Part shown: positions 1 to 36,475 of the stretch, one piece after another
Position numbering within the stretch: position 1 is the stretch's first letter
How the letters are laid out: each line of letters opens with the position of its first letter
Assembly: GCA_964428135.1 (NCBI GenBank)
Contig: CAYRXD010000003.1
Location: 1 to 36,475, forward strand
Direction of reading: 5' to 3'
Length of the DNA stretch: 36,475 nt
Origin: an uncultured Candidatus Saccharibacteria bacterium
GTDB taxonomy: Bacteria; Patescibacteriota; Minisyncoccia; Phycocordibacterales; CAIJYI01
Position numbers and translations under genes: made by a program
The notes under the pieces: generated by a model
The model's input: only the letters and a program-made list of their open reading frames with translations
The model's database searches: none
Told to the model about the DNA's origin: nothing

Positions 1-83
1 TTATACCAGACGAACGAGAGTTCGATGCTTTTCCCTTTCAGGGGGTAAGTTCAACAGCATTTGTTTTATTAAAAAGGAAGCAG

Positions 84-112
84 TTGAAAAAGACAAATTA
101 ATCTCTTTATAA
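84..112 (+). promoter_or_regulatory. Sigma70-like promoter directly abutting the start codon at 118 (leaderless architecture)
   Basis: TTGAAA (84-89), 17-nt spacer, TTATAA (107-112), then 5 nt to ATG 118. No Shine-Dalgarno in between. Confidence 0.4.
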
Positions 113-117
113 AAACA

Positions 118-1725
118 ATGAAAAAAATACTCTTTGGCTTGATATTTCTCGCCCTTCCTTTTAATGCTTTCGCATTGACGGCAAACATATTGGTTGTAGG
201 CGGTGGTGGTGTAGGAGGCACAAGTGGTGGCGGAGGCGGAGGGGGTGGTGGTTATCAATCCAATACTTCTTTTACCGTAACTCCACAGGAGTATTCAGTA
301 ACGGTTGGAGCAGGAGGTTCTGGGGTAGATGGCAATGGCGACGGCAATAATGGAGGAGATAGTATCTTCGGCTCTATTACAGCAATCGGAGGCGGTGGAG
401 GGGCAACAAATGAGTACCCCACAGCTGGAAAGGATGGAGGTTCAGGCGGTGGAGGATCTTTCAGGGTGTCTGGTCTTTCAAGTGGTGGAACAGGAAGTCA
501 AGGGAGCAATGGTGGCGGAGGAACAAGCCTAAATAATTTTAGTATTGGCGGAGGCGGTGGTGGTGCAGGTGCTGTTGGAGGCGACGGCAGTGCTTTCACC
601 GGCAATGGAGGCAATGGCGGAGACGGAACATATAACTCAATTTCCGGTTCATTCACAGCTTATGGCGGAGGAGGTGGCGGAGGGATAGATACTCGTACCG
701 GCGGAGTGAGTGGAAATGGTGGCGCGGGGGGTGGAGGCGGACTAAACACTCCCGGCACGCCAAATACAGGCGGCGGGGGATCTGGCGGAACTCACGATGG
801 TGAAGGCAATATTGTAGCATACGGAGGGGGTTCAGGGGTTGTAATAATCAGTGTTGTAAGAGCTGACTTTTCGGGATACACCATAACCGGCGGAACAAAG
901 ACAACTGACGGGGCTAATGATGTTTATACTTTTACAAGTAACGGCACATGGACACTCTCTACATCAACTCCTACTATCACCGGCTCCGGCACCGCAAACC
1001 GCCTCGCCAAATTCATCACCGGCACAAGTATCGGCAACGCCCTTTTCTCCGACGACGGCATCGACACCACTTTAACGAGCGGAAATTTGTTTTTACAAAT
1101 CGGTTCCGCGATTGATTCTGTAGCCAACGGCGTCCTCAACTTCGGCACCACACTTGCCACCACTATGAACTTCGGCCGCACGGGACAGAAAATGATTATA
1201 AACAGCGACGTGGGAATAGGAACAGCTATTCCAACCCAAAAACTCGATGTGAACGGCGGAATTTTCTCAAATTTCCTTCACCTTCTCGCCGGAGGACTCG
1301 GTATTGATACCGATACGGCGGGAGTGCTTTCTATTGGTGCCACGAACGCAAACAGTATTCAAATTGGGCATACGGGAATGACGACTATGGTCCCTGGAAC
1401 GCTTTCCGTAGGAAAAATGGGAACGGTCGCTAATTGTAATTCCTCCGCTTCTCCCGCGATCTGCGATGGCGCTCCAGCCGGAAGCGTTGCGCTCGGAGCC
1501 GGGGACACCACGCTTACAGTGAATACGAGTGCGGTTACTCCGGACAGCCAGATATTTGTCACGGAAGATTCGTCTCTTGGTACGCGCCTCGGAGTAACGT
1601 GCAACACCGCCATTAATCGCAACTATCGGATAAGCGCGCGAACTCCGGGCGCAAGTTTCACCATTAGGTCAAACAGCGCTCCGGCACAGACCCAAGCATG
1701 CTTGAGTTATTGGGTGGTGAATTAG
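118..1725 (+). CDS. Secreted glycine-rich surface/fibre-like protein
   Basis: 535-aa ORF with signal peptide MKKILFGLIFLALPFNAFA. About 240 aa are dominated by Gly (runs up to G9) with the pattern ILVVGGGGxGG...VTVGAGGSG...AIGGGGGA, typical of the Gly_rich (PF12810, ALK/LTK GlyR-like) family. A fibre-like segment follows: GSGTANRLAKFITGTSIGNALFSDDG...VGIGTAIPTQKLDVNG. The C-terminal domain has 4 Cys and ends ACLSYWVVN. Confidence 0.7.
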   Translation: MKKILFGLIFLALPFNAFALTANILVVGGGGVGGTSGGGGGGGGGYQSNTSFTVTPQEYSVTVGAGGSGVDGNGDGNNGGDSIFGSITAIGGGGGATNEYPTAGKDGGSGGGGSFRVSGLSSGGTGSQGSNGGGGTSLNNFSIGGGGGGAGAVGGDGSAFTGNGGNGGDGTYNSISGSFTAYGGGGGGGIDTRTGGVSGNGGAGGGGGLNTPGTPNTGGGGSGGTHDGEGNIVAYGGGSGVVIISVVRADFSGYTITGGTKTTDGANDVYTFTSNGTWTLSTSTPTITGSGTANRLAKFITGTSIGNALFSDDGIDTTLTSGNLFLQIGSAIDSVANGVLNFGTTLATTMNFGRTGQKMIINSDVGIGTAIPTQKLDVNGGIFSNFLHLLAGGLGIDTDTAGVLSIGATNANSIQIGHTGMTTMVPGTLSVGKMGTVANCNSSASPAICDGAPAGSVALGAGDTTLTVNTSAVTPDSQIFVTEDSSLGTRLGVTCNTAINRNYRISARTPGASFTIRSNSAPAQTQACLSYWVVN

Positions 1726-1753
1726 GGAGAGAAAAATTGTCCGCCATTGTCAA

Positions 1754-1790
1754 AAACCGCCCCAGGAAATTTCTTGGGGCGGTTTACGTG
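1754..1790 (+). terminator. Intrinsic terminator after the glycine-rich gene
   Basis: 11-bp perfect stem, aaaccgcccca (1754-1764) / tggggcggttt (1775-1785), with a 10-nt loop. Only a short T tract (TTT) follows. Confidence 0.5.
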
Positions 1791-1795
1791 CGTAG

Positions 1796-1824
1796 TTGCT
1801 TTCATGTGTATAAATGGGTAAAAT
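1796..1824 (+). promoter_or_regulatory. Sigma70-like promoter abutting ATG 1831
   Basis: TTGCTT (1796-1801), 17-nt spacer, TAAAAT (1819-1824), then 6 nt to ATG. No SD. Confidence 0.4.
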
Positions 1825-1830
1825 TTAATC

Positions 1831-3132
1831 ATGAAAGCAAACAGGGTTCTTATTATTGGTGCCGGGCTTGCGGGGCGTAAAACTCTTCAGCAGATAAGAA
1901 AGGAGCGCCGCTCGGATATTTTTGTTGTTGGTTTTGTCGACGATGATCCAAAAAAACAAGATACGGAGATCGGCGGGGTGGCTGTTCTTGGGGTGATCGA
2001 CACTATACCGCGCTTGGTAAAAGCAGAAAACATAGATCAGGCCCTGATCTCTACGCCATCGGTGGGCGGAGAACTCGTTACCCGAGTGACCCGCCTGCTT
2101 CCGCCCGGAATCTCCATAAAAGTCCTTCCGAGTATCTCTTCGGTTATTTTAGGGAAGGTTGATCTCTCATATATCCGCGATATTGACCCGTCCGACCTGA
2201 TCGGCAGGCCACTTGTAAAATCCAACCAAGAGATCATTTCGGAAAAAGCAAAAGGGAAAAGTTTTTTGGTCACCGGGGGCGCCGGTTCGATAGGGAGTGA
2301 GATTGTACGTCAGCTGTACGATTCAAAGGCAAAGCGAGTGGTTGTATTGGATTCATGGGAAGAAGGTGTTTATCATCTGCTTGAAGAGCTTGGACCAAAA
2401 CGCAGCGCTGAGCGTCCGGATCTGAAAACTTTTATCGGCAATATTCGCGATAAAAAACGAGTTGAGGAAATACTCGAACTTTTTCCTGTCGATGTAATTA
2501 TTCACGCCGCGGCGTACAAACACTTGCCGTTGATGGAAGATAACCCCGGAGAAGCGCGAAAAACGAACTTCCAAGGTACGAAAAATATGCTGGATATCGC
2601 CATAAAGTACGGAATCAAGGATTTCGTGCTGATCTCTACGGACAAAGCGGTAAATCCGTCTTGTGTAATGGGGGAGACGAAACGCCGAGCGGAGCTCCTC
2701 GTGAAGGCTTACGCGAAGAAATATACCAATCATCGTTTTTGCGCAGTACGGTTTGGAAATGTTTTGAACTCTTCCGGAAGCATCGTTCCGAAGTTTTTGA
2801 AACAAATACAGAACCGGACGGCGCTCACTATCACCGATAAGGAGATGACTCGTTATTTCATGTCCATTCCCGAAGCCGTATCTCTCGTGCTTTCGTCATG
2901 GGTGATATCAAAAAATGGGCAGATACTCCTTTTGGATATGGGTGAACCGATAAAGATTCTCGATCTTGCCATAAACCTCCTTCGGATACACGGACTTGAA
3001 CCGTATAAAGACATAGAAATAAAAGAAACCGGCATACGTCCGGGAGAAAAGATACATGAAAAACTCGCTTATGACAAACATGGTATCAAACCGAGTTCTC
3101 TAGAACGGATCTTTATCGCGGAAGAGATATAA
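1831..3132 (+). CDS. Polysaccharide biosynthesis protein of the CapD/PglF/WbpM family (NDP-HexNAc 4,6-dehydratase type), soluble form
   Basis: 433 aa. Rossmann motif LVTGGAGSIGSEI. Family motifs AAAYKHLPLMEDNPGEARKTNFQGT, ISTDKAVNPSCVMGETKRRAE, VRFGNVLNSSGSIVPKF and MTRYFMSIPEAVSLVL. The N-terminal CoA-binding-like domain is present, but the N-terminal TM helices of WbpM/PglF are absent. Confidence 0.85.
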   Translation: MKANRVLIIGAGLAGRKTLQQIRKERRSDIFVVGFVDDDPKKQDTEIGGVAVLGVIDTIPRLVKAENIDQALISTPSVGGELVTRVTRLLPPGISIKVLPSISSVILGKVDLSYIRDIDPSDLIGRPLVKSNQEIISEKAKGKSFLVTGGAGSIGSEIVRQLYDSKAKRVVVLDSWEEGVYHLLEELGPKRSAERPDLKTFIGNIRDKKRVEEILELFPVDVIIHAAAYKHLPLMEDNPGEARKTNFQGTKNMLDIAIKYGIKDFVLISTDKAVNPSCVMGETKRRAELLVKAYAKKYTNHRFCAVRFGNVLNSSGSIVPKFLKQIQNRTALTITDKEMTRYFMSIPEAVSLVLSSWVISKNGQILLLDMGEPIKILDLAINLLRIHGLEPYKDIEIKETGIRPGEKIHEKLAYDKHGIKPSSLERIFIAEEI

Positions 3133-3223
3133 AAAGTCGAAAGTCTATAAAGTCCGTAAAGTCAAAAGTCACGACGGCGTCGGCGTACTTTATAGACTTT
3201 AAGGACTTTTGACTTTATGGACT
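3133..3223. repeat. Segmented inverted repeat built from AAAGTC / GACTTT words; cargo-less hairpin, probable bidirectional terminator
   Basis: Left arm: aaagtcgaaagtctataaagtccgtaaagtcaaaagtcacgacg. Right arm: cgtactttatagactttaaggacttttgactttatggact. By hand the words pair in helices of about 5+7+7+6+4 bp separated by small internal loops. The element is flanked by an A run (3131-3135) and a T run (3225-3229). It lies between convergent genes, and the right arm supplies the last codons and stop of the AsnB-like gene. Confidence 0.75.
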
Positions 3224-4972
3224 ATTTTTCCTCGTTTCAAGCCACAGCTCCAAACACAAAAGCATCCAAATTTTGTAGGATTGGAATCCATGTTTGTTTG
3301 CTTGGAAGTCGTGAAGTATTTTTCGAATTTCTTTTTCGTCGAGTATTCCATAGATGCGAGCTTCTTTTTTCAGAAGCTTTTCATCAATAAAATTTTGTAC
3401 CTCCGGCAACCTCAGCCATTCTTCGACCGGTGCGCCGAAACCCTGTTTTTTTCGGTGTACGAAATCCTGCGGCATAAATTCGCCTAACAAGTCTTTTAAA
3501 ATTTTTTTCCCTATTTTATATTCTTCGGGTAAATTGAATACGAACTCGGCAAGCTGATAATCGAGAAAAGGAGAACGCACTTCGAGCGAATGCATCATGG
3601 ACATGCTATCCGCTTTTAAGAGAAGCTGTCCGGGGAGATAGGTAGCGAGGTCAAAGAGATTTATTTTTTCAATCGGGTTGAGTTTACTTGCCGTCAAGCT
3701 GTCGGGAATGAATCCATTGATATGATTTTCCTTTCCCCATAATTTTTTTCTCTCCTTTTCGCTGAAAACGGAAATAGTCCGGATGTATCCTTGAAAAGCG
3801 TTAAGAAAGATTTTTTCAAACGTATGCGCCTTATACGATAAGTGCTTATGTCTCGTATACCAGCCATAGCCCATAAAGAGCTCATCTGCGCCATCGCCGG
3901 AGAGCGCGACTTTTACTTTGCTTGCGGTAAATTGCGCCAGAAGAGCGTGCGGAAAATCGGAAGAGTCGGCGTGCGGTTGGTCAAAATAGGACAGTACCTC
4001 TCTAAGCTCTTCGATAAGGTTTTCGTTCGCTTGAAGCGTATAATGGTCGGTACCTACTTCTTCAGCGGCTTGTTTTGCGTAGGGGAGTTCGCTTCGGAGA
4101 TCGCCGTATCCGAGTGAAAAGGTTTTAATTGGCTTTTGTAAAAACCTTTGCGCATAAGCCGTAACGAGTGTCGAGTCAACTCCGCCGGAAAGGAATGAAC
4201 CTATTTCCACATCCGCAATCATTCTTTTTTTGACGGCTTCGGTAAAGAGCCGGCGCACTTCTTCTTTTGCGTCATTGTAGGAAATGGTGATGGGGGAATA
4301 TTTGAGTTCCCAATATTTCTTTTTTGAAAGTTCGCCATTCTGATACGTAGCGCTTTCTGCAGGTGCAAGTGTAAATATGTTTTTGTAGACGGTCTTCGTC
4401 GGCGGAATATACATCAGGGCGAGATAATTATCCATTGCTTCCATATCCAGAACGCCTGTTACTTTTCCGGAAGCTAATACCGCCTTTATCTCCGATGCAA
4501 AAATAAAATTTTTTTCATCGTCGAATGCATAATAGAACGGTTTCTTCCCAAAACGGTCGCGCGCCACGAAAAGCGCATTTTTTTTATTATCCCAGATAGC
4601 GAATGCGAACATGCCGTCAAGATATTTCGGGCACTCCTCGCCGTATTCCGCGTATGCCTTCAAAATAACTTCGGTATCAGAGTTGGTAGAAAATTTGTGT
4701 CCTTTTTGTTGGAGCGAGGCTTTCAGTTCAAGGTAATTATATATCTCACCGTTGAAAGTAATGGCATAGTTGCGCGCATTGTCCTTCATTGGCTGGTGTC
4801 CGCTTGAAAGGTCAATAATTGAGAGTCGTGTTTGCCCAAAGATACATCGAGGAAAAGCGAGTGTCCCTTTTTCGTCGGGTCCGCGCTTTGCGAGACTCGC
4901 GAGCGCCAAATCAACCCCATTTTTTTTGTAGGGTTCAAGTGAATTTCCAACAATTCCAAAGATGCCGCACAT
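3215..4972 (-). CDS. Asparagine synthase (glutamine-hydrolysing) family amidotransferase, glycan-cluster type (WbpS/AsnB-like)
   Basis: 585 aa. N-terminal MCGIFGIVG (Ntn Cys2). SGGVDS PP-loop motif (FLSGGVDSTLV). Typical AsnB length and order. Confidence 0.85.
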   Translation of the reverse strand: MCGIFGIVGNSLEPYKKNGVDLALASLAKRGPDEKGTLAFPRCIFGQTRLSIIDLSSGHQPMKDNARNYAITFNGEIYNYLELKASLQQKGHKFSTNSDTEVILKAYAEYGEECPKYLDGMFAFAIWDNKKNALFVARDRFGKKPFYYAFDDEKNFIFASEIKAVLASGKVTGVLDMEAMDNYLALMYIPPTKTVYKNIFTLAPAESATYQNGELSKKKYWELKYSPITISYNDAKEEVRRLFTEAVKKRMIADVEIGSFLSGGVDSTLVTAYAQRFLQKPIKTFSLGYGDLRSELPYAKQAAEEVGTDHYTLQANENLIEELREVLSYFDQPHADSSDFPHALLAQFTASKVKVALSGDGADELFMGYGWYTRHKHLSYKAHTFEKIFLNAFQGYIRTISVFSEKERKKLWGKENHINGFIPDSLTASKLNPIEKINLFDLATYLPGQLLLKADSMSMMHSLEVRSPFLDYQLAEFVFNLPEEYKIGKKILKDLLGEFMPQDFVHRKKQGFGAPVEEWLRLPEVQNFIDEKLLKKEARIYGILDEKEIRKILHDFQANKHGFQSYKIWMLLCLELWLETRKNSP

Positions 4973-4985
4973 GTGAGTTTATCAA

Positions 4986-5013
4986 GTTGTAAAGTTCATA
5001 AAGTTCGACGGCG
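4986..5013. repeat. Degenerate left-arm copy of the AAAGTC word repeat (AAAGTTC variant)
   Basis: gttgtaaagttcataaagttcgacggcg shares the ...aaagt(t)c..cgacggcgt end with the left arm at 3155-3180. It lies just downstream of the MazF-like gene. Confidence 0.45.
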
Positions 5014-5043
5014 TTCTTGCATCCGTTATTTTTCTTAGGCGTC

Positions 5044-5391
5044 TTAATCCGTGACGTATTTTACATATTCAAGCTGAATGCGATTTATTTCGTTTTGGTC
5101 TAAATGTCCTATTTTTTTCTGCAACAAACTCATATCTGCCGCGAATGATTGGGCAAGGAGAACAAATGATGTCATGGTCAGGCCGTTGTCTGTCGTCGGC
5201 AAAACTTCCACTACGTATTTCTGGTGAAGTTTCTTTTTTGAGGTGCAAGGAGCAACAGTGACTGTTTCGCCGGTCACTTGGGTTACTATGACGTGCGGGC
5301 GTATCCCATTTTGGATATGACCGATCGCATTCGTATTTTCGACAAGCCAGACGTCTCCCTTCTTTATTTTTTTATGTACGATGTTTTGCAT
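5044..5391 (-). CDS. Type II toxin, PemK/MazF family
   Basis: KKGDVWLVENTNAIGHIQNGIRPHVIVTQ...TVAPCTSKKK...LLAQSFAADMSLLQKKIGHLDQNEINRI matches the MazF/PemK layout (GD-W-V, G-x-RP-V-V, P-x-TS, Q...D..L..KIG.L). The first ATG is at 5391. The ORF-track start at 5418 is a TTG. Confidence 0.75.
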   Translation of the reverse strand: MQNIVHKKIKKGDVWLVENTNAIGHIQNGIRPHVIVTQVTGETVTVAPCTSKKKLHQKYVVEVLPTTDNGLTMTSFVLLAQSFAADMSLLQKKIGHLDQNEINRIQLEYVKYVTD

Positions 5392-5500
5392 GGAGAATAG
5401 CTTGCTGTTCCAAGGCAATTTGTTGCCAAAATTTAGACTCCGTCATGGTTTTACTAGGGTGTTTTTTTTGGAAAAGTGAATTTTTCTTTGCGGTTTTCAT
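5372..5500 (-). CDS. 42-codon ORF upstream of and overlapping the MazF-like gene; candidate (atypically short) antitoxin
   Basis: My translation is MKTAKKNSLFQKKHPSKTMTESKFWQQIALEQQAILHAKHRT. The ORF is absent from the supplied track (under 60 aa). It overlaps the toxin start by 20 nt, and a near-consensus promoter ends 6 nt before its ATG. I recognise no antitoxin family. Confidence 0.35.
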   Translation of the reverse strand: MKTAKKNSLFQKKHPSKTMTESKFWQQIALEQQAILHAKHRT

Positions 5501-5506
5501 GCCTTT

Positions 5507-5535
5507 ATTATATACCAAAAACTTTATATTGGCAA
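5507..5535 (-). promoter_or_regulatory. Near-consensus sigma70 promoter of the toxin module, leaderless architecture
   Basis: Minus strand reads TTGCCA (5535-5530), 17-nt spacer, TATAAT (5512-5507), then 6 nt (aaaggc) to ATG 5500. Confidence 0.6.
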
Positions 5536-5547
5536 ACTAAAAAACGA

Positions 5548-5580
5548 GGGACTTTATTTATAGACTTTAAGGACTTATAT
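5548..5580. repeat. Right-arm copy of the AAAGTC/GACTTT word repeat
   Basis: gggactttatttatagactttaaggacttatat. Its terminal ggacttatat is identical to 10947-10956. In both places it contains the stop codon of the upstream minus-strand gene (fucosyltransferase here, wzm there). Confidence 0.6.
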
Positions 5581-6450
5581 TCGTACCCACCCTTCTGCTA
5601 AAACATCCTCGGAGCTTGTCGTTTTTTTCTTCGGATTATTGAACCATCGTGTCGGACCGATGACGATTTTATTCGGATTTTGTGAGAGCCATGCGCCCCA
5701 CCATGAGAATGTGCTGTTCGCGATGATATGATGCTTGCATAAGCTCATCAGGCGCAAGTCTTCATAATTTTTGTCGGCGCCGTTGTGGTCGACGTATGTG
5801 GTGGGTACGCCGAGTTTGATGTTTTCTTTCACCCACGCATGGTCATCGGAGAAAACAAATACATGAGGATTGGAAACTTTTTCAAGAATTAATCCAATGG
5901 CTTTTTTGTAGTAATTCAATCCTTGGGTGCCGAAATAGTCATTTGATACCGGATCGCTGACGTAGTCGCCGCGGCGTATGTGCATCATGACAGAGTTTGT
6001 CGCTAGTATTTTATCGGCAACTTCTTTGTCTTTTCCGGAGAGGGGAGTTTTTACGACGATCTCTTTTCTAAGAATATCCGCGATGTCTTTAAAGTACTTT
6101 TCAGTCTGCCAATCACCGTCGAGGTAGACATTATTTCCCGTTCGTAAGATGCGCGGATCGAAGTGAAATTGCCTCTGCTGTATGTATTTTCGTTCCGCGA
6201 TAAGCTTATTAAAGATGTACCACTTTCTTCCTGGCTTTCTTTTTAATTTTTTAAATCGCGCCACTTCTTCTTTTGTCGCAAAATTTTCGACGATGTTAAA
6301 ATGACTCAAGCTGTAGGCATGAAGCTTGTATTCTTCAAAGCCCGTGATATCGAGCTTCAATTCCGTATGATGTATTTCGGCAAGATGCCGCCCAAGCGCG
6401 TATTGAAAGAGTTGGTTTCCCAAGCCCCCGATAAGTTTAACGATTATCAT
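5575..6450 (-). CDS. Alpha-1,2-fucosyltransferase (glycosyltransferase family 11)
   Basis: 291 aa. MIIVKLIGGLGNQLFQYALGRHLA, HIRRGDY and ANSTFSWWGAWL are GT11 hallmarks. ATGA overlap with the upstream gene. Confidence 0.85.
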   Translation of the reverse strand: MIIVKLIGGLGNQLFQYALGRHLAEIHHTELKLDITGFEEYKLHAYSLSHFNIVENFATKEEVARFKKLKRKPGRKWYIFNKLIAERKYIQQRQFHFDPRILRTGNNVYLDGDWQTEKYFKDIADILRKEIVVKTPLSGKDKEVADKILATNSVMMHIRRGDYVSDPVSNDYFGTQGLNYYKKAIGLILEKVSNPHVFVFSDDHAWVKENIKLGVPTTYVDHNGADKNYEDLRLMSLCKHHIIANSTFSWWGAWLSQNPNKIVIGPTRWFNNPKKKTTSSEDVLAEGWVRI

Positions 6451-7619
6451 GGAATAAGACAGCTTATAATAATTTCCCGTTCACTTTTGGTCATTTCAGG
6501 ATAATTACCACAGTAGAAACTGTTGTCGTGCAGGAAGTCGGCGTTCGGCAGGTCATACACTTCCGAAACATATTTTTTATAAAATGGCTGTTTTTGGATA
6601 TTACCGGCAATCATCGGGCGAATTTCAATACCGGCACCGGCGAATTGAGATACATATTTATTAAATAAATCGGTATTTTTACAGACAAAGGGGAGCGAGA
6701 AAGCGGGCAATTTTGAAATGTGCTTGCGATTCATCGGAATCAAGTCCAGATTTTTGTTTGCAACCGCCTCTATTTTTAAATAATTTTCTTCCCGCACGCG
6801 CATATTTTCCTCAAGGAACTTTAATTGGTATAAACCGATAAATCCGGTTATCTCTGTGGGGCGCATATTGAAACCAAGGTCGTAAAAAGTGTACTTTGCG
6901 TAGAGCTCAGAGGTAACTCCGTACTTTTTTCTTAATCTATTTTGTTGTGCCGCGTTTAAATTTCGGTCCCATCCGTTCGCGCGCGTGATACGAAGCATTT
7001 CTGCCAATTCTTCGTCGTCGGTACATACTAACCCGCCCTCTATGGTAGACATGTGATGAGCGACAAACAGCGAGAAAGTTGAAGCGATGCCAAAATTGCC
7101 CGTTTTGCCCGAAGGCAGTTCCGTCCCCAGGGCTTCGCAGTTATCTTCAAGTAAAAGTATATTTTTTTCTTTGCAGATTTTTTGTATGACATCCAAATCT
7201 CCGGCGAAACCAAGGACATTTGTGACAAACATGGCCTGTATGCCCGTCTTTTTGAGAAGGTCCAGAAGTTTTTCGGATGATATGTTGAGCGTGTTTACTT
7301 CGCAATCAATGGGAACCGGCTTCATCCCCATCTGAATTATAGGCATTACGTTCGTAGACCACGTCAACGCCGAAAAACCAACTCTGTCGCCGTCTTTAAG
7401 GCGCCCGAGGTTTTTGAGCGCCTGAAGAAGTGCGAGGTTTGCGCTTCCTCCACTGTTAAATAATATCGCGTCTTTCCTGGATTGCATCAGAGTGAATTCT
7501 TTCTCGAATTCGACGCATTTTTCACCCATACTGAGCTTGTCGGCACCAACGATGAAGTTAGCCAAAGCTTTTTTGGTTTCCTGTTCGTTTATAAAAGCAT
7601 TTTTCATTAACGGAATCAT
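6447..7619 (-). CDS. colD: DegT/DnrJ/EryC1 fold PLP/PMP enzyme with His replacing the catalytic Lys: ColD-type NDP-4-keto-6-deoxyhexose 3-dehydratase
   Basis: 390 aa. The segment TFSLFVAHHMSTIEGGLVCTDDEELAEMLRITRANGWDRN aligns to the aminotransferase motif FSFHxxKxxxxxEGG with His at the Lys position, as in ColD/E1. The length fits ColD rather than the Fe-S-containing E1. GDP-mannose pathway genes are in the same window. Confidence 0.65.
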   Translation of the reverse strand: MIPLMKNAFINEQETKKALANFIVGADKLSMGEKCVEFEKEFTLMQSRKDAILFNSGGSANLALLQALKNLGRLKDGDRVGFSALTWSTNVMPIIQMGMKPVPIDCEVNTLNISSEKLLDLLKKTGIQAMFVTNVLGFAGDLDVIQKICKEKNILLLEDNCEALGTELPSGKTGNFGIASTFSLFVAHHMSTIEGGLVCTDDEELAEMLRITRANGWDRNLNAAQQNRLRKKYGVTSELYAKYTFYDLGFNMRPTEITGFIGLYQLKFLEENMRVREENYLKIEAVANKNLDLIPMNRKHISKLPAFSLPFVCKNTDLFNKYVSQFAGAGIEIRPMIAGNIQKQPFYKKYVSEVYDLPNADFLHDNSFYCGNYPEMTKSEREIIISCLIP

Positions 7620-8512
7620 GATGTTTGGCGTGTTATATATTTTTTGTAATTTCTTTGTGAAAGATACATAAAAAAAGCGCGGGGAAGACGAATGAGAAGC
7701 AAAAACGCAACAAGCGGTCGGTAGGGCGTGTCACGAAGCGCTTCCATGTGCCCTCGAAAATACTGTCCAAATCTCCCAAAAGGGAACATATGGTTTTTTG
7801 GGTTTTTTATAACGACCCTTTTTACTTTATCAGGGGTATCGTTTTCGGTCGAGCCTTTGCTTGAATGTCCGCCGAGACGCTTTTTGAACAAAATTCTTTC
7901 GTCTATAAATATACTGAAATGACTCACGATAGCAAGACTGAAATGATAATCCGAACCCCACTCCATTCTCTGTGGGTAAATTTCCCAGACTTTTTTCATT
8001 ACATCGGTTTTAAAAAAACTGTACATGAAATTTCCTTTTCCAAGAACCTCTGGTTGAAGGACATATCTTGCGACTTGTATAACTCCGGGACTTCCGGAAA
8101 GTTTCAGTACATCGGTAAGTTCTCGCATATTTCTTCCATAAGAATCTACATCCGCCATGACCGTTGTTGCGACATCGACTTTTTTATTTTCTATATTTTC
8201 AATGCATACTTTTATAAAATCTTTGTCCCAGATGTCGTCTTGTGAAGCCCACATAAAATATTCACCGTCGGCTCGATCAATGACAAACTTGAAATTTGGG
8301 AACATTCCGATATTTTTTTCTTGCCGGTAGTAGGTCACGCGTGGGTCTTTTTTAGTATACTCTTCACAGATGGCTCGCGTGCCGTCCGTTGAGGCATCAT
8401 CGGAAATAAAAAGCGTCAGGTCGGAAAATGATTGTCGAAGAAGCGACTCAATCGCCTCGCGAATGAATCGTTCCCCGTTGTATGCAAGCATGCCGATGAA
8501 TACTTTTGACAT
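7616..8512 (-). CDS. Glycosyltransferase family 2
   Basis: 298 aa. N-terminal IGMLAYNGERFIREAIESLLRQSF...LFISDDASTDGT (GT-A, DxD region). Confidence 0.8.
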   Translation of the reverse strand: MSKVFIGMLAYNGERFIREAIESLLRQSFSDLTLFISDDASTDGTRAICEEYTKKDPRVTYYRQEKNIGMFPNFKFVIDRADGEYFMWASQDDIWDKDFIKVCIENIENKKVDVATTVMADVDSYGRNMRELTDVLKLSGSPGVIQVARYVLQPEVLGKGNFMYSFFKTDVMKKVWEIYPQRMEWGSDYHFSLAIVSHFSIFIDERILFKKRLGGHSSKGSTENDTPDKVKRVVIKNPKNHMFPFGRFGQYFRGHMEALRDTPYRPLVAFLLLIRLPRAFFMYLSQRNYKKYITRQTS

Positions 8513-8513
8513 T

Positions 8514-9206
8514 TTATTTTATTCTCTTGAGGTATCCATTGACATTAAAGGTGGCGTTTTTCCCAAACATATCACAGTAGGTACGATCTACTTCAAAATT
8601 TTTATTTTCCGAAAGAAATTCTCGAATAGCGCGGAGTGGTCCGCCGTTCAAATTTTTTCCAAGTTCATCAACAATACCGTCTTCCACAATAAAGTAAGAA
8701 CCGACAGAAACGAGAGGAGACATTTTATGCATCGCCGCCAATGTGTCTTCGTAGAGGTGTGAAGCGTCATCAATAACGAGTATTTTTGAAAATCCTTTTG
8801 TTTCATTCAGGTCGTAATTTTCAAATCCGTCAGTGAAAAGTTTAATTCGCGGATGTTCTTCAACAAGCTTACCCGTTTTTCGTTCAATGTTGATAGTGTG
8901 AACCATACCGTGACCGAGAATATTCATAAGGTCAGCCATGTAGAGAGCTCCACCGCCCGAGCTTGTACCGATTTCAATTACGAGATCTGGTTTTAGTTCG
9001 GAAATAATCATTTGATACATGACGTAATCAAATGGGCATTTTATAGCTCTTACTCCCCGATAGGTAACATTGAAATGTCCATTATAGATTGTTTGAGTAT
9101 CAAAACTAATTCGTTCATCTTCGGGTACGAAACGGGCGTGTTTTTTTATGGTGCGATAAATTTTACCGACTCTTTTGGGTAGTAATTTTTTTAAAGTTTT
9201 TTTCAT
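8514..9206 (-). CDS. CmcI / cephalosporin-hydroxylase family SAM-dependent methyltransferase
   Basis: KCPFDYVMYQMIISELKPDLVIEIGTSSGGGALYMADL...GMVHTINI is the characteristic CmcI-family core. The first ATG is at 9206 (MKKTLKK). The ORF-track start at 9242 is a GTG overlapping wzt. Confidence 0.75.
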   Translation of the reverse strand: MKKTLKKLLPKRVGKIYRTIKKHARFVPEDERISFDTQTIYNGHFNVTYRGVRAIKCPFDYVMYQMIISELKPDLVIEIGTSSGGGALYMADLMNILGHGMVHTINIERKTGKLVEEHPRIKLFTDGFENYDLNETKGFSKILVIDDASHLYEDTLAAMHKMSPLVSVGSYFIVEDGIVDELGKNLNGGPLRAIREFLSENKNFEVDRTYCDMFGKNATFNVNGYLKRIK

Positions 9207-9226
9207 TGTATAGTACTCTTTAAATT

Positions 9227-10489
9227 TTAATAATGTTCCCACTTCAAACGTGGGCGCACAACTCCCGGAATTCTCCGGTTGAAATCTGATTGTCGAGCGT
9301 TTTCTATATCCTCGGCAACCGTAAAAGTAATTGCATCTTGTTTGTAAAAATGGATGCGCAAGGGACGCATACTTGAGAGAGCAATTCCTGCAACATAGGT
9401 TGTGTCATTAAGTAAATCTTCAGGAATCCACATGATGGACGTGTGTTCTCCAACTGTACCGAGTTTTTCATCAAATTCAGCGTGGTTTATAAAAGCAGTT
9501 TCTCCTCGCATGGTAAAAATATGGATATTTGGAATCGGAATGTAGCCTTCTTTGAGAATCTCATACGTAAATTCGACACCGATTTTTTTGTTTGCAGTAA
9601 TGAATGATATGGCATTTTTATTTTCATCTACAATCTTAGCAGAATGAAGTACGGCCACATCATCACCAAAATGTTCTAACTCAAAATTTGCTTCGGAACT
9701 GCGGGATTTAACATCGTTTAAATAAGTGTTAATTACGTCTTCTGTATTCCCAAACATTTTCACCTTTCCTTTCTCAAGTAAAATCGTCTTCGGACAGAGT
9801 TGTTGTATCGCGGACATATTGTGACTTACGAAAAGAATCGTGCGGCCTTTGCCGTGGGTGACTTCTTCCATTTTGCCGAGGCACTTTTTTTGGAATTCAG
9901 CATCACCGACGGCGAGAACTTCGTCTACCAGGAGAATGTCCGGCTCCATGTGGGCGGCGACGGAGAAGGCGAGGCGGACGTACATGCCGCTTGAATAGTA
10001 TTTCACTGGGGTATCAAGAAATTTTTCGATGCCGGAGAAGGCGACTATTTCGTCAAATTTCGAGGCTATTTCTTTTTTCGTCATACCAAGAATAGCGCCG
10101 TTCAAGAAAATATTTTCACGTCCGGTGAGCTCTGGGTGGAAGCCGGTGCCGACTTCAAGGAGGGAGGCGGCTTTGCCGTGCATGATAATCTCGCCTTCCG
10201 TTGGCGGGGTGATACCCGTAAGGATTTTTAAGAGCGTACTTTTCCCTGCACCGTTTTGTCCGATGATGCCTACTACCTCGCCCTGGTTTATGGAAACGCT
10301 CACGTCTTTCAGTGCCCAGAATTCTTCCTTTGTGCCGATGCCAGCCACGCTTTTCGCTTTCGCTTTGAGAAATCGAAAGGGGCTTTTGAGAATATTCGTC
10401 AGTACATCACGCAATGCAATATAACCGCCACGTTGATGAGTGATGTTGTACTTCTTTCCAATATTTTTTATGGTTATTATGGGGGGCAT
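9227..10489 (-). CDS. wzt: Polysaccharide ABC exporter ATP-binding protein Wzt/TagH type with ~170-aa C-terminal extension (Wzt_C-like carbohydrate-binding domain)
   Basis: 420 aa. Walker A GQNGAGKSTLLK, signature YSSGMYVRLAF, Walker B ILLVDEVLAVGD. The region after about residue 250 is beta-rich and non-NBD. Confidence 0.85.
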   Translation of the reverse strand: MPPIITIKNIGKKYNITHQRGGYIALRDVLTNILKSPFRFLKAKAKSVAGIGTKEEFWALKDVSVSINQGEVVGIIGQNGAGKSTLLKILTGITPPTEGEIIMHGKAASLLEVGTGFHPELTGRENIFLNGAILGMTKKEIASKFDEIVAFSGIEKFLDTPVKYYSSGMYVRLAFSVAAHMEPDILLVDEVLAVGDAEFQKKCLGKMEEVTHGKGRTILFVSHNMSAIQQLCPKTILLEKGKVKMFGNTEDVINTYLNDVKSRSSEANFELEHFGDDVAVLHSAKIVDENKNAISFITANKKIGVEFTYEILKEGYIPIPNIHIFTMRGETAFINHAEFDEKLGTVGEHTSIMWIPEDLLNDTTYVAGIALSSMRPLRIHFYKQDAITFTVAEDIENARQSDFNRRIPGVVRPRLKWEHY

Positions 10490-10490
10490 A

Positions 10491-10568
10491 AAAAGTCAAA
10501 AGTCCTTAAAGTCTATAAAGTCCGTAAAGTCACGACGATGCCGGACTTTATGGGCTTAATAGACTTTT
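10491..10568. repeat. AAAGTC word-repeat hairpin (left arm plus short right arm) between wzt and the four-helix-bundle gene
   Basis: aaaagtcaaaagtccttaaagtctataaagtccgtaaagtcacgacg, then atgcc, then ggactttatgggcttaatagactttt. It shares a 25-nt identity (aaagtctataaagtccgtaaagtca) with 3143-3167. The right part encodes the C-terminus (IKSLLSP*) of the four-helix-bundle protein. Confidence 0.75.
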
Positions 10569-10901
10569 AATCAATCCTGAAAGCAGCCTTGAAATTTCAG
10601 TGGATAAGGCGTAATACTTCGTATACTGTTCTTTCGTTACGTACCCAAGGCTTAAGGCTAAATATAGCATTGATCTCACTTCTCCGCACGAACCTTTGGC
10701 TATGAATAAGAAATGTTTAAATTCTTTATCGCCCCTTCTTTCGAAGCCTTCGGCAATGTTATTCATGATTGATACTGACGCTCGCTGTATTTGGTCTCTA
10801 AATCCAAAGTCTTTGCTACTCCTGAATGTTTTATAAATAAACAAAGTTAATTCGTTTGCTTTCTGCCAAGCGACAATATCTTCAAATGTATCTATTTTCA
10901 T
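10548..10901 (-). CDS. Four-helix-bundle protein (23S rRNA intervening-sequence protein / Avd family, PF05635-like)
   Basis: FEDIVAWQKANELTLFIYKTF...FGFRDQIQRASVSIMNNIAEGFERRGDKEFKHFLFIAKGSCGEVRSMLYLA is the classic family signature. The likely start is MKIDTF at 10901 (or ATG 10910). The longer track ORF reads into the repeat. Confidence 0.85.
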   Translation of the reverse strand: MKIDTFEDIVAWQKANELTLFIYKTFRSSKDFGFRDQIQRASVSIMNNIAEGFERRGDKEFKHFLFIAKGSCGEVRSMLYLALSLGYVTKEQYTKYYALSTEISRLLSGLIKSLLSP

Positions 10902-10910
10902 AACGGTCAT

Positions 10911-10956
10911 CGTGACTTTAAGGACTTTATAGACTTTCGACTTTATGGACTTATAT
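10911..10956. repeat. Right-arm AAAGTC/GACTTT word repeat; inverted partner of 10508-10534
   Basis: cgtgactttaaggactttatagacttt (10911-10937) is complementary to aaagtctataaagtccgtaaagtcacg (10508-10534) at 26 of 27 positions. It ends in ggacttatat, which contains the wzm stop codon. Confidence 0.8.
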
Positions 10957-11769
10957 AATATCCGCAAAGTACCGCTCCACCTTTTTAAAATATATCACCC
11001 CGATAATGAGAAGTACGGCACAGGCGGCTAAGGAATCCGCCATGAGTACCCAGTTTATCTTTGTGGCGCCAAGAAGGGCGGCGCGGGCGGTTTGAATAAC
11101 GCCCATCATGGGATTAAAGGCGAGCATCCACGAATATTTTCCAGCGATGCTTGCCGGATAGATGACGGGTGTGAGGAAAAGGAGAATCTGAATGAAGTAA
11201 GGAAGCACGAAACGCACGTCGCGGTATTTCACGTTTATTGCTGCAAGGAAAAGTCCGCCACCGACGGCCGCCATGAAGGTGATGATGAGGAGCACCGGAA
11301 GAATCAGAAGTCCTGTGAGGTGAGGAGTGTAGCCGTAATAGACCATCATTCCGACGAGGATGACTGATGAGATGGCGAAGTCAACAAATTTGGTAGCGAC
11401 GGCCGAGAGAGGAAGAATGAGCCGCGGGAAATACACTTTCGTAATAATGGCTTGGTTACTGATGAGCGTGCCGCTTGTTTCAGAGAGGGCGGTAGAAAAA
11501 AATTGCCAGAAGAGAAGTCCGGTGTAGACAAAAATTGGATAAGGGATTCCGTCGGAAGGAACGTTGAGAAGTTTTCCAAAAAAGAGACTGAAAACCACCA
11601 TGGTCATGAACGGCTGAAAAACTGCCCAAAGGACTCCAATGAGGGTTTGTTTGTATCGCACTTTAAAATCTCGCCACGTAAAAAAATACAAAAGTTCTTT
11701 GTAAGCCCAGATTTCACGCATATCGTCCCAGCTGAGGACTTTTTTTGGACGGATAACTGTTGTTTTCAT
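10951..11769 (-). CDS. wzm: Polysaccharide ABC exporter permease (ABC-2 type)
   Basis: YKELLYFFTWRDFKVRYKQTLIGVLWAVFQPF plus 6 predicted TM segments. The first ATG is at 11769 (MKTTVIRPKK). The track start at 11787 is a TTG. Confidence 0.85.
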   Translation of the reverse strand: MKTTVIRPKKVLSWDDMREIWAYKELLYFFTWRDFKVRYKQTLIGVLWAVFQPFMTMVVFSLFFGKLLNVPSDGIPYPIFVYTGLLFWQFFSTALSETSGTLISNQAIITKVYFPRLILPLSAVATKFVDFAISSVILVGMMVYYGYTPHLTGLLILPVLLIITFMAAVGGGLFLAAINVKYRDVRFVLPYFIQILLFLTPVIYPASIAGKYSWMLAFNPMMGVIQTARAALLGATKINWVLMADSLAACAVLLIIGVIYFKKVERYFADII

Positions 11770-11775
11770 TATAAA

Positions 11776-11781
11776 ATGATA
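11776..11781 (-). promoter_or_regulatory. Candidate -10 box 6 nt upstream of the wzm ATG
   Basis: Minus strand reads TATCAT, tttata, ATG(11769). I found no clear -35. Confidence 0.3.
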
Positions 11782-11796
11782 TGCCAATATACAAAT

Positions 11797-11832
11797 GCTT
11801 CGAATGCAACGAATAGCTACGAATACGCCAGC
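11797..11832. repeat. Three helically phased CGAAT (minus strand ATTCG) words upstream of wzm
   Basis: In gcttCGAATgcaaCGAATagctaCGAATacgccagc the words start at 11801, 11810 and 11820, about -30 to -55 relative to the wzm ATG. Confidence 0.5.
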
Positions 11833-11882
11833 TTTAATATCCGCACCATTTCTACAACTAATGTGCGGGCACCAAAGTTACG

Positions 11883-12242
11883 TCACGCTTTTTGAAGATG
11901 GAGCGAGTTGCGGAGGGATGTCAGTTCAAGCTCGAGCTTAAGCACGCGACTCTTGAGTTCTTTTACTTCTTTTTGCTCGGTTTTTTGAGAAAGTTCCGCT
12001 TTGATATCTTGAAGTTCGTCGTCTATGCGAGCAAGATATTCCATTATGGTTTTAAAGCTGCTCCGCATTTCGGTTTCCATACTATCCATCCGTCCTTCTA
12101 TTTTATCCACTTTCCCTTCCATACTATCCATCCGTCCTTCCAGCCGGTCACCGCGTTCATTTGCCGTTTTTAACCCTTCAATCATTATGGCAAATTTTTC
12201 ATCAATATTTTCCAAGATAGCGCCAAAATCATCATGCGACAT
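11883..12242 (-). CDS. Small coiled-coil protein with an internal 14-residue duplication; function unknown
   Basis: 119 aa with heptad-like charge pattern. EGRMDSME occurs twice. No TM segment and no signal peptide. Confidence 0.6.
   Translation of the reverse strand: MSHDDFGAILENIDEKFAIMIEGLKTANERGDRLEGRMDSMEGKVDKIEGRMDSMETEMRSSFKTIMEYLARIDDELQDIKAELSQKTEQKEVKELKSRVLKLELELTSLRNSLHLQKA
12075..12140. repeat. Exact 24-nt direct repeat at 42-nt (in-frame) spacing inside the coiled-coil gene
   Basis: ttccatactatccatccgtccttc occurs at 12075-12098 and again at 12117-12140. Confidence 0.9.
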
Positions 12243-12337
12243 GTTTTTGAGCGCGCTCTTGTTTATGGGTAAGGGCGAGATTTTTTTGTAGCCTTTTTCA
12301 TAAAAGGTATTGTATCACAATCGCAGGTGAGGTTCAA

Positions 12338-12359
12338 ACGCATTTGAGACGCATTTGAG
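12338..12359. repeat. Exact tandem 11-bp direct repeat upstream of gtrA; candidate operator
   Basis: acgcatttgag acgcatttgag lies 33-54 nt upstream of ATG 12392, in the divergent intergenic region. Confidence 0.6.
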
Positions 12360-12391
12360 AGGTCCTTTTGTTTATGATACCATAGACGGTA

Positions 12392-12805
12392 ATGACTCTT
12401 CCTGTCATAAATAAGGCGCGGGTGTTTTTTATCATGCGGTATCTTTTTGCCGGAGGGTTGGCTTTTGCAACGAATTTGTCTTTGCTCTTTATCTTTGCGC
12501 ATTATTTTCATTTATGGTATCTCGCCGCATCGACGCTCGCTTTCATCGTCTCGGTGGTCGTCAGTTTTACGGTACAGAAGTATATCACGTTTCGGGATAA
12601 GACCACTGAGCGCGTACACCACCAGGCTATGATGTATCTTGCCATCGCGCTCTTTAATGTGACCGCGAACGGAGTGTTCATGTACTCTTTTGTCGATCTG
12701 GCGCATATTCCATATATGATCGCGCAGGTATTTTCAGCGGGTATCATTGCCGTATGGAGCCTCGGTGTTTATCGCTATCTTATTTTCAAACATGCCGCTA
12801 TTTAG
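12392..12805 (+). CDS. gtrA: GtrA family membrane protein
   Basis: 137 aa with 4 TM segments. RYLFAGGLAFATNLSLLFIF...SFTVQKYITFRDK is the typical GtrA pattern. Confidence 0.8.
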   Translation: MTLPVINKARVFFIMRYLFAGGLAFATNLSLLFIFAHYFHLWYLAASTLAFIVSVVVSFTVQKYITFRDKTTERVHHQAMMYLAIALFNVTANGVFMYSFVDLAHIPYMIAQVFSAGIIAVWSLGVYRYLIFKHAAI

Positions 12806-14162
12806 AAAGTATAAAAAAGAGATCGCCCTTTTTCTCCTTGCGATCGTTGCGAGGCTTATCTTCTTTTTTGTATGTTTGTCTGCGAACGGGGGCGATGTGA
12901 TCACGACCGTTCGGGGTCAGGATTGGTACTTTGAGATCAGTAGGAATTTGATTTTGGGTAATGGATTTTCCGCCGAGACGACCCCGCCTTTCACTCCGTA
13001 TTCTTATGGTGTCCCAGGGTATCCATATTTCTTATATTTCCTTTTGCTCTTAACCGGAGGCAGTTACGCTCTGGCGGCAATGATTCAGCTTGTATTGAGT
13101 GCTTTCATTCCGCTTCTCGGGATGTACCTTGCTCGCCTCGTCACGCCGGCTTTTTATAAGTACAGGCATGTGCCTTTTGCTGTTGGTATGTTGCTCGCGC
13201 TCGCTCCGTACCAGATACTGCATTCGTTTATTTTCTTTACTGAGACGCTCTTTACTGCCCTGTTTGTCGGCTTTTTGATCTTGTTCGTCAAGTATTTGCA
13301 AAAACCATCAGCCCGGCTTGCGCTTGCGAGCGGTTTTGTGCTTGGGCTTTCCACTCTCGTGAAGCCCACTGTCCAGTATGTGCCGATACTGGTTGGCGCA
13401 TTTATCCTTTGGCGGTTTCTGGGCGAACGAAAGAAAAGTTTTTTCGTACAGCTCGGGTGTTTTCTGGCGATATTTTTCCTGGTGTTGTCGCCCTGGCTCT
13501 ACCGGAATTACCGAACGTTCCATGTCTTCAATTTGAGCGCCCAGGTGTCTTTTAATCTTTATACGACCCTTTTGCCGTCCGTGCTTGCGATCGAACATCA
13601 CTCGACTTTTCAATCGGAGCAGGGGAAATTACCGCCCATCATGCAAGATTCTCTCTTTGGTGCAGGAGAGTCGGTTCCAGCGCAAATATTGAGTCATCCG
13701 ATTGCTCTTGTGAAACTTGCCGCACTTTCTGCTTTCACTTTTTTTACGCATGATGGTATGCTCACCTTCTTGCAGTCAGCAGGCGTGACGCCAAGCGCTT
13801 ATTTGAGCAAGCCGGCAATATTTCTTATTCTGAGCGATCCGATAGCCTTTACAAAAACCATTTTTGGGTATTTGCATACGGGTATGGCGCCAGTGCTGGT
13901 GATGCGGCTTTTCTGGATCGCACTGACAAGTTGCTTCATTCTGGGGCTATTTCATCTTTTTTATCGGCATCTTGCCACTCCCGGACTTTTCTTCCTGATC
14001 ATTCTTGTTTTTTACTTCATGCTGACCACTATGATAAACGGACTGACGGTAAACGCACGGTTCCGTGTGCCGGTCGAACCGATCATTTTTATGGTTGCAA
14101 TGATCGGTCTTGTTCCGATTTATCAGCGCGCAAAACAGGTTTTTCATGCAAAACATCCCTAA
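12792..14162 (+). CDS. GT-C fold glycosyltransferase (ArnT / PMT family 39/83-like)
   Basis: About 456 aa and polytopic (at least 10 TM). Its position between gtrA and a GtrB-like GT2 matches a GtrC-type role. Start chosen at ATG 12792 (MPLFRKYKK), overlapping the gtrA end by 14 nt. Confidence 0.65.
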   Translation: MPLFRKYKKEIALFLLAIVARLIFFFVCLSANGGDVITTVRGQDWYFEISRNLILGNGFSAETTPPFTPYSYGVPGYPYFLYFLLLLTGGSYALAAMIQLVLSAFIPLLGMYLARLVTPAFYKYRHVPFAVGMLLALAPYQILHSFIFFTETLFTALFVGFLILFVKYLQKPSARLALASGFVLGLSTLVKPTVQYVPILVGAFILWRFLGERKKSFFVQLGCFLAIFFLVLSPWLYRNYRTFHVFNLSAQVSFNLYTTLLPSVLAIEHHSTFQSEQGKLPPIMQDSLFGAGESVPAQILSHPIALVKLAALSAFTFFTHDGMLTFLQSAGVTPSAYLSKPAIFLILSDPIAFTKTIFGYLHTGMAPVLVMRLFWIALTSCFILGLFHLFYRHLATPGLFFLIILVFYFMLTTMINGLTVNARFRVPVEPIIFMVAMIGLVPIYQRAKQVFHAKHP

Positions 14163-14841
14163 ACTCTCCATCATAGTTCCCGCGTACAACGAAGAAAAAA
14201 CGGTCGGAAAAGTATTAAAACGCTTGCTCGCCGTCCCTTTTCCCGGCTGGGAGACGGAAGTGATCGTTGTAAACGACGCCTCGACGGATGGTACCCTTGC
14301 GGCAATGAAGGTCTTTTCCCCCCGAATCAGGATCATTAACCTTCCAAAAAACAGCGGAAAAGGAAGCGCTGTGAATGCCGCACTTGCCGTGGCGGACGGA
14401 GACTTTGCGATTATCCAAGATGCCGATCTTGAGTGCAAACCGGAAGAGATTCCGCTCCTCTTGAAAGCACTCGAACCACAGAGGAAGGTCGCCGTTATCG
14501 GGTCCAGGGAAACGCACGCAAAAAACCCGAAGAAAAAAACCTTGTCGCGATTCGGCTCGCTTTCCATCACCAAACTCATAAACCTGTTCTATGGCTCCGC
14601 TTTGACCGACGCTTCCATGTGTTACAAACTCTTCCCAAAAAGCGCGTTCGGATATTTTGATGCGGGCGGATTTGAAGCGGAACTTTTGTTCATTCTCCGC
14701 CTGCTTCAAAACGGCTATCGCATTGTCGAAGTGCCGGTGTCTTACACTCCGCGGGAGACGAGCGATGGGAAGAAGATACGTTACCGGGATGGCATGAAAA
14801 TTATCGGGCGGATACTGTGGTTTCGGATTTCCGGAAAATAA
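14146..14841 (+). CDS. Glycosyltransferase family 2, polyprenyl-phosphate sugar synthase type (GtrB/DPM1-like)
   Basis: KLSIIVPAYNEEKTVGKVL, VVNDASTDGT, IIQDADLE, CYKLFPKS. Paralogous to 34625-35386. Confidence 0.8.
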   Translation: MQNIPKLSIIVPAYNEEKTVGKVLKRLLAVPFPGWETEVIVVNDASTDGTLAAMKVFSPRIRIINLPKNSGKGSAVNAALAVADGDFAIIQDADLECKPEEIPLLLKALEPQRKVAVIGSRETHAKNPKKKTLSRFGSLSITKLINLFYGSALTDASMCYKLFPKSAFGYFDAGGFEAELLFILRLLQNGYRIVEVPVSYTPRETSDGKKIRYRDGMKIIGRILWFRISGK

Positions 14842-14848
14842 AAATAGC

Positions 14849-15466
14849 ATGAATAAAATTTTTGAAACCATTATGCACTGGTGGAGGGTGGATGAGCGCA
14901 TTTTCCCTCAAGCCGTTGATGTGATTGTTGCCATATCATACGGTGCCACGCCGACCGCTCTTACAAACGGAGGAATAGAGTCACTCAAAACCGCCGCGGA
15001 AATTTACCGAAAAAATTCCAACGAAAATACCGTCGTGGCTTGGGGTGTTTTTACCCCAACTTCTGCTTCTGAAATCATGTTTCGCGAAAAAGCGCTTGAA
15101 GCATTTGGGATAAAGGCGGAGAATCAAAGTTATATTGGACCGGTGGCGAGTACTATTGAAGAGGCACTAAAAATTAAAGAAGTGCTTGCCGGGCGTCTGC
15201 ACAAAACAATAGTGGTTGTTGCGGGCGCCGGACATTCGCGCCGAGCGCAATTGGTTTGGAGAAAAGAATTTTCCGAGAGCAACATTCAGATTGTTTCTTT
15301 TGTGTGGCGACAGGAAATCCAAAAAGACCACCCCATGCTTGCACTCCGCAACCGGTGGGCTTGGATTTCTCTAAACATGGCGCTGTATCTCATTTTTCTG
15401 ACACCCTTCGGCTATGCGTATTTTCGGAAAAATTGCAAAACGATGCGGCAGGTGACAGCGAAATAA
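14849..15466 (+). CDS. DUF218 / YdcF-ElyC-SanA family protein
   Basis: VDVIVAISYG..., ASTIEEALKIKEVL and VVVAGAGHSRRAQLVWRK match the DUF218 pattern (nT-ENA; vTs-yHm-RA). C-terminal TM segment. Confidence 0.6.
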   Translation: MNKIFETIMHWWRVDERIFPQAVDVIVAISYGATPTALTNGGIESLKTAAEIYRKNSNENTVVAWGVFTPTSASEIMFREKALEAFGIKAENQSYIGPVASTIEEALKIKEVLAGRLHKTIVVVAGAGHSRRAQLVWRKEFSESNIQIVSFVWRQEIQKDHPMLALRNRWAWISLNMALYLIFLTPFGYAYFRKNCKTMRQVTAK

Positions 15467-15531
15467 CTATAATTGGCGTAAGCCGAGAATAGATTTGTTT
15501 CTGTTCGGGGCTTTTTTTCTGTATGCAGTTG

Positions 15532-15540
15532 TGCTAGGAT
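15532..15540 (+). promoter_or_regulatory. Extended -10-like element 7 nt upstream of ATG 15548
   Basis: TGcTAGGAT, then atactca, then ATG. A T-rich tract at 15512-15518 precedes it and may end the upstream unit. Confidence 0.3.
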
Positions 15541-15547
15541 ATACTCA

Positions 15548-16279
15548 ATGTGGCGAGGAAAAACAGTTTCGGTAGTGTTCTCTACTTATCGGGAAAAAGA
15601 TTCTATCCGGAAAGCGATAGATGATTATTTTGCTACGGGTTTTGTGGATGAAGTAGTGGTAGTGAACAACAATGCCGAGGTGGGGACGGATGATGAAGTG
15701 AGGAAAACAAAAGCGCGGCTGGTGCATGAGACAAAACAAGGCTACGGTCATGGGTACCAGAGGGGTATAAAGGAAGCGGCGGGCGATTACATTTTCTTGT
15801 CGGAACCGGACGGTACGTTTGCCGCATCTGACGTTGAAAGATTTTTGATATACGGCAAAGACTTTCCGGTCGTGGTGGGGACGCGTACGAATCAAAGCAG
15901 TATTCTTGATGGCGCCGCCATGGGGCTTTTCCGAAAACTCGCGAATGTTTTTGAAGCGAAGATTATTGAAGTATTTTTTGCCACAAACTCCTTGACCGAG
16001 ATCGGCTGTACCTGTAAGCTTTTCCGAAAAGAAATTTTGCGACAGCTCGAACCGCACTGGCGGACGACAAACGCACTTTTTGCGACGGAACTTTTACTCC
16101 TTGTGGTGTCGAAACGGATAAAATTCATAGAAATTCCGATCACATTTCAAGAGCGAGTAGGAGAATCTTCACTTACCGCCAGAGGGCATCAGTTGGCTAA
16201 ATGGGGACTTCATATTTTGTGGTTCATTTTCACTTTTTGGCTCCGGTGGATCACAAGGAGATTGGATAAAAAAAGATAA
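15548..16279 (+). CDS. Glycosyltransferase family 2
   Basis: VSVVFSTYREKDSIRKAID, VVVVNNNAEVGTDD, GYGHGYQRG, FLSEPDGTF. C-terminal TM helix. Confidence 0.75.
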   Translation: MWRGKTVSVVFSTYREKDSIRKAIDDYFATGFVDEVVVVNNNAEVGTDDEVRKTKARLVHETKQGYGHGYQRGIKEAAGDYIFLSEPDGTFAASDVERFLIYGKDFPVVVGTRTNQSSILDGAAMGLFRKLANVFEAKIIEVFFATNSLTEIGCTCKLFRKEILRQLEPHWRTTNALFATELLLLVVSKRIKFIEIPITFQERVGESSLTARGHQLAKWGLHILWFIFTFWLRWITRRLDKKR

Positions 16280-16283
16280 ATAA

Positions 16284-16322
16284 AAAGCTCTGCTATCAAA
16301 AATGATAGCAGAGCTTTGTTTT
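16284..16322. terminator. Bidirectional intrinsic terminator between convergent genes
   Basis: 15-bp perfect stem, aaagctctgctatca (16284-16298) / tgatagcagagcttt (16303-16317), with loop aaaa. T runs follow on both strands. Confidence 0.75.
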
Positions 16323-16956
16323 ACTGTGGCAAATCAGCGAGATATTGGATGAGCTCCGAAATACTTGCGAATTTTCCCGGATATTTATACGGATATTCCA
16401 TAATCCGTTTTATTTCCTCACCACACTGTATGAGTCGTTCGCTTGGTGGCCTGCCTTGCGTGCCGTTTACCCGTTTTCTCCAATTGACACAAACGGGAGC
16501 GACCGGGTACATGTCCACAGACAGGTTCCGTTTTTTGACCTCGCCAAGAGCGCCGAGCATGGTTCGGAGTAAGTGCTGAGGAAGATTTGCAACCGCTACT
16601 CGCGTCCATCCGTACGCTTCGATAACGTCGGTAAATTTTTCACTTTCGTCACGAGTGTGTGCGCCCGTTTTTGAACGCAAAATTTCTGTCACACCAAGTT
16701 GCTTCAGACGTTTTTCGTAATCATCCGCTCCCGGCCAAGCTTTATGGTTTGGGTCGAGAAAACTGTCGCCGTTCCCGCCGTTTATGGCCACCACCGGTGC
16801 CAAGCTGGGGACGAGTTCGCGTACGAGTTCGAGCAACCCATCGTCGTCTCCGCCAAAAGATCGACTATAGATGAAGACGGCATCTACCGGCGATGTTGGC
16901 CTACTCGAAAGCAGGAGATTTGTCACTTCGTAAAGTTCAGTTAATTCTTCATACAT
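16321..16956 (-). CDS. DUF218-like (YdcF family) protein, second copy in the locus
   Basis: 211 aa. VDAVFIYSRSFGG...VVAINGG, GAHTRDESEKF and RVAVANLPQHLLRTMLG resemble DUF218 motifs. A strong SD (GGAGGTG) lies 6 nt upstream of the ATG. Confidence 0.5.
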   Translation of the reverse strand: MYEELTELYEVTNLLLSSRPTSPVDAVFIYSRSFGGDDDGLLELVRELVPSLAPVVAINGGNGDSFLDPNHKAWPGADDYEKRLKQLGVTEILRSKTGAHTRDESEKFTDVIEAYGWTRVAVANLPQHLLRTMLGALGEVKKRNLSVDMYPVAPVCVNWRKRVNGTQGRPPSERLIQCGEEIKRIMEYPYKYPGKFASISELIQYLADLPQ

Positions 16957-16999
16957 GCGGCACCTCCATTTATGGTTTGCCTATTTTGTGTTTCAAGGG

Positions 17000-17028
17000 A
17001 CGATGTAGTACGATATACGTACTATCGT
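17000..17028. repeat. Imperfect palindrome in the divergent promoter region upstream of rfbB
   Basis: acga-tg-tagtacg-atata-cgtacta-tcgt gives an 11-bp stem with a 2-nt bulge. A T-rich tract follows. Confidence 0.5.
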
Positions 17029-17084
17029 TGTTATTTTTTAATAACGTTACTGTAACATAAATTAATAGTTTGTGCAAGTATTCT

Positions 17085-18173
17085 ATGGAAGCATCAACAG
17101 ATTTCAATAAAAAAACAATCATCGTTTTTGGCGGGGTCGGGTTTATCGGGTCCAATTTTATCCGTATGATTTTGTCGAAGTATTCGAAAGTGAAGGTTGT
17201 GAATTTCGACAAACTGACCTATTCGGGCAACTTGGATAACTTGAAAGACGTAGTGAAGGATAAAAGATATGTTTTTGTGAAGGCTGATGTGGCGAACCAA
17301 AAGCAAGTGAACGCCGTTTTTGAAAAATATAAACCGGAGTATGTTATTAATTTTGCTGCAGAAACACACGTTGACCGAAGCATTCATGTTGGTGCGCTTG
17401 AATTCGTGCGTACGAATGTGGAGGGCGTTTTTAATATTTTAGAGGCGGTTAAAGGGTCAAAAAAAGTTATCAAATATGTGCAGGTGAGTACCGATGAGGT
17501 GTACGGAAGTCTCCCGCTTGATTCAAAACAAAAATTTACCGAAACGACCGTGTTTGCCCCGAATGTCCCGTATGCGGCGACGAAAGCGGGCGGAGATTTA
17601 CTGTGTCGTTCATATTTCTCAACATGGAAGGTTCCGGTCGTTGTGACACATTGCTCCAATAATTATGGTCCCTACCAATATCCGGAAAAATTGATTCCAT
17701 TTTTGGTCACACGCATGCTGGAGAATAAAAAACTGCCGATGTACGGTGACGGGAAAAATGTCCGCGACTGGATCTATGTACTCGACCATTGCCGGGCGCT
17801 CGAACTCTGCCTTTTGAACGGGGTTCCGGGCGAAGTATACAATATCGGCGCGGACAGCGAACTGGATAATCTTAAAATCGCACGGTTGGTTCTTGCTCAT
17901 TTCAAGCGCAATGACACTAATGATTCGTGGCTCGAATACGTTGCGGACCGTCCCGGGCATGACCGCCGGTACGCGATTAACAGTTTAAAGATTCGCAAGG
18001 AATTAGACTGGCGTCCGGAATATGATTTCAAGAAAGCGTTTCAGGAGACGATTGAATGGTATTTGACTCATCAGAAATGGATTGATAGCATTAGGAAGAA
18101 AACGGGAGTGTTTAATCCGCACATAGATTTGTGGCGCGCTCACAAATTAAAAACTAATAAAAAGACAAAATAA
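17085..18173 (+). CDS. rfbB: dTDP-glucose 4,6-dehydratase
   Basis: IIVFGGVGFIGSNF, INFAAETHVDRSI, STDEVYG, YAATKAGGDLLCRSY, HCSNNYGPYQYPEKLIP. The first ATG is at 17085; the track start at 17070 is a TTG. Confidence 0.9.
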   Translation: MEASTDFNKKTIIVFGGVGFIGSNFIRMILSKYSKVKVVNFDKLTYSGNLDNLKDVVKDKRYVFVKADVANQKQVNAVFEKYKPEYVINFAAETHVDRSIHVGALEFVRTNVEGVFNILEAVKGSKKVIKYVQVSTDEVYGSLPLDSKQKFTETTVFAPNVPYAATKAGGDLLCRSYFSTWKVPVVVTHCSNNYGPYQYPEKLIPFLVTRMLENKKLPMYGDGKNVRDWIYVLDHCRALELCLLNGVPGEVYNIGADSELDNLKIARLVLAHFKRNDTNDSWLEYVADRPGHDRRYAINSLKIRKELDWRPEYDFKKAFQETIEWYLTHQKWIDSIRKKTGVFNPHIDLWRAHKLKTNKKTK

Positions 18174-18178
18174 TTTTT

Positions 18179-18913
18179 ATGAAAGGAATAGTACTCGCCG
18201 GGGGACTCGGTACCCGTCTTCGCCCGCTGACGCTCATCACGAATAAGCATCTTTTGCCGGTATACAATAAGCCGATGATTGTGTATCCGATTGAGACGCT
18301 TCGGCGGGCGGGTATCACCGAGATTATGCTCGTGTGCGGGCGAGAGCACGTGGGACACTTTATCAATTTTCTCGGCTCCGGGCAAGAGTATGGGGTCAAG
18401 CTTTTCTATGCCGTTCAGGATAAAAACAATGCCGGTATTGCGGACGCACTGTCTTATGGCGAAGATTTTGCGGATAAGGGGAATATCGCGGTGATTCTCG
18501 GGGACAATATATTTGAAGATGATTTTGAGAAAGCCGTAGAAAATTTTAAAACCGGAGCAAGTATCTTTATTAAAAAAGTAAAAAATCCGCACCGGTATGG
18601 CGTGCCGGTTTTCGATGCGACCGGAAAGAAAATCATAAAAGTTGAAGAAAAACCGCAAACCCCGAAATCAAGTTTCGCCCAAACGGGACTTTATCTTTTT
18701 GATAGTCAGATTTTTTCTTTTATTAAAAAACTCAAGCCCTCAAAAAGAGGAGAACTCGAGATGACCGATGCGGTGAATCATTATGTTCATTCGGGGGCCA
18801 TACACTTTTCTCTCGTGAAAGGTCGATGGTATGATGCGGGCACTATAGATTCTTTGCTGGAATCGTCACTTCAGATTAGTAGAAAAGAAGGGCTATTCGC
18901 TTCAAAAAAATGA
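18179..18913 (+). CDS. rfbA: Glucose-1-phosphate thymidylyltransferase-type sugar nucleotidyltransferase (short form)
   Basis: MKGIVLAGGLGTRLRPLTLITNKHLLPVYNKPMIVYPIETL; EEKP...SSFAQTGLYLFD. 244 aa. Confidence 0.8.
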   Translation: MKGIVLAGGLGTRLRPLTLITNKHLLPVYNKPMIVYPIETLRRAGITEIMLVCGREHVGHFINFLGSGQEYGVKLFYAVQDKNNAGIADALSYGEDFADKGNIAVILGDNIFEDDFEKAVENFKTGASIFIKKVKNPHRYGVPVFDATGKKIIKVEEKPQTPKSSFAQTGLYLFDSQIFSFIKKLKPSKRGELEMTDAVNHYVHSGAIHFSLVKGRWYDAGTIDSLLESSLQISRKEGLFASKK

Positions 18914-19755
18914 GCCATAAAAATATTGATCTCAATAAGGTTTTAATAACCGGCGCCGACGGAATGGTTGGGTCGTATGTTGATTTTGGTATTAAAACGA
19001 ATCATCGAAACCTTGATATTACCGATTTTGACGAAGTGATGAAGGTTATAAAAGACAAGAAACCGCAAGCCATCATTCATCTTGCGGCGGAGACTGATGT
19101 CGATCGATGCGACCGCGATCCGAACTATGCGTACCTGATCAACGGAGTGGGGACATATAACGTTGCTACTGCGGCAAAAGAGGTTTGCGCGAAGTTCGTC
19201 TATGTCTCTACTGCTGGAATTTTCGACGGCGAAAAAACCGGTCCGTACGCCGAGGACGATGAACCGAACCCTCAAAATTTTTACGGTCGGTCAAAATACA
19301 TGGGCGAACTTATCGTGCGCGGAATGCTTACAGACTATATTATTGCCCGTGCGTGCTGGATGTTCGGCGGCGGACCCGAAAAAGATTTGAAATTCGTCGG
19401 TAAGATCATCCGGCAACTTGATAAGCTCGAGATCAAAGCGGTTAATGATGCTTACGGTTCGCCGACGTTCGGAAAGGACTTGATAGAGGCAATCAAACAA
19501 CTGCTCTTGCGAGATGCCGCCGGTATTTTTCATCTTTCCAATGAAGGCTCTTGTTCCCGATATGAGGTGGCAAAATTTATTATCGAGACGCTCAAGCCGG
19601 AAGTAAGGTTAATGCCGGTCGGACTTGATTATTTTCCCGGGGCAAACCGGGTGAAAAACGAAGCGATGTCTTCGAAAGAAAAACTGGTTCGACCGTGGCA
19701 AGAAGCGTTAAAAGAATATCTTGAAATGGAATGGAAAACTGTTACGAAAAACTAA
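18910..19755 (+). CDS. rfbD: dTDP-4-keto-6-deoxyhexose reductase (RmlD family)
   Basis: VLITGADGMVGSY, IIHLAAETDVDRCD, PQNFYGRSKYMGE. 281 aa. ATGA overlap with rfbA. Confidence 0.75.
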   Translation: MSHKNIDLNKVLITGADGMVGSYVDFGIKTNHRNLDITDFDEVMKVIKDKKPQAIIHLAAETDVDRCDRDPNYAYLINGVGTYNVATAAKEVCAKFVYVSTAGIFDGEKTGPYAEDDEPNPQNFYGRSKYMGELIVRGMLTDYIIARACWMFGGGPEKDLKFVGKIIRQLDKLEIKAVNDAYGSPTFGKDLIEAIKQLLLRDAAGIFHLSNEGSCSRYEVAKFIIETLKPEVRLMPVGLDYFPGANRVKNEAMSSKEKLVRPWQEALKEYLEMEWKTVTKN

Positions 19756-20960
19756 ACTGCCGCATTTGTCACTCTGAAGATTTAGAGCCAGTGCTTAATC
19801 TGGGCGAAATGCCGCTCGCTAACGCTTTTCTTAATGAAGGTTCTTTAGACGAAGAAGAAATGCGTTTTCCTCTCTGTGTGGATTTTTGCCGCAATTGTTT
19901 TTTGGTGCAGCTTCGCTATGTCGTGAGCGGGGAAGTGCTTTTTAAAAACTATCATTACGCTACTTCCGCAAGTTTGCCTCTCGTCAAGCATTTTCGTGCG
20001 CTTGCTGATGAGATCGCAGGCAAGTATATTACGTCTCCTGATGATCTCGTGGTAGAGATTGGGAGCAATGATGGCGTCCTGCTCTCTCAAATCAAAGACC
20101 GATGCCGTGTGCTCGGGGTTGATCCGGCGGGTAATATTACGGAGACTGCCGTAATGGGTCATGTCCCGACAATAACTGATTTTTTTTCTACTACTCTGGC
20201 TGAAAGAATCAAGATTGAGGCGGGTGCTGCGCGGGTGGTTGTCGCTAATAACGTCATGGCGCATATCGACGACATTCGCGACGTTTTTACGGGCGTGAGA
20301 GAATTACTTGCTGATGCAGGGCGGTTTATTTTTGAAGTGCACTGGGTGGGAAATCTTCTGATCGAGGGCGGTTTTGATCAGATTTATCACGAACATCTCT
20401 ATTATCACTCGCTTCATAGCATCAAAGCGTTGCTTGATTCGCTCGATATGGTGGTACATGATATTGCGCTTGTGCCGATCCACGGACAATCCATGCGGAT
20501 AACGGCGGGGAAGTCGGGAGAAATTTCCCCTGCGGTGGAAGAGTTTTTACATCGTGAGATTGAAATGGGGCTGACTCATAGTTCCACGTACGTGGATTTC
20601 TCAAAAAAGATCGAAGAAAACAAAAAAGAACTTCTTGATCTTTTGAAACAACTTAAAAAGGAGGGAAAGAAAATCGTCGGGTACGGCGCACCCGCCAAAG
20701 GCAATACGCTCTTAAATTATTTTGGCATCGGTCCTGATGTGCTTGATTATGTAACCGATACCACCCCGGAAAAACAAGGTACGTATACACCGGGTATGCA
20801 TATACCGGTCGTGTCGCCGGAGAGACTCGAAACTGATACCCCGGATTATATTCTACTCCTCTCATGGAACTACGCTGGCGCTATATTGGAGAAAGAAGAA
20901 GAATTAAGGAACAAAGGAGTGAAGTTTATCATTCCGGTCCCTTATGTGCGGGTGATATGA
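19731..20960 (+). CDS. NDP-hexose C-methyltransferase (TylC3/NovU-like, N-terminal Zn-ribbon plus class I SAM MTase plus C-terminal domain)
   Basis: CRICHSEDLEPVLNLGEMPLANAF...CRNCFLVQL (Cys4 zinc motif), VVEIGSNDG (SAM motif I), NVMAHIDD, YHEHLYYHS. 409 aa. Confidence 0.75.
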   Translation: MENCYEKLNCRICHSEDLEPVLNLGEMPLANAFLNEGSLDEEEMRFPLCVDFCRNCFLVQLRYVVSGEVLFKNYHYATSASLPLVKHFRALADEIAGKYITSPDDLVVEIGSNDGVLLSQIKDRCRVLGVDPAGNITETAVMGHVPTITDFFSTTLAERIKIEAGAARVVVANNVMAHIDDIRDVFTGVRELLADAGRFIFEVHWVGNLLIEGGFDQIYHEHLYYHSLHSIKALLDSLDMVVHDIALVPIHGQSMRITAGKSGEISPAVEEFLHREIEMGLTHSSTYVDFSKKIEENKKELLDLLKQLKKEGKKIVGYGAPAKGNTLLNYFGIGPDVLDYVTDTTPEKQGTYTPGMHIPVVSPERLETDTPDYILLLSWNYAGAILEKEEELRNKGVKFIIPVPYVRVI

Positions 20961-20975
20961 GGGTCTCTATCTTAT

Positions 20976-23237
20976 TTAAAAATTTAGATTTCCCGCAAAA
21001 GCATTTTTTGTTTCGGGGATTGAGAGCGTTAAGTTTGAAACATTTTGGGAAAGCGCGTATGAGTAGAGCTGTAAAAGATTTGTTTCAATGCGGTAGACGC
21101 GTTTATCGTTCTCTACTTCATGCGGAGTAAAATCATCCACTCGGATCTTCCCCGCTGTGCCTTCCCAGCCGAAATCGTTTTTATATGAAATTGAAAGCTC
21201 AAGATTGCCCGGTATGTTATCGGTAATAAGCGTGAATTGAAGGATGTGTTTTTTCTCCGGATCAATCGCTTCCTCTTGAATACGTATCTCCCCGTACTGG
21301 TTTGAGGTAAGTTGCTCGGAAGGTGTGTCGGAAAGTATTTTGTACGACATAAGCGACGGAGAAAGATAATACGAGCGTATCGCTCCCGGTTTTTTGAGCG
21401 CTTCTTTGAACTCCGGACTTGTGGCCGTGCGAAGGCTCGGCACAGTTTTTACCGTATGAGTTCTGTTGTCCGGCGGCATCGCTCCGGTCTGCACGAGCTC
21501 AAGCGGCATGTGCCGGTTGAAAAAGAGTATATAATAAGAGAGCGTGAATCCCGCTAAGGTTTCTTGGAATATATGGCCTCCGGAAAGGTTTGGTATCGCG
21601 ATGAAACCGTCTTTTTTCTCTTTGCTCACCTGTTCAATTTCGGAAAGCAGATTCCTGTTCAGTTGTTCTATAGCGGTCTTTCTCATCTTTGATTCCTCTC
21701 GGGTACGGACCGCTTGGAATCCGAATGCCTGCTGTGCGGAAAAAATTATTATCACCGCTGGCACTATGATCTTCACAGCATAATCTTTTTTTGTTTTCAG
21801 AAATACCGAAGCCGAGATGGCAAGAAAGATGCAGTATGCATAAAATGCCGCACCGGCGTATCGGTAATCAAAGTCGGGGATCGGTTCATGGTTCGGGCGT
21901 GCGATTATGACCATAACGAGAGCGACAGACATGATCCCGGCGGTTAAAAGTATGAGTTTTTTTTCTTTTGATCCCGCATATTTCATTGCGAGCCAGAAGA
22001 GTATTATATTTGCAAAAAAGATGACGATTTCTATCAATGCCCAATATGACTGCGCGATTCCTTGAATGCTTGGGTGGGCGAGGATCTTTGCTATTTTGGG
22101 AACAAAAAGAGAGAGCGATACGCCGGATGAAAAAAGAGAAATGAAATTTTCTGTAAGGGGAAATAATCTCCAATTATCCTGCTTTTCGGTAGCGGATGGT
22201 GCACCGGCATCACTGAGAGCGGAAAGGAATGTGTCAGGCTGTATCACCATGAATGTGTAAACAAGGAATATTGCAAAGGCGATAATGACCTCACTTACGA
22301 CAATGAGCGCGAGTTTATTTTCTATGAAAAAAACAGAGACATCTTTTTTCTTAACGGTGAGAAGGGGGTCTTTTGTCCAAGAAATGCACATCATAACCAA
22401 AAGAATCGCCGGTATGACCCATATTCCCGATATGTCGGCGCCTAAAGCTCCGAGCATCGAAATGGCAAGAAAAAACAAGTACTTTTTTTCGCGTGATTCT
22501 CCCCAAGAGAGATATGACCATACCATGACAGAAAAAAAGAATATGATCTGAAGATAGATCGTCATAATATAGAAGCCCGGGAGCATATCGTTCCAGCCCG
22601 TAGCCCCGGTGAAGAGTACGAAAAAAACAAAAAAACTCTGCAATCCAAGTCCGAGTTTCTTAAAAGAGAGGTACGTAAAAAAAGGAGTAAGTGCGAACAA
22701 AATGAAAATAAATATGTTGAAAGGAAGAGGGTTTTGTCCGAATATCGCGTCAAGTACTTTCATCTCTGTTCGAAAAAGCGGAAGCGCATGATCGTTGCCG
22801 TGAGGTATAAAAAGCGCATCTGAAAGCGGGGTCGTCCGGTTCAAAGATGCGACCTCAAAGTCATCCATGTTGAAATAGCCGTTCATTATGTTTCCGGCAT
22901 GGGTCGCAAAAGCAAATATGAGACACGCGGCAAGGACAAAAAAATTCTTTTTTATCTCACTTGAGGAAAGGTAAGAATTTTTCACTTGAGCGATAATTTT
23001 TTTCAAATATTCTTTGAAAAATAAAACCGTTGCGAAAGAGACGAGAAGAATGAAAACAGATATGGTAAGCCCGTTTTTGATTCCCGTGAAATAGAGTTTT
23101 GCGGTCGGTCCGAAAGCGCTGAGGCGAGTCGTATCAAAACGGGAAAGGGTAATGAGTGCGCCAGCCGAGGCTATGGAAGCGATTCCGAGAATAAAAAGAT
23201 GTAGATGACGGACGAAAAATGAGTCGTTCTTTGGCAT
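20976..23237 (-). CDS. Large polytopic membrane protein with ~230-aa C-terminal extracytoplasmic domain; possible GT-C type glycosyltransferase/polymerase, otherwise uncharacterised
   Basis: 753 aa with about 13-15 hydrophobic segments. The first large loop carries YFNMDDFE and HGNDHALPLFR. The C-terminal third is hydrophilic and beta-rich. I recognise no family. Confidence 0.55.
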   Translation of the reverse strand: MPKNDSFFVRHLHLFILGIASIASAGALITLSRFDTTRLSAFGPTAKLYFTGIKNGLTISVFILLVSFATVLFFKEYLKKIIAQVKNSYLSSSEIKKNFFVLAACLIFAFATHAGNIMNGYFNMDDFEVASLNRTTPLSDALFIPHGNDHALPLFRTEMKVLDAIFGQNPLPFNIFIFILFALTPFFTYLSFKKLGLGLQSFFVFFVLFTGATGWNDMLPGFYIMTIYLQIIFFFSVMVWSYLSWGESREKKYLFFLAISMLGALGADISGIWVIPAILLVMMCISWTKDPLLTVKKKDVSVFFIENKLALIVVSEVIIAFAIFLVYTFMVIQPDTFLSALSDAGAPSATEKQDNWRLFPLTENFISLFSSGVSLSLFVPKIAKILAHPSIQGIAQSYWALIEIVIFFANIILFWLAMKYAGSKEKKLILLTAGIMSVALVMVIIARPNHEPIPDFDYRYAGAAFYAYCIFLAISASVFLKTKKDYAVKIIVPAVIIIFSAQQAFGFQAVRTREESKMRKTAIEQLNRNLLSEIEQVSKEKKDGFIAIPNLSGGHIFQETLAGFTLSYYILFFNRHMPLELVQTGAMPPDNRTHTVKTVPSLRTATSPEFKEALKKPGAIRSYYLSPSLMSYKILSDTPSEQLTSNQYGEIRIQEEAIDPEKKHILQFTLITDNIPGNLELSISYKNDFGWEGTAGKIRVDDFTPHEVENDKRVYRIETNLLQLYSYALSQNVSNLTLSIPETKNAFAGNLNF

Positions 23238-23312
23238 GAAATATTTACCGTTAACTCGCTGAATAATGCCGTTATTCTACCACAAAATCTGGAAACAGGA
23301 AGTAATCAAACT

Positions 23313-23342
23313 TTGCTTTTGGGTATATTTTTGTGGTATCAT
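23313..23342 (+). promoter_or_regulatory. Sigma70-like promoter abutting ATG 23349
   Basis: TTGCTT (23313-23318), 18-nt spacer, TGg-TATCAT (23334-23342), then 6 nt to ATG. No SD. Confidence 0.45.
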
Positions 23343-23348
23343 TCACCA

Positions 23349-23714
23349 ATGACCGACAAATGGATTAAAGATACAGGGCTTGTTTTTGCGCTCGTCTTTC
23401 TTGTTCTCGGATATGTGAAAGAGAGTCAAGATCTTTTGGTTGTCTCCGGAGTACTTCTTTTTATCTCAATTTTTATTCCGCAGGCGATATATCCGGTCGC
23501 GCTTTTGTGGCAAAAGATTGCGGAATTGCTCGGGCTTATCGTCCCAAAGATATTCTTCGGCATCGTATTTTTTGCGATCATTCTGCCCATCGGTTTCCTT
23601 CGCCGGTTTCTGAAAGGTGATATGCTTTTTATTTTAAAGTGGCGCGAAGCAGAGACTGTTTTTAAGGAAAGGAATCATCTTTTTGTAAAACAAGACGTTG
23701 AACAGCCTTACTAA
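23349..23714 (+). CDS. SxtJ-like small membrane protein
   Basis: About 121 aa with 3-4 TM segments. It lies directly upstream of an SxtK/DUF5989-like ORF and a carbamoyltransferase, the gene order known from saxitoxin sxtI-J-K and many carbamoyltransferase loci. Confidence 0.6.
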   Translation: MTDKWIKDTGLVFALVFLVLGYVKESQDLLVVSGVLLFISIFIPQAIYPVALLWQKIAELLGLIVPKIFFGIVFFAIILPIGFLRRFLKGDMLFILKWREAETVFKERNHLFVKQDVEQPY

Positions 23715-23741
23715 TAATACAAATAATATAAAATATATTTT

Positions 23742-23891
23742 ATGGATTTTTTGAAAGACATATGGGGATTTCTTGGAACCCGAAAAAAATTTTGGCTTCT
23801 TCCGACCATGATTGTCCTGGTTTTGGTCGGCGCGCTTCTTGTGTTTGGCGCAGGAAGCGCGGCGGGACCATTTATTTATACTATTTTTTAG
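23742..23891 (+). CDS. DUF5989 / SxtK-like 49-aa membrane peptide (missed by the ORF track)
   Basis: My translation is MDFLKDIWGFLGTRKKFWLLPTMIVLVLVGALLVFGAGSAAGPFIYTIF. The motifs KKFWLLP...GALL...PFIYTxF are the conserved DUF5989 pattern. The track instead lists an out-of-frame ORF at 23762-23956. Confidence 0.75.
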   Translation: MDFLKDIWGFLGTRKKFWLLPTMIVLVLVGALLVFGAGSAAGPFIYTIF

Positions 23892-23897
23892 ATCGTC

Positions 23898-25781
23898 ATG
23901 GAAACTGCATCGGACCGAAAAATATGTATTCTTGGTATTTCCGCTTATTATCATGATAGCGCTGCGGCGCTTATTGTAGACGGTACTATTGTTGCGGCGG
24001 CTCACGAAGAACGTTTTACCCGAAAGAAACATGACGACCGGTTCCCAAAAAACGCCATTCGATATGTATTATCAGAACAGGGACTTTCTCTTGCTGATCT
24101 CGATGCGATAGCTTTTTATGACAAGCCGTTCCTGAAATTCGAACGGCTTTTGGAAATATATCATGTCTTTTCCCCAAGAGGATTCAAGAGTTTTGCGATG
24201 GCGATGCCTGTATGGATAAAAGAAAAACTTTTCATGCGGGGAAATATCTGGAAAGAACTGGAAGAGATACATGGAGGAAAGATCATAAAACGCCCGGCGC
24301 TTCTCTTTTCGGAGCATCATCTTTCTCATGCAGCGAGTGCTTTTTATCCGTCTCCTTTTGAGAAAGCGGCGATTCTCACAGTAGACGGCGTGGGTGAATG
24401 GGCGACGACCACGATTGGGTTGGGGGAAGGGAAGAATATCTCCATTCTGAAAGAAACGCATTTTCCGCATTCGCTCGGGCTTCTCTATTCGGCTTTTACA
24501 TATTACTGCGGATTCAGGGTGAACAGCGGGGAATACAAGCTCATGGGGCTTGCACCATATGGTCATAAAGGGAGTGCTCGGGTGGATGAATATAAAAAGA
24601 AAACCCTTGATACTCTCATTAGTCTGAAAGAAGATGGCTCACTTGCTTTAAATATGGAGTACTTTGAATTTGCTACGGGCGTTCGGATGTGTGATGTTAA
24701 AAAATGGGAAACACTCTTCGGTATTTCTCCTCGTCCGGCGGAGAGTAATATTACACAGGAACACTCGGATATGGCATTGGCTATACAAGAGATAACGGAA
24801 GAGGCGATGCTTCGTCTTGTCCGTCACGCCAAAAAACTTACAAACGCCGAGAATCTCGTGCTCGCGGGCGGCGTGGCGCTCAATTGTGTTGCGAACGAAA
24901 AAATTCGCGAGGCGGGAATATTCAAAAAAGTATGGGTACAACCGGCGGCGGGAGATGCGGGGGGCGCTCTTGGCGCCGCTTTTGCCGCTTATCATATCTG
25001 GGCAGATAAACAGCGTGTTCTTCTTGGCGGAGATGACGCAATGAATGGGTCGTATCTTGGCCCGGAGTTTTCCGATATTGAGACGATGCGCGTTATCAGG
25101 AAGTATAATGCATCATTCAAGAAATATGAAAGTTTTGAAGATCTTGCAAAAGACGCCGCCACTCTCTTGTCTGACGGAAAGGTGGTGGGATGGATGCAGG
25201 GAAGAATGGAATGGGGTCCGCGAGCGCTCGGCAACAGAAGTATTCTCGGTGATCCTCGGGTGCCGGACATGCAAAAGAAACTCAACTTAAAGATAAAACA
25301 GCGCGAGGGTTTCCGACCGTTTGCACCATCTGTACTTGCGGAAGACATGGCGGAATATTTCGAAACGAATGCCCCTTCTCCTTATATGCTCTTTACTGCG
25401 CCAGTCAAAAAATCTCGCCGAAAGCCGCTTGCACCCGCTGGTACGCCGCTCTTTGAAAGACTCTATGCTCCGCGGTCCGATATTCCCTCCGTCACGCACC
25501 TTGATTATTCGGCCCGTATTCAGACGGTCTCGAAAGACACGAACGAAAGATACTGGAAACTCATTTCCGCGTTTAAGGAAAAAACCGGCTACGGTCTCAT
25601 AATCAATACGAGCTTTAATGTGCGGAACGAACCGATCATCTGTACCCCCGAAGACGCCTATCGATGCTTCATGTCGACTGAAATGGACTATCTCGTGGTC
25701 GGAAACATTTTATTCGAGAAAACATCCCAGCCGAAATTTATAAGCGGAACATTTAACCTCAAGTTCAATGAATTGGATTAA
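23898..25781 (+). CDS. Carbamoyltransferase (NodU/CmcH/SxtI family)
   Basis: 627 aa. ILGISAYYHDSAAALIVDGTIVAAAHEERFTRKKHD, EHHLSHAASAF, LAGGVALNCVAN, GRMEWGPRALGNRSILGDP, NTSFNVRNEPIICTPEDA. Confidence 0.9.
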   Translation: METASDRKICILGISAYYHDSAAALIVDGTIVAAAHEERFTRKKHDDRFPKNAIRYVLSEQGLSLADLDAIAFYDKPFLKFERLLEIYHVFSPRGFKSFAMAMPVWIKEKLFMRGNIWKELEEIHGGKIIKRPALLFSEHHLSHAASAFYPSPFEKAAILTVDGVGEWATTTIGLGEGKNISILKETHFPHSLGLLYSAFTYYCGFRVNSGEYKLMGLAPYGHKGSARVDEYKKKTLDTLISLKEDGSLALNMEYFEFATGVRMCDVKKWETLFGISPRPAESNITQEHSDMALAIQEITEEAMLRLVRHAKKLTNAENLVLAGGVALNCVANEKIREAGIFKKVWVQPAAGDAGGALGAAFAAYHIWADKQRVLLGGDDAMNGSYLGPEFSDIETMRVIRKYNASFKKYESFEDLAKDAATLLSDGKVVGWMQGRMEWGPRALGNRSILGDPRVPDMQKKLNLKIKQREGFRPFAPSVLAEDMAEYFETNAPSPYMLFTAPVKKSRRKPLAPAGTPLFERLYAPRSDIPSVTHLDYSARIQTVSKDTNERYWKLISAFKEKTGYGLIINTSFNVRNEPIICTPEDAYRCFMSTEMDYLVVGNILFEKTSQPKFISGTFNLKFNELD

Positions 25782-26934
25782 AAACCATAAAGCTGATATT
25801 GCACTAGCTCTTGTGAGTTTTGTTGTGACGATTGTTGTCGTTGATGCGGTGCTGTATTTTACTCATTACCGGTATGTTATTCTCAAGACAATTTATCCGC
25901 GGTTCTATTTTATGAAAGATCTTGAGATAGGACATGATATCGGAATAAACGTTGCCACAACAACTCATCTTTTTGAAGATTCCTCCTATCCTGTTTGGTC
26001 AAATGATCTGGGTTGTTTTGACACTGCTTATGCAAGCGAAACGCCCTATATATATCTTGCCGGCGATAGCTTGACGTGGGGTTTTAGCCCTTTTGAGGAT
26101 ATGTGGGGAACAAGGACGCAAGATATTGTAGGTGTTCGAACCCTTAAGTGCGGCGTAACGGGCGGTTATGGTACGAAGCAGGAATTTATAAAAGCATCGC
26201 GCATTCTTGCTCGCCTGCCAGCGCCCCCGAGCCTCATCGTCGTAGAGCACTTTGACGGCAATGACATTGACGAGGATACGAATTTCCCCATCAATACGGT
26301 GTACAATGGGTATGTAATGCCCAATCTCGCTAAGGGCGGAGTCACGGAAGCGCAGGCGGAAGAAAAATATGCTCGTTTTGATGCGACATGCACGACGGAA
26401 CCGCCAGCACACCCGACGGTACAGCAAATACGATGTTTCCTTTCCAATCATTCCGTACTCTATAATTTTATCAAGAAAGACATGAGGGGGTGGCTGACCG
26501 CGCTCTTTCCTCAATCAGTTCTTGAAAAGTTTGATTTAATCGCGCATGAAAAAAAAGTTGCGGTGTTAAGTAACGATACTGGTGATTTCGAGAAACATCT
26601 CCAAAATATTCTATCGTTCAAGAAGTTGGCGCAAGAGAAAAACTCAAAACTTTTATTCGTTCTTGTTCCCGGTAATAATGAAAAATTAAAATTATTTCTT
26701 GATAAAGAAAATATATCGTACATTGATCTCGGTCCAGCTTTTGAGAAATACGGGAAAGTAAAACCGCTCCGCTGGAAAATCAACGGACACTGGAACCCTA
26801 ACGGTCAGCATCTTGCCGGGTTTGCGATATCAAAATTTATCATTGAAAATGATCTCGTCTCTGTTCCGGACAAGGAGGGTTCGCTCATAACCATTAATTC
26901 ATCTATGCGAACAGAATTTGGGGGTCCGTTGTAG
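25768..26934 (+). CDS. Membrane-anchored SGNH/GDSL-like protein (AlgJ/AlgX/DltD-type O-acyl transfer or esterase candidate)
   Basis: N-terminal TM helix. YLAGDSLTWGFSP (GDS block I). NGHWNPNGQHLAG resembles the D-x-HW...G block of the AlgX/AlgJ/DltD families. Overlaps the carbamoyltransferase stop by 14 nt. Confidence 0.55.
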   Translation: MNWIKNHKADIALALVSFVVTIVVVDAVLYFTHYRYVILKTIYPRFYFMKDLEIGHDIGINVATTTHLFEDSSYPVWSNDLGCFDTAYASETPYIYLAGDSLTWGFSPFEDMWGTRTQDIVGVRTLKCGVTGGYGTKQEFIKASRILARLPAPPSLIVVEHFDGNDIDEDTNFPINTVYNGYVMPNLAKGGVTEAQAEEKYARFDATCTTEPPAHPTVQQIRCFLSNHSVLYNFIKKDMRGWLTALFPQSVLEKFDLIAHEKKVAVLSNDTGDFEKHLQNILSFKKLAQEKNSKLLFVLVPGNNEKLKLFLDKENISYIDLGPAFEKYGKVKPLRWKINGHWNPNGQHLAGFAISKFIIENDLVSVPDKEGSLITINSSMRTEFGGPL

Positions 26935-27011
26935 AGTTGAAGGTTTATCCAGCTCTAAAGTTACGCTTAAAAACACACTTTATAGCTTTATGAACTGCTC
27001 ACTTTATAAAC

Positions 27012-27932
27012 TCATTTGTACCATTTATACGTCGCGACAGCTCCGTCTTCAAGGGAAATTTTGTGTTTCCATCCGAGTTTATGGAGCCGGTTTACGTTGA
27101 GCCATTTTCGGGGCGTACCGTCGGGCTTGGTCGTGTCCCATACAATTTTTCCTTTGAATCCGACGGTCTTTTTAACGAGCCCCGCGAGTGTTTTAATGGA
27201 AACGTCTTTTCCTGTGCCGATGTTGACGATATCGGGCTTATCGTAGGTATTCATGAGAAAAACACAGGCATCCGCAAGGTCATCGACGTGGAGAAACTCT
27301 CGCTTCGCTTTGCCAGTACCGAAGACGGTCACTTCTTGTTGTCCCGCAATCTTCGCTTCGTGGAATCTTCGCATGAGTGCGGGGAGGACATGCGCTCTTT
27401 CGTAATCAAAATTATCATTCGGACCATAGAGGTTGGTCGGCATGACGGAAATGAAATTTGCGCCATACTGTCGATGGTATGCCCGACACATCATGATGCC
27501 AGCAATCTTTGCCGCAGCGTATGCCTCGTTGGTCGGCTCAAGCTTTCCGTTCATAAAGTATTCTTCCTTGATGGGTTGAGGAGCAAGGCGGGGATAAATA
27601 CAGGAACTCCCGAGAAAGAGAAGTTTTTTCACTCCGTTCACCTGCGATTGGTGGATGATGTTGTTTTGTATTGTGAGGTTTTCAAAAATAAACTCCGCCG
27701 GGCGCGTATCGTTTGCCAGTATTCCGCCGACTTTAGCCGCAGCGAGAAAAACATACTCCGGTTTTTCCTCGGCGAAAAAATCCGCCACCGCTTTTTGGTC
27801 AAGGAGATCGAGTTCCGCACGTGTTCTAAGAATGAGATTTTTATAGCCATTCTTTGCGAGGTGGCGCACGATCGCGGAGCCGACGAGCCCTCTGTGTCCC
27901 GCAATATATATCTTCGAGCTTTTATTCATCAT
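27012..27932 (-). CDS. fcl: GDP-4-keto-6-deoxymannose 3,5-epimerase/4-reductase (GDP-L-fucose synthase; could alternatively act as ColC-type GDP-colitose synthase)
   Basis: 306 aa. [55 protein letters not shown]. Confidence 0.85.
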
Positions 27933-28387
27933 GAGATTCTAAAACCGGCTATTGATAAAAATTTCTTTATATACGGGTCCCATGTTTCATTAATATGGTC
28001 AAACCAGTGATATTCTTCAGATTGATCATCTATGGTGACGCGTTCTGATTTCGCGGTTCCTTGAAAAATGATATTGATAGTGTGGGTTGATTTTCCGAAT
28101 GGTCCATCGGTGAAAAAAGTCTCATCTACGCCGAGCAGTTTCAGGTCTTGTACGCGAAGCCCCGTTTCTTGGAGCGCTTTCCTTTCTGCCGCATCGGCAA
28201 AACGCTCGTCTCGAAGTATGCGCCCGCCCGGAAGCCACCACTTGCCTTGCACAGGAGCGTTCTTTCTTTTTACCAGAAGGAAAGAGTCGTTCTGTACGAG
28301 TACTATATCAATGCAGGCAATCGGCATCAGACGATGGAATTCTTTGTATTGTTCCAGGGGGATTGCGCTTGTTTGGGTTTCAGTCAT
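27929..28387 (-). CDS. gmm: NUDIX hydrolase, GDP-mannose mannosyl hydrolase type
   Basis: 152 aa. NUDIX box [23 protein letters not shown]. Located between gmd and fcl, as in colanic-acid-type clusters. Confidence 0.7.
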
Positions 28388-28398
28388 ATATCGTCGAA

Positions 28399-29433
28399 TT
28401 ACTTTCTACTTTCGATCGCGAGATCTGCGTCTGCCATAAGTTTTGCTAATTCTTTGAATTTTGTTTTCGGTTCCCAGCCAAAAGCTTTCTTCGCTTTGCT
28501 ATAATCTCCGAGAAGAACGTCAACTTCTGCAGGGCGGAAATATTTGGGGTCTACTTCTACGATCGTCTTTCCTGTTTTTTTGTCCGTCCCTTTTTCCTCC
28601 GCCCCTTTGCCTTTCCAAATCAGTTCAAACCCAAGATGTGCTGCGGACTCTTCGACAAACTCCCTCACGGTATGGGTTTCGTTGGTTGCGAGGATGAAGT
28701 CATCGGGGGTATCATGCTGAAGCATAAGCCACATGCCGTAGACGTAATCTTTCGCATACCCCCAGTCTCGTTTTGCGTCCATGTTGCCGAGATAGAGCTT
28801 GTCTTCTTTTCTTAATTTTATCCGCGCAAGTCCGCGAGTAATTTTTCGCGTAACGAAGGTTTCGCCGCGTCGCGGACTTTCGTGATTAAAGAGAATGCCG
28901 TTTGAGGCGAATAGCCCGTAGCTCTCGCGATAATTTTTGGTGATCCAATAGGCATAGACCTTCGCGCATCCGTACGGCGAGCGGGGATAGAACGGCGTCG
29001 TTTCTTTTAGAGGAAGTTCAAGCGCTTTTCCGAACATTTCACTTGAGGAAGCCTGGTAGAATTTTGTTTTGATACCGGAGTCTTTAATAGCATCAAGAAT
29101 TCGAAGCGTGCCTATTCCGGTAACGTCGCCGGTATATTCAGGCATTTCAAAGCTGACTTGTACATGGCTTTGTGCGCCGAGATGATATATTTCGTCGGGG
29201 TGTATTTTTTCCAAGAGTCGGCTAATATTGCTTGAATCTGACAGGTCTCCATAATGGAGGTGAAGTTTGATACCATTGATATGAGGATCTTGATACAGAT
29301 GATCAATACGCGAGGTATTGAAAGTGCTGGCGCGTCTTATAACGCCATGTACCTCATACCCCTTTTCCAAAAGGAGTTCGGCAAGATAGGATCCGTCTTG
29401 TCCGGTTATTCCGGTTATCAGCGCTTTTTTCAT
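28399..29433 (-). CDS. gmd: GDP-mannose 4,6-dehydratase
   Basis: [72 protein letters not shown]. Confidence 0.92.
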
Positions 29434-29439
29434 GATGCA

Positions 29440-29445
29440 ATTATA
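29440..29445 (-). promoter_or_regulatory. Consensus -10 box 6 nt upstream of the gmd ATG
   Basis: Minus strand reads TATAAT, tgcatc, ATG(29433). No SD. Confidence 0.4.
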
Positions 29446-29553
29446 ATAACCTTTTTAGTTTCCGATAGTTACACATTATATAGGAGCATTCGGAGATAGG
29501 CAATTTGTTGTGATTACTGTTGTCATTTTGTGTTAAAAGTATATTCTTTTGAT

Positions 29554-30933
29554 ATGTATTCTGTTATTCTCTGCGGGGGGTCGGGGACGCGGTTGTGGCC
29601 GCTTTCCCGGAAAAATTACCCCAAACAATTTCTCGCTCTCGCGGGTCGCAACTCTCTTTTACAGGAGACGTTTTTGCGCATGCGAAAAGCGATGCCGACA
29701 GAGCGTATTTTCTTCGTGACGAACAAGCAGAATTTTTTTAATGTACTCAATCAGATACGAGAGATACATCCTGATTTTGAAGAAAAAAATATAATCATGG
29801 AACCGGCGAGCAAGAATACGTTGCCTGCGATTGCCTGCGCCGTAAAGTATTTGCAGGACACCATCGGCGTTCCATCAACTGAACCGATACTTTTCGCGCC
29901 GGCGGATCATCTTATCGCAAACAGCGATGCTTTTATACAGCTCATGTTGGAGATGGAAAAAGAAATCGACAACGCTATCGGGACTATAGGCATTATGCCG
30001 ACGAAACCGGAAACGGGGTACGGGTACATACAGAAAGGCGAGGCGCGCGGAGGACATTTCGCGGTTTCCGCATTTAAAGAAAAACCGACTCATGGTGTTG
30101 CCGCAGAATACGTTGAGAGCGGCAAGTTTTTGTGGAATTCCGGCATGTACATGTTTTCGATTAAAACTTTTGCTGAAGAGCTGAGGAAATACGCACCGGA
30201 AGTGGCGAAAGTATTCCAATCATCGCCGGAGGGTTTCGTGGAAAATTTTTCACGTCTCCCCGCGCTTTCTATAGACAATGGCATTTCGGAAAAGTCAGAC
30301 CGCGTGATCGTCTTTGAGGGAAATTTCGGCTGGAGCGACATAGGGTCTTTCGACAGCTTGGCGGAGGCGACTGCGGGAACGGCAGAATATAAACCGCGTC
30401 ACGTGGGGGTTGATTCCAGAAATGTGTTCGTCCATTCGACAAGCAATCGGCTTATCGTCACGCTCGGCGTCGATGATCTGGTGGTGGTGGAGAACAACGA
30501 CAGCATCCTCATTCACAAAAAGGGACGAAGCGAAGATGTGAAAAAAGTCCTTCGCCATTTGGAAGAAAACAAATACCCGGAGATAGAGCATAATGTGATA
30601 GTGCATCGCCCGTGGGGAAGGTATGAAGTCCTTCTTGATGCGCCGTTTTATAAAACAAAAAAACTTCTGGTATATCCCGGGAAAAAACTTTCGCTCCAGT
30701 CTCACCAGCACCGTGCCGAGCACTGGGTGGTGGTGTCGGGCGTGGTGAAAGTCACCAAAGGCGAGGAAACATTTCTCCTGCAAAAAAACGAAGGAACATT
30801 CATTTCCTCACACACCAAACACCGTATCGAAAATCCCGGGAAAGTGAATTTGGAAATTATCGAAGTCCAGACGGGAGAGTATCTCGGAGAGGATGACATT
30901 GCCCGGTATGAGGATGATTTTAAACGAGTATAA
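29554..30933 (+). CDS. manC: Mannose-1-phosphate guanylyltransferase / mannose-6-phosphate isomerase (type II PMI-GMP)
   Basis: MYSVILCGGSGTRLWPLSR, EPASKNTLPAI, GWSDIGSFDS. C-terminal cupin with VHRPWGRYEVL and HRAEHWVVVSG. The first ATG is at 29554; the track start at 29530 is a GTG. Confidence 0.9.
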   Translation: MYSVILCGGSGTRLWPLSRKNYPKQFLALAGRNSLLQETFLRMRKAMPTERIFFVTNKQNFFNVLNQIREIHPDFEEKNIIMEPASKNTLPAIACAVKYLQDTIGVPSTEPILFAPADHLIANSDAFIQLMLEMEKEIDNAIGTIGIMPTKPETGYGYIQKGEARGGHFAVSAFKEKPTHGVAAEYVESGKFLWNSGMYMFSIKTFAEELRKYAPEVAKVFQSSPEGFVENFSRLPALSIDNGISEKSDRVIVFEGNFGWSDIGSFDSLAEATAGTAEYKPRHVGVDSRNVFVHSTSNRLIVTLGVDDLVVVENNDSILIHKKGRSEDVKKVLRHLEENKYPEIEHNVIVHRPWGRYEVLLDAPFYKTKKLLVYPGKKLSLQSHQHRAEHWVVVSGVVKVTKGEETFLLQKNEGTFISSHTKHRIENPGKVNLEIIEVQTGEYLGEDDIARYEDDFKRV

Positions 30934-30950
30934 AAACCACAAGTCTTCTT

Positions 30951-31016
30951 CCAAAACTCAAAATAGCAAATTCTAGCATATGCTAGAATTTGCTATTTTG
31001 AGTTTTGGCTTTTTAT
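30951..31016 (+). terminator. Perfect 58-bp palindrome followed by a T run (terminator of manC)
   Basis: ccaaaactcaaaatagcaaattctagcat | atgctagaatttgctattttgagttttgg spans 30951-31008 with 29-bp arms and no mismatch. cttttt follows. Confidence 0.7.
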
Positions 31017-31020
31017 GTGC

Positions 31021-31050
31021 AAAAAATGCCCCGCGGGAATACCGCGGGGC
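31021..31050 (-). terminator. GC-rich intrinsic terminator of the FAD-oxidoreductase gene
   Basis: gccccgcgg (31028-31036) / ccgcggggc (31042-31050) with a 5-nt loop. A T6 run follows on the minus strand (31026-31021). The plus strand also has a T run after the stem. Confidence 0.75.
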
Positions 31051-31058
31051 GCCTATTT

Positions 31059-32201
31059 TTAGCGAAGCACTTTGAAAACTTCCGGGCGCGCAGAGACATA
31101 TTTTGCGAATGCCATACTGCTTGAGATTCCGGGCGACTCCACCCACATATAATTTATCAGAAGAGGGCGTAATGAATCAATGCCGATATGAAAGTCGTCT
31201 TCTCGTTCTGTGTCGGAGCGTTTCGGGCGGATGCCTGAGTGCGACCATTCTATATCGTCAGGTTCCAGCTCGACGCCGAAAGCGTTTGCAACTCGCAAGA
31301 ATTCTTCTTTTGGCGAGGGATCTTCGTTATAAAATGTTTTTGAAGGAACTCTTTTTGCGTTCGGTCCCAAGAAAAGACTGCCGTCCGGACGTGGTCCGAA
31401 ATGGATGCCTTTTCCCGGATGTTTCGATGAAACCACCGGATAGACGAGGCGGCTAACGAGGTTTCGCTTTTCCGGATTGATAACCTTATAATACTCTCCG
31501 CGCCACGGGTATTGGAGATAGCGTTTTTCGCCGAGAGCCATATTTGCAATGTCGTCGGCGTAGAGTCCGGCGGCATTGATGAGCACTTTTGCATGCACTT
31601 CCATTTTTGTCGTTTCGATGATGGTGCGATTTCCCTCGAAACGAATGTCTTTGATTTCGTTTTCGTAAAAGAAGCGTACGCCTGAGTAAACAGCCTCGCA
31701 CTCAAGTGCCTGCACAAACCGGAGAGAATCGATCACTGAAACACTTGGAATAAAAACTCCAGCGGCGGCGTTGATATTCGGCTCGAGTTTTTTGATTCCG
31801 ATACCCGTCAGAACTTCAAAATCTATGCCGTGCTTTTTCCCGCGGCGCAAGAGGTGCCACAATGATGCCGTTCCTTCGTACACGATGCGCGGACGCCGTA
31901 TCTCCGAAGAGGGAACGGCAATCACCATTCCGCATTCATCAAGCAGCGGGACATTGTTTTCTTTTGCAAAATCATGCGCGAGCACATACCCCATTTTGGC
32001 GAACCGCGCCTTCCAAGAATTCGGTTCTTGATGGAAGCCGGAGTGAAGCACCCCGCTGTTTTTCGAGCTTGTTTCCAGTCCCGGAGCGCGATGGCGTTCA
32101 AGGACGGCAATGGAACGACTAGGGAAAACTTCCGCCATGCGCAATGCCGTCGCAGCTCCCATCGTTCCCGCACCGATGATCGCGACATCGTAGGTATTCA
32201 T
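31059..32201 (-). CDS. FAD-dependent oxidoreductase (DAO family; LhgO/GlpD-like)
   Basis: MNTYDVAIIGAGTMGAATA (GxGxxG). Start at 32201, preceded by the SD AGGAGAGAGAC. The upstream extension to 32261 has no support. Confidence 0.7.
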   Translation of the reverse strand: MNTYDVAIIGAGTMGAATALRMAEVFPSRSIAVLERHRAPGLETSSKNSGVLHSGFHQEPNSWKARFAKMGYVLAHDFAKENNVPLLDECGMVIAVPSSEIRRPRIVYEGTASLWHLLRRGKKHGIDFEVLTGIGIKKLEPNINAAAGVFIPSVSVIDSLRFVQALECEAVYSGVRFFYENEIKDIRFEGNRTIIETTKMEVHAKVLINAAGLYADDIANMALGEKRYLQYPWRGEYYKVINPEKRNLVSRLVYPVVSSKHPGKGIHFGPRPDGSLFLGPNAKRVPSKTFYNEDPSPKEEFLRVANAFGVELEPDDIEWSHSGIRPKRSDTEREDDFHIGIDSLRPLLINYMWVESPGISSSMAFAKYVSARPEVFKVLR

Positions 32202-32302
32202 TGTCTCTCTCCTTATTCTGTTAGTAAAAATTCTGTATATGTCTAATATGGACCGTACCATAACTCACTTCATATGGCAAGTAGCGTATAGTTTCTTTCT
32301 CG

Positions 32303-32311
32303 TGCTATGAT
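32303..32311 (+). promoter_or_regulatory. Extended -10 element 8 nt upstream of ATG 32320
   Basis: TGcTATGAT, then taacgaca, then ATG. No SD. Confidence 0.45.
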
Positions 32312-32319
32312 TAACGACA

Positions 32320-34608
32320 ATGAACATATCAAACATCGAAACGCTTTTGCGGAGAATAACACTTGTGAGTATTTTTATCGTGCCGTTCTTGGCATTTCTT
32401 GTACCCTCATCGCTCTTCTTTCCTTTTATTACGGGCAAGAACTTTGCGTTCCGGATTCTCGTCGACGTGATGTTCGCGTCATGGGCTTGCTTGGCGTACT
32501 ATCGCGCACAATATCGCCCGAAATTCTCGTGGATCATGGCCGCACTTGCGGCATTTGTGGGGATAGTGTTTATTGCTGACATCTTTGGGGCGAACCCTTA
32601 TCGAAGTTTCTGGTCTAATTACGAACGCATGGAGGGTTTTGTCGGTCTTCTTCATCTCTTCGGGTACTTCGTTGTCGCGGGCTCGGTACTTTCGACAGAA
32701 AAGCTGTGGACCAGGTTTTTCCATACCATCATTCTCACGAGTGTCATCATGGTTTTTTACGGACTCATTCAGCTCGGGGGCGGAGCAGAGATCAACCAGG
32801 GCGGTGTCCGGCTTGATGGAACGCTTGGGAACGCCGCTTATTTGGCGGTATACATGCTTTTTAGTATTTTCTTTACCGCTCTTTTGTTCGTGCGCCACAA
32901 AGGGGCGAGTTTTGTAAAATGGATATATGGGATCATTATGTTCTTTCAGGGGCTGATATTGTTCTATACCGCAACCCGGGGCGTTATGGTCGGACTTGCT
33001 GTCGGCATTGTCATTTCTTCGGTTTTGGTGCTGTTGCTTGCAAAAACAAACCGCCGTCTTCGAATCGCGGCGCTTGGAGCTATCGGCGTGCTTGTTCTCA
33101 GTATCGCCTCTCTTGCCGTATTCCGGGATTCTTCGTTTGTGAAAGAGAGCGGAGTACTGAATCGTATCGCGATGTTGCCGCAAGAAGCGCTGAGCAATCC
33201 TCGCTTTAAAGTGTGGGGTATGGCGATTGACGGATTTAAAGAACGTCCGCTTTTGGGCTGGGGGCAGGATAATTTCAATGTCGTCTTCAACAAATACTAT
33301 GACCCGAAGATGTACAGCCAAGAGCAATGGTTCGACCGCGCGCACAATATCTTTTTTGACTGGCTGATCGCCGGGGGTATTTTGGGACTCCTTGGCTATC
33401 TTTCGCTCTTCACTGCGGCTATTTTCTTGGTGTGGAGAAACAAAGCAAAAAACGTGGTCGCCCGGTCTGAGGCGGGGGTGTCGTGGCTCGCAAGATGGAA
33501 AAATACTTTGAAAAGCTACTTGTCCGGAGAGAATACCGAGCATGTACTTGAGGCGAGTTTGTTGTCCGGGCTGCTCACCGCTTATTTTATCAACAACATT
33601 TTCGTTTTCGACAACCTCTTCAGCTACATACTCTTTTTCTCCCTTCTTGCCTATCTGCACTATCGGCATTCGGACAATGGAAGTGTGCCTGCGCAAGTTT
33701 CGACAAAAGCGCGCAATGCGGCCGCAGAAAAACTCCCGTTCGGTCCAGTCGCAATAACTGTTTCGATCGCGCTTGTCGCGGTGGTCTATTTCGTCAACCT
33801 CAAACCTCTGTTCGCCAACCAGGCTCTGATCGAAGGAATTTCCCCGCACGGCAATACTTTCACGAAGGAGAATATCGATGCCTTTAAAAGAGCGCTTGGG
33901 TACCATTCTTTTGGAAACGGCGAATTGCGCGAGCAGATTCTTCAATCAGCGCTTCGGGTGAAGGACGCCTCGGTCGACGCCGCATTACGGCAAGAAATGT
34001 TCGATCTGGCAAAGTCCGAAATGCTTTTACAGGTACAAGCTGCACCCGAGGATGCCCGGTATGAAATGTTTACCGGAATGCTCTTTTTCCAGTATGGGCA
34101 GAATGAAGAAGCGCTGGCGCATTACAAACGGGCGCATGAACTTTCACCCAATAAACAGACAATCGACTTCAACCTCATTCTCTCATATATTAACGCTCAA
34201 AAGATTGATGAAGCCTACAGCTTGGCAAAAGAAGCATATGAGCTTGAGCCGGCATTCGGAGAAGCTGCAAAATTCTATGCCATCACGGCAATGTATAAAG
34301 GCGACGATCGTTTTGCAAATGAGCTTTTGGGAAAAACATTCGGTACGGAACTGTATTACGACGACATGCTGATCAATGTATATGCTCAACTCAAAAAATT
34401 TGATAAGATCATTGCCGTACTACAGAAAAAACTTGGAGAAGGAGGAGATGACCCGCAAACACGGCTTCGTCTCGCGGCATCGTACTTGGAAATGGGGAAC
34501 AAAGCTGCGTCTCTTGCCGAAATACAGAAGATCATCGACGCACACCCTGATTTCAAAGCGCAAGGAGAGTACTATATGAATGAGATTCGCGCAGGCAGAA
34601 AACCGTAG
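32320..34608 (+). CDS. Wzy_C (O-antigen ligase / O-oligosaccharyltransferase) family membrane protein with C-terminal TPR domain
   Basis: 762 aa. FYTATRGVMVGLAVG and RAHNIFFDWLIAGGILGLLGYL match Wzy_C core motifs. About 12 TM segments. The last ~270 aa contain TPR-like repeats (ALAHYKRAHELSPNKQ..., AYSLAKEAYELEPAF...). Confidence 0.8.
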   Translation: MNISNIETLLRRITLVSIFIVPFLAFLVPSSLFFPFITGKNFAFRILVDVMFASWACLAYYRAQYRPKFSWIMAALAAFVGIVFIADIFGANPYRSFWSNYERMEGFVGLLHLFGYFVVAGSVLSTEKLWTRFFHTIILTSVIMVFYGLIQLGGGAEINQGGVRLDGTLGNAAYLAVYMLFSIFFTALLFVRHKGASFVKWIYGIIMFFQGLILFYTATRGVMVGLAVGIVISSVLVLLLAKTNRRLRIAALGAIGVLVLSIASLAVFRDSSFVKESGVLNRIAMLPQEALSNPRFKVWGMAIDGFKERPLLGWGQDNFNVVFNKYYDPKMYSQEQWFDRAHNIFFDWLIAGGILGLLGYLSLFTAAIFLVWRNKAKNVVARSEAGVSWLARWKNTLKSYLSGENTEHVLEASLLSGLLTAYFINNIFVFDNLFSYILFFSLLAYLHYRHSDNGSVPAQVSTKARNAAAEKLPFGPVAITVSIALVAVVYFVNLKPLFANQALIEGISPHGNTFTKENIDAFKRALGYHSFGNGELREQILQSALRVKDASVDAALRQEMFDLAKSEMLLQVQAAPEDARYEMFTGMLFFQYGQNEEALAHYKRAHELSPNKQTIDFNLILSYINAQKIDEAYSLAKEAYELEPAFGEAAKFYAITAMYKGDDRFANELLGKTFGTELYYDDMLINVYAQLKKFDKIIAVLQKKLGEGGDDPQTRLRLAASYLEMGNKAASLAEIQKIIDAHPDFKAQGEYYMNEIRAGRKP

Positions 34609-34624
34609 CGCCCGCGCTTTCATT

Positions 34625-35386
34625 ATGAAACTTTCCATTGTCATTCCCGTCTTCAACGAAGAAAGAACGATTCTTGAGGTTCTTGATACCGTCCGGCGCG
34701 TTCATTTGCCGGATGGATGGGAGAAGGAGATCATTGTTGTTGACGACGGTTCGACAGACCGCACGCGGCACCTTTTGCAGCAGGCTGATTTCGCGCAGAG
34801 TACGGACGTTACGATTCTTCTCAGAGAAAAAAATGAAGGGAAAGGTGCGGCGCTCAAGCTCGGTTTTTCGCTTTGCACGGGCGACTATATCATCATACAA
34901 GATGCGGATTTAGAGTATGACCCGAAAGAGTATTCCGGCTTGATTGCTCCGATAACCCGGAAAGAAATCGACATCGTTTTCGGCTCGCGGAACATGAAGA
35001 GGGGTAACACTTCTTTCAATGCAGTTTATTTTTACGGCGGAGCGGCTCTCACAAAAGTTTTCAATCTCTTTTTCGGAACGCGCTTGAGCGATATTACCAC
35101 GTGTTATAAAGTTTTTCCCCGATCATTCGTTCCGCGCCTCGCGGCTTTCCCCGGTCGCGGCTTTTCTTTTGATGCCATTGAGCTGACATATGCGCTCGCG
35201 AAAGGAAGAAGCATCATTGAAGTTCCGATTACTTATGCGACAAGAACGAGAAAAGAAGGTAAAAAGCTTAAGGTGAGGCATGGGATAAAGTGCATTCTTT
35301 CGATTTTGGAAATAAAAACGAGGGAAGCAGTACCGAAAGGAATTTTCCGCCGAACCATCAAAAGGATTCGTCGAGAGGATTCTTGA
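34625..35386 (+). CDS. Glycosyltransferase family 2, polyprenyl-phosphate sugar synthase type (paralog of 14146-14841)
   Basis: MKLSIVIPVFNEERTILEVL, VVDDGSTDRT, IIQDADLEYDP, CYKVFPRS, EVPITYATRTRKEGKKL. Confidence 0.8.
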   Translation: MKLSIVIPVFNEERTILEVLDTVRRVHLPDGWEKEIIVVDDGSTDRTRHLLQQADFAQSTDVTILLREKNEGKGAALKLGFSLCTGDYIIIQDADLEYDPKEYSGLIAPITRKEIDIVFGSRNMKRGNTSFNAVYFYGGAALTKVFNLFFGTRLSDITTCYKVFPRSFVPRLAAFPGRGFSFDAIELTYALAKGRSIIEVPITYATRTRKEGKKLKVRHGIKCILSILEIKTREAVPKGIFRRTIKRIRREDS

Positions 35387-35398
35387 TTTTCCGTAAAG

Positions 35399-35422
35399 TA
35401 CCCTATATTAGGGGTATTTTTT
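35399..35422 (+). terminator. Weak hairpin plus T run after the last glycosyltransferase gene
   Basis: tacccta-tat-taggggta (one bulge) is followed by tttttt. Confidence 0.35.
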
Positions 35423-35438
35423 CTTCCACACGGTTTGC

Positions 35439-35466
35439 TTGACTTGTGTACCCTTGTGCGTATAAT
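35439..35466 (+). promoter_or_regulatory. rRNA operon promoter candidate
   Basis: TTGACT (35439-35444), 16-nt spacer, TATAAT (35461-35466), about 135 nt upstream of the 16S 5' end. Confidence 0.6.
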
Positions 35467-35600
35467 AGGGGATACGTTCGTTGAAATAGCGTCTCTTAAT
35501 TGGGCGCCACATAAAGTAAATACGTGCAACAACACAAAATTGTAAGTCAAAAAAACAAATGAAAGGAAAGAGATTTTCTTTTGTTTCACTCTTGTTATTC

Positions 35601-36475
<875 letters not shown>

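Follow-up and report, generated by a model that had tools for sequence, protein, structure and literature searches.

To our knowledge, no role has been assigned to the IVP/S23p genes that occur in rRNA genes, cas operons, and polysaccharide loci, and we know of no function established for the cyanobacterial STRR repeats since 1990. Avd, a protein with which the IVP shares its fold, forms pentamers that, as part of the DGR complex, attach to an RNA element. Intervening sequences (IVSs) of rRNA genes are the closest described elements, e.g., that of Coxiella, which has 428 nt and a 28-bp stem and is cut by RNase III (PMC4990558), and rRNA genes of candidate phyla were found to carry IVP ORFs as well as short uncharacterised inserts without an ORF (PMC11270868). 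STRRs, on the other side, are described as sequences of unknown function that can fold into hairpins within operons, e.g., between hupS and hupL (PMC2670836), and are reported to be located inside the RNase P RNA gene as well (Vioque, 1997). Here, we analyzed word-based hairpins in a stretch of 36,475 nt from an uncultured Candidatus Saccharibacteria bacterium, referred to in its full length as the window, and in a comparative set of 205 loci comprising 1.29 Mb.

Word hairpins and a complete cassette in the window

The gap between capD and asnB revealed the inverted repeat of about 90 nt with five words per arm that the first-pass annotation had described (3133–3223; Table 1). AAAGTC words start at positions 3133, 3140, 3149, 3158, and 3165 in agreement with that description, and the window contained four arrays of at least three AAAGT words with a spacing of 6–10 nt, compared with none in 200 shuffles. 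Overall, AAAGTC was counted 45 times versus 24.6 ± 4.8 expected, and the entire excess of 21 copies was confined to four intergenic clusters. As 85% of the arrays lay outside ORFs, while ORFs make up 86% of the DNA, the words are intergenic and no effect of composition. Two details had to be amended: the right arm indeed holds five words, but only three of them are exact GACTTT, the inner one being TACTTT and the outer one GACT, and the 25-nt block shared with 10508–10532 is identical as claimed, but its first copy is located at 3140–3164 and not at 3143–3167. The predicted RNA fold of the hairpin had a free energy of -36.8 kcal/mol (z = -6.8). A search of the window against Rfam at gathering score resulted in nothing except 16S rRNA; at E ≤ 10, the hairpin was covered only by chance miRNA-like matches, and no match covered the hairpins of 18 other loci.

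Table 1. Word arms, loops, and enclosed genes identified in the window
Feature	Position	Strand	Remarks
Gene-less hairpin, left arm	3133..3170	+	Five AAAGTC words; joints G, TAT, CGT, A
Gene-less hairpin, loop	3171..3185	+	ACGACGGCGTCGGCG; 15 nt
Gene-less hairpin, right arm	3186..3223	+	TACTTT-ATA-GACTTT-AAG-GACTTT-T-GACTTT-ATG-GACT; five words
Decayed AAAGTT-dialect arm	4973..5013	+	Inner boundary CGACGGCG; compare loop of the L241 hairpin
Alternative cargo between arms	5044..5518	-	PemK/MazF-like toxin (5044-5418), small upstream ORF, own promoter-like site
GACTTT-dialect arm (I14)	5548..5580	+	Holds stop of GT11 fucosyltransferase gene (5575-5577, minus strand)
Full cassette, left arm (I1)	10491..10538	+	Five AAAGTC words plus ACGACGA
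Full cassette, cargo	10548..10901	-	117-aa four-helix-bundle protein, 23S_rRNA_IVP / TIGR02436, S23p, Avd-like; Asp at position 58
Full cassette, right arm (I2)	10907..10956	+	CGTGACTTT, then GACTTT words, end GGACTTATAT
Decayed AAAGTT/AACTTT hairpin	26932..27013	+	Between convergent genes; z = -2.8

A complete cassette of 466 bp was identified between wzm and wzt. Its arms (10492–10538 and 10907–10956) are 94% complementary, and in its sense RNA they are predicted to pair over a long distance into a stem of some 50 bp (z = -4.9), both in the minimum-energy and in the centroid fold. The enclosed gene product matched the profiles PF05635 (E = 1e-35) and TIGR02436 (E = 7e-34), and the 3' end of its gene (10542–10568) consists of word-like sequence. 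Comparison of this cassette with the hairpin between capD and asnB revealed 97% complementarity of the 3133–3170 arm to the right and of the 3186–3223 arm to the left cassette arm, and the loop kept the inner boundary ACGACG that adjoins the cargo in the cassette. Judged from these arms, the hairpin is the gene-less form of the cassette, and the IVP gene is the normal cargo, which the first-pass annotation had overlooked. Its view of a dispersed element family was borne out, with copies both with and without a gene, and so were the further copies or half-copies, namely the two cassette arms, the arm at 5548–5580, and the decayed hairpin at 26932–27013. The copy beside asnB is also real and pairs with 5548–5580, but its left arm begins at 4973 and not at 4986.

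In regard to the neighboring genes, the arms reach directly to the coding sequences or into them. The capD stop codon (3130–3132) immediately precedes the left arm of the hairpin, while on the minus strand the right arm provides the four terminal codons of asnB together with its stop (KNSP*); AsnB of locus L241 ends with ...ELWLETR* and lacks the KNSP codons. The gene ends already annotated within arms, ...RKNSP* for AsnB and ...SLLSP* for the four-helix protein, were found again, as was the identical ggacTTAtat holding the stops of the GT11 gene and of wzm (5571–5580 and 10947–10956). The wzm stop codon (10951–10953, minus strand) thus lies in the right cassette arm, and the wzt start codon (10487–10489, minus strand) adjoins the left one. 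Likewise, the asnB start codon (4970–4972, minus strand) adjoins the arm at 4973, and the decayed hairpin begins at the TAG stop of ORF 25768–26934 and supplies the end ...EFIK* of ORF 27012–27932 on the minus strand.

The junction of GT11 and asnB differs between genomes. In the window, it carries the PemK pair (toxin match to PF02452, E = 1e-15); L243 has an IVP gene at this place and L241 a hairpin together with AbiE. Neither the IVP nor the PemK pair of the window matched a defence family in PADLOC. Such a change of cargo between the same arm and inner-boundary sequences, with the cargo always in the loop, is what would be expected if the arms were DNA recombination sites, attC-like or hot spots, at which a recombinase with its gene at another place exchanges small selfish genes such as IVP or toxin-antitoxin pairs. 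We regard this as highly improbable, since long-gap pairs with the size of an IVP gene carried IVP and not varied cargo in 54 of 55 cases, the scan of the window ORFs did not reveal an integrase, a conserved attC-like core is missing from the arms (by eye, none of GTTRRRY type was present), and the hairpins are not arranged in cassette arrays.

Architecture and insertion sites across 205 loci

The arms showed a strict polarity across the comparative set, (AAAGTN)n always preceding (NACTTT)n; at distances of up to 80 nt, this order was found 30 times and the reverse order not once. Gaps between arms were bimodal, with 30 hairpins at up to 80 nt and 54 cases at 301–500 nt, the size of an IVP gene, and among the matches listed from the genome scan, all five with gaps of 342–445 nt held an IVP gene or a remnant of it. 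IVP was the only recurrent gene between arms. Conversely, about 70% of 74 IVP genes had both arms: at least three AAAGT words were detected upstream in 52 of 74 (ACTTT in one) and at least three ACTTT words downstream in 53 of 74 (AAAGT in two). The number of words per arm peaked at five, in 36 of 64 hairpin arms and 39 of 102 IVP arms, with arms of 3–4 or more than six words being common and cyanobacterial relatives having a word number other than five. Spacings of 7 and 9 nt were freely mixed, and no fixed spacing pattern was found in five-word arms. Patescibacteria and Bacteroidota frequently carry this family, and the arrays of Bacteroidales are mostly solo arms. Viral contigs searched with the loose pattern AAAGTC-N1-3-AAAGTC-N1-3-AAAGTC served as negative control and yielded neither a hairpin nor an IVP among 120 loci listed, and the IVP subfamily itself was absent from viral contigs. 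Our literature search found no paper containing the word strings.

Apart from the sixth base of the word, no feature matched specifically between the two arms of one element. Conserved pairing between arms, which had been expected from the first-pass annotation, did not emerge, as foreign arms of the same dialect were equally good partners (-29.7 kcal/mol, compared with -29.5 kcal/mol for own arms; p = 0.83), so that compensatory covariation in the joints was rejected. These data bear on the idea of a purely RNA-structural element without a dedicated protein, acting in mRNA stabilisation, translational coupling, or as an RNase III site, whose words would have arisen by slippage and concerted evolution from the 3' end of the IVP gene. 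The strong predicted stems, the agreement of the sixth base between arms, and the C-terminal IVP codons K-T-L-stop, which equal the first downstream word, would all suit this idea, and stability or coupling roles were proposed for hairpins of cyanobacterial 7-bp repeats (PMC2670836). Nevertheless, we consider it unlikely: a stem needs neither a fixed word nor a polarity, yet one order prevailed completely, an element's own arms have no pairing advantage, and solo arms are common. The solo arrays revealed no strand bias relative to neighboring genes (35 versus 27), a result that lends no support to an RNA-level role in the reading we favor below.

Comparison of occupied and empty sites, a check suggested in the first-pass annotation, was positive at the wzm/wzt junction. 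While the cassette is located exactly at this junction in the window and in L241, L243, L248, L259, and L332, loci L326–L331 revealed empty sites consisting of the wzm stop, 4–8 nt, and the wzt ATG, with Wzm homologs that are 79–90% identical; empty L326 and occupied L241 are 94% identical. IVP identities at this junction follow the Wzm identities; thus, a long period of vertical inheritance, interrupted by occasional loss, would explain the data no less than active mobility. Elements of the family are located exactly in the few bases separating a stop from the next start, as well as inside rRNA genes, so that their outer words often turn into stop or start codons or into short C-terminal extensions, e.g., KNSP* of asnB.

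To the first-pass annotation, the elements looked MITE/REP-like, acting as bidirectional terminators at the same time and marking points of insertion; as an explanation, this would amount to a non-autonomous transposon with the additional role of an intrinsic terminator. In fact, the element is palindromic, intergenic, and multi-copy, both occupied and empty sites exist, its gene is flanked by inverted repeats in a topology resembling RAYT between REPs, and the stem at 3133–3223 is flanked by convergent genes, with T-runs after it on either strand. Direct repeats of 2–6 nt, however, were found in 5, 3, 1, 0, and 0 of 81 elements versus 9.9, 3.0, 0.7, 0.2, and 0.1 expected from permuted flanks, and the empty and occupied junctions showed no target-site duplication. 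As target-site duplications are absent, the elements are not classical MITEs; furthermore, no mobility enzyme, transposase, or RAYT was found near them, the enclosed gene encoding a 117-aa helical bundle instead. The terminator part fared no better as a general role. Among 28 hairpins, 16 were situated between co-directional genes at 0–20 nt from both, seven between convergent and five between divergent genes; hairpins also adjoin tRNA and tmRNA genes. Word arrays are present within a ribosomal-protein operon, and L132, a member of the Patescibacteria, harbors two word hairpins inside its 16S rRNA gene, probably at helices 40 and 44 as judged from conserved sequence on their flanks, while all window copies are intergenic and none lies in an rRNA gene. 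Because copies occur inside operons, the hairpins are not general terminators. A terminator scan flagged none of them, and their stems are AU-rich and segmented and do not combine a GC-rich stem, a short loop, a U-run, and the end of a transcription unit in the manner of an intrinsic terminator. Altogether, this explanation appears quite improbable to us.

Residue 58 of the IVP and the sixth base of the word

Alignment of the IVPs revealed a covariation with their words that the first-pass annotation missed. Residue 58 is Asp in 24 of 24 IVPs of the C dialect and Asn in 41 of 41 of the T dialect; the Fisher value of this column was 2.5e-18, compared with 4e-5 for the next-best alignment column, a contrast drawn from one column and from trees of 114-aa proteins, to which hidden clade structure may contribute. 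Counted by protein class, the sixth bases were 209 C, 33 T, 9 A, and 4 G for 27 Asp proteins and 275 T, 65 A, 17 C, and 22 G for 55 Asn proteins. The neighbor-joining tree required at least nine switches, and the closest disjoint Asp/Asn pairs showed a clear difference in dialect in 11 of 12 cases. A prospective check was correct in four of four cases, three Asn relatives being flanked by AAAGTT or AAAGTA and one Glu variant by AAAGTC. Mixed elements were few, namely L266 (Asn with C words), L294, and site B of the window. GC content was rejected as the cause of the split because it is alike at the loci of the Asp and Asn classes (38.6% and 36.9%), and an origin of the split by gene conversion involving the codon for residue 58 and the words was rejected by inspection, since the Asp/Asn codon base would then face a joint position with a purine in place of a pyrimidine or vice versa. 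For a purely RNA-structural element, this covariation is the weightiest objection, as a stem independent of any protein does not predict that a residue in the middle of a protein switches together with the sixth base.

Distant IVPs extended this picture. Ten out of 13 were flanked by inverted arrays of other words, e.g., AAAAGGG, AAGGTT, ACAGGTG, GGGAGTA, TCAGGAG, GGGTGTA, and others, and plasmid IVP genes of Nostoc, Anabaena, and Calothrix had heptamer arrays on their flanks. Solved relatives are homopentamers; the closest structures were 2gsc and 2rld, with five chains each, and pentameric Avd, to which Foldseek assigned a probability of 1.00 and a TM score of 0.79 at a sequence identity of about 14%. 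The IVP/S23p family is very numerous, with at least 7,999 relatives at E ≤ 1e-5 among 8,000 scored candidates.

A proposed word-reading role of the IVP and the relation to known systems

Based on these data, we think it likely that the hairpin at 3133–3223 is an ORF-less derivative of a selfish IVS-type cassette whose arms would most probably be read by the IVP. Such a cassette consists of a gene for a 114–117-aa four-helix-bundle IVP with Avd fold between two inverted arms, each usually of five AAAGTN words at 7- or 9-nt spacing. We infer that the IVP acts as a homopentamer binding one arm in single-stranded form with one word per subunit, residue 58 reading the sixth base (Asp or Glu for C, Asn for T or A). 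The IVP would then also serve, in trans, hairpins without a gene as well as solo arrays, which would act as non-autonomous sites for its binding. In a transcript, the arms would pair into a segmented stem of 40–50 bp, possibly processed like the IVS stems that are cut by RNase III, and we propose that due to this pairing an insertion could be tolerated between cistrons as well as in rRNA.

Extended to the whole family, IVP/S23p proteins may be pentameric, sequence-specific readers of short single-stranded words with a code at position 58, each subfamily being paired with its own arrays; we put this forward as a tentative but quite conceivable generalization. If true, one principle would cover rRNA IVSs, AAAGTN hairpins, and the cyanobacterial heptamer STRR repeats, with one anatomy, in which a protein gene is enclosed by inverted arrays of the words belonging to it, joining IVP, IVS, and STRR. 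A large "hypothetical" family, long a puzzle, would thereby receive a first function that is open to testing, as would its repeats, and possibly a programmable nucleic-acid-binding scaffold would become available. For annotation, the words account for odd C-terminal extensions and stop or start codons in the compact genomes of Patescibacteria, as well as for short uncharacterised inserts in their rRNA genes.

Compared with known systems, the elements share features with several of them. Like MITEs such as Correia, RUP, and BOX, they are short non-coding inverted repeats at gene boundaries that can donate stop or start codons; unlike these, they have modular-word arms and neither target-site duplications nor a parent transposase. 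REP/BIME sequences with RAYT are likewise dispersed, extragenic, palindromic, and present in many copies without target-site duplications, and one protein gene between two inverted repeats suggests an autonomous/non-autonomous pair in both, but the repeats studied here are word arrays, and the enclosed PF05635 protein of 117 aa is a helical bundle without known catalytic motif and not a Y1 (IS200/IS605-like) transposase. TRAP may serve as a working analogy only: like TRAP, the IVP would form a ring-shaped homo-oligomer in which each subunit reads one short word along a single strand, with variable, non-conserved spacers and with about as many words as subunits. The fold of TRAP is unrelated, though, and an 11-mer with 3-nt (G/U)AG words contrasts with a putative pentamer with 6-nt words, whose binding we deduce. 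Avd of DGRs has the same fold and pentameric barrel and binds a defined RNA element beside its own gene, whereas the loci studied here revealed no reverse transcriptase, template repeat, or variable repeat.

The cyanobacterial STRRs are similar in being arrays of words of about 7 nt in intergenic spacers, able to form hairpins between operon genes. They differ in their words and phyla and in spacing, which here mixes 7 and 9 nt, and our literature search found no paper linking STRRs to four-helix-bundle proteins or genes. The strongest resemblance is that to the IVSs of Leptospira, Coxiella burnetii, Brucella, and Xanthomonas. In both, terminal inverted repeats pair into a long stem that encloses the gene for a protein of the PF05635 family, the cassette of the window being close in size to the Coxiella IVS; both have long forms with an S23p/23S_rRNA_IVP ORF and short, ORF-less hairpin forms; some copies of the word elements are inside rRNA as well, as in L132; and the distribution is sporadic with signs of gain and loss (PMC4990558; PMC11270868). 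In contrast to IVSs, most copies here are located between protein-coding, tRNA, and tmRNA genes and not in 23S rRNA, their arms are built in a modular way from about five 6-nt words in place of a unique inverted repeat, and they show a protein-word covariation unreported for IVSs in the literature searched. Thus, the shared cassette anatomy, the empty sites, and the copies in the 16S rRNA gene of L132 match these elements to the rRNA intervening sequences and reveal a likeness to STRRs.

Word arrays of the window

The AAAGTC-built inverted repeat that the first-pass annotation had described between capD and asnB was borne out by word positions, shuffle comparison and RNA folding (3133–3223: −36.8 kcal/mol, z = −6.8). 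Its right arm does hold five words, but only three are exact GACTTT, the inner one being TACTTT and the outer one GACT. On both strands, the window revealed 45 AAAGTC against 24.6 ± 4.8 in shuffles, a surplus made up by exactly the 21 copies of four intergenic clusters, with the remaining window at expectation. Chains of at least three AAAGT words at 6–10 nt spacing numbered four, compared to 0 in 200 shuffles. A decayed AAAGTT/AACTTT hairpin was located at 26932–27013. The gene calls were upheld, the window matched a 27-kb contig of MAG GCA_016180445.1, and its best protein relatives were labelled Patescibacteria.

Features of the window, of a 16S rRNA gene with inserts (L132) and of distant IVP loci
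Sequence	Feature	Position	Strand	Words or remarks
Window	capD-like dehydratase	1831–3132	+	
Window	Hairpin left arm	3133–3170		Five AAAGTC, starts 3133, 3140, 3149, 3158, 3165; joints G, TAT, CGT, A
Window	Hairpin loop	between the arms		15 nt, ACGACGGCGTCGGCG
Window	Hairpin right arm	after loop, to 3223		TACTTT-ATA-GACTTT-AAG-GACTTT-T-GACTTT-ATG-GACT
Window	Asparagine synthase (asnB)	3215–4972	−	
Window	PemK/MazF toxin	5044–5418	−	
Window	GT11 fucosyltransferase	5575–6450	−	
Window	wzt	9227–10489	−	
Window	23S_rRNA_IVP / TIGR02436 four-helix-bundle protein (IVP)	10548–10901	−	
Window	wzm	10951–11787	−	
L132	Hairpin 1	~3131–3217		C-dialect; just before GGAGGAAGG...GACGTCAA segment
L132	Hairpin 2	~3527–3607		T-dialect; within last long helix of 16S
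L132	Hairpins outside 16S gene	1212–1302, 4194–4252		Before and after the gene
Nostoc sp. ATCC 53789, Geminocystis	IVP-flanking arrays			AAAAGGG / CCCTTTT (upstream / downstream)
Riemerella	IVP-flanking arrays			AAGGTT / AACCTT
Anabaena 90	IVP-flanking arrays	between cas6 and cas4		ACAGGTG / CACCTGT
Nostoc edaphicum	IVP-flanking arrays			GGGAGTA / TACTCCC
N. punctiforme, Aulosira, Trichormus	IVP-flanking arrays			TCAGGAG / CTCCTGA
Calothrix	IVP-flanking arrays			GGGTGTA / TACACCC
Azospirillum	IVP-flanking arrays			GAGGACGGA / TCCGTCCTC

Judged from its sequence, the hairpin is the gene-less form of the cassette in the same window, in which arms bracket the IVP gene (10491–10956). Its left arm (3133–3164) is 97% complementary to 10913–10944 and its right arm (3184–3216) 97% complementary to 10492–10524, and on the IVP sense strand both share the order arm α, ACGACG boundary, IVP gene or 15-nt loop, and arm β'. 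The identical 25-mer reported for the two exists, with its coordinates corrected to 3140–3164 and 10508–10532. For the sense RNA of 10480–10965, minimum-energy and centroid structures alike were predicted to have the ORF enclosed by the two arms, paired with each other along about 50 bp (z = −4.9). Arms at 4973–5013 and 5548–5580 bracket the PemK toxin pair, the one on the asnB side being present as described but starting at 4973 and not at 4986. Within 5044–5535, between these arms, the PemK/MazF-like toxin gene is accompanied by a small ORF upstream and by a promoter-like site (near-consensus TTGCCA-17-TATAAT, minus strand 5535–5507).

Elsewhere in the window, a perfect, loop-free 58-nt palindrome (30951–31008; 29 + 29 nt, 100% complementary), unrelated in sequence to the words, lies between convergent ORFs 29530–30933 (+) and 31059–32261 (−). 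An exact 24-nt direct repeat (12075–12148, copies 42 nt apart) lies within ORF 11883–12242 (−), whose coiled-coil product repeats an EGRMDSME motif, and 118–1725, at the edge of the polysaccharide locus, encodes a glycine-rich secreted-looking protein with Gly_rich_2 and K1-lyase C-terminal domains.

Family size, architecture and genomic placement

Counting beyond this locus, a genome scan for AAAGTC-YNT-AAAGTC-YNT-AAAGTC (one genome per species) revealed the pattern in at least 119 loci; the 80 titles among the matches listed comprised Bacteroidota (41), Patescibacteria (28), Proteobacteria/Bdellovibrionales-labelled (5) and unclassified entries (6). The reading as an element family was right, the family being large and having gene-carrying and gene-less forms. 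Words are spaced by 9, 7 and 8 nt, in order of frequency. Across 205 loci (1.29 Mb), 344 arrays were found. Adjacent (AAAGTN)n and (NACTTT)n arrays were separated by at most 80 nt in 30 cases (hairpins) and by 301–500 nt in 54, while the reverse order at up to 80 nt gave 0 cases in the same loci. The genome scan gave five cases with a long gap, each of them holding an IVP gene or remnant. A metagenome scan yielded 80 loci with IVP relatives, and of 74 IVP genes with sufficient flank, 52 had at least three AAAGT words upstream (complement there in 1), 53 at least three ACTTT words downstream (complement in 2) and 57 at least two words on each side. Words occur in the dialects AAAGTC, AAAGTT and AAAGTA, named by the sixth base, and the two arms agree (T/T 33, C/C 18). 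The codons AAR-ACT-TTA-TAR of the conserved C-terminus ...IKTL* double as the first downstream word. As a negative control, a looser pattern gave at least 120 matches in viral contigs, with 0 hairpins and 0 IVP genes among 120 listed, and no element copies were found in the viral contigs searched.

Regarding placement, 85% of arrays lay outside called ORFs although 86% of the DNA is ORF, so that the words are not equally common inside genes. Hairpins lay 0–20 nt from both flanking genes, which were co-directional in 16, convergent in 7 and divergent in 5 cases. They also adjoin tmRNA genes (L219 5814–6309, L233 1150–1627) and separate two tRNA genes (L224 122–352), and in a Moraniibacteriota MAG (L167 50–1970) arrays fill the spacers of a ribosomal-protein operon, directly preceding rplX, rpsH and rplF. 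Given all gene orientations, operon-internal arrays and hairpins not flagged in a terminator scan, the suggested bidirectional terminator is unsupported as a general role; some termination may occur at the convergent capD/asnB site. The outermost word, mostly (T/A)AGTC, is fused with the upstream stop codon, so that the arms supply gene ends, and the overlaps described for the window were found as such: AsnB ends ...ELWLETRKNSP* here, and in L241, where the hairpin is missing, it ends ...ELWLETR*. In L248 (92–2142), a GDP-mannose-dehydratase-like ORF with a large intein-like insert enters a 23-word AAAGTC array at its C-terminus, read as ...KVYKVHKVKSL.

Both occupied and empty sites were found at the wzm/wzt junction. 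An IVP cassette is present in the window, L241/L242, L243–245, L248, L259 and L332, exactly replacing the spacer (TAA|GTCCAT-AAAGTC ... GACTTT-TT|ATG), while five other relatives (Wzm 79–90% identical) show only the wzm stop, 4–8 nt and the wzt ATG. The closest Wzm relative of occupied L241 is empty L326 (94%). IVP identities follow Wzm identities, and on these comparisons long residence with occasional clean loss would fit as well as repeated gain. Target-site duplications were detected neither at these junctions nor in 81 elements overall, leaving the designation as MITE unsupported, and no mobility enzyme was found for the element. Between GT11 and asnB, the cargo varies: the window carries the PemK pair, L243 an IVP gene and L241 a bare hairpin together with an AbiE pair, with the same inner boundary CGCCGTCG in all three.

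Covariation of protein and words

Conservation of arm-to-arm pairing had been proposed as a check. Arms paired with their own partner no better than with unrelated same-dialect arms (−29.5 vs −29.7 kcal/mol, p = 0.83); given this lack of element-specific complementarity, selection is on the word and not on a particular stem. Among 65 distinct IVPs, residue 58 was Asp in 24/24 of the C-dialect and Asn in 41/41 of the T-dialect (Fisher, 2.5e-18), the sole alignment column with a perfect split (next-best 4e-5). It lies at the start of helix 3, directly after the helix 2–3 loop (FERRG-D-KEF). Over 83 proteins in all, the words were 209 C, 33 T, 9 A and 4 G for Asp and 275 T, 65 A, 17 C and 22 G for Asn. 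Overall identity was the same within (65.8%) and between dialects (64.5%), and locus GC was similar (Asp 38.6%, Asn 36.9%). A neighbour-joining tree without column 58 required at least nine Asp/Asn switches, and 11 of 12 disjoint closest Asp/Asn pairs (73–84% identical) differed clearly in dialect, the exception being L266. For a prospective test, four residue-58 variants were taken from the best 120 relatives of the window IVP: all three Asn proteins carry AAAGTT/AAAGTA arms, as predicted, and the one Glu variant carries AAAGTC arms, in line with C being read by an acidic residue.

The number of words per arm (loose-core count) had a sharp mode of five (36/64 hairpin arms, 39/102 IVP arms), with 7- and 9-nt spacings freely mixed. 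The modelled IVP (pLDDT 92) superposes on Xcc0516 (2gsc), BT_0352 (2rld) and Avd (4dwl; DGR ribonucleoprotein 8ub7); entries 2gsc and 2rld hold five chains each, pentamers have been described for both Xcc0516 and Avd, and Avd binds a defined RNA element. Covariation, five-word mode and pentameric relatives fit a model in which one IVP pentamer would read one five-word arm in single-stranded form, each subunit taking one word and residue 58 reading base 6. The arms are most likely binding arrays for the pentamer; secondarily, they may pair into an RNA stem keeping the insertion harmless.

Relation to STRRs and rRNA intervening sequences

Among 13 distant IVPs on plasmids of cultured bacteria (31–51% identity; L338–L350), 10 genes are surrounded by inverted arrays of the same layout with other words, while those of Pseudanabaena are direct. 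Two of the 13 genes lie between cas6 and cas4; IVP genes wedged among cas genes were observed earlier (PMC3936711). The cyanobacterial arrays are STRR-type heptamer repeats. [quoted passage not shown] They are described as 7-bp repeats of unknown function, hairpin-capable between operon genes (PMC2670836). Our literature search found no paper joining STRRs with four-helix-bundle genes and none with AAAGTC word strings.

In a Magasanikiibacteriota MAG (L132), the 16S rRNA gene (1864–3705) is 1,842 nt long, compared to 1,533 positions in the model, and contains two word hairpins, which, by our reading of the flanks, would lie in helices 40 and 44. The gene also carries a 110-nt insert near model position 80, unrelated to the words. 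For these candidate phyla, IVP ORFs have been reported in inserts of both 16S and 23S rRNA genes, together with many short (<200 bp), ORF-less "uncharacterized" inserts suspected to be intervening sequences (IVSs) (PMC11270868). In Coxiella, the IVS is a selfish element of 428 nt that has a 28-bp terminal stem, carries an S23p ORF and is cut by RNase III (PMC4990558). On these comparisons, the elements of the window match the IVS type, and the account with the best support is a cassette of this type, with the IVP gene between five-word arms, plus ORF-less derivatives. Compared to known IVS elements, they are alike in type but lie mostly outside rRNA.

Follow-up and report, generated by a model that had tools for sequence, protein, structure and literature searches.

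A MazF toxin module between the probable halves of an IVS-type hairpin in a glycan operon of a Patescibacteria genome

How does a toxin-antitoxin (TA) module that has no mobility gene come to lie between inverted arms of a repeat family within a bacterial operon? The question is raised by a locus in a 36,475-nucleotide stretch of DNA (the window) from an uncultured Candidatus Saccharibacteria bacterium, where the genes for GT11, AsnB, wzm, wzt, a methyltransferase, GT2, and DegT form one minus-strand string, in agreement with the preliminary description of this DNA, which had assigned the genes flanking the module to the same apparent operon as wzm and wzt. The insert between the GT11 stop and the asnB start occupies positions 4973-5574 (602 nt, rather than the ~560 bp first estimated). 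From the GT11 side, it consists of a 3-unit AAAGTC-type arm, a 13-nt filler, a 493-nt MazF module, a 29-nt filler, and a loop remnant with a degenerate arm. The module comprises its own promoter, a conserved 42-codon antitoxin-like open reading frame (ORF), and mazF, all three of which had been recognized earlier at or near these positions (Table 1).

Table 1 Features of the GT11-asnB insert and of related elements in the window
Feature	Position	Strand	Basis or remarks
GT11 alpha-1,2-fucosyltransferase gene	5575..6450	-	Pfam PF01531, 118.6 bits
Upstream arm ("+ arm" in mRNA sense): TAAGTC-ctt-AAAGTC-tataaat-AAAGTC-CCTCG	5545..5577	-	nhmmer 5546-5576
Filler, arm to module, 8 nt	5537..5544	-	No homology to orthologous modules or canonical hairpins
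Module promoter: TTGCCA (5535-5530), 17-nt spacer, TATAAT (5512-5507), 6 nt to ATG	5507..5536	-	11/12 consensus positions
42-codon antitoxin-candidate ORF (MKTAKKNSLFQKKHPSKTMTESKFWQQIALEQQAILHAKHRT)	5372..5500	-	Kept in 7 loci
MazF/PemK-family endoribonuclease toxin gene, 115 aa	5044..5391	-	PF02452, 58.7 bits (cutoff 23.1)
Filler behind mazF stop, 29 nt, without terminator	5015..5043	-	
Downstream arm ("- arm" in mRNA sense) and loop remnant: ACGCCGTCG-GAACTTT-at-GAACTTT-ac-AACTTGATAAACT	4977..5014	-	nhmmer 5014-4988
asnB-type glutamine-dependent amidotransferase gene, start MCGI, downstream of insert	3215..4972	-	PF00733, 287 bits
Gene-less complete family hairpin, between convergent stops of 1831-3132 gene and asnB	3133..3216	.	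Fold -36.8 kcal/mol; nhmmer E = 4e-22
Sister cassette of same repeat family, between wzm and wzt	10488..10953	-	Duplex of arms -58 kcal/mol

The junction that received the insert is normally short. Among 32 loci with AsnB relatives, GT11 lies upstream in 21, and the spacer between the two genes measures 1 to 16 nt in 16 of the 21 metagenomic relatives that keep the pair. The comparison rests on metagenome loci, the glycan genes of congeners being too divergent: among six congeners, GT11 and AsnB share no more than 33-46% identity, and their genes do not form a conserved junction. The GT11 of the window retains its native C terminus (GWVRI, then the stop codon at 5575-5577, the final triplet ahead of the repeat), and the relatives end alike in W[IV][KR][ILM] and a stop. 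Insertion of the toxin module into an ancestrally tight GT11|asnB junction is supported by these comparisons. A check for compositional discontinuity, suggested earlier, was run and is uninformative: the GC content is 39.6% in the module, 42.0% in mazF (GC3 0.47), and 43% in the neighbors, and the operon itself spans 36% to 46%. No target duplication or direct duplication is visible flanking the module, and a long target duplication was rejected as its route of entry.

The module was compared with its relatives over its full length. With only 6 nt between the TATAAT box and the ATG, a leaderless mRNA is predicted for it; the orthologues from two congeners (G002 and G003) and metagenomic copies keep the -35 and -10 positions. 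The antitoxin-candidate ORF, which overlaps mazF by ~20 nt, matches no Pfam family. Across the seven loci it has only in-frame indels and an invariant C-terminal motif, E.KFWQQIALEQQAILHAK, and its versions in related loci range from 40 to 93 aa, having only the C-terminal 20 residues in common. Residues 9-105 of MazF align to EndoA/MazF structures, with GIRPHV opposite GVRPVL and CTS opposite ITA, and the positions of the catalytic Arg and Thr seem to be retained; 148 homologues were collected, the best 120 of which are 62-92% identical. The module resembles type II MazEF/PemIK systems in its PemK/MazF fold, its apparently retained catalytic residues, its small upstream gene overlapping the toxin gene, and its own promoter. 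It differs from them in its candidate antitoxin, which is 42 aa long, lacks a recognizable DNA-binding domain, and has no family match, and in the predicted leaderless mRNA.

Orthologous modules adjoin recG and RNase R in the two congeners (80% and 75% nucleotide identity), and further copies were found in four metagenomic loci (84-92% amino acid identity). All six of these copies have the promoter and the small ORF, and none has the arms. The homology to the orthologues spans exactly the region from the -35 box (from 5536) to the stop codon. The orthologous modules of G002 and G003 finish in terminator hairpins, whereas that of the window does not. These comparisons show what appears to be a self-contained module, made up of a near-consensus promoter, a putatively leaderless 42-codon antitoxin candidate, and an overlapping mazF, and indicate that it is independent of the arms. 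PemK genes of this genome are not generally linked to AAAGTC arms, such arms being associated with only one of nine PemK loci.

The arms themselves belong to a family of hairpins built of 9-nt AAAGTCnnn units in variable copy number, present at ~14 loci in this 1.39-Mb Patescibacteria genome. The family pattern gave 17 matches in the genome against 0 for the control, and canonical hairpins have fold energies of -25 to -37 kcal/mol. A search for other cargo between such arms, as had been proposed, met mostly empty copies: ~12 of the ~14 in the genome are gene-less intergenic hairpins, and one carries a four-helix-bundle IVP (PF05635) gene. The latter is the sister cassette, which consists of an arm at 10907-10953, the IVP ORF at 10901-10548, an extra degenerate arm at 10544-10567, and an arm at 10488-10538, and which lies at a junction that is tight (8 nt) in the locus L043. 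The earlier observation that two small genes sit between inverted arms of one repeat family holds for this cassette and the toxin insert, as does the equivalence of polarity: in both, AAAGTC-type arms are at the low coordinate, GACTTT-type arms are at the high coordinate, and the cargo is on the minus strand.

Intervening sequences (IVSs) of 23S and 16S rRNA genes, with an S23p/23S_rRNA_IVP ORF, are known from Leptospira, Coxiella, and Salmonella and also from CPR rRNA genes; together with their four-helix-bundle ORF, they have been a puzzle since the early 1990s. The IVS stem is a known RNase III cleavage target (PMC4990558; PMC11270868), both papers covering IVSs, S23p, and RNase III, and the genome studied here encodes RNase III (rnc, contig C23). 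AAAGTC-unit hairpins occur inside the 16S gene of one locus (L083) and the 23S gene of another (L081), both from other Patescibacteria, and by this criterion the family is of the IVS type. As in rRNA IVSs, canonical hairpins of the family are closed by terminal inverted repeats, and some copies have a PF05635 ORF in the loop (window 10548-10901, L028, L002, L097, and L116). Unlike in rRNA IVSs, the toxin-bearing copy has protein-coding genes of a glycan operon on either side, its stem appears decayed, and its loop holds a promoter-bearing MazF module and no IVP gene. Periodic-unit inverted arms were found at all 20 full-length IVP genes examined and likewise at the truncated gene of L137; a copy at a contig end (L164) offered only its 3' side for this check. 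The arm motif tracks the IVP clade, and the IVPs with AAAGTC arms, from Patescibacteria and Bacteroidota alike, group in a single clade (99/99 support).

Some simpler markers and vehicles of the family were discarded. The bare 24-nt pattern, found at 120 genome loci, has an IVP gene within 150 nt at 3 and hairpins at 12, and it was rejected as an IVP marker, also matching one-orientation tandem repeats, some of them coding. Among 117 viral contigs with the pattern, none was of the hairpin type and none had an adjoining IVP gene, and phages were rejected as vehicles. The outer hairpin ends usually abut TA, but this dinucleotide belongs to TAA/TAG stops and AT-rich spacers, so that no unambiguous duplication can be called.

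At the toxin insert, arms had previously been placed at 5548-5580 and 4986-5013. Both are real, with somewhat different limits (5545-5577 and 4977-5014); their mutual pairing is weak. A profile (nhmmer) made from eight canonical hairpins elsewhere in the genome matches at 5014-4988 (genome-wide E = 0.023; 2.8-Mb search space) and at 5546-5576 (genome-wide E = 0.12), each match being individually weak and both falling exactly at the insert boundaries. The upstream (right) arm abuts and overlaps the GT11 stop codon and has the units GACTTT at 5550, GACTTT at 5563, and GACTTA at 5572; its 20 nt at 5557-5576 are the 100% complement of 10500-10519 in an arm of the IVP cassette. The sequence AAAGTCnnnAAAGTC (at most one mismatch) occurs 13 times in the window, compared with 0.31 expected. 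The full 13-nt spacer behind this arm, CCTCGTTTTTTAG (5537-5549), includes the CCTCG listed with the arm in Table 1. The downstream (left) arm is degenerate, with two AAAGTTC units, carries the family loop motif CGACGGCGT, and stops 4 nt short of the asnB ATG. By blastn, it matches a hairpin on contig C14 (82.5% over 40 nt) and also the locus L001, and it is 87% identical over 31 nt to the AACTTGATAAACT arm variant of elements in the congener G005. The RNA duplex of the two arms has an energy of -13.6 kcal/mol (shuffles, -9.6 +/- 2.8, with 8% as good), and the minimum free energy fold of the whole insert still pairs both arms. The inner arm halves are missing on both sides of the module, which agrees with one split hairpin rather than two decayed ones. 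The stem of the toxin copy has probably decayed, and the arms are accordingly best viewed as probable relics.

Thus, the arms are probably the separated halves of a single IVS-type hairpin split by the toxin module. The order of events is suggested by L055, whose AsnB is the closest among the metagenome loci (86%) and which has a complete, ORF-less AAAGTC hairpin and no MazF module. When the flanks of the insert are joined, they are colinear with the GT11 3' end and the complete hairpin of L055, the match including the loop ACGCCGTCG and the post-arm CAACT..ATA..CACAT. Because of this colinearity, the simplest history would be that the module landed in the loop of an existing hairpin: the hairpin would first have colonized the originally tight GT11|asnB junction, and an autonomous type II MazF module would then have come in where the upstream arm meets the loop. 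Otherwise, the MazF module may have replaced an IVP gene formerly in the loop; the 13-nt and 29-nt fillers are too short to reveal remnants of such a gene. These two fillers are not accounted for by the split-hairpin history.

The comparison of the fucosyltransferase-asnB junction among relatives, recommended earlier, revealed a site of recurrent insertion and exchange. Six close relatives (GT11 78-87% identical) have six different junction contents, and the contents observed (examples are L028, L047, L055, L202, L204, and L205) include an ORF-less AAAGTC hairpin with an AbiE TA system, AAAGTC arms that enclose an IVP gene, a lone arm, a hairpin from a different family (TACGAAT), and AbiE with a hairpin remnant. 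In L203 (GT11 87%), an AAAGTC arm lies directly behind the GT11 stop. Two hairpin families and two TA types are found in several combinations, and judging from these loci, the junction is a real hotspot at which hairpin families and toxin systems turn over independently. The same AbiE cassette adjoins hairpins of two different families, indicating that hairpins come and go around cargo and making the order of events less clear. A like pattern is seen at wzm|wzt in L036, where an element that bears PDDEXK_3 and has different arms holds a PemK-like gene in its loop; in its relative L033, the arms are present and the toxin gene is absent. Among the relatives, the GT11|asnB junction offers a series of states: empty, hairpin only, hairpin with IVP gene, hairpin with MazF module, and hairpin beside AbiE.

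The splitting of one hairpin has to be weighed against other accounts of the same insert. That the left-arm similarity (4986-5013) is fortuitous and only the arm at 5548-5580 is real is extremely improbable. A generic repeat finder does leave the two arms unpaired, and their duplex energy is not significant, but the profile match, searched over 2.8 Mb, lands within a 71-nt spacer, exactly at the insert boundary, the loop motif and the post-arm sequence are common to the left arm and L055, and the G005 arm variant is matched over 31 nt. On this evidence, the similarity is not a product of chance, and the significance check on which the earlier description had made its case depend came out in its favor. 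The history could also be turned around, the toxin module having come first and two hairpins having been inserted at its ends, each losing its inner half. Arms can indeed arrive next to preexisting toxin genes, as the pheS locus indicates: in G005, a MazF-like gene is accompanied by an AAAGTC arm, and the genome of the window has the same gene in the same place and no arm, so that an arm was gained or lost there. Hairpins also occur at both ends of ordinary genes, the housekeeping genes nusB (C23), rpsH (L144), and rplW (L095) being bracketed by two complete hairpins. However, such genes are flanked by complete hairpins and not by outward-facing halves, two independent and exactly inner-half deletions would be needed, L055 has the hairpin without the module, and the loop remnant ACGCCGTCG is on one side only; this order of events is improbable.

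It is quite improbable, too, that the arms bound a mobile cassette (integron- or miniature inverted-repeat transposable element [MITE]-like), with arms and cargo moving as a unit by arm-specific recombination. One operon does contain two different cargo genes enclosed by arms of a single family, IVP genes and the arm motif are coinherited in the AAAGTC-armed clade, and the cargo varies at the same junction among relatives. Nevertheless, an arms-plus-MazF unit was not found elsewhere, the six other toxin-module copies are armless, the module brings a promoter of its own, the arms have decayed here, other repeats flank the RAYT-like Y1 transposases of the genome, and no integron integrase is encoded there (the best TIGR02249 score is 91.9 bits against a cutoff of 265, with generic tyrosine recombinases only, in a 97% complete genome of 122 contigs). 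Because the module copies elsewhere (75-92% identity) are armless and there is no integron integrase, the insert does not appear to be an integron-like cassette or the repeats to be recombination sites of a cassette system. Of the earlier proposal that the repeats define an insertion or exchange site acting as a cassette system, the recurrent exchange at the junction stands; mobilization of cargo by the repeats is not supported. Finally, homologous recombination in the GT11 and asnB flanks could have swapped the junction content, with hairpins and toxins as passengers that have no causal link. The six contents in six relatives are what such swapping would give, and other glycan loci show it, the glycan clusters of the genus being hypervariable. 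Still, it leaves unexplained why the module lies exactly between hairpin halves and why a like pattern recurs at a second junction of the operon, wzm|wzt, with a MazF-like gene in another hairpin family in L036. As an exclusive explanation it is hardly probable; it is compatible with the split-hairpin history.

Integron cassettes, including the TA cassettes of chromosomal integrons, similarly combine small accessory or selfish genes with imperfect palindromes and have variable cargo, TA systems included; the element in the window differs in having no IntI, attI, attC core, or array, in having repeats on both sides of the cargo rather than one 3' attC site, and in a cargo that has its own promoter with 11 of 12 consensus positions and is present elsewhere without repeats. 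With no IntI in the genome, the integron model was rejected. REP/REPIN-RAYT systems and MITEs, such as the Neisseria Correia elements, which are processed by RNase III, are likewise dispersed short intergenic palindromes (~14 loci here) cotranscribed with flanking genes, and REP/REPIN-RAYT systems likewise include one gene-bearing copy flanked by the same repeats. The gene in the AAAGTC arms, however, encodes a four-helix-bundle protein and no transposase of the HUH/Y1 or DDE kind, each arm is an array of 9-nt units whose copy number varies, and no target-site duplication is demonstrable. The Pfam-confirmed Y1_Tnp genes (C13:17922-18575 and C69:161-838) are flanked by unrelated inverted repeats, as are two similar Y1-like ORFs on C66 and C83 that were recognized by sequence only, and the RAYT/REP model was rejected, Y1 transposases being present but with other repeats. 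Recombinase-free insertion of TA or restriction-modification cassettes with a long target duplication (Nobusato type) shares with our locus a TA cassette that lacks mobility genes and lies right behind a stop codon in a CPR genome; here, however, there is no direct duplication at the module, and the flanks are inverted hairpin halves.

What a toxin module in a split hairpin would do can be sketched conditionally. The conserved C-terminal helix of the antitoxin (FWQQIALEQQAILHAK) would neutralize the MazF endoribonuclease, and loss of the locus would free the toxin, so that the module would act as an addiction element. As there is no terminator behind mazF, transcription from the module promoter probably extends to asnB as well. 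The long stem of intact elements would be an RNase III substrate, looping the cargo out of the polycistronic RNA; for this locus, we infer RNase III processing and read-through into asnB. Hairpin loops may be tolerated landing sites within operons, and long palindromes, as break-prone DNA, may favor insertion. A wider and rather unlikely generalization is that loops of IVS-type hairpins are general cargo bays in operons of ultra-small bacteria, the stem insulating the loop via RNase III excision and selfish genes exchanging without a dedicated recombinase. Candidate occupants would be PDDEXK_3 nucleases, two lineages of MazF toxins, and the four-helix-bundle IVP, AbiE being a neighbor, and a cognate IVP protein might act on the arm repeats that accompany its gene. 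If so, the toxin module would be a member of an unrecognized gene-capture platform common with rRNA intervening sequences.

An element family of rRNA IVSs also lives between protein-coding genes here, and under the split-hairpin history, an IVS-type loop can hold a complete putative TA system; a literature search found no report of toxin cargo in an IVS-type element. The locus makes testable how toxin modules that lack mobility genes get into streamlined genomes, whether palindromes act as landing pads, and whether RNase III processing insulates insertions from operon expression. Promoters inside operons, together with addiction modules, may influence how surface-glycan loci of Patescibacteria are expressed and how stable they are. 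The glycan clusters are otherwise hypervariable in the genus.

Gene calls and Pfam matches place wzm through asnB in a single minus-strand gene string, within which 602 nt separate the stop codon of GT11 from the ATG of asnB (upstream and downstream are used here in the mRNA sense). The preliminary description had placed in this interval a toxin insert with a near-consensus promoter, a 42-codon ORF, and a MazF/PemK gene, all of which were confirmed. It had also proposed that the insert is bounded by arms of one repeat family (an arm being one side of an inverted repeat made of AAAGTC-type units), with the same polarity as those of the cassette that carries the PF05635/S23p four-helix-bundle protein (IVP). 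A profile was built from 8 canonical copies of the family, none of them from the toxin locus, and was used in a search space of 2.8 Mb. Known copies were recovered at E values of ~1e-10 to 1e-22, and both ends of the insert were matched, the left (downstream) arm at 5014-4988 (loop end plus arm; E = 0.023) and the right (upstream) arm at 5546-5576 (E = 0.12), values that are modest over the 2.8 Mb searched. The two matches coincide exactly with the ends of the insert and are inverted relative to each other, with the polarity of the IVP cassette; the right arm contains a 20-nt perfect complement of 10500-10519, and the left arm has a variant sequence (AAAGTTC, AACTTGATAAACT) also present in elements of a congener. 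Both arms belong to the family. They no longer pair well: the arm duplex has an energy of -13.6 kcal/mol, equaled by 8% of shuffles, against -58 kcal/mol for the arms of the IVP cassette.

Coordinates of the features discussed (no prefix, window; C, contigs of the same genome; L, loci of relatives; sequences in mRNA sense)
Feature	Position	Strand	Remarks
wzm	10951-11787	minus	
PF05635 four-helix-bundle gene	10548-10901	minus	
wzt	9227-10489	minus	
CmcI-type methyltransferase, then GT2, then DegT-family enzyme	between wzt and GT11	minus	
GT11 fucosyltransferase	5575-6450	minus	stop codon 5575-5577
Right (upstream) arm	5545-5577		TAAGTC-ctt-AAAGTC-tataaat-AAAGTC-CCTCG
Spacer after upstream arm			8 nt TTTTTTAG; 13 nt counting preceding CCTCG; then module
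MazF module	5536-5044	minus	493 nt
Filler, module to loop remnant			29 nt
Loop remnant and left (downstream) arm	4977-5014 (arm)		ACGCCGTCG-GAACTTT-at-GAACTTT-ac-AACTTGATAAACT; then 4 nt, asnB ATG
AsnB-type amidotransferase	3215-4972	minus	ATG 4972-4970
Armed IVP cassettes	10488-10953; C44:171-616; C119:1313-1754		also L185-L195, L002, L028, L097, L116
Hairpin in 16S gene	L083:3135-3215		Magasanikbacteria
Hairpin in 23S gene	L081:~3615-3715		Roizmanbacteria MAG
wzm-wzt insert of a relative	L036:1015-1964		969 nt
Arms after two GT11 paralogues	L047:2083-2200, 3969-4003		
Tandem-unit arms	L005:3412-3462; L007:3404-3454		G001; G005 (a congener)
Lone AAAGTC-type arm	C49:4891-4922		
Tyrosine recombinase gene	C49:5317-6258		313 aa
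MazF-like gene after pheS	C112:2085-2494		counterpart region L001:3006-4770 (G005)
Bracketed nusB	C23:17480-18165		
IS200/RAYT-like Y1 transposase genes	C13:17871-18613; C69:114-872; C66:52-730; C83:1331-2253		
TCTAGCATATGCTAGA palindrome	30951-31008		perfect, 58 nt
Palindrome pairs around PaaX_M genes	C8:16001-16897; C10:4040-4898; C1:44457-45256; C51:1719-2581; C1:7113-7945		

In the window, AAAGTCnnnAAAGTC occurs 13 times with at most one mismatch (0.31 expected), and a three-unit pattern gives 17 matches in the 1.39-Mb genome and none in the reversed control. The family copies are palindromic elements of 70 to 110 nt, consisting of an arm of 2 to 5 AAAGTCnnn units, a loop (for example, ACGACGGCGTCG), and a mirror arm, with fold energies of -25 to -37 kcal/mol. 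They are intergenic; in many cases, the element begins within a TAA/TAG stop codon or directly behind it, and a few nucleotides separate its end from the next ATG. Arms can reach 6 to 17 perfect tandem 9-nt units in relatives (16 to 17 in L089), an expansion indicating that copy number changes by slippage or unequal exchange. One lone arm on C49 has a terminator on one side and a tRNA gene on the other; a tyrosine recombinase gene lies nearby.

A survey of 22 PF05635 genes covered three Bacteroidota, metagenome loci, and, within the order, this genome, four congeners, and a genome from another family. Inverted arms of short periodic units surround all 20 full-length genes; a truncated gene (L137) is likewise armed, and a contig-end copy (L164) was checkable on its 3' side only. 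The arm unit varies by copy (AAAGTCnnn, GAACAnnn, GTATCAG, TTAGGT, AATAGA, TTAAATGG, GTAGGT, or TAGTAG). The proteins with AAAGTC arms form one clade (99/99 support) that covers both Patescibacteria and Bacteroidota and are 59 to 75% identical to the window protein; those with other arms, including ones from the same genus, are 20 to 45% identical. The arm motif tracks the IVP phylogeny, and thus arms and gene travel together. In other Patescibacteria, AAAGTC-unit hairpins interrupt the 16S (L083) and 23S (L081) rRNA genes, which identifies the family as one of the rRNA-intervening-sequence (IVS) kind; together with the surrounding rRNA, these hairpins have fold energies of about -63 to -80 kcal/mol. 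An IVS has a terminal-inverted-repeat stem, sometimes with an S23p/IVP ORF in the loop, and is excised by RNase III (PMC4990558); IVP ORFs and short ORF-less insertions have been reported in CPR rRNA genes (PMC11270868). RNase III is encoded in this genome. The toxin locus is most simply read as an IVS-type element with a candidate toxin-antitoxin module in its loop, an arrangement for which a literature search found no report.

The module promoter (TTGCCA-17-TATAAT) matches 11 of 12 consensus positions, and no minus-strand terminator was found between it and asnB. The 42-codon ORF begins 6 nt past the -10 box and overlaps by ~20 nt the 115-aa MazF/PemK gene (PF02452, 58.7 bits). Residues 9 to 105 of this MazF align with solved EndoA/MazF toxins, with GIRPHV opposite GVRPVL and CTS opposite ITA, segments that we take to hold the MazF catalytic Arg and Thr. 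Orthologous modules lie beside recG in congener G003 and RNase R in congener G002 (80% and 75% nucleotide identity, respectively; MazF, 82% and 77%; small ORF, 63 to 67%), and four metagenomic contigs carry copies with MazF proteins 84 to 92% identical to that of the window. The homology extends from the -35 box to the stop codon, and AAAGTC arms were found at none of these six other copies; the module is independent of the arms. The G002 and G003 modules are followed by terminator hairpins of their own; no such hairpin follows the window copy. All seven loci retain the small ORF, with an invariant C-terminal motif, E.KFWQQIALEQQAILHAK, exclusively in-frame indels, and a constant mazF overlap of ~20 nt. 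In the five short-form loci that include upstream sequence, the -10 box (a clear match in four, weak in L199) lies ~6 nt 5' of the ATG; in one relative, the encoded protein is 93 aa long. This conservation is good evidence that the small ORF is a real gene for a short candidate antitoxin and that the toxin would not be an orphan.

GT11 lies directly upstream of asnB in 21 of 32 metagenomic loci with AsnB relatives, and 16 of these 21 have a tight spacer of 1 to 16 nt. The GT11 proteins of relatives end in W[IV][KR][ILM]*, as does that of the window, so the window stop codon is native and everything beyond it was added; the module is an insertion. Of the metagenome loci, L055 has the AsnB closest to that of the window (86%; GT11, 78%). 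In L055, a complete gene-less AAAGTC hairpin directly follows the GT11 stop, and the joined flanks of the window insert are colinear with it through the GT11 3' end, upstream arm, loop ACGCCGTCG, downstream arm, and CAACT..ATA..CACAT. An AAAGTC arm also begins at the stop codon in L203 (GT11, 87%), where the contig then breaks. The inner halves needed by two separate hairpins are absent on both sides of the module, and the history that requires the fewest assumptions is therefore one hairpin split at the arm/loop boundary. Alternatively, the module may have replaced an IVP gene formerly in the hairpin loop; an IVP cassette of exactly this kind lies at the same junction in L028. A hairpin was probably present at the junction before the toxin module.

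Comparison with close relatives shows the GT11-asnB junction to be a hotspot at which sequences are inserted and exchanged. The L055 hairpin is followed by AbiEi/AbiEii; L202 has a hairpin that carries no gene and belongs to a different family, with TACGAAT units (-26.8 kcal/mol); L205 has a TACGAAT hairpin and then the same AbiE cassette as L055; and in L204 this order is reversed, with the AbiE cassette preceding a TACGAAT arm remnant. The IVP gene of L028 lies in AAAGTC arms, and L047 has an AAAGTC arm only. This last locus encodes a pair of GT11 paralogues with an AAAGTC-type arm behind each of them; the first is also followed by a duplicated asnB 5' fragment (MCGIIAILGNTEQ...), which points to a duplication including the arm and the asnB start. 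The wzm-wzt junction, the other one in this operon with an insert, shows similar behavior: tight in L043 (8 nt), it holds the IVP cassette in the window; in L036, it holds an insert in ATACGAAT-type inverted arms that encodes a PemK-like toxin (144 aa) and a PDDEXK_3/GxxExxY protein (137 aa), and in L033, the arms enclose just a truncated PDDEXK_3 start. Together, the window and L036 indicate at least two independent cases of toxin genes nested in IVS-type loops.

The preliminary description had gone further, suggesting that the repeats define an insertion or exchange site and act as a cassette system. The junction contents in relatives bear out the exchange site, but a repeat-defined cassette system with a dedicated mechanism is not supported. 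No integron integrase was found in the genome, its RAYT-like transposases carry repeats other than AAAGTC, ~12 of its ~14 family copies contain no genes, and only one of its nine PemK loci touches AAAGTC arms; the other copies of the module, moreover, are arm-free. Two complete hairpins also enclose ordinary genes, namely, nusB (next to rnc), rpsH, and rplW. The MazF-like gene that comes directly after pheS in this genome, whose contigs break at this spot, has no arm; its counterpart in a congener has one at its side.

As a type II MazF system, the module would be autonomous and leaderless, its short antitoxin neutralizing the endoribonuclease via a conserved C-terminal helix. Hairpin loops may represent neutral, RNA-excisable space within operons, which would explain why the module is tolerated at this junction. 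Long palindromes are break-prone, as established for E. coli SbcCD, and this could be a further factor at the landing position. The stem seems to have decayed in the toxin-bearing copy. Given that no terminator follows mazF, the module promoter probably contributes to asnB expression, and the addiction property may stabilize the locus.

Several other repeats were observed. In the G005 pheS locus, the MazF-like gene (PF02452) is preceded by an AAAGTC arm as well as an unrelated hairpin and is followed by a 301-aa gene, a degenerate hairpin, and pheT. The two hairpins around nusB, which is located between rpmF and the RNase III gene rnc, belong to yet another periodic family (ATTCCTGATTCATA units). 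Each of the four Y1 transposase genes is enclosed by inverted REP-like repeats of its own that have no relation to the AAAGTC family. Finally, outside the window, paired copies of the palindrome family centered on TCTAGCATATGCTAGA bracket ~230-aa PaaX_M (Cas2-like) genes at a spacing of 720 to 820 nt; these palindromes may represent operators or a family of small elements.

Follow-up and report, generated by a model that had tools for sequence, protein, structure and literature searches.

A gene cassette between wzm and wzt that resembles rRNA intervening sequences, and its relatives in operon gaps of Patescibacteria, Bacteroidota and cyanobacteria

The DNA analysed here (the window) is a stretch of 36,475 nucleotides from an uncultured Candidatus Saccharibacteria bacterium. 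Thirty ORFs of the window were scanned against Pfam: 23 belong to glycan-synthesis/export families, two match PF05635 and PemK/MazF, respectively, and five have no or weak matches. The PF05635 gene, which encodes a 117-aa four-helix-bundle protein, lies between wzm and wzt, and all three genes are on the minus strand, in agreement with the single-strand arrangement described in the earlier note. The wzm-wzt region contains the following features:

10951-11787, minus strand: wzm, ABC-2 type permease, the upstream host gene (Pfam profile search)
10903-10958, minus strand: 5' strand of the long-range duplex, an array of AAAGTC units with 9- and 7-nt period
10548-10901 including the stop codon, minus strand: four-helix-bundle gene, 117 aa, PF05635/TIGR02436 (profiles, homologues)
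10542-10568, minus strand: internal third arm with the polarity of the 5' arm, overlapping the last codons and the stop of the four-helix-bundle ORF
10486-10544, minus strand: 3' strand of the long-range duplex, GACTTT units in mRNA sense with a U-rich tract at the end
9227-10489, minus strand: wzt, ABC ATPase with a weak Wzt_C match, the downstream host gene (Pfam profile search)

The insert completely takes up the 461-nt gap between wzm and wzt, and both the wzm stop codon (10951-10953) and the wzt AUG (10487-10489) are within the duplex. The C-terminus of wzm, ERYFADII directly before the stop, is common to loci L085, L121, L126 and L140, and the N-terminus of wzt, MPPIITIKNIGKKYNITHQRGGY, is the same in L085; an exact-protein look-up of Wzt returned no record. 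The near-complementary 27-nt arms of the earlier note are confirmed and are lengthened by a repeat finder to 31 nt (10508-10538 and 10907-10937, 94% complementarity, 368 nt between). The window has 13 copies of the sequence AAAGTCNNNAAAGTC, where 0.31 would be expected. Like its homologues (MKI[DE]xFEDI), the four-helix-bundle ORF starts at an ATG, the one at 10901; the ORF is without a Shine-Dalgarno sequence, and a promoter scan found no sigma-70-like site upstream of it on the minus strand. No Rfam family matches the cassette or the hairpins, and rRNA is found in the window only at 35601-36475.

When folded as RNA, 10480-10970 reaches -133.7 kcal/mol compared with -101.8 +/- 6.0 kcal/mol for shuffled sequences (z -5.3; 0 of 100 shuffles as good), and the predicted long-range stem is present in the minimum-free-energy and centroid structures alike. 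The duplex between 10903-10958 and 10486-10544 by itself has 48 pairs and -59 kcal/mol. A local hairpin between the third arm and the 3' arm is also possible (-26.7 to -28.3 kcal/mol; z -4.6 for -26.7), and GACUUUUGACUUUUU follows this hairpin, 3' of the ORF. The arms of L121 have their units in different orders and pair in register over the inner ~14 nt only, which indicates that a long perfect stem is not strictly kept in every locus.

The protein matches PF05635 (E 1.1e-35; 122.5 bits, cut-off 33.8) and TIGR02436 (116.3 bits, cut-off 24), and its AF2 monomer model (pLDDT 94.6) has four helices, with TM-scores of 0.88 to 2gsc (Xcc0516) and 0.82 to 2rld (BT_0352). The Avd fold that had been proposed for it agrees with the structure comparison (TM-score 0.79 to Avd, 4dwl; the DGR ribonucleoprotein 8ub7 also matched), and this likeness is one of fold only, as the bAvd profile PF22296 gives 14 bits against a cut-off of 40. 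The two PDB homologues 2gsc and 2rld each contain five chains, and Xcc0516 has been described as a pentamer (PMC4990558); Avd is likewise described as a pentamer, all five protomers of which bind stem-loop RNA (10.1101/2023.10.23.563531). The conserved family motif R..S...N..E (GxxRxxxSxxxNxxE) (PMC3936711) is present in full as R40, S44, N48 and E51, the last three of which do not vary from Patescibacteria to Azospirillum. The dN/dS among the four-helix-bundle genes is 0.03-0.18 (0.034 for the window copy vs L121), and the protein is thus under strong purifying selection. The Coxiella homologue has been reported as apparently not produced in vivo (PMC4990558). The L037 copy was considered as a pseudogene and this was rejected, because its in-frame TGAs fall on conserved Gly codons; the gene is intact and read in genetic code 25. 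An identity as a defence-system or HEPN protein was also rejected (0 PADLOC matches; no HEPN-type Pfam match even at E <= 10).

Intervening sequences with an ORF have been known in rRNA since about 1990, and their origin, function and spread are still unexplained (PMC4990558). The intervening sequence of Coxiella 23S rRNA is 428-444 nt long and has a 28-bp stem that RNase III cuts in the middle (PMC4990558). A further copy, a true 23S intervening sequence, lies inside the LSU rRNA of Azospirillum lipoferum 4B plasmid p2 (L208), with a ~32-bp stem of GAGGACR/GATGACA units. In Patescibacteria, too, there are 16S and 23S rRNA insertions with a 23S_rRNA_IVP gene (PMC11270868). The kinship with such sequences suggested in the earlier note holds in several respects: the rRNA intervening sequences of Leptospira, Coxiella, Brucella and Azospirillum L208 encode the same protein family (PF05635/'S23p'), their size is similar (461 nt for the insert vs 428-444 nt), and a long terminal stem encloses the ORF only (48 bp in the cassette, 28 bp in Coxiella, ~32 bp in L208). 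In both settings the Shine-Dalgarno sequence of the ORF is poor or lacking, versions without the ORF exist, and, in L208 as in the cassette, the stem is made of short tandem units. The two differ in location, helix 25/45 of 23S rRNA for the former and a site between protein-coding genes of an mRNA operon for the latter, and in the AAAGTY-unit arrays, which are shared by many loci and two phyla and are a feature of the cassettes, unlike rRNA intervening sequences. The reading preferred here, with a probability of roughly 0.6, is that the element is of the intervening-sequence type, with an mRNA operon in place of an rRNA gene as its host.

Under the intervening-sequence reading, the cassette would be transcribed by read-through from wzm, and its arms would then pair into a dsRNA of ~48 bp that buries the wzt start region. 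Duplex length and the rRNA precedent suggest that RNase III would cut within this duplex as it does in rRNA intervening sequences; no RNase III gene was seen among the ORFs of the window, which covers only 36 kb. Cleavage would yield separate wzm, four-helix-bundle and wzt RNAs and would free the wzt initiation site. Such cutting would split a polycistronic mRNA, whereas cutting of an rRNA intervening sequence fragments an rRNA that stays assembled. By analogy with Avd, the protein, a putative Avd-like pentamer, may bind the tandem-unit stems of its own and of ORF-less copies. The elements would have spread in the past by insertion, also across phyla, and would now be inherited mostly vertically.

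The generality of this design was assessed in 80 loci selected solely by protein similarity, with arms scored in the 74 that have at least 70 bases of flank on each side. At least two units are present on each side in 72 of the 74, and the AAAGTY-unit arms are common to many loci and to two phyla. The upstream gene is co-oriented with the cassette in 66/66 loci and both neighbours in 50/54; host junctions include wzm|wzt, murT|gatD, rpsG|fusA, ftsE|ftsX, tdh|kbl, cas6|cas4 and parA|parB. Cognate arms form duplexes of -31.2 kcal/mol, compared with -27.1 for non-cognate and -16.3 for shuffled arms, an effect of cognate pairing that was exceeded in 0/10000 permutations, and the sixth base of the unit is correlated between arms (Spearman 0.83). 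The two arms therefore covary, and nearly all members of this protein subfamily in Patescibacteria and Bacteroidota have the array-gene-array architecture. Among the loci examined, inverted AAAGTY arrays enclose either nothing or a PF05635 gene, and the gaps between them are bimodal, at 0-60 nt (26 cases) or 340-460 nt (33 cases, all with the four-helix-bundle gene). A second regular class of cargo was considered for gaps >460 nt and rejected, as these hold host genes plus the four-helix-bundle gene. The stems of the copies in Nostoc, Anabaena, Riemerella and Geminocystis score z -4.6 to -9.4, and copies on cyanobacterial plasmids combine a tandem-unit stem with a PF05635 ORF; the heptamer arrays of Pseudanabaena L206 are direct, not inverted. 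Operon-gap cassettes like rRNA intervening sequences are widespread in Patescibacteria, Bacteroidota and cyanobacteria and apparently undescribed; a literature search found no paper on stem-bounded PF05635 copies in operons. In L209/L212, two cassettes lie within 5 kb.

Comparison of wzm|wzt junctions among relatives yields an empty site with a 6-nt spacer (L085), the same cargo in at least six loci (L121, L122, L126, L140, L154 and L209), a PDDEXK_3 gene instead (L123) and a MazF-like gene behind a 5' arm only (L127). Cargo has thus been acquired, lost and exchanged at junctions. The arms are 87-90% identical (87% for the 5' arm in L121/L122) compared with 72% at third codon positions of the ORF, and close relatives differ in how many units they have and in what order. 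No target-site duplication is recognisable between the occupied window junction and the empty L085 junction. Most copies that share a junction group in clades with saturated dS, which, together with the strong purifying selection, indicates long vertical residence and not active hopping. Of the mobile element proposed earlier, only historical spread is supported; the clades would suit a domesticated host function and an element alike. PD-(D/E)XK cassettes have a unit type of their own, and the two examples are too few for generalising.

A second junction of the window, GT11|asnB, carries an intact four-helix-bundle cassette in L212 and, in the window, MazEF between remnant arms:

5545-5577, minus strand: remnant 5' arm, AAGTCCTTAAAGTCTATAAATAAAGTCCC in mRNA sense, directly 3' of the GT11 stop codon
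5535->5507, minus strand: promoter-like site ahead of the PemK/MazF-like gene
5372-5500, minus strand: small ORF upstream of the PemK/MazF-like gene, putative antitoxin
5044-5391, minus strand: PemK/MazF-like toxin gene (PF02452, E 7.9e-16)
4975-5010, minus strand: degenerate remnant 3' arm, GAACTTTATGAACTTTACAACTT... in mRNA sense, directly 5' of the asnB ATG (comparison with the L212 3' arm); does not fold by itself

This replacement of cargo between retained outer arms is what would be expected if the arms act at the DNA level, as hairpin or cruciform landing pads or recombination hot spots (REP- or attC-like) that exchange small genes, with slippage, template switching and gene conversion keeping the arms complementary and RNA processing being incidental. 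The single 5' arm of L127, the presence of ORF-less hairpins in the same kinds of gap, the shifting unit number and order, and the separate unit type of the PD-(D/E)XK cassettes point in the same direction. The pairing itself does not discriminate between RNA-level and DNA-level selection, because sense and antisense arm duplexes are equally stable (-35.5 vs -35.0 kcal/mol) with equal numbers of G.U pairs (300 vs 300), and this strand test thus detected no pairing specific to sense RNA. Arrays acting as DNA would, however, leave unexplained the strict co-orientation with the upstream gene, which points to dependence on host transcription, and the single regular class of cargo between arrays; moreover, the identical design is an RNA processing signal in rRNA (PMC4990558), and no integrase, transposase or HUH enzyme is present among the Pfam-scanned ORFs of the 36-kb window. 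Action at the DNA level is therefore considered rather unlikely.

REPtrons and integron cassettes resemble the cassettes in part. A REPtron is a RAYT transposase gene flanked by inverted REP hairpins, accompanied by many solo REPs. Like REPtrons, the cassettes have a gene between inverted repeat copies, and gene-free copies of the repeat are scattered through the same genomes; the cassettes differ in encoding a four-helix bundle without a known nuclease or HUH motif, and in occurring as several cassettes per genome, embedded within operons. Integron cassettes likewise have promoterless co-oriented small ORFs and imperfect palindromes, with toxin-antitoxin genes as alternative cargo, whereas no integrase is present among the scanned window ORFs, and the elements described here have no attI, tandem cassette array or R/L-box core and are single and scattered between unrelated housekeeping genes.

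A single ORF-less hairpin lies in the window; L011, L086 and L098 each have several per genome. The window copy is as follows:

3133-3222, no strand assigned (folds on both strands): ORF-less hairpin, AAAGTC repeat family

It occupies a convergent gap (a PseB-like gene ends at 3132 and an asnB-like gene at 3215) and folds with -36.8 and -33.8 kcal/mol on the two strands (z -6.8 and -5.4); its stem is preceded by an A-tract and followed by a U-rich run. The exact fit to the convergent gap with these flanking tracts, the position of several other hairpins after tRNA genes, and the sequence that follows the local hairpin 3' of the four-helix-bundle ORF would suit host terminators (intrinsic or bidirectional), attenuators or 3'-end stabilisers belonging to a lineage-specific repeat, with the protein as a host RNA-binding regulator encoded in the loop; the wzm-wzt copy would then tune the permease-to-ATPase ratio. 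Long vertical retention and the purifying selection on the protein are also consistent with such a host role. Nevertheless, 13 of the 20 ORF-less hairpins for which both neighbours were called, and nearly all cassettes, lie between co-directional genes of essential operons (e.g., rpsG|fusA, ftsE|ftsX, murT|gatD), where termination would be harmful; a terminator scan did not call these AU-rich stems; and the empty L085 junction, together with the other cargo in L123 and L127, indicates that the insert is dispensable for wzm-wzt. A host regulatory device is accordingly judged improbable. In size and position, the ORF-less hairpins are like the Correia repeat-enclosed elements of Neisseria and other MITEs, which are likewise intergenic inverted repeats co-transcribed with their neighbours, and whose stems, in the case of Correia elements, are bound and cut or protected by RNase III, with altered expression of the adjacent gene (PMC2649163). 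Correia elements differ in having no gene, terminal repeats of unique sequence and TA target duplications, whereas the cassette has tandem 7-9-nt units, a conserved protein gene and no detectable target duplication.

Avd of diversity-generating retroelements grips a stem-loop RNA just 3' of its own gene and is needed for RT activity, and downstream RNA is base-paired with the 3' end of the coding RNA of avd (10.1101/2023.10.23.563531). The cassette protein has the same fold, and the cassette stem, unlike the Sp stem-loop of Avd, encloses the whole gene. That the cassette is a non-autonomous retroelement, whose excised stem-bounded RNA is copied by an RT in trans (e.g., of DGR type) and reinserted between genes with the Avd-like protein as an RT cofactor gripping the stem, would accord with this fold and function, the lack of a promoter, the strict co-orientation with host transcription, the precise stop-to-start placement and the occurrence of the family across phyla, but is very improbable given the absence of RT matches among the 30 window ORFs scanned against Pfam, the bAvd score below cut-off, and the junction-specific clades with saturated dS, which argue against frequent retro-copying.

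The intervening-sequence reading can be extended, as a speculation with little probability, to a single cross-phylum class of elements in which PF05635 proteins and tandem-unit stems colonise the stop-to-start gaps of operons and rRNA helices are one niche among these. A putatively pentameric protein would grip its cognate stem and drive or guide copying, possibly via an RNA intermediate and an RT in trans, and ORF-less hairpins would be non-autonomous derivatives. If this were true, the 'IVS protein' would gain a function and the origin of rRNA intervening sequences would be explained. Should this design prove common between ordinary genes, there would be hundreds of independent instances to study, with empty sites, swapped cargos and covarying arms, and an rRNA curiosity would turn into a question for comparative genomics and simple biochemistry. 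In Patescibacteria, genes of essential operons may also routinely lose their translational coupling through long dsRNA stems and inserted ORFs. The association that has been reported between 23S_rRNA_IVP genes and cas operons (PMC3936711) more likely arises because the cassette generally sits between operon genes. Gene callers run the ORFs on into the arrays, so that P0003 was called at 138 aa and P0006 at 132 aa.

The gene between wzm and wzt is bounded by inverted arrays of AAAGTC units, with which it forms a compact cassette inside the operon. The three genes lie in the following order:

10951–11787, minus strand: wzm, ABC-2 permease, the first gene
10548–10901, minus strand: four-helix-bundle ORF of 117 aa, the middle gene (PF05635, E 1.1e-35; TIGR02436, 116 bits)
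9227–10489, minus strand: wzt, ABC ATPase with a weak Wzt_C match, the third gene

The earlier note, made from the sequence alone, placed a PF05635-type gene on the same strand between wzm and wzt, which was borne out, and described 27-nt inverted arms, which a repeat finder extended to 31 nt with 94% complementarity (10508–10538 and 10907–10937). These arms consist of AAAGTC-unit arrays with periods of 9 and 7 nt. When RNA 10480–10970 was folded, the long-range stem that had been proposed was present in both the MFE and the centroid structure (-133.7 kcal/mol; z -5.3 vs shuffles), and blocking the 5′ arm resulted in a loss of 32 kcal/mol. The isolated arm duplex contains 48 pairs (-59 kcal/mol) and takes in both the stop codon of wzm at one end and the AUG of wzt at the other. 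A third arm (10542–10568) overlaps the ORF stop codon and could form a local, weaker hairpin with the 3′ arm.

This architecture is general, its two arms covary, and the cassette is co-oriented with its upstream gene. Close homologues of the protein number in the thousands (113–146 aa, mostly 114 aa), and 80 metagenome loci were sampled by protein similarity alone (62–82% identity), regardless of the repeat. Flanking sequence was sufficient in 74 of these loci, and in 72 of them arrays lie on both sides of the gene: at least two AAAGTY units just 5′ of the ATG, with their complements located at the stop codon or beyond it. Pairing energies were -31.2 kcal/mol for cognate arms, -27.1 for non-cognate arms and -16.3 for shuffled arms; after double-centring, the cognate effect was -4.0 kcal/mol and was exceeded in none of 10000 permutations. 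The sixth base of the unit (C or T) is likewise correlated between the arms (Spearman 0.83). The upstream gene is co-oriented with the cassette in 66 of 66 loci, and in 50 of 54 this holds for both neighbours. By our own reading, some 50 and 43 nt separate the gene from these neighbours, so that the element measures about 440 nt. Tabulation of what lies between an AAAGTY array and the next inverted array, as the earlier note had proposed, yielded two distance classes across all loci, 0–60 nt (n = 26) and 340–460 nt (n = 33), and all 33 members of the latter contain a four-helix-bundle gene. ORF-less hairpins occupy equally tight gaps (13 co-directional, 5–6 convergent and 2 divergent).

Cargo at these junctions turns over. 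Junctions recurring among the loci are wzm–wzt, murT–gatD, rpsG–fusA, ftsE–ftsX, tdh–kbl and pilB-like–pilC-like. Comparison of wzm–wzt in relatives, also suggested in the earlier note, revealed both empty and differently occupied sites, in four states altogether.

States of the wzm–wzt junction among the compared loci
Empty: L085, with a 6-nt spacer from stop codon to ATG
Four-helix-bundle gene: the window, L121, L122, L126, L140, L154 and L209
PD-(D/E)XK (PF13366) gene: L123 1446–1950, with its own TACGAA/TTCGTA-unit arms
MazF-like gene: L127 4197–4680, with a 5′ AAAGTC array upstream and no recognisable 3′ arm

A PD-(D/E)XK (PF13366) gene of ~140 aa is also found at L112 7246–7683 with GATAACGCAGAT-type inverted tandem-unit arms, and together with that of L123 it may represent a parallel cassette family. 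Within the window, AAAGTC units occur at three further sites, two of which bracket a toxin gene:

3133–3222: ORF-less hairpin exactly filling the gap between two convergent genes (-36.8 kcal/mol, z -6.8)
5545–5577 and 4975–5010: remnant arms on either side of the MazF-like toxin gene
5044–5391, minus strand: PemK/MazF-like toxin gene between GT11 and asnB (region 4975–5577)

Upstream of the toxin gene are a small ORF and a strong promoter-like site (TTGCCA-17-TATAAT, 5535 to 5507). Whereas the GT11–asnB junction of a syntenic Hainich groundwater contig (L212) carries an intact four-helix-bundle cassette, that of the window carries the MazEF region between outer AAAGTC/AACTTT arm remnants, and the cargo therefore appears to have been swapped inside retained arms. 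The hairpin at 3133–3222 may act as a bidirectional terminator. An A-tract lies ahead of its stem and a U-rich run behind it.

A scan with AAAGTCYNTAAAGTCYNTAAAGTC, using one genome per species, detected at least 119 loci against a chance expectation of less than one match by our own arithmetic. Patescibacteria and Bacteroidales account for most of the matches listed, and short palindromic hairpins are numerous among them. Bacteroidales/Muribaculaceae loci (L002, L012, L016, L024, L078, L079, L111 and others) contain long 9-nt arrays on one side only, such as CCTTAAAGTC/CCCTAAAGAC, which have neither an inverted partner nor a neighbouring four-helix-bundle gene.

Both the protein and the arms are under selective constraint. 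Protein dN/dS is 0.03–0.18 (0.034 between the window and L121, at dS 0.82), and in the latter pair the non-coding arms are 87–90% identical vs 72% for ORF third positions. In a neighbour-joining tree, copies from one junction mostly cluster; those at wzm–wzt are polyphyletic. The same arms are found in Bacteroidales copies at tdh–kbl, and the subfamily thus spans two phyla; in L043 the copy is truncated with its arms kept. Taken together, these features indicate that the insertions are old, that cassettes have occasionally been gained, lost or exchanged, and that they have long been inherited vertically under selection. On the 67-kb Hainich contig (L209/L212), a single polysaccharide gene cluster contains two cassettes at a distance of 5 kb; their proteins are 86% identical to each other and 85% and 82% identical to the window protein, which could reflect gene conversion or recent duplication.

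As for function, the cassette would be transcribed by read-through from wzm; no sigma-70-like site was found upstream of the ORF on its own strand. Its arms would then pair into a duplex burying the wzt start, and cleavage by RNase III would separate the wzm, four-helix-bundle and wzt RNAs. The AF2 model of the protein is a four-helix bundle (pLDDT 94.6; TM-score 0.88 to 2gsc, 0.82 to 2rld and 0.79 to Avd 4dwl). By analogy with Avd, the protein may bind the tandem-unit stem: in the ribonucleoprotein of diversity-generating retroelements (DGRs), five Avd protomers all grip one stem-loop. In DGR RNA the template repeat comes next after avd, and this stem-loop lies immediately 3′ of the repeat; in addition, the avd coding RNA base-pairs at its 3′ end with RNA downstream of it (10.1101/2023.10.23.563531). 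A role of the arms at the DNA level is a serious rival, since a test for pairing specific to the sense RNA was negative: duplex energies are -35.5 (sense) and -35.0 (antisense) kcal/mol, with 300 G·U pairs in each. Integron cassettes and classical MITEs were rejected on comparison, as was a DGR, with no RT among the scanned window ORFs and a bAvd profile score below the cut-off.

The window cassette differs from rRNA intervening sequences (IVSs) in location and otherwise matches them. The Coxiella IVS is 428–444 nt with a 28-bp stem cut mid-stem by RNase III (PMC4990558), and rRNA insertions of the Candidate Phyla Radiation include the four-helix-bundle ORF family (PMC11270868). The Azospirillum lipoferum copy lies about 1.2 kb into a 23S rRNA gene, with a ~32-bp stem of GAGGACR/GATGACA heptamers. 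Distant plasmid-borne members (31–51% identity) share this layout, with units of different sequence.

Distant plasmid-borne copies (neighbours; units; z)
Nostoc: unannotated; GGGAAAA; -5.1
Anabaena: cas6 and cas4; GGTGACA and others; -8.4
Riemerella: Fe-S accessory gene upstream, none listed downstream; AAGGTTY; -4.6
Geminocystis: AAA ATPase (ParA-like, our own reading) and ParB; GGGAARA; -9.4

The exception to the stem rule is a Pseudanabaena plasmid copy (L206 1390–1980), with long direct heptamer arrays (AAAGCTA upstream, AAAGCCA downstream) between cas6 and cas4. These arrays resemble cyanobacterial STRR repeats.

We found no description of stem-bounded copies inside operons in the consulted papers that name this protein family. 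Family genes between cas genes have been reported and read as a functional association (PMC3936711). In the cyanobacterial plasmids L204, L206 and L207, the genes lie either between cas6 and cas4 or between a ParA-like AAA-family ATPase gene and parB, and the published CRISPR association more likely reflects the general habit of the cassette of sitting between operon genes.

The gene at L037 3892–4260 has four in-frame TGA codons, two at invariant Gly (AE*F, K*SCGE), one at conserved Gly33 and one (K*RE) at a variable position; the Gly positions point to genetic code 25 (Gracilibacteria/Absconditabacteria-like) and hence to cassettes in recoded lineages as well. A standard table-11 ORF call would label this gene a pseudogene. 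The window itself ends within a 16S rRNA gene (35601–36475, the first ~920 model positions, running off the 3′ end), apart from which a surface-polysaccharide gene cluster accounts for most of its ORFs.
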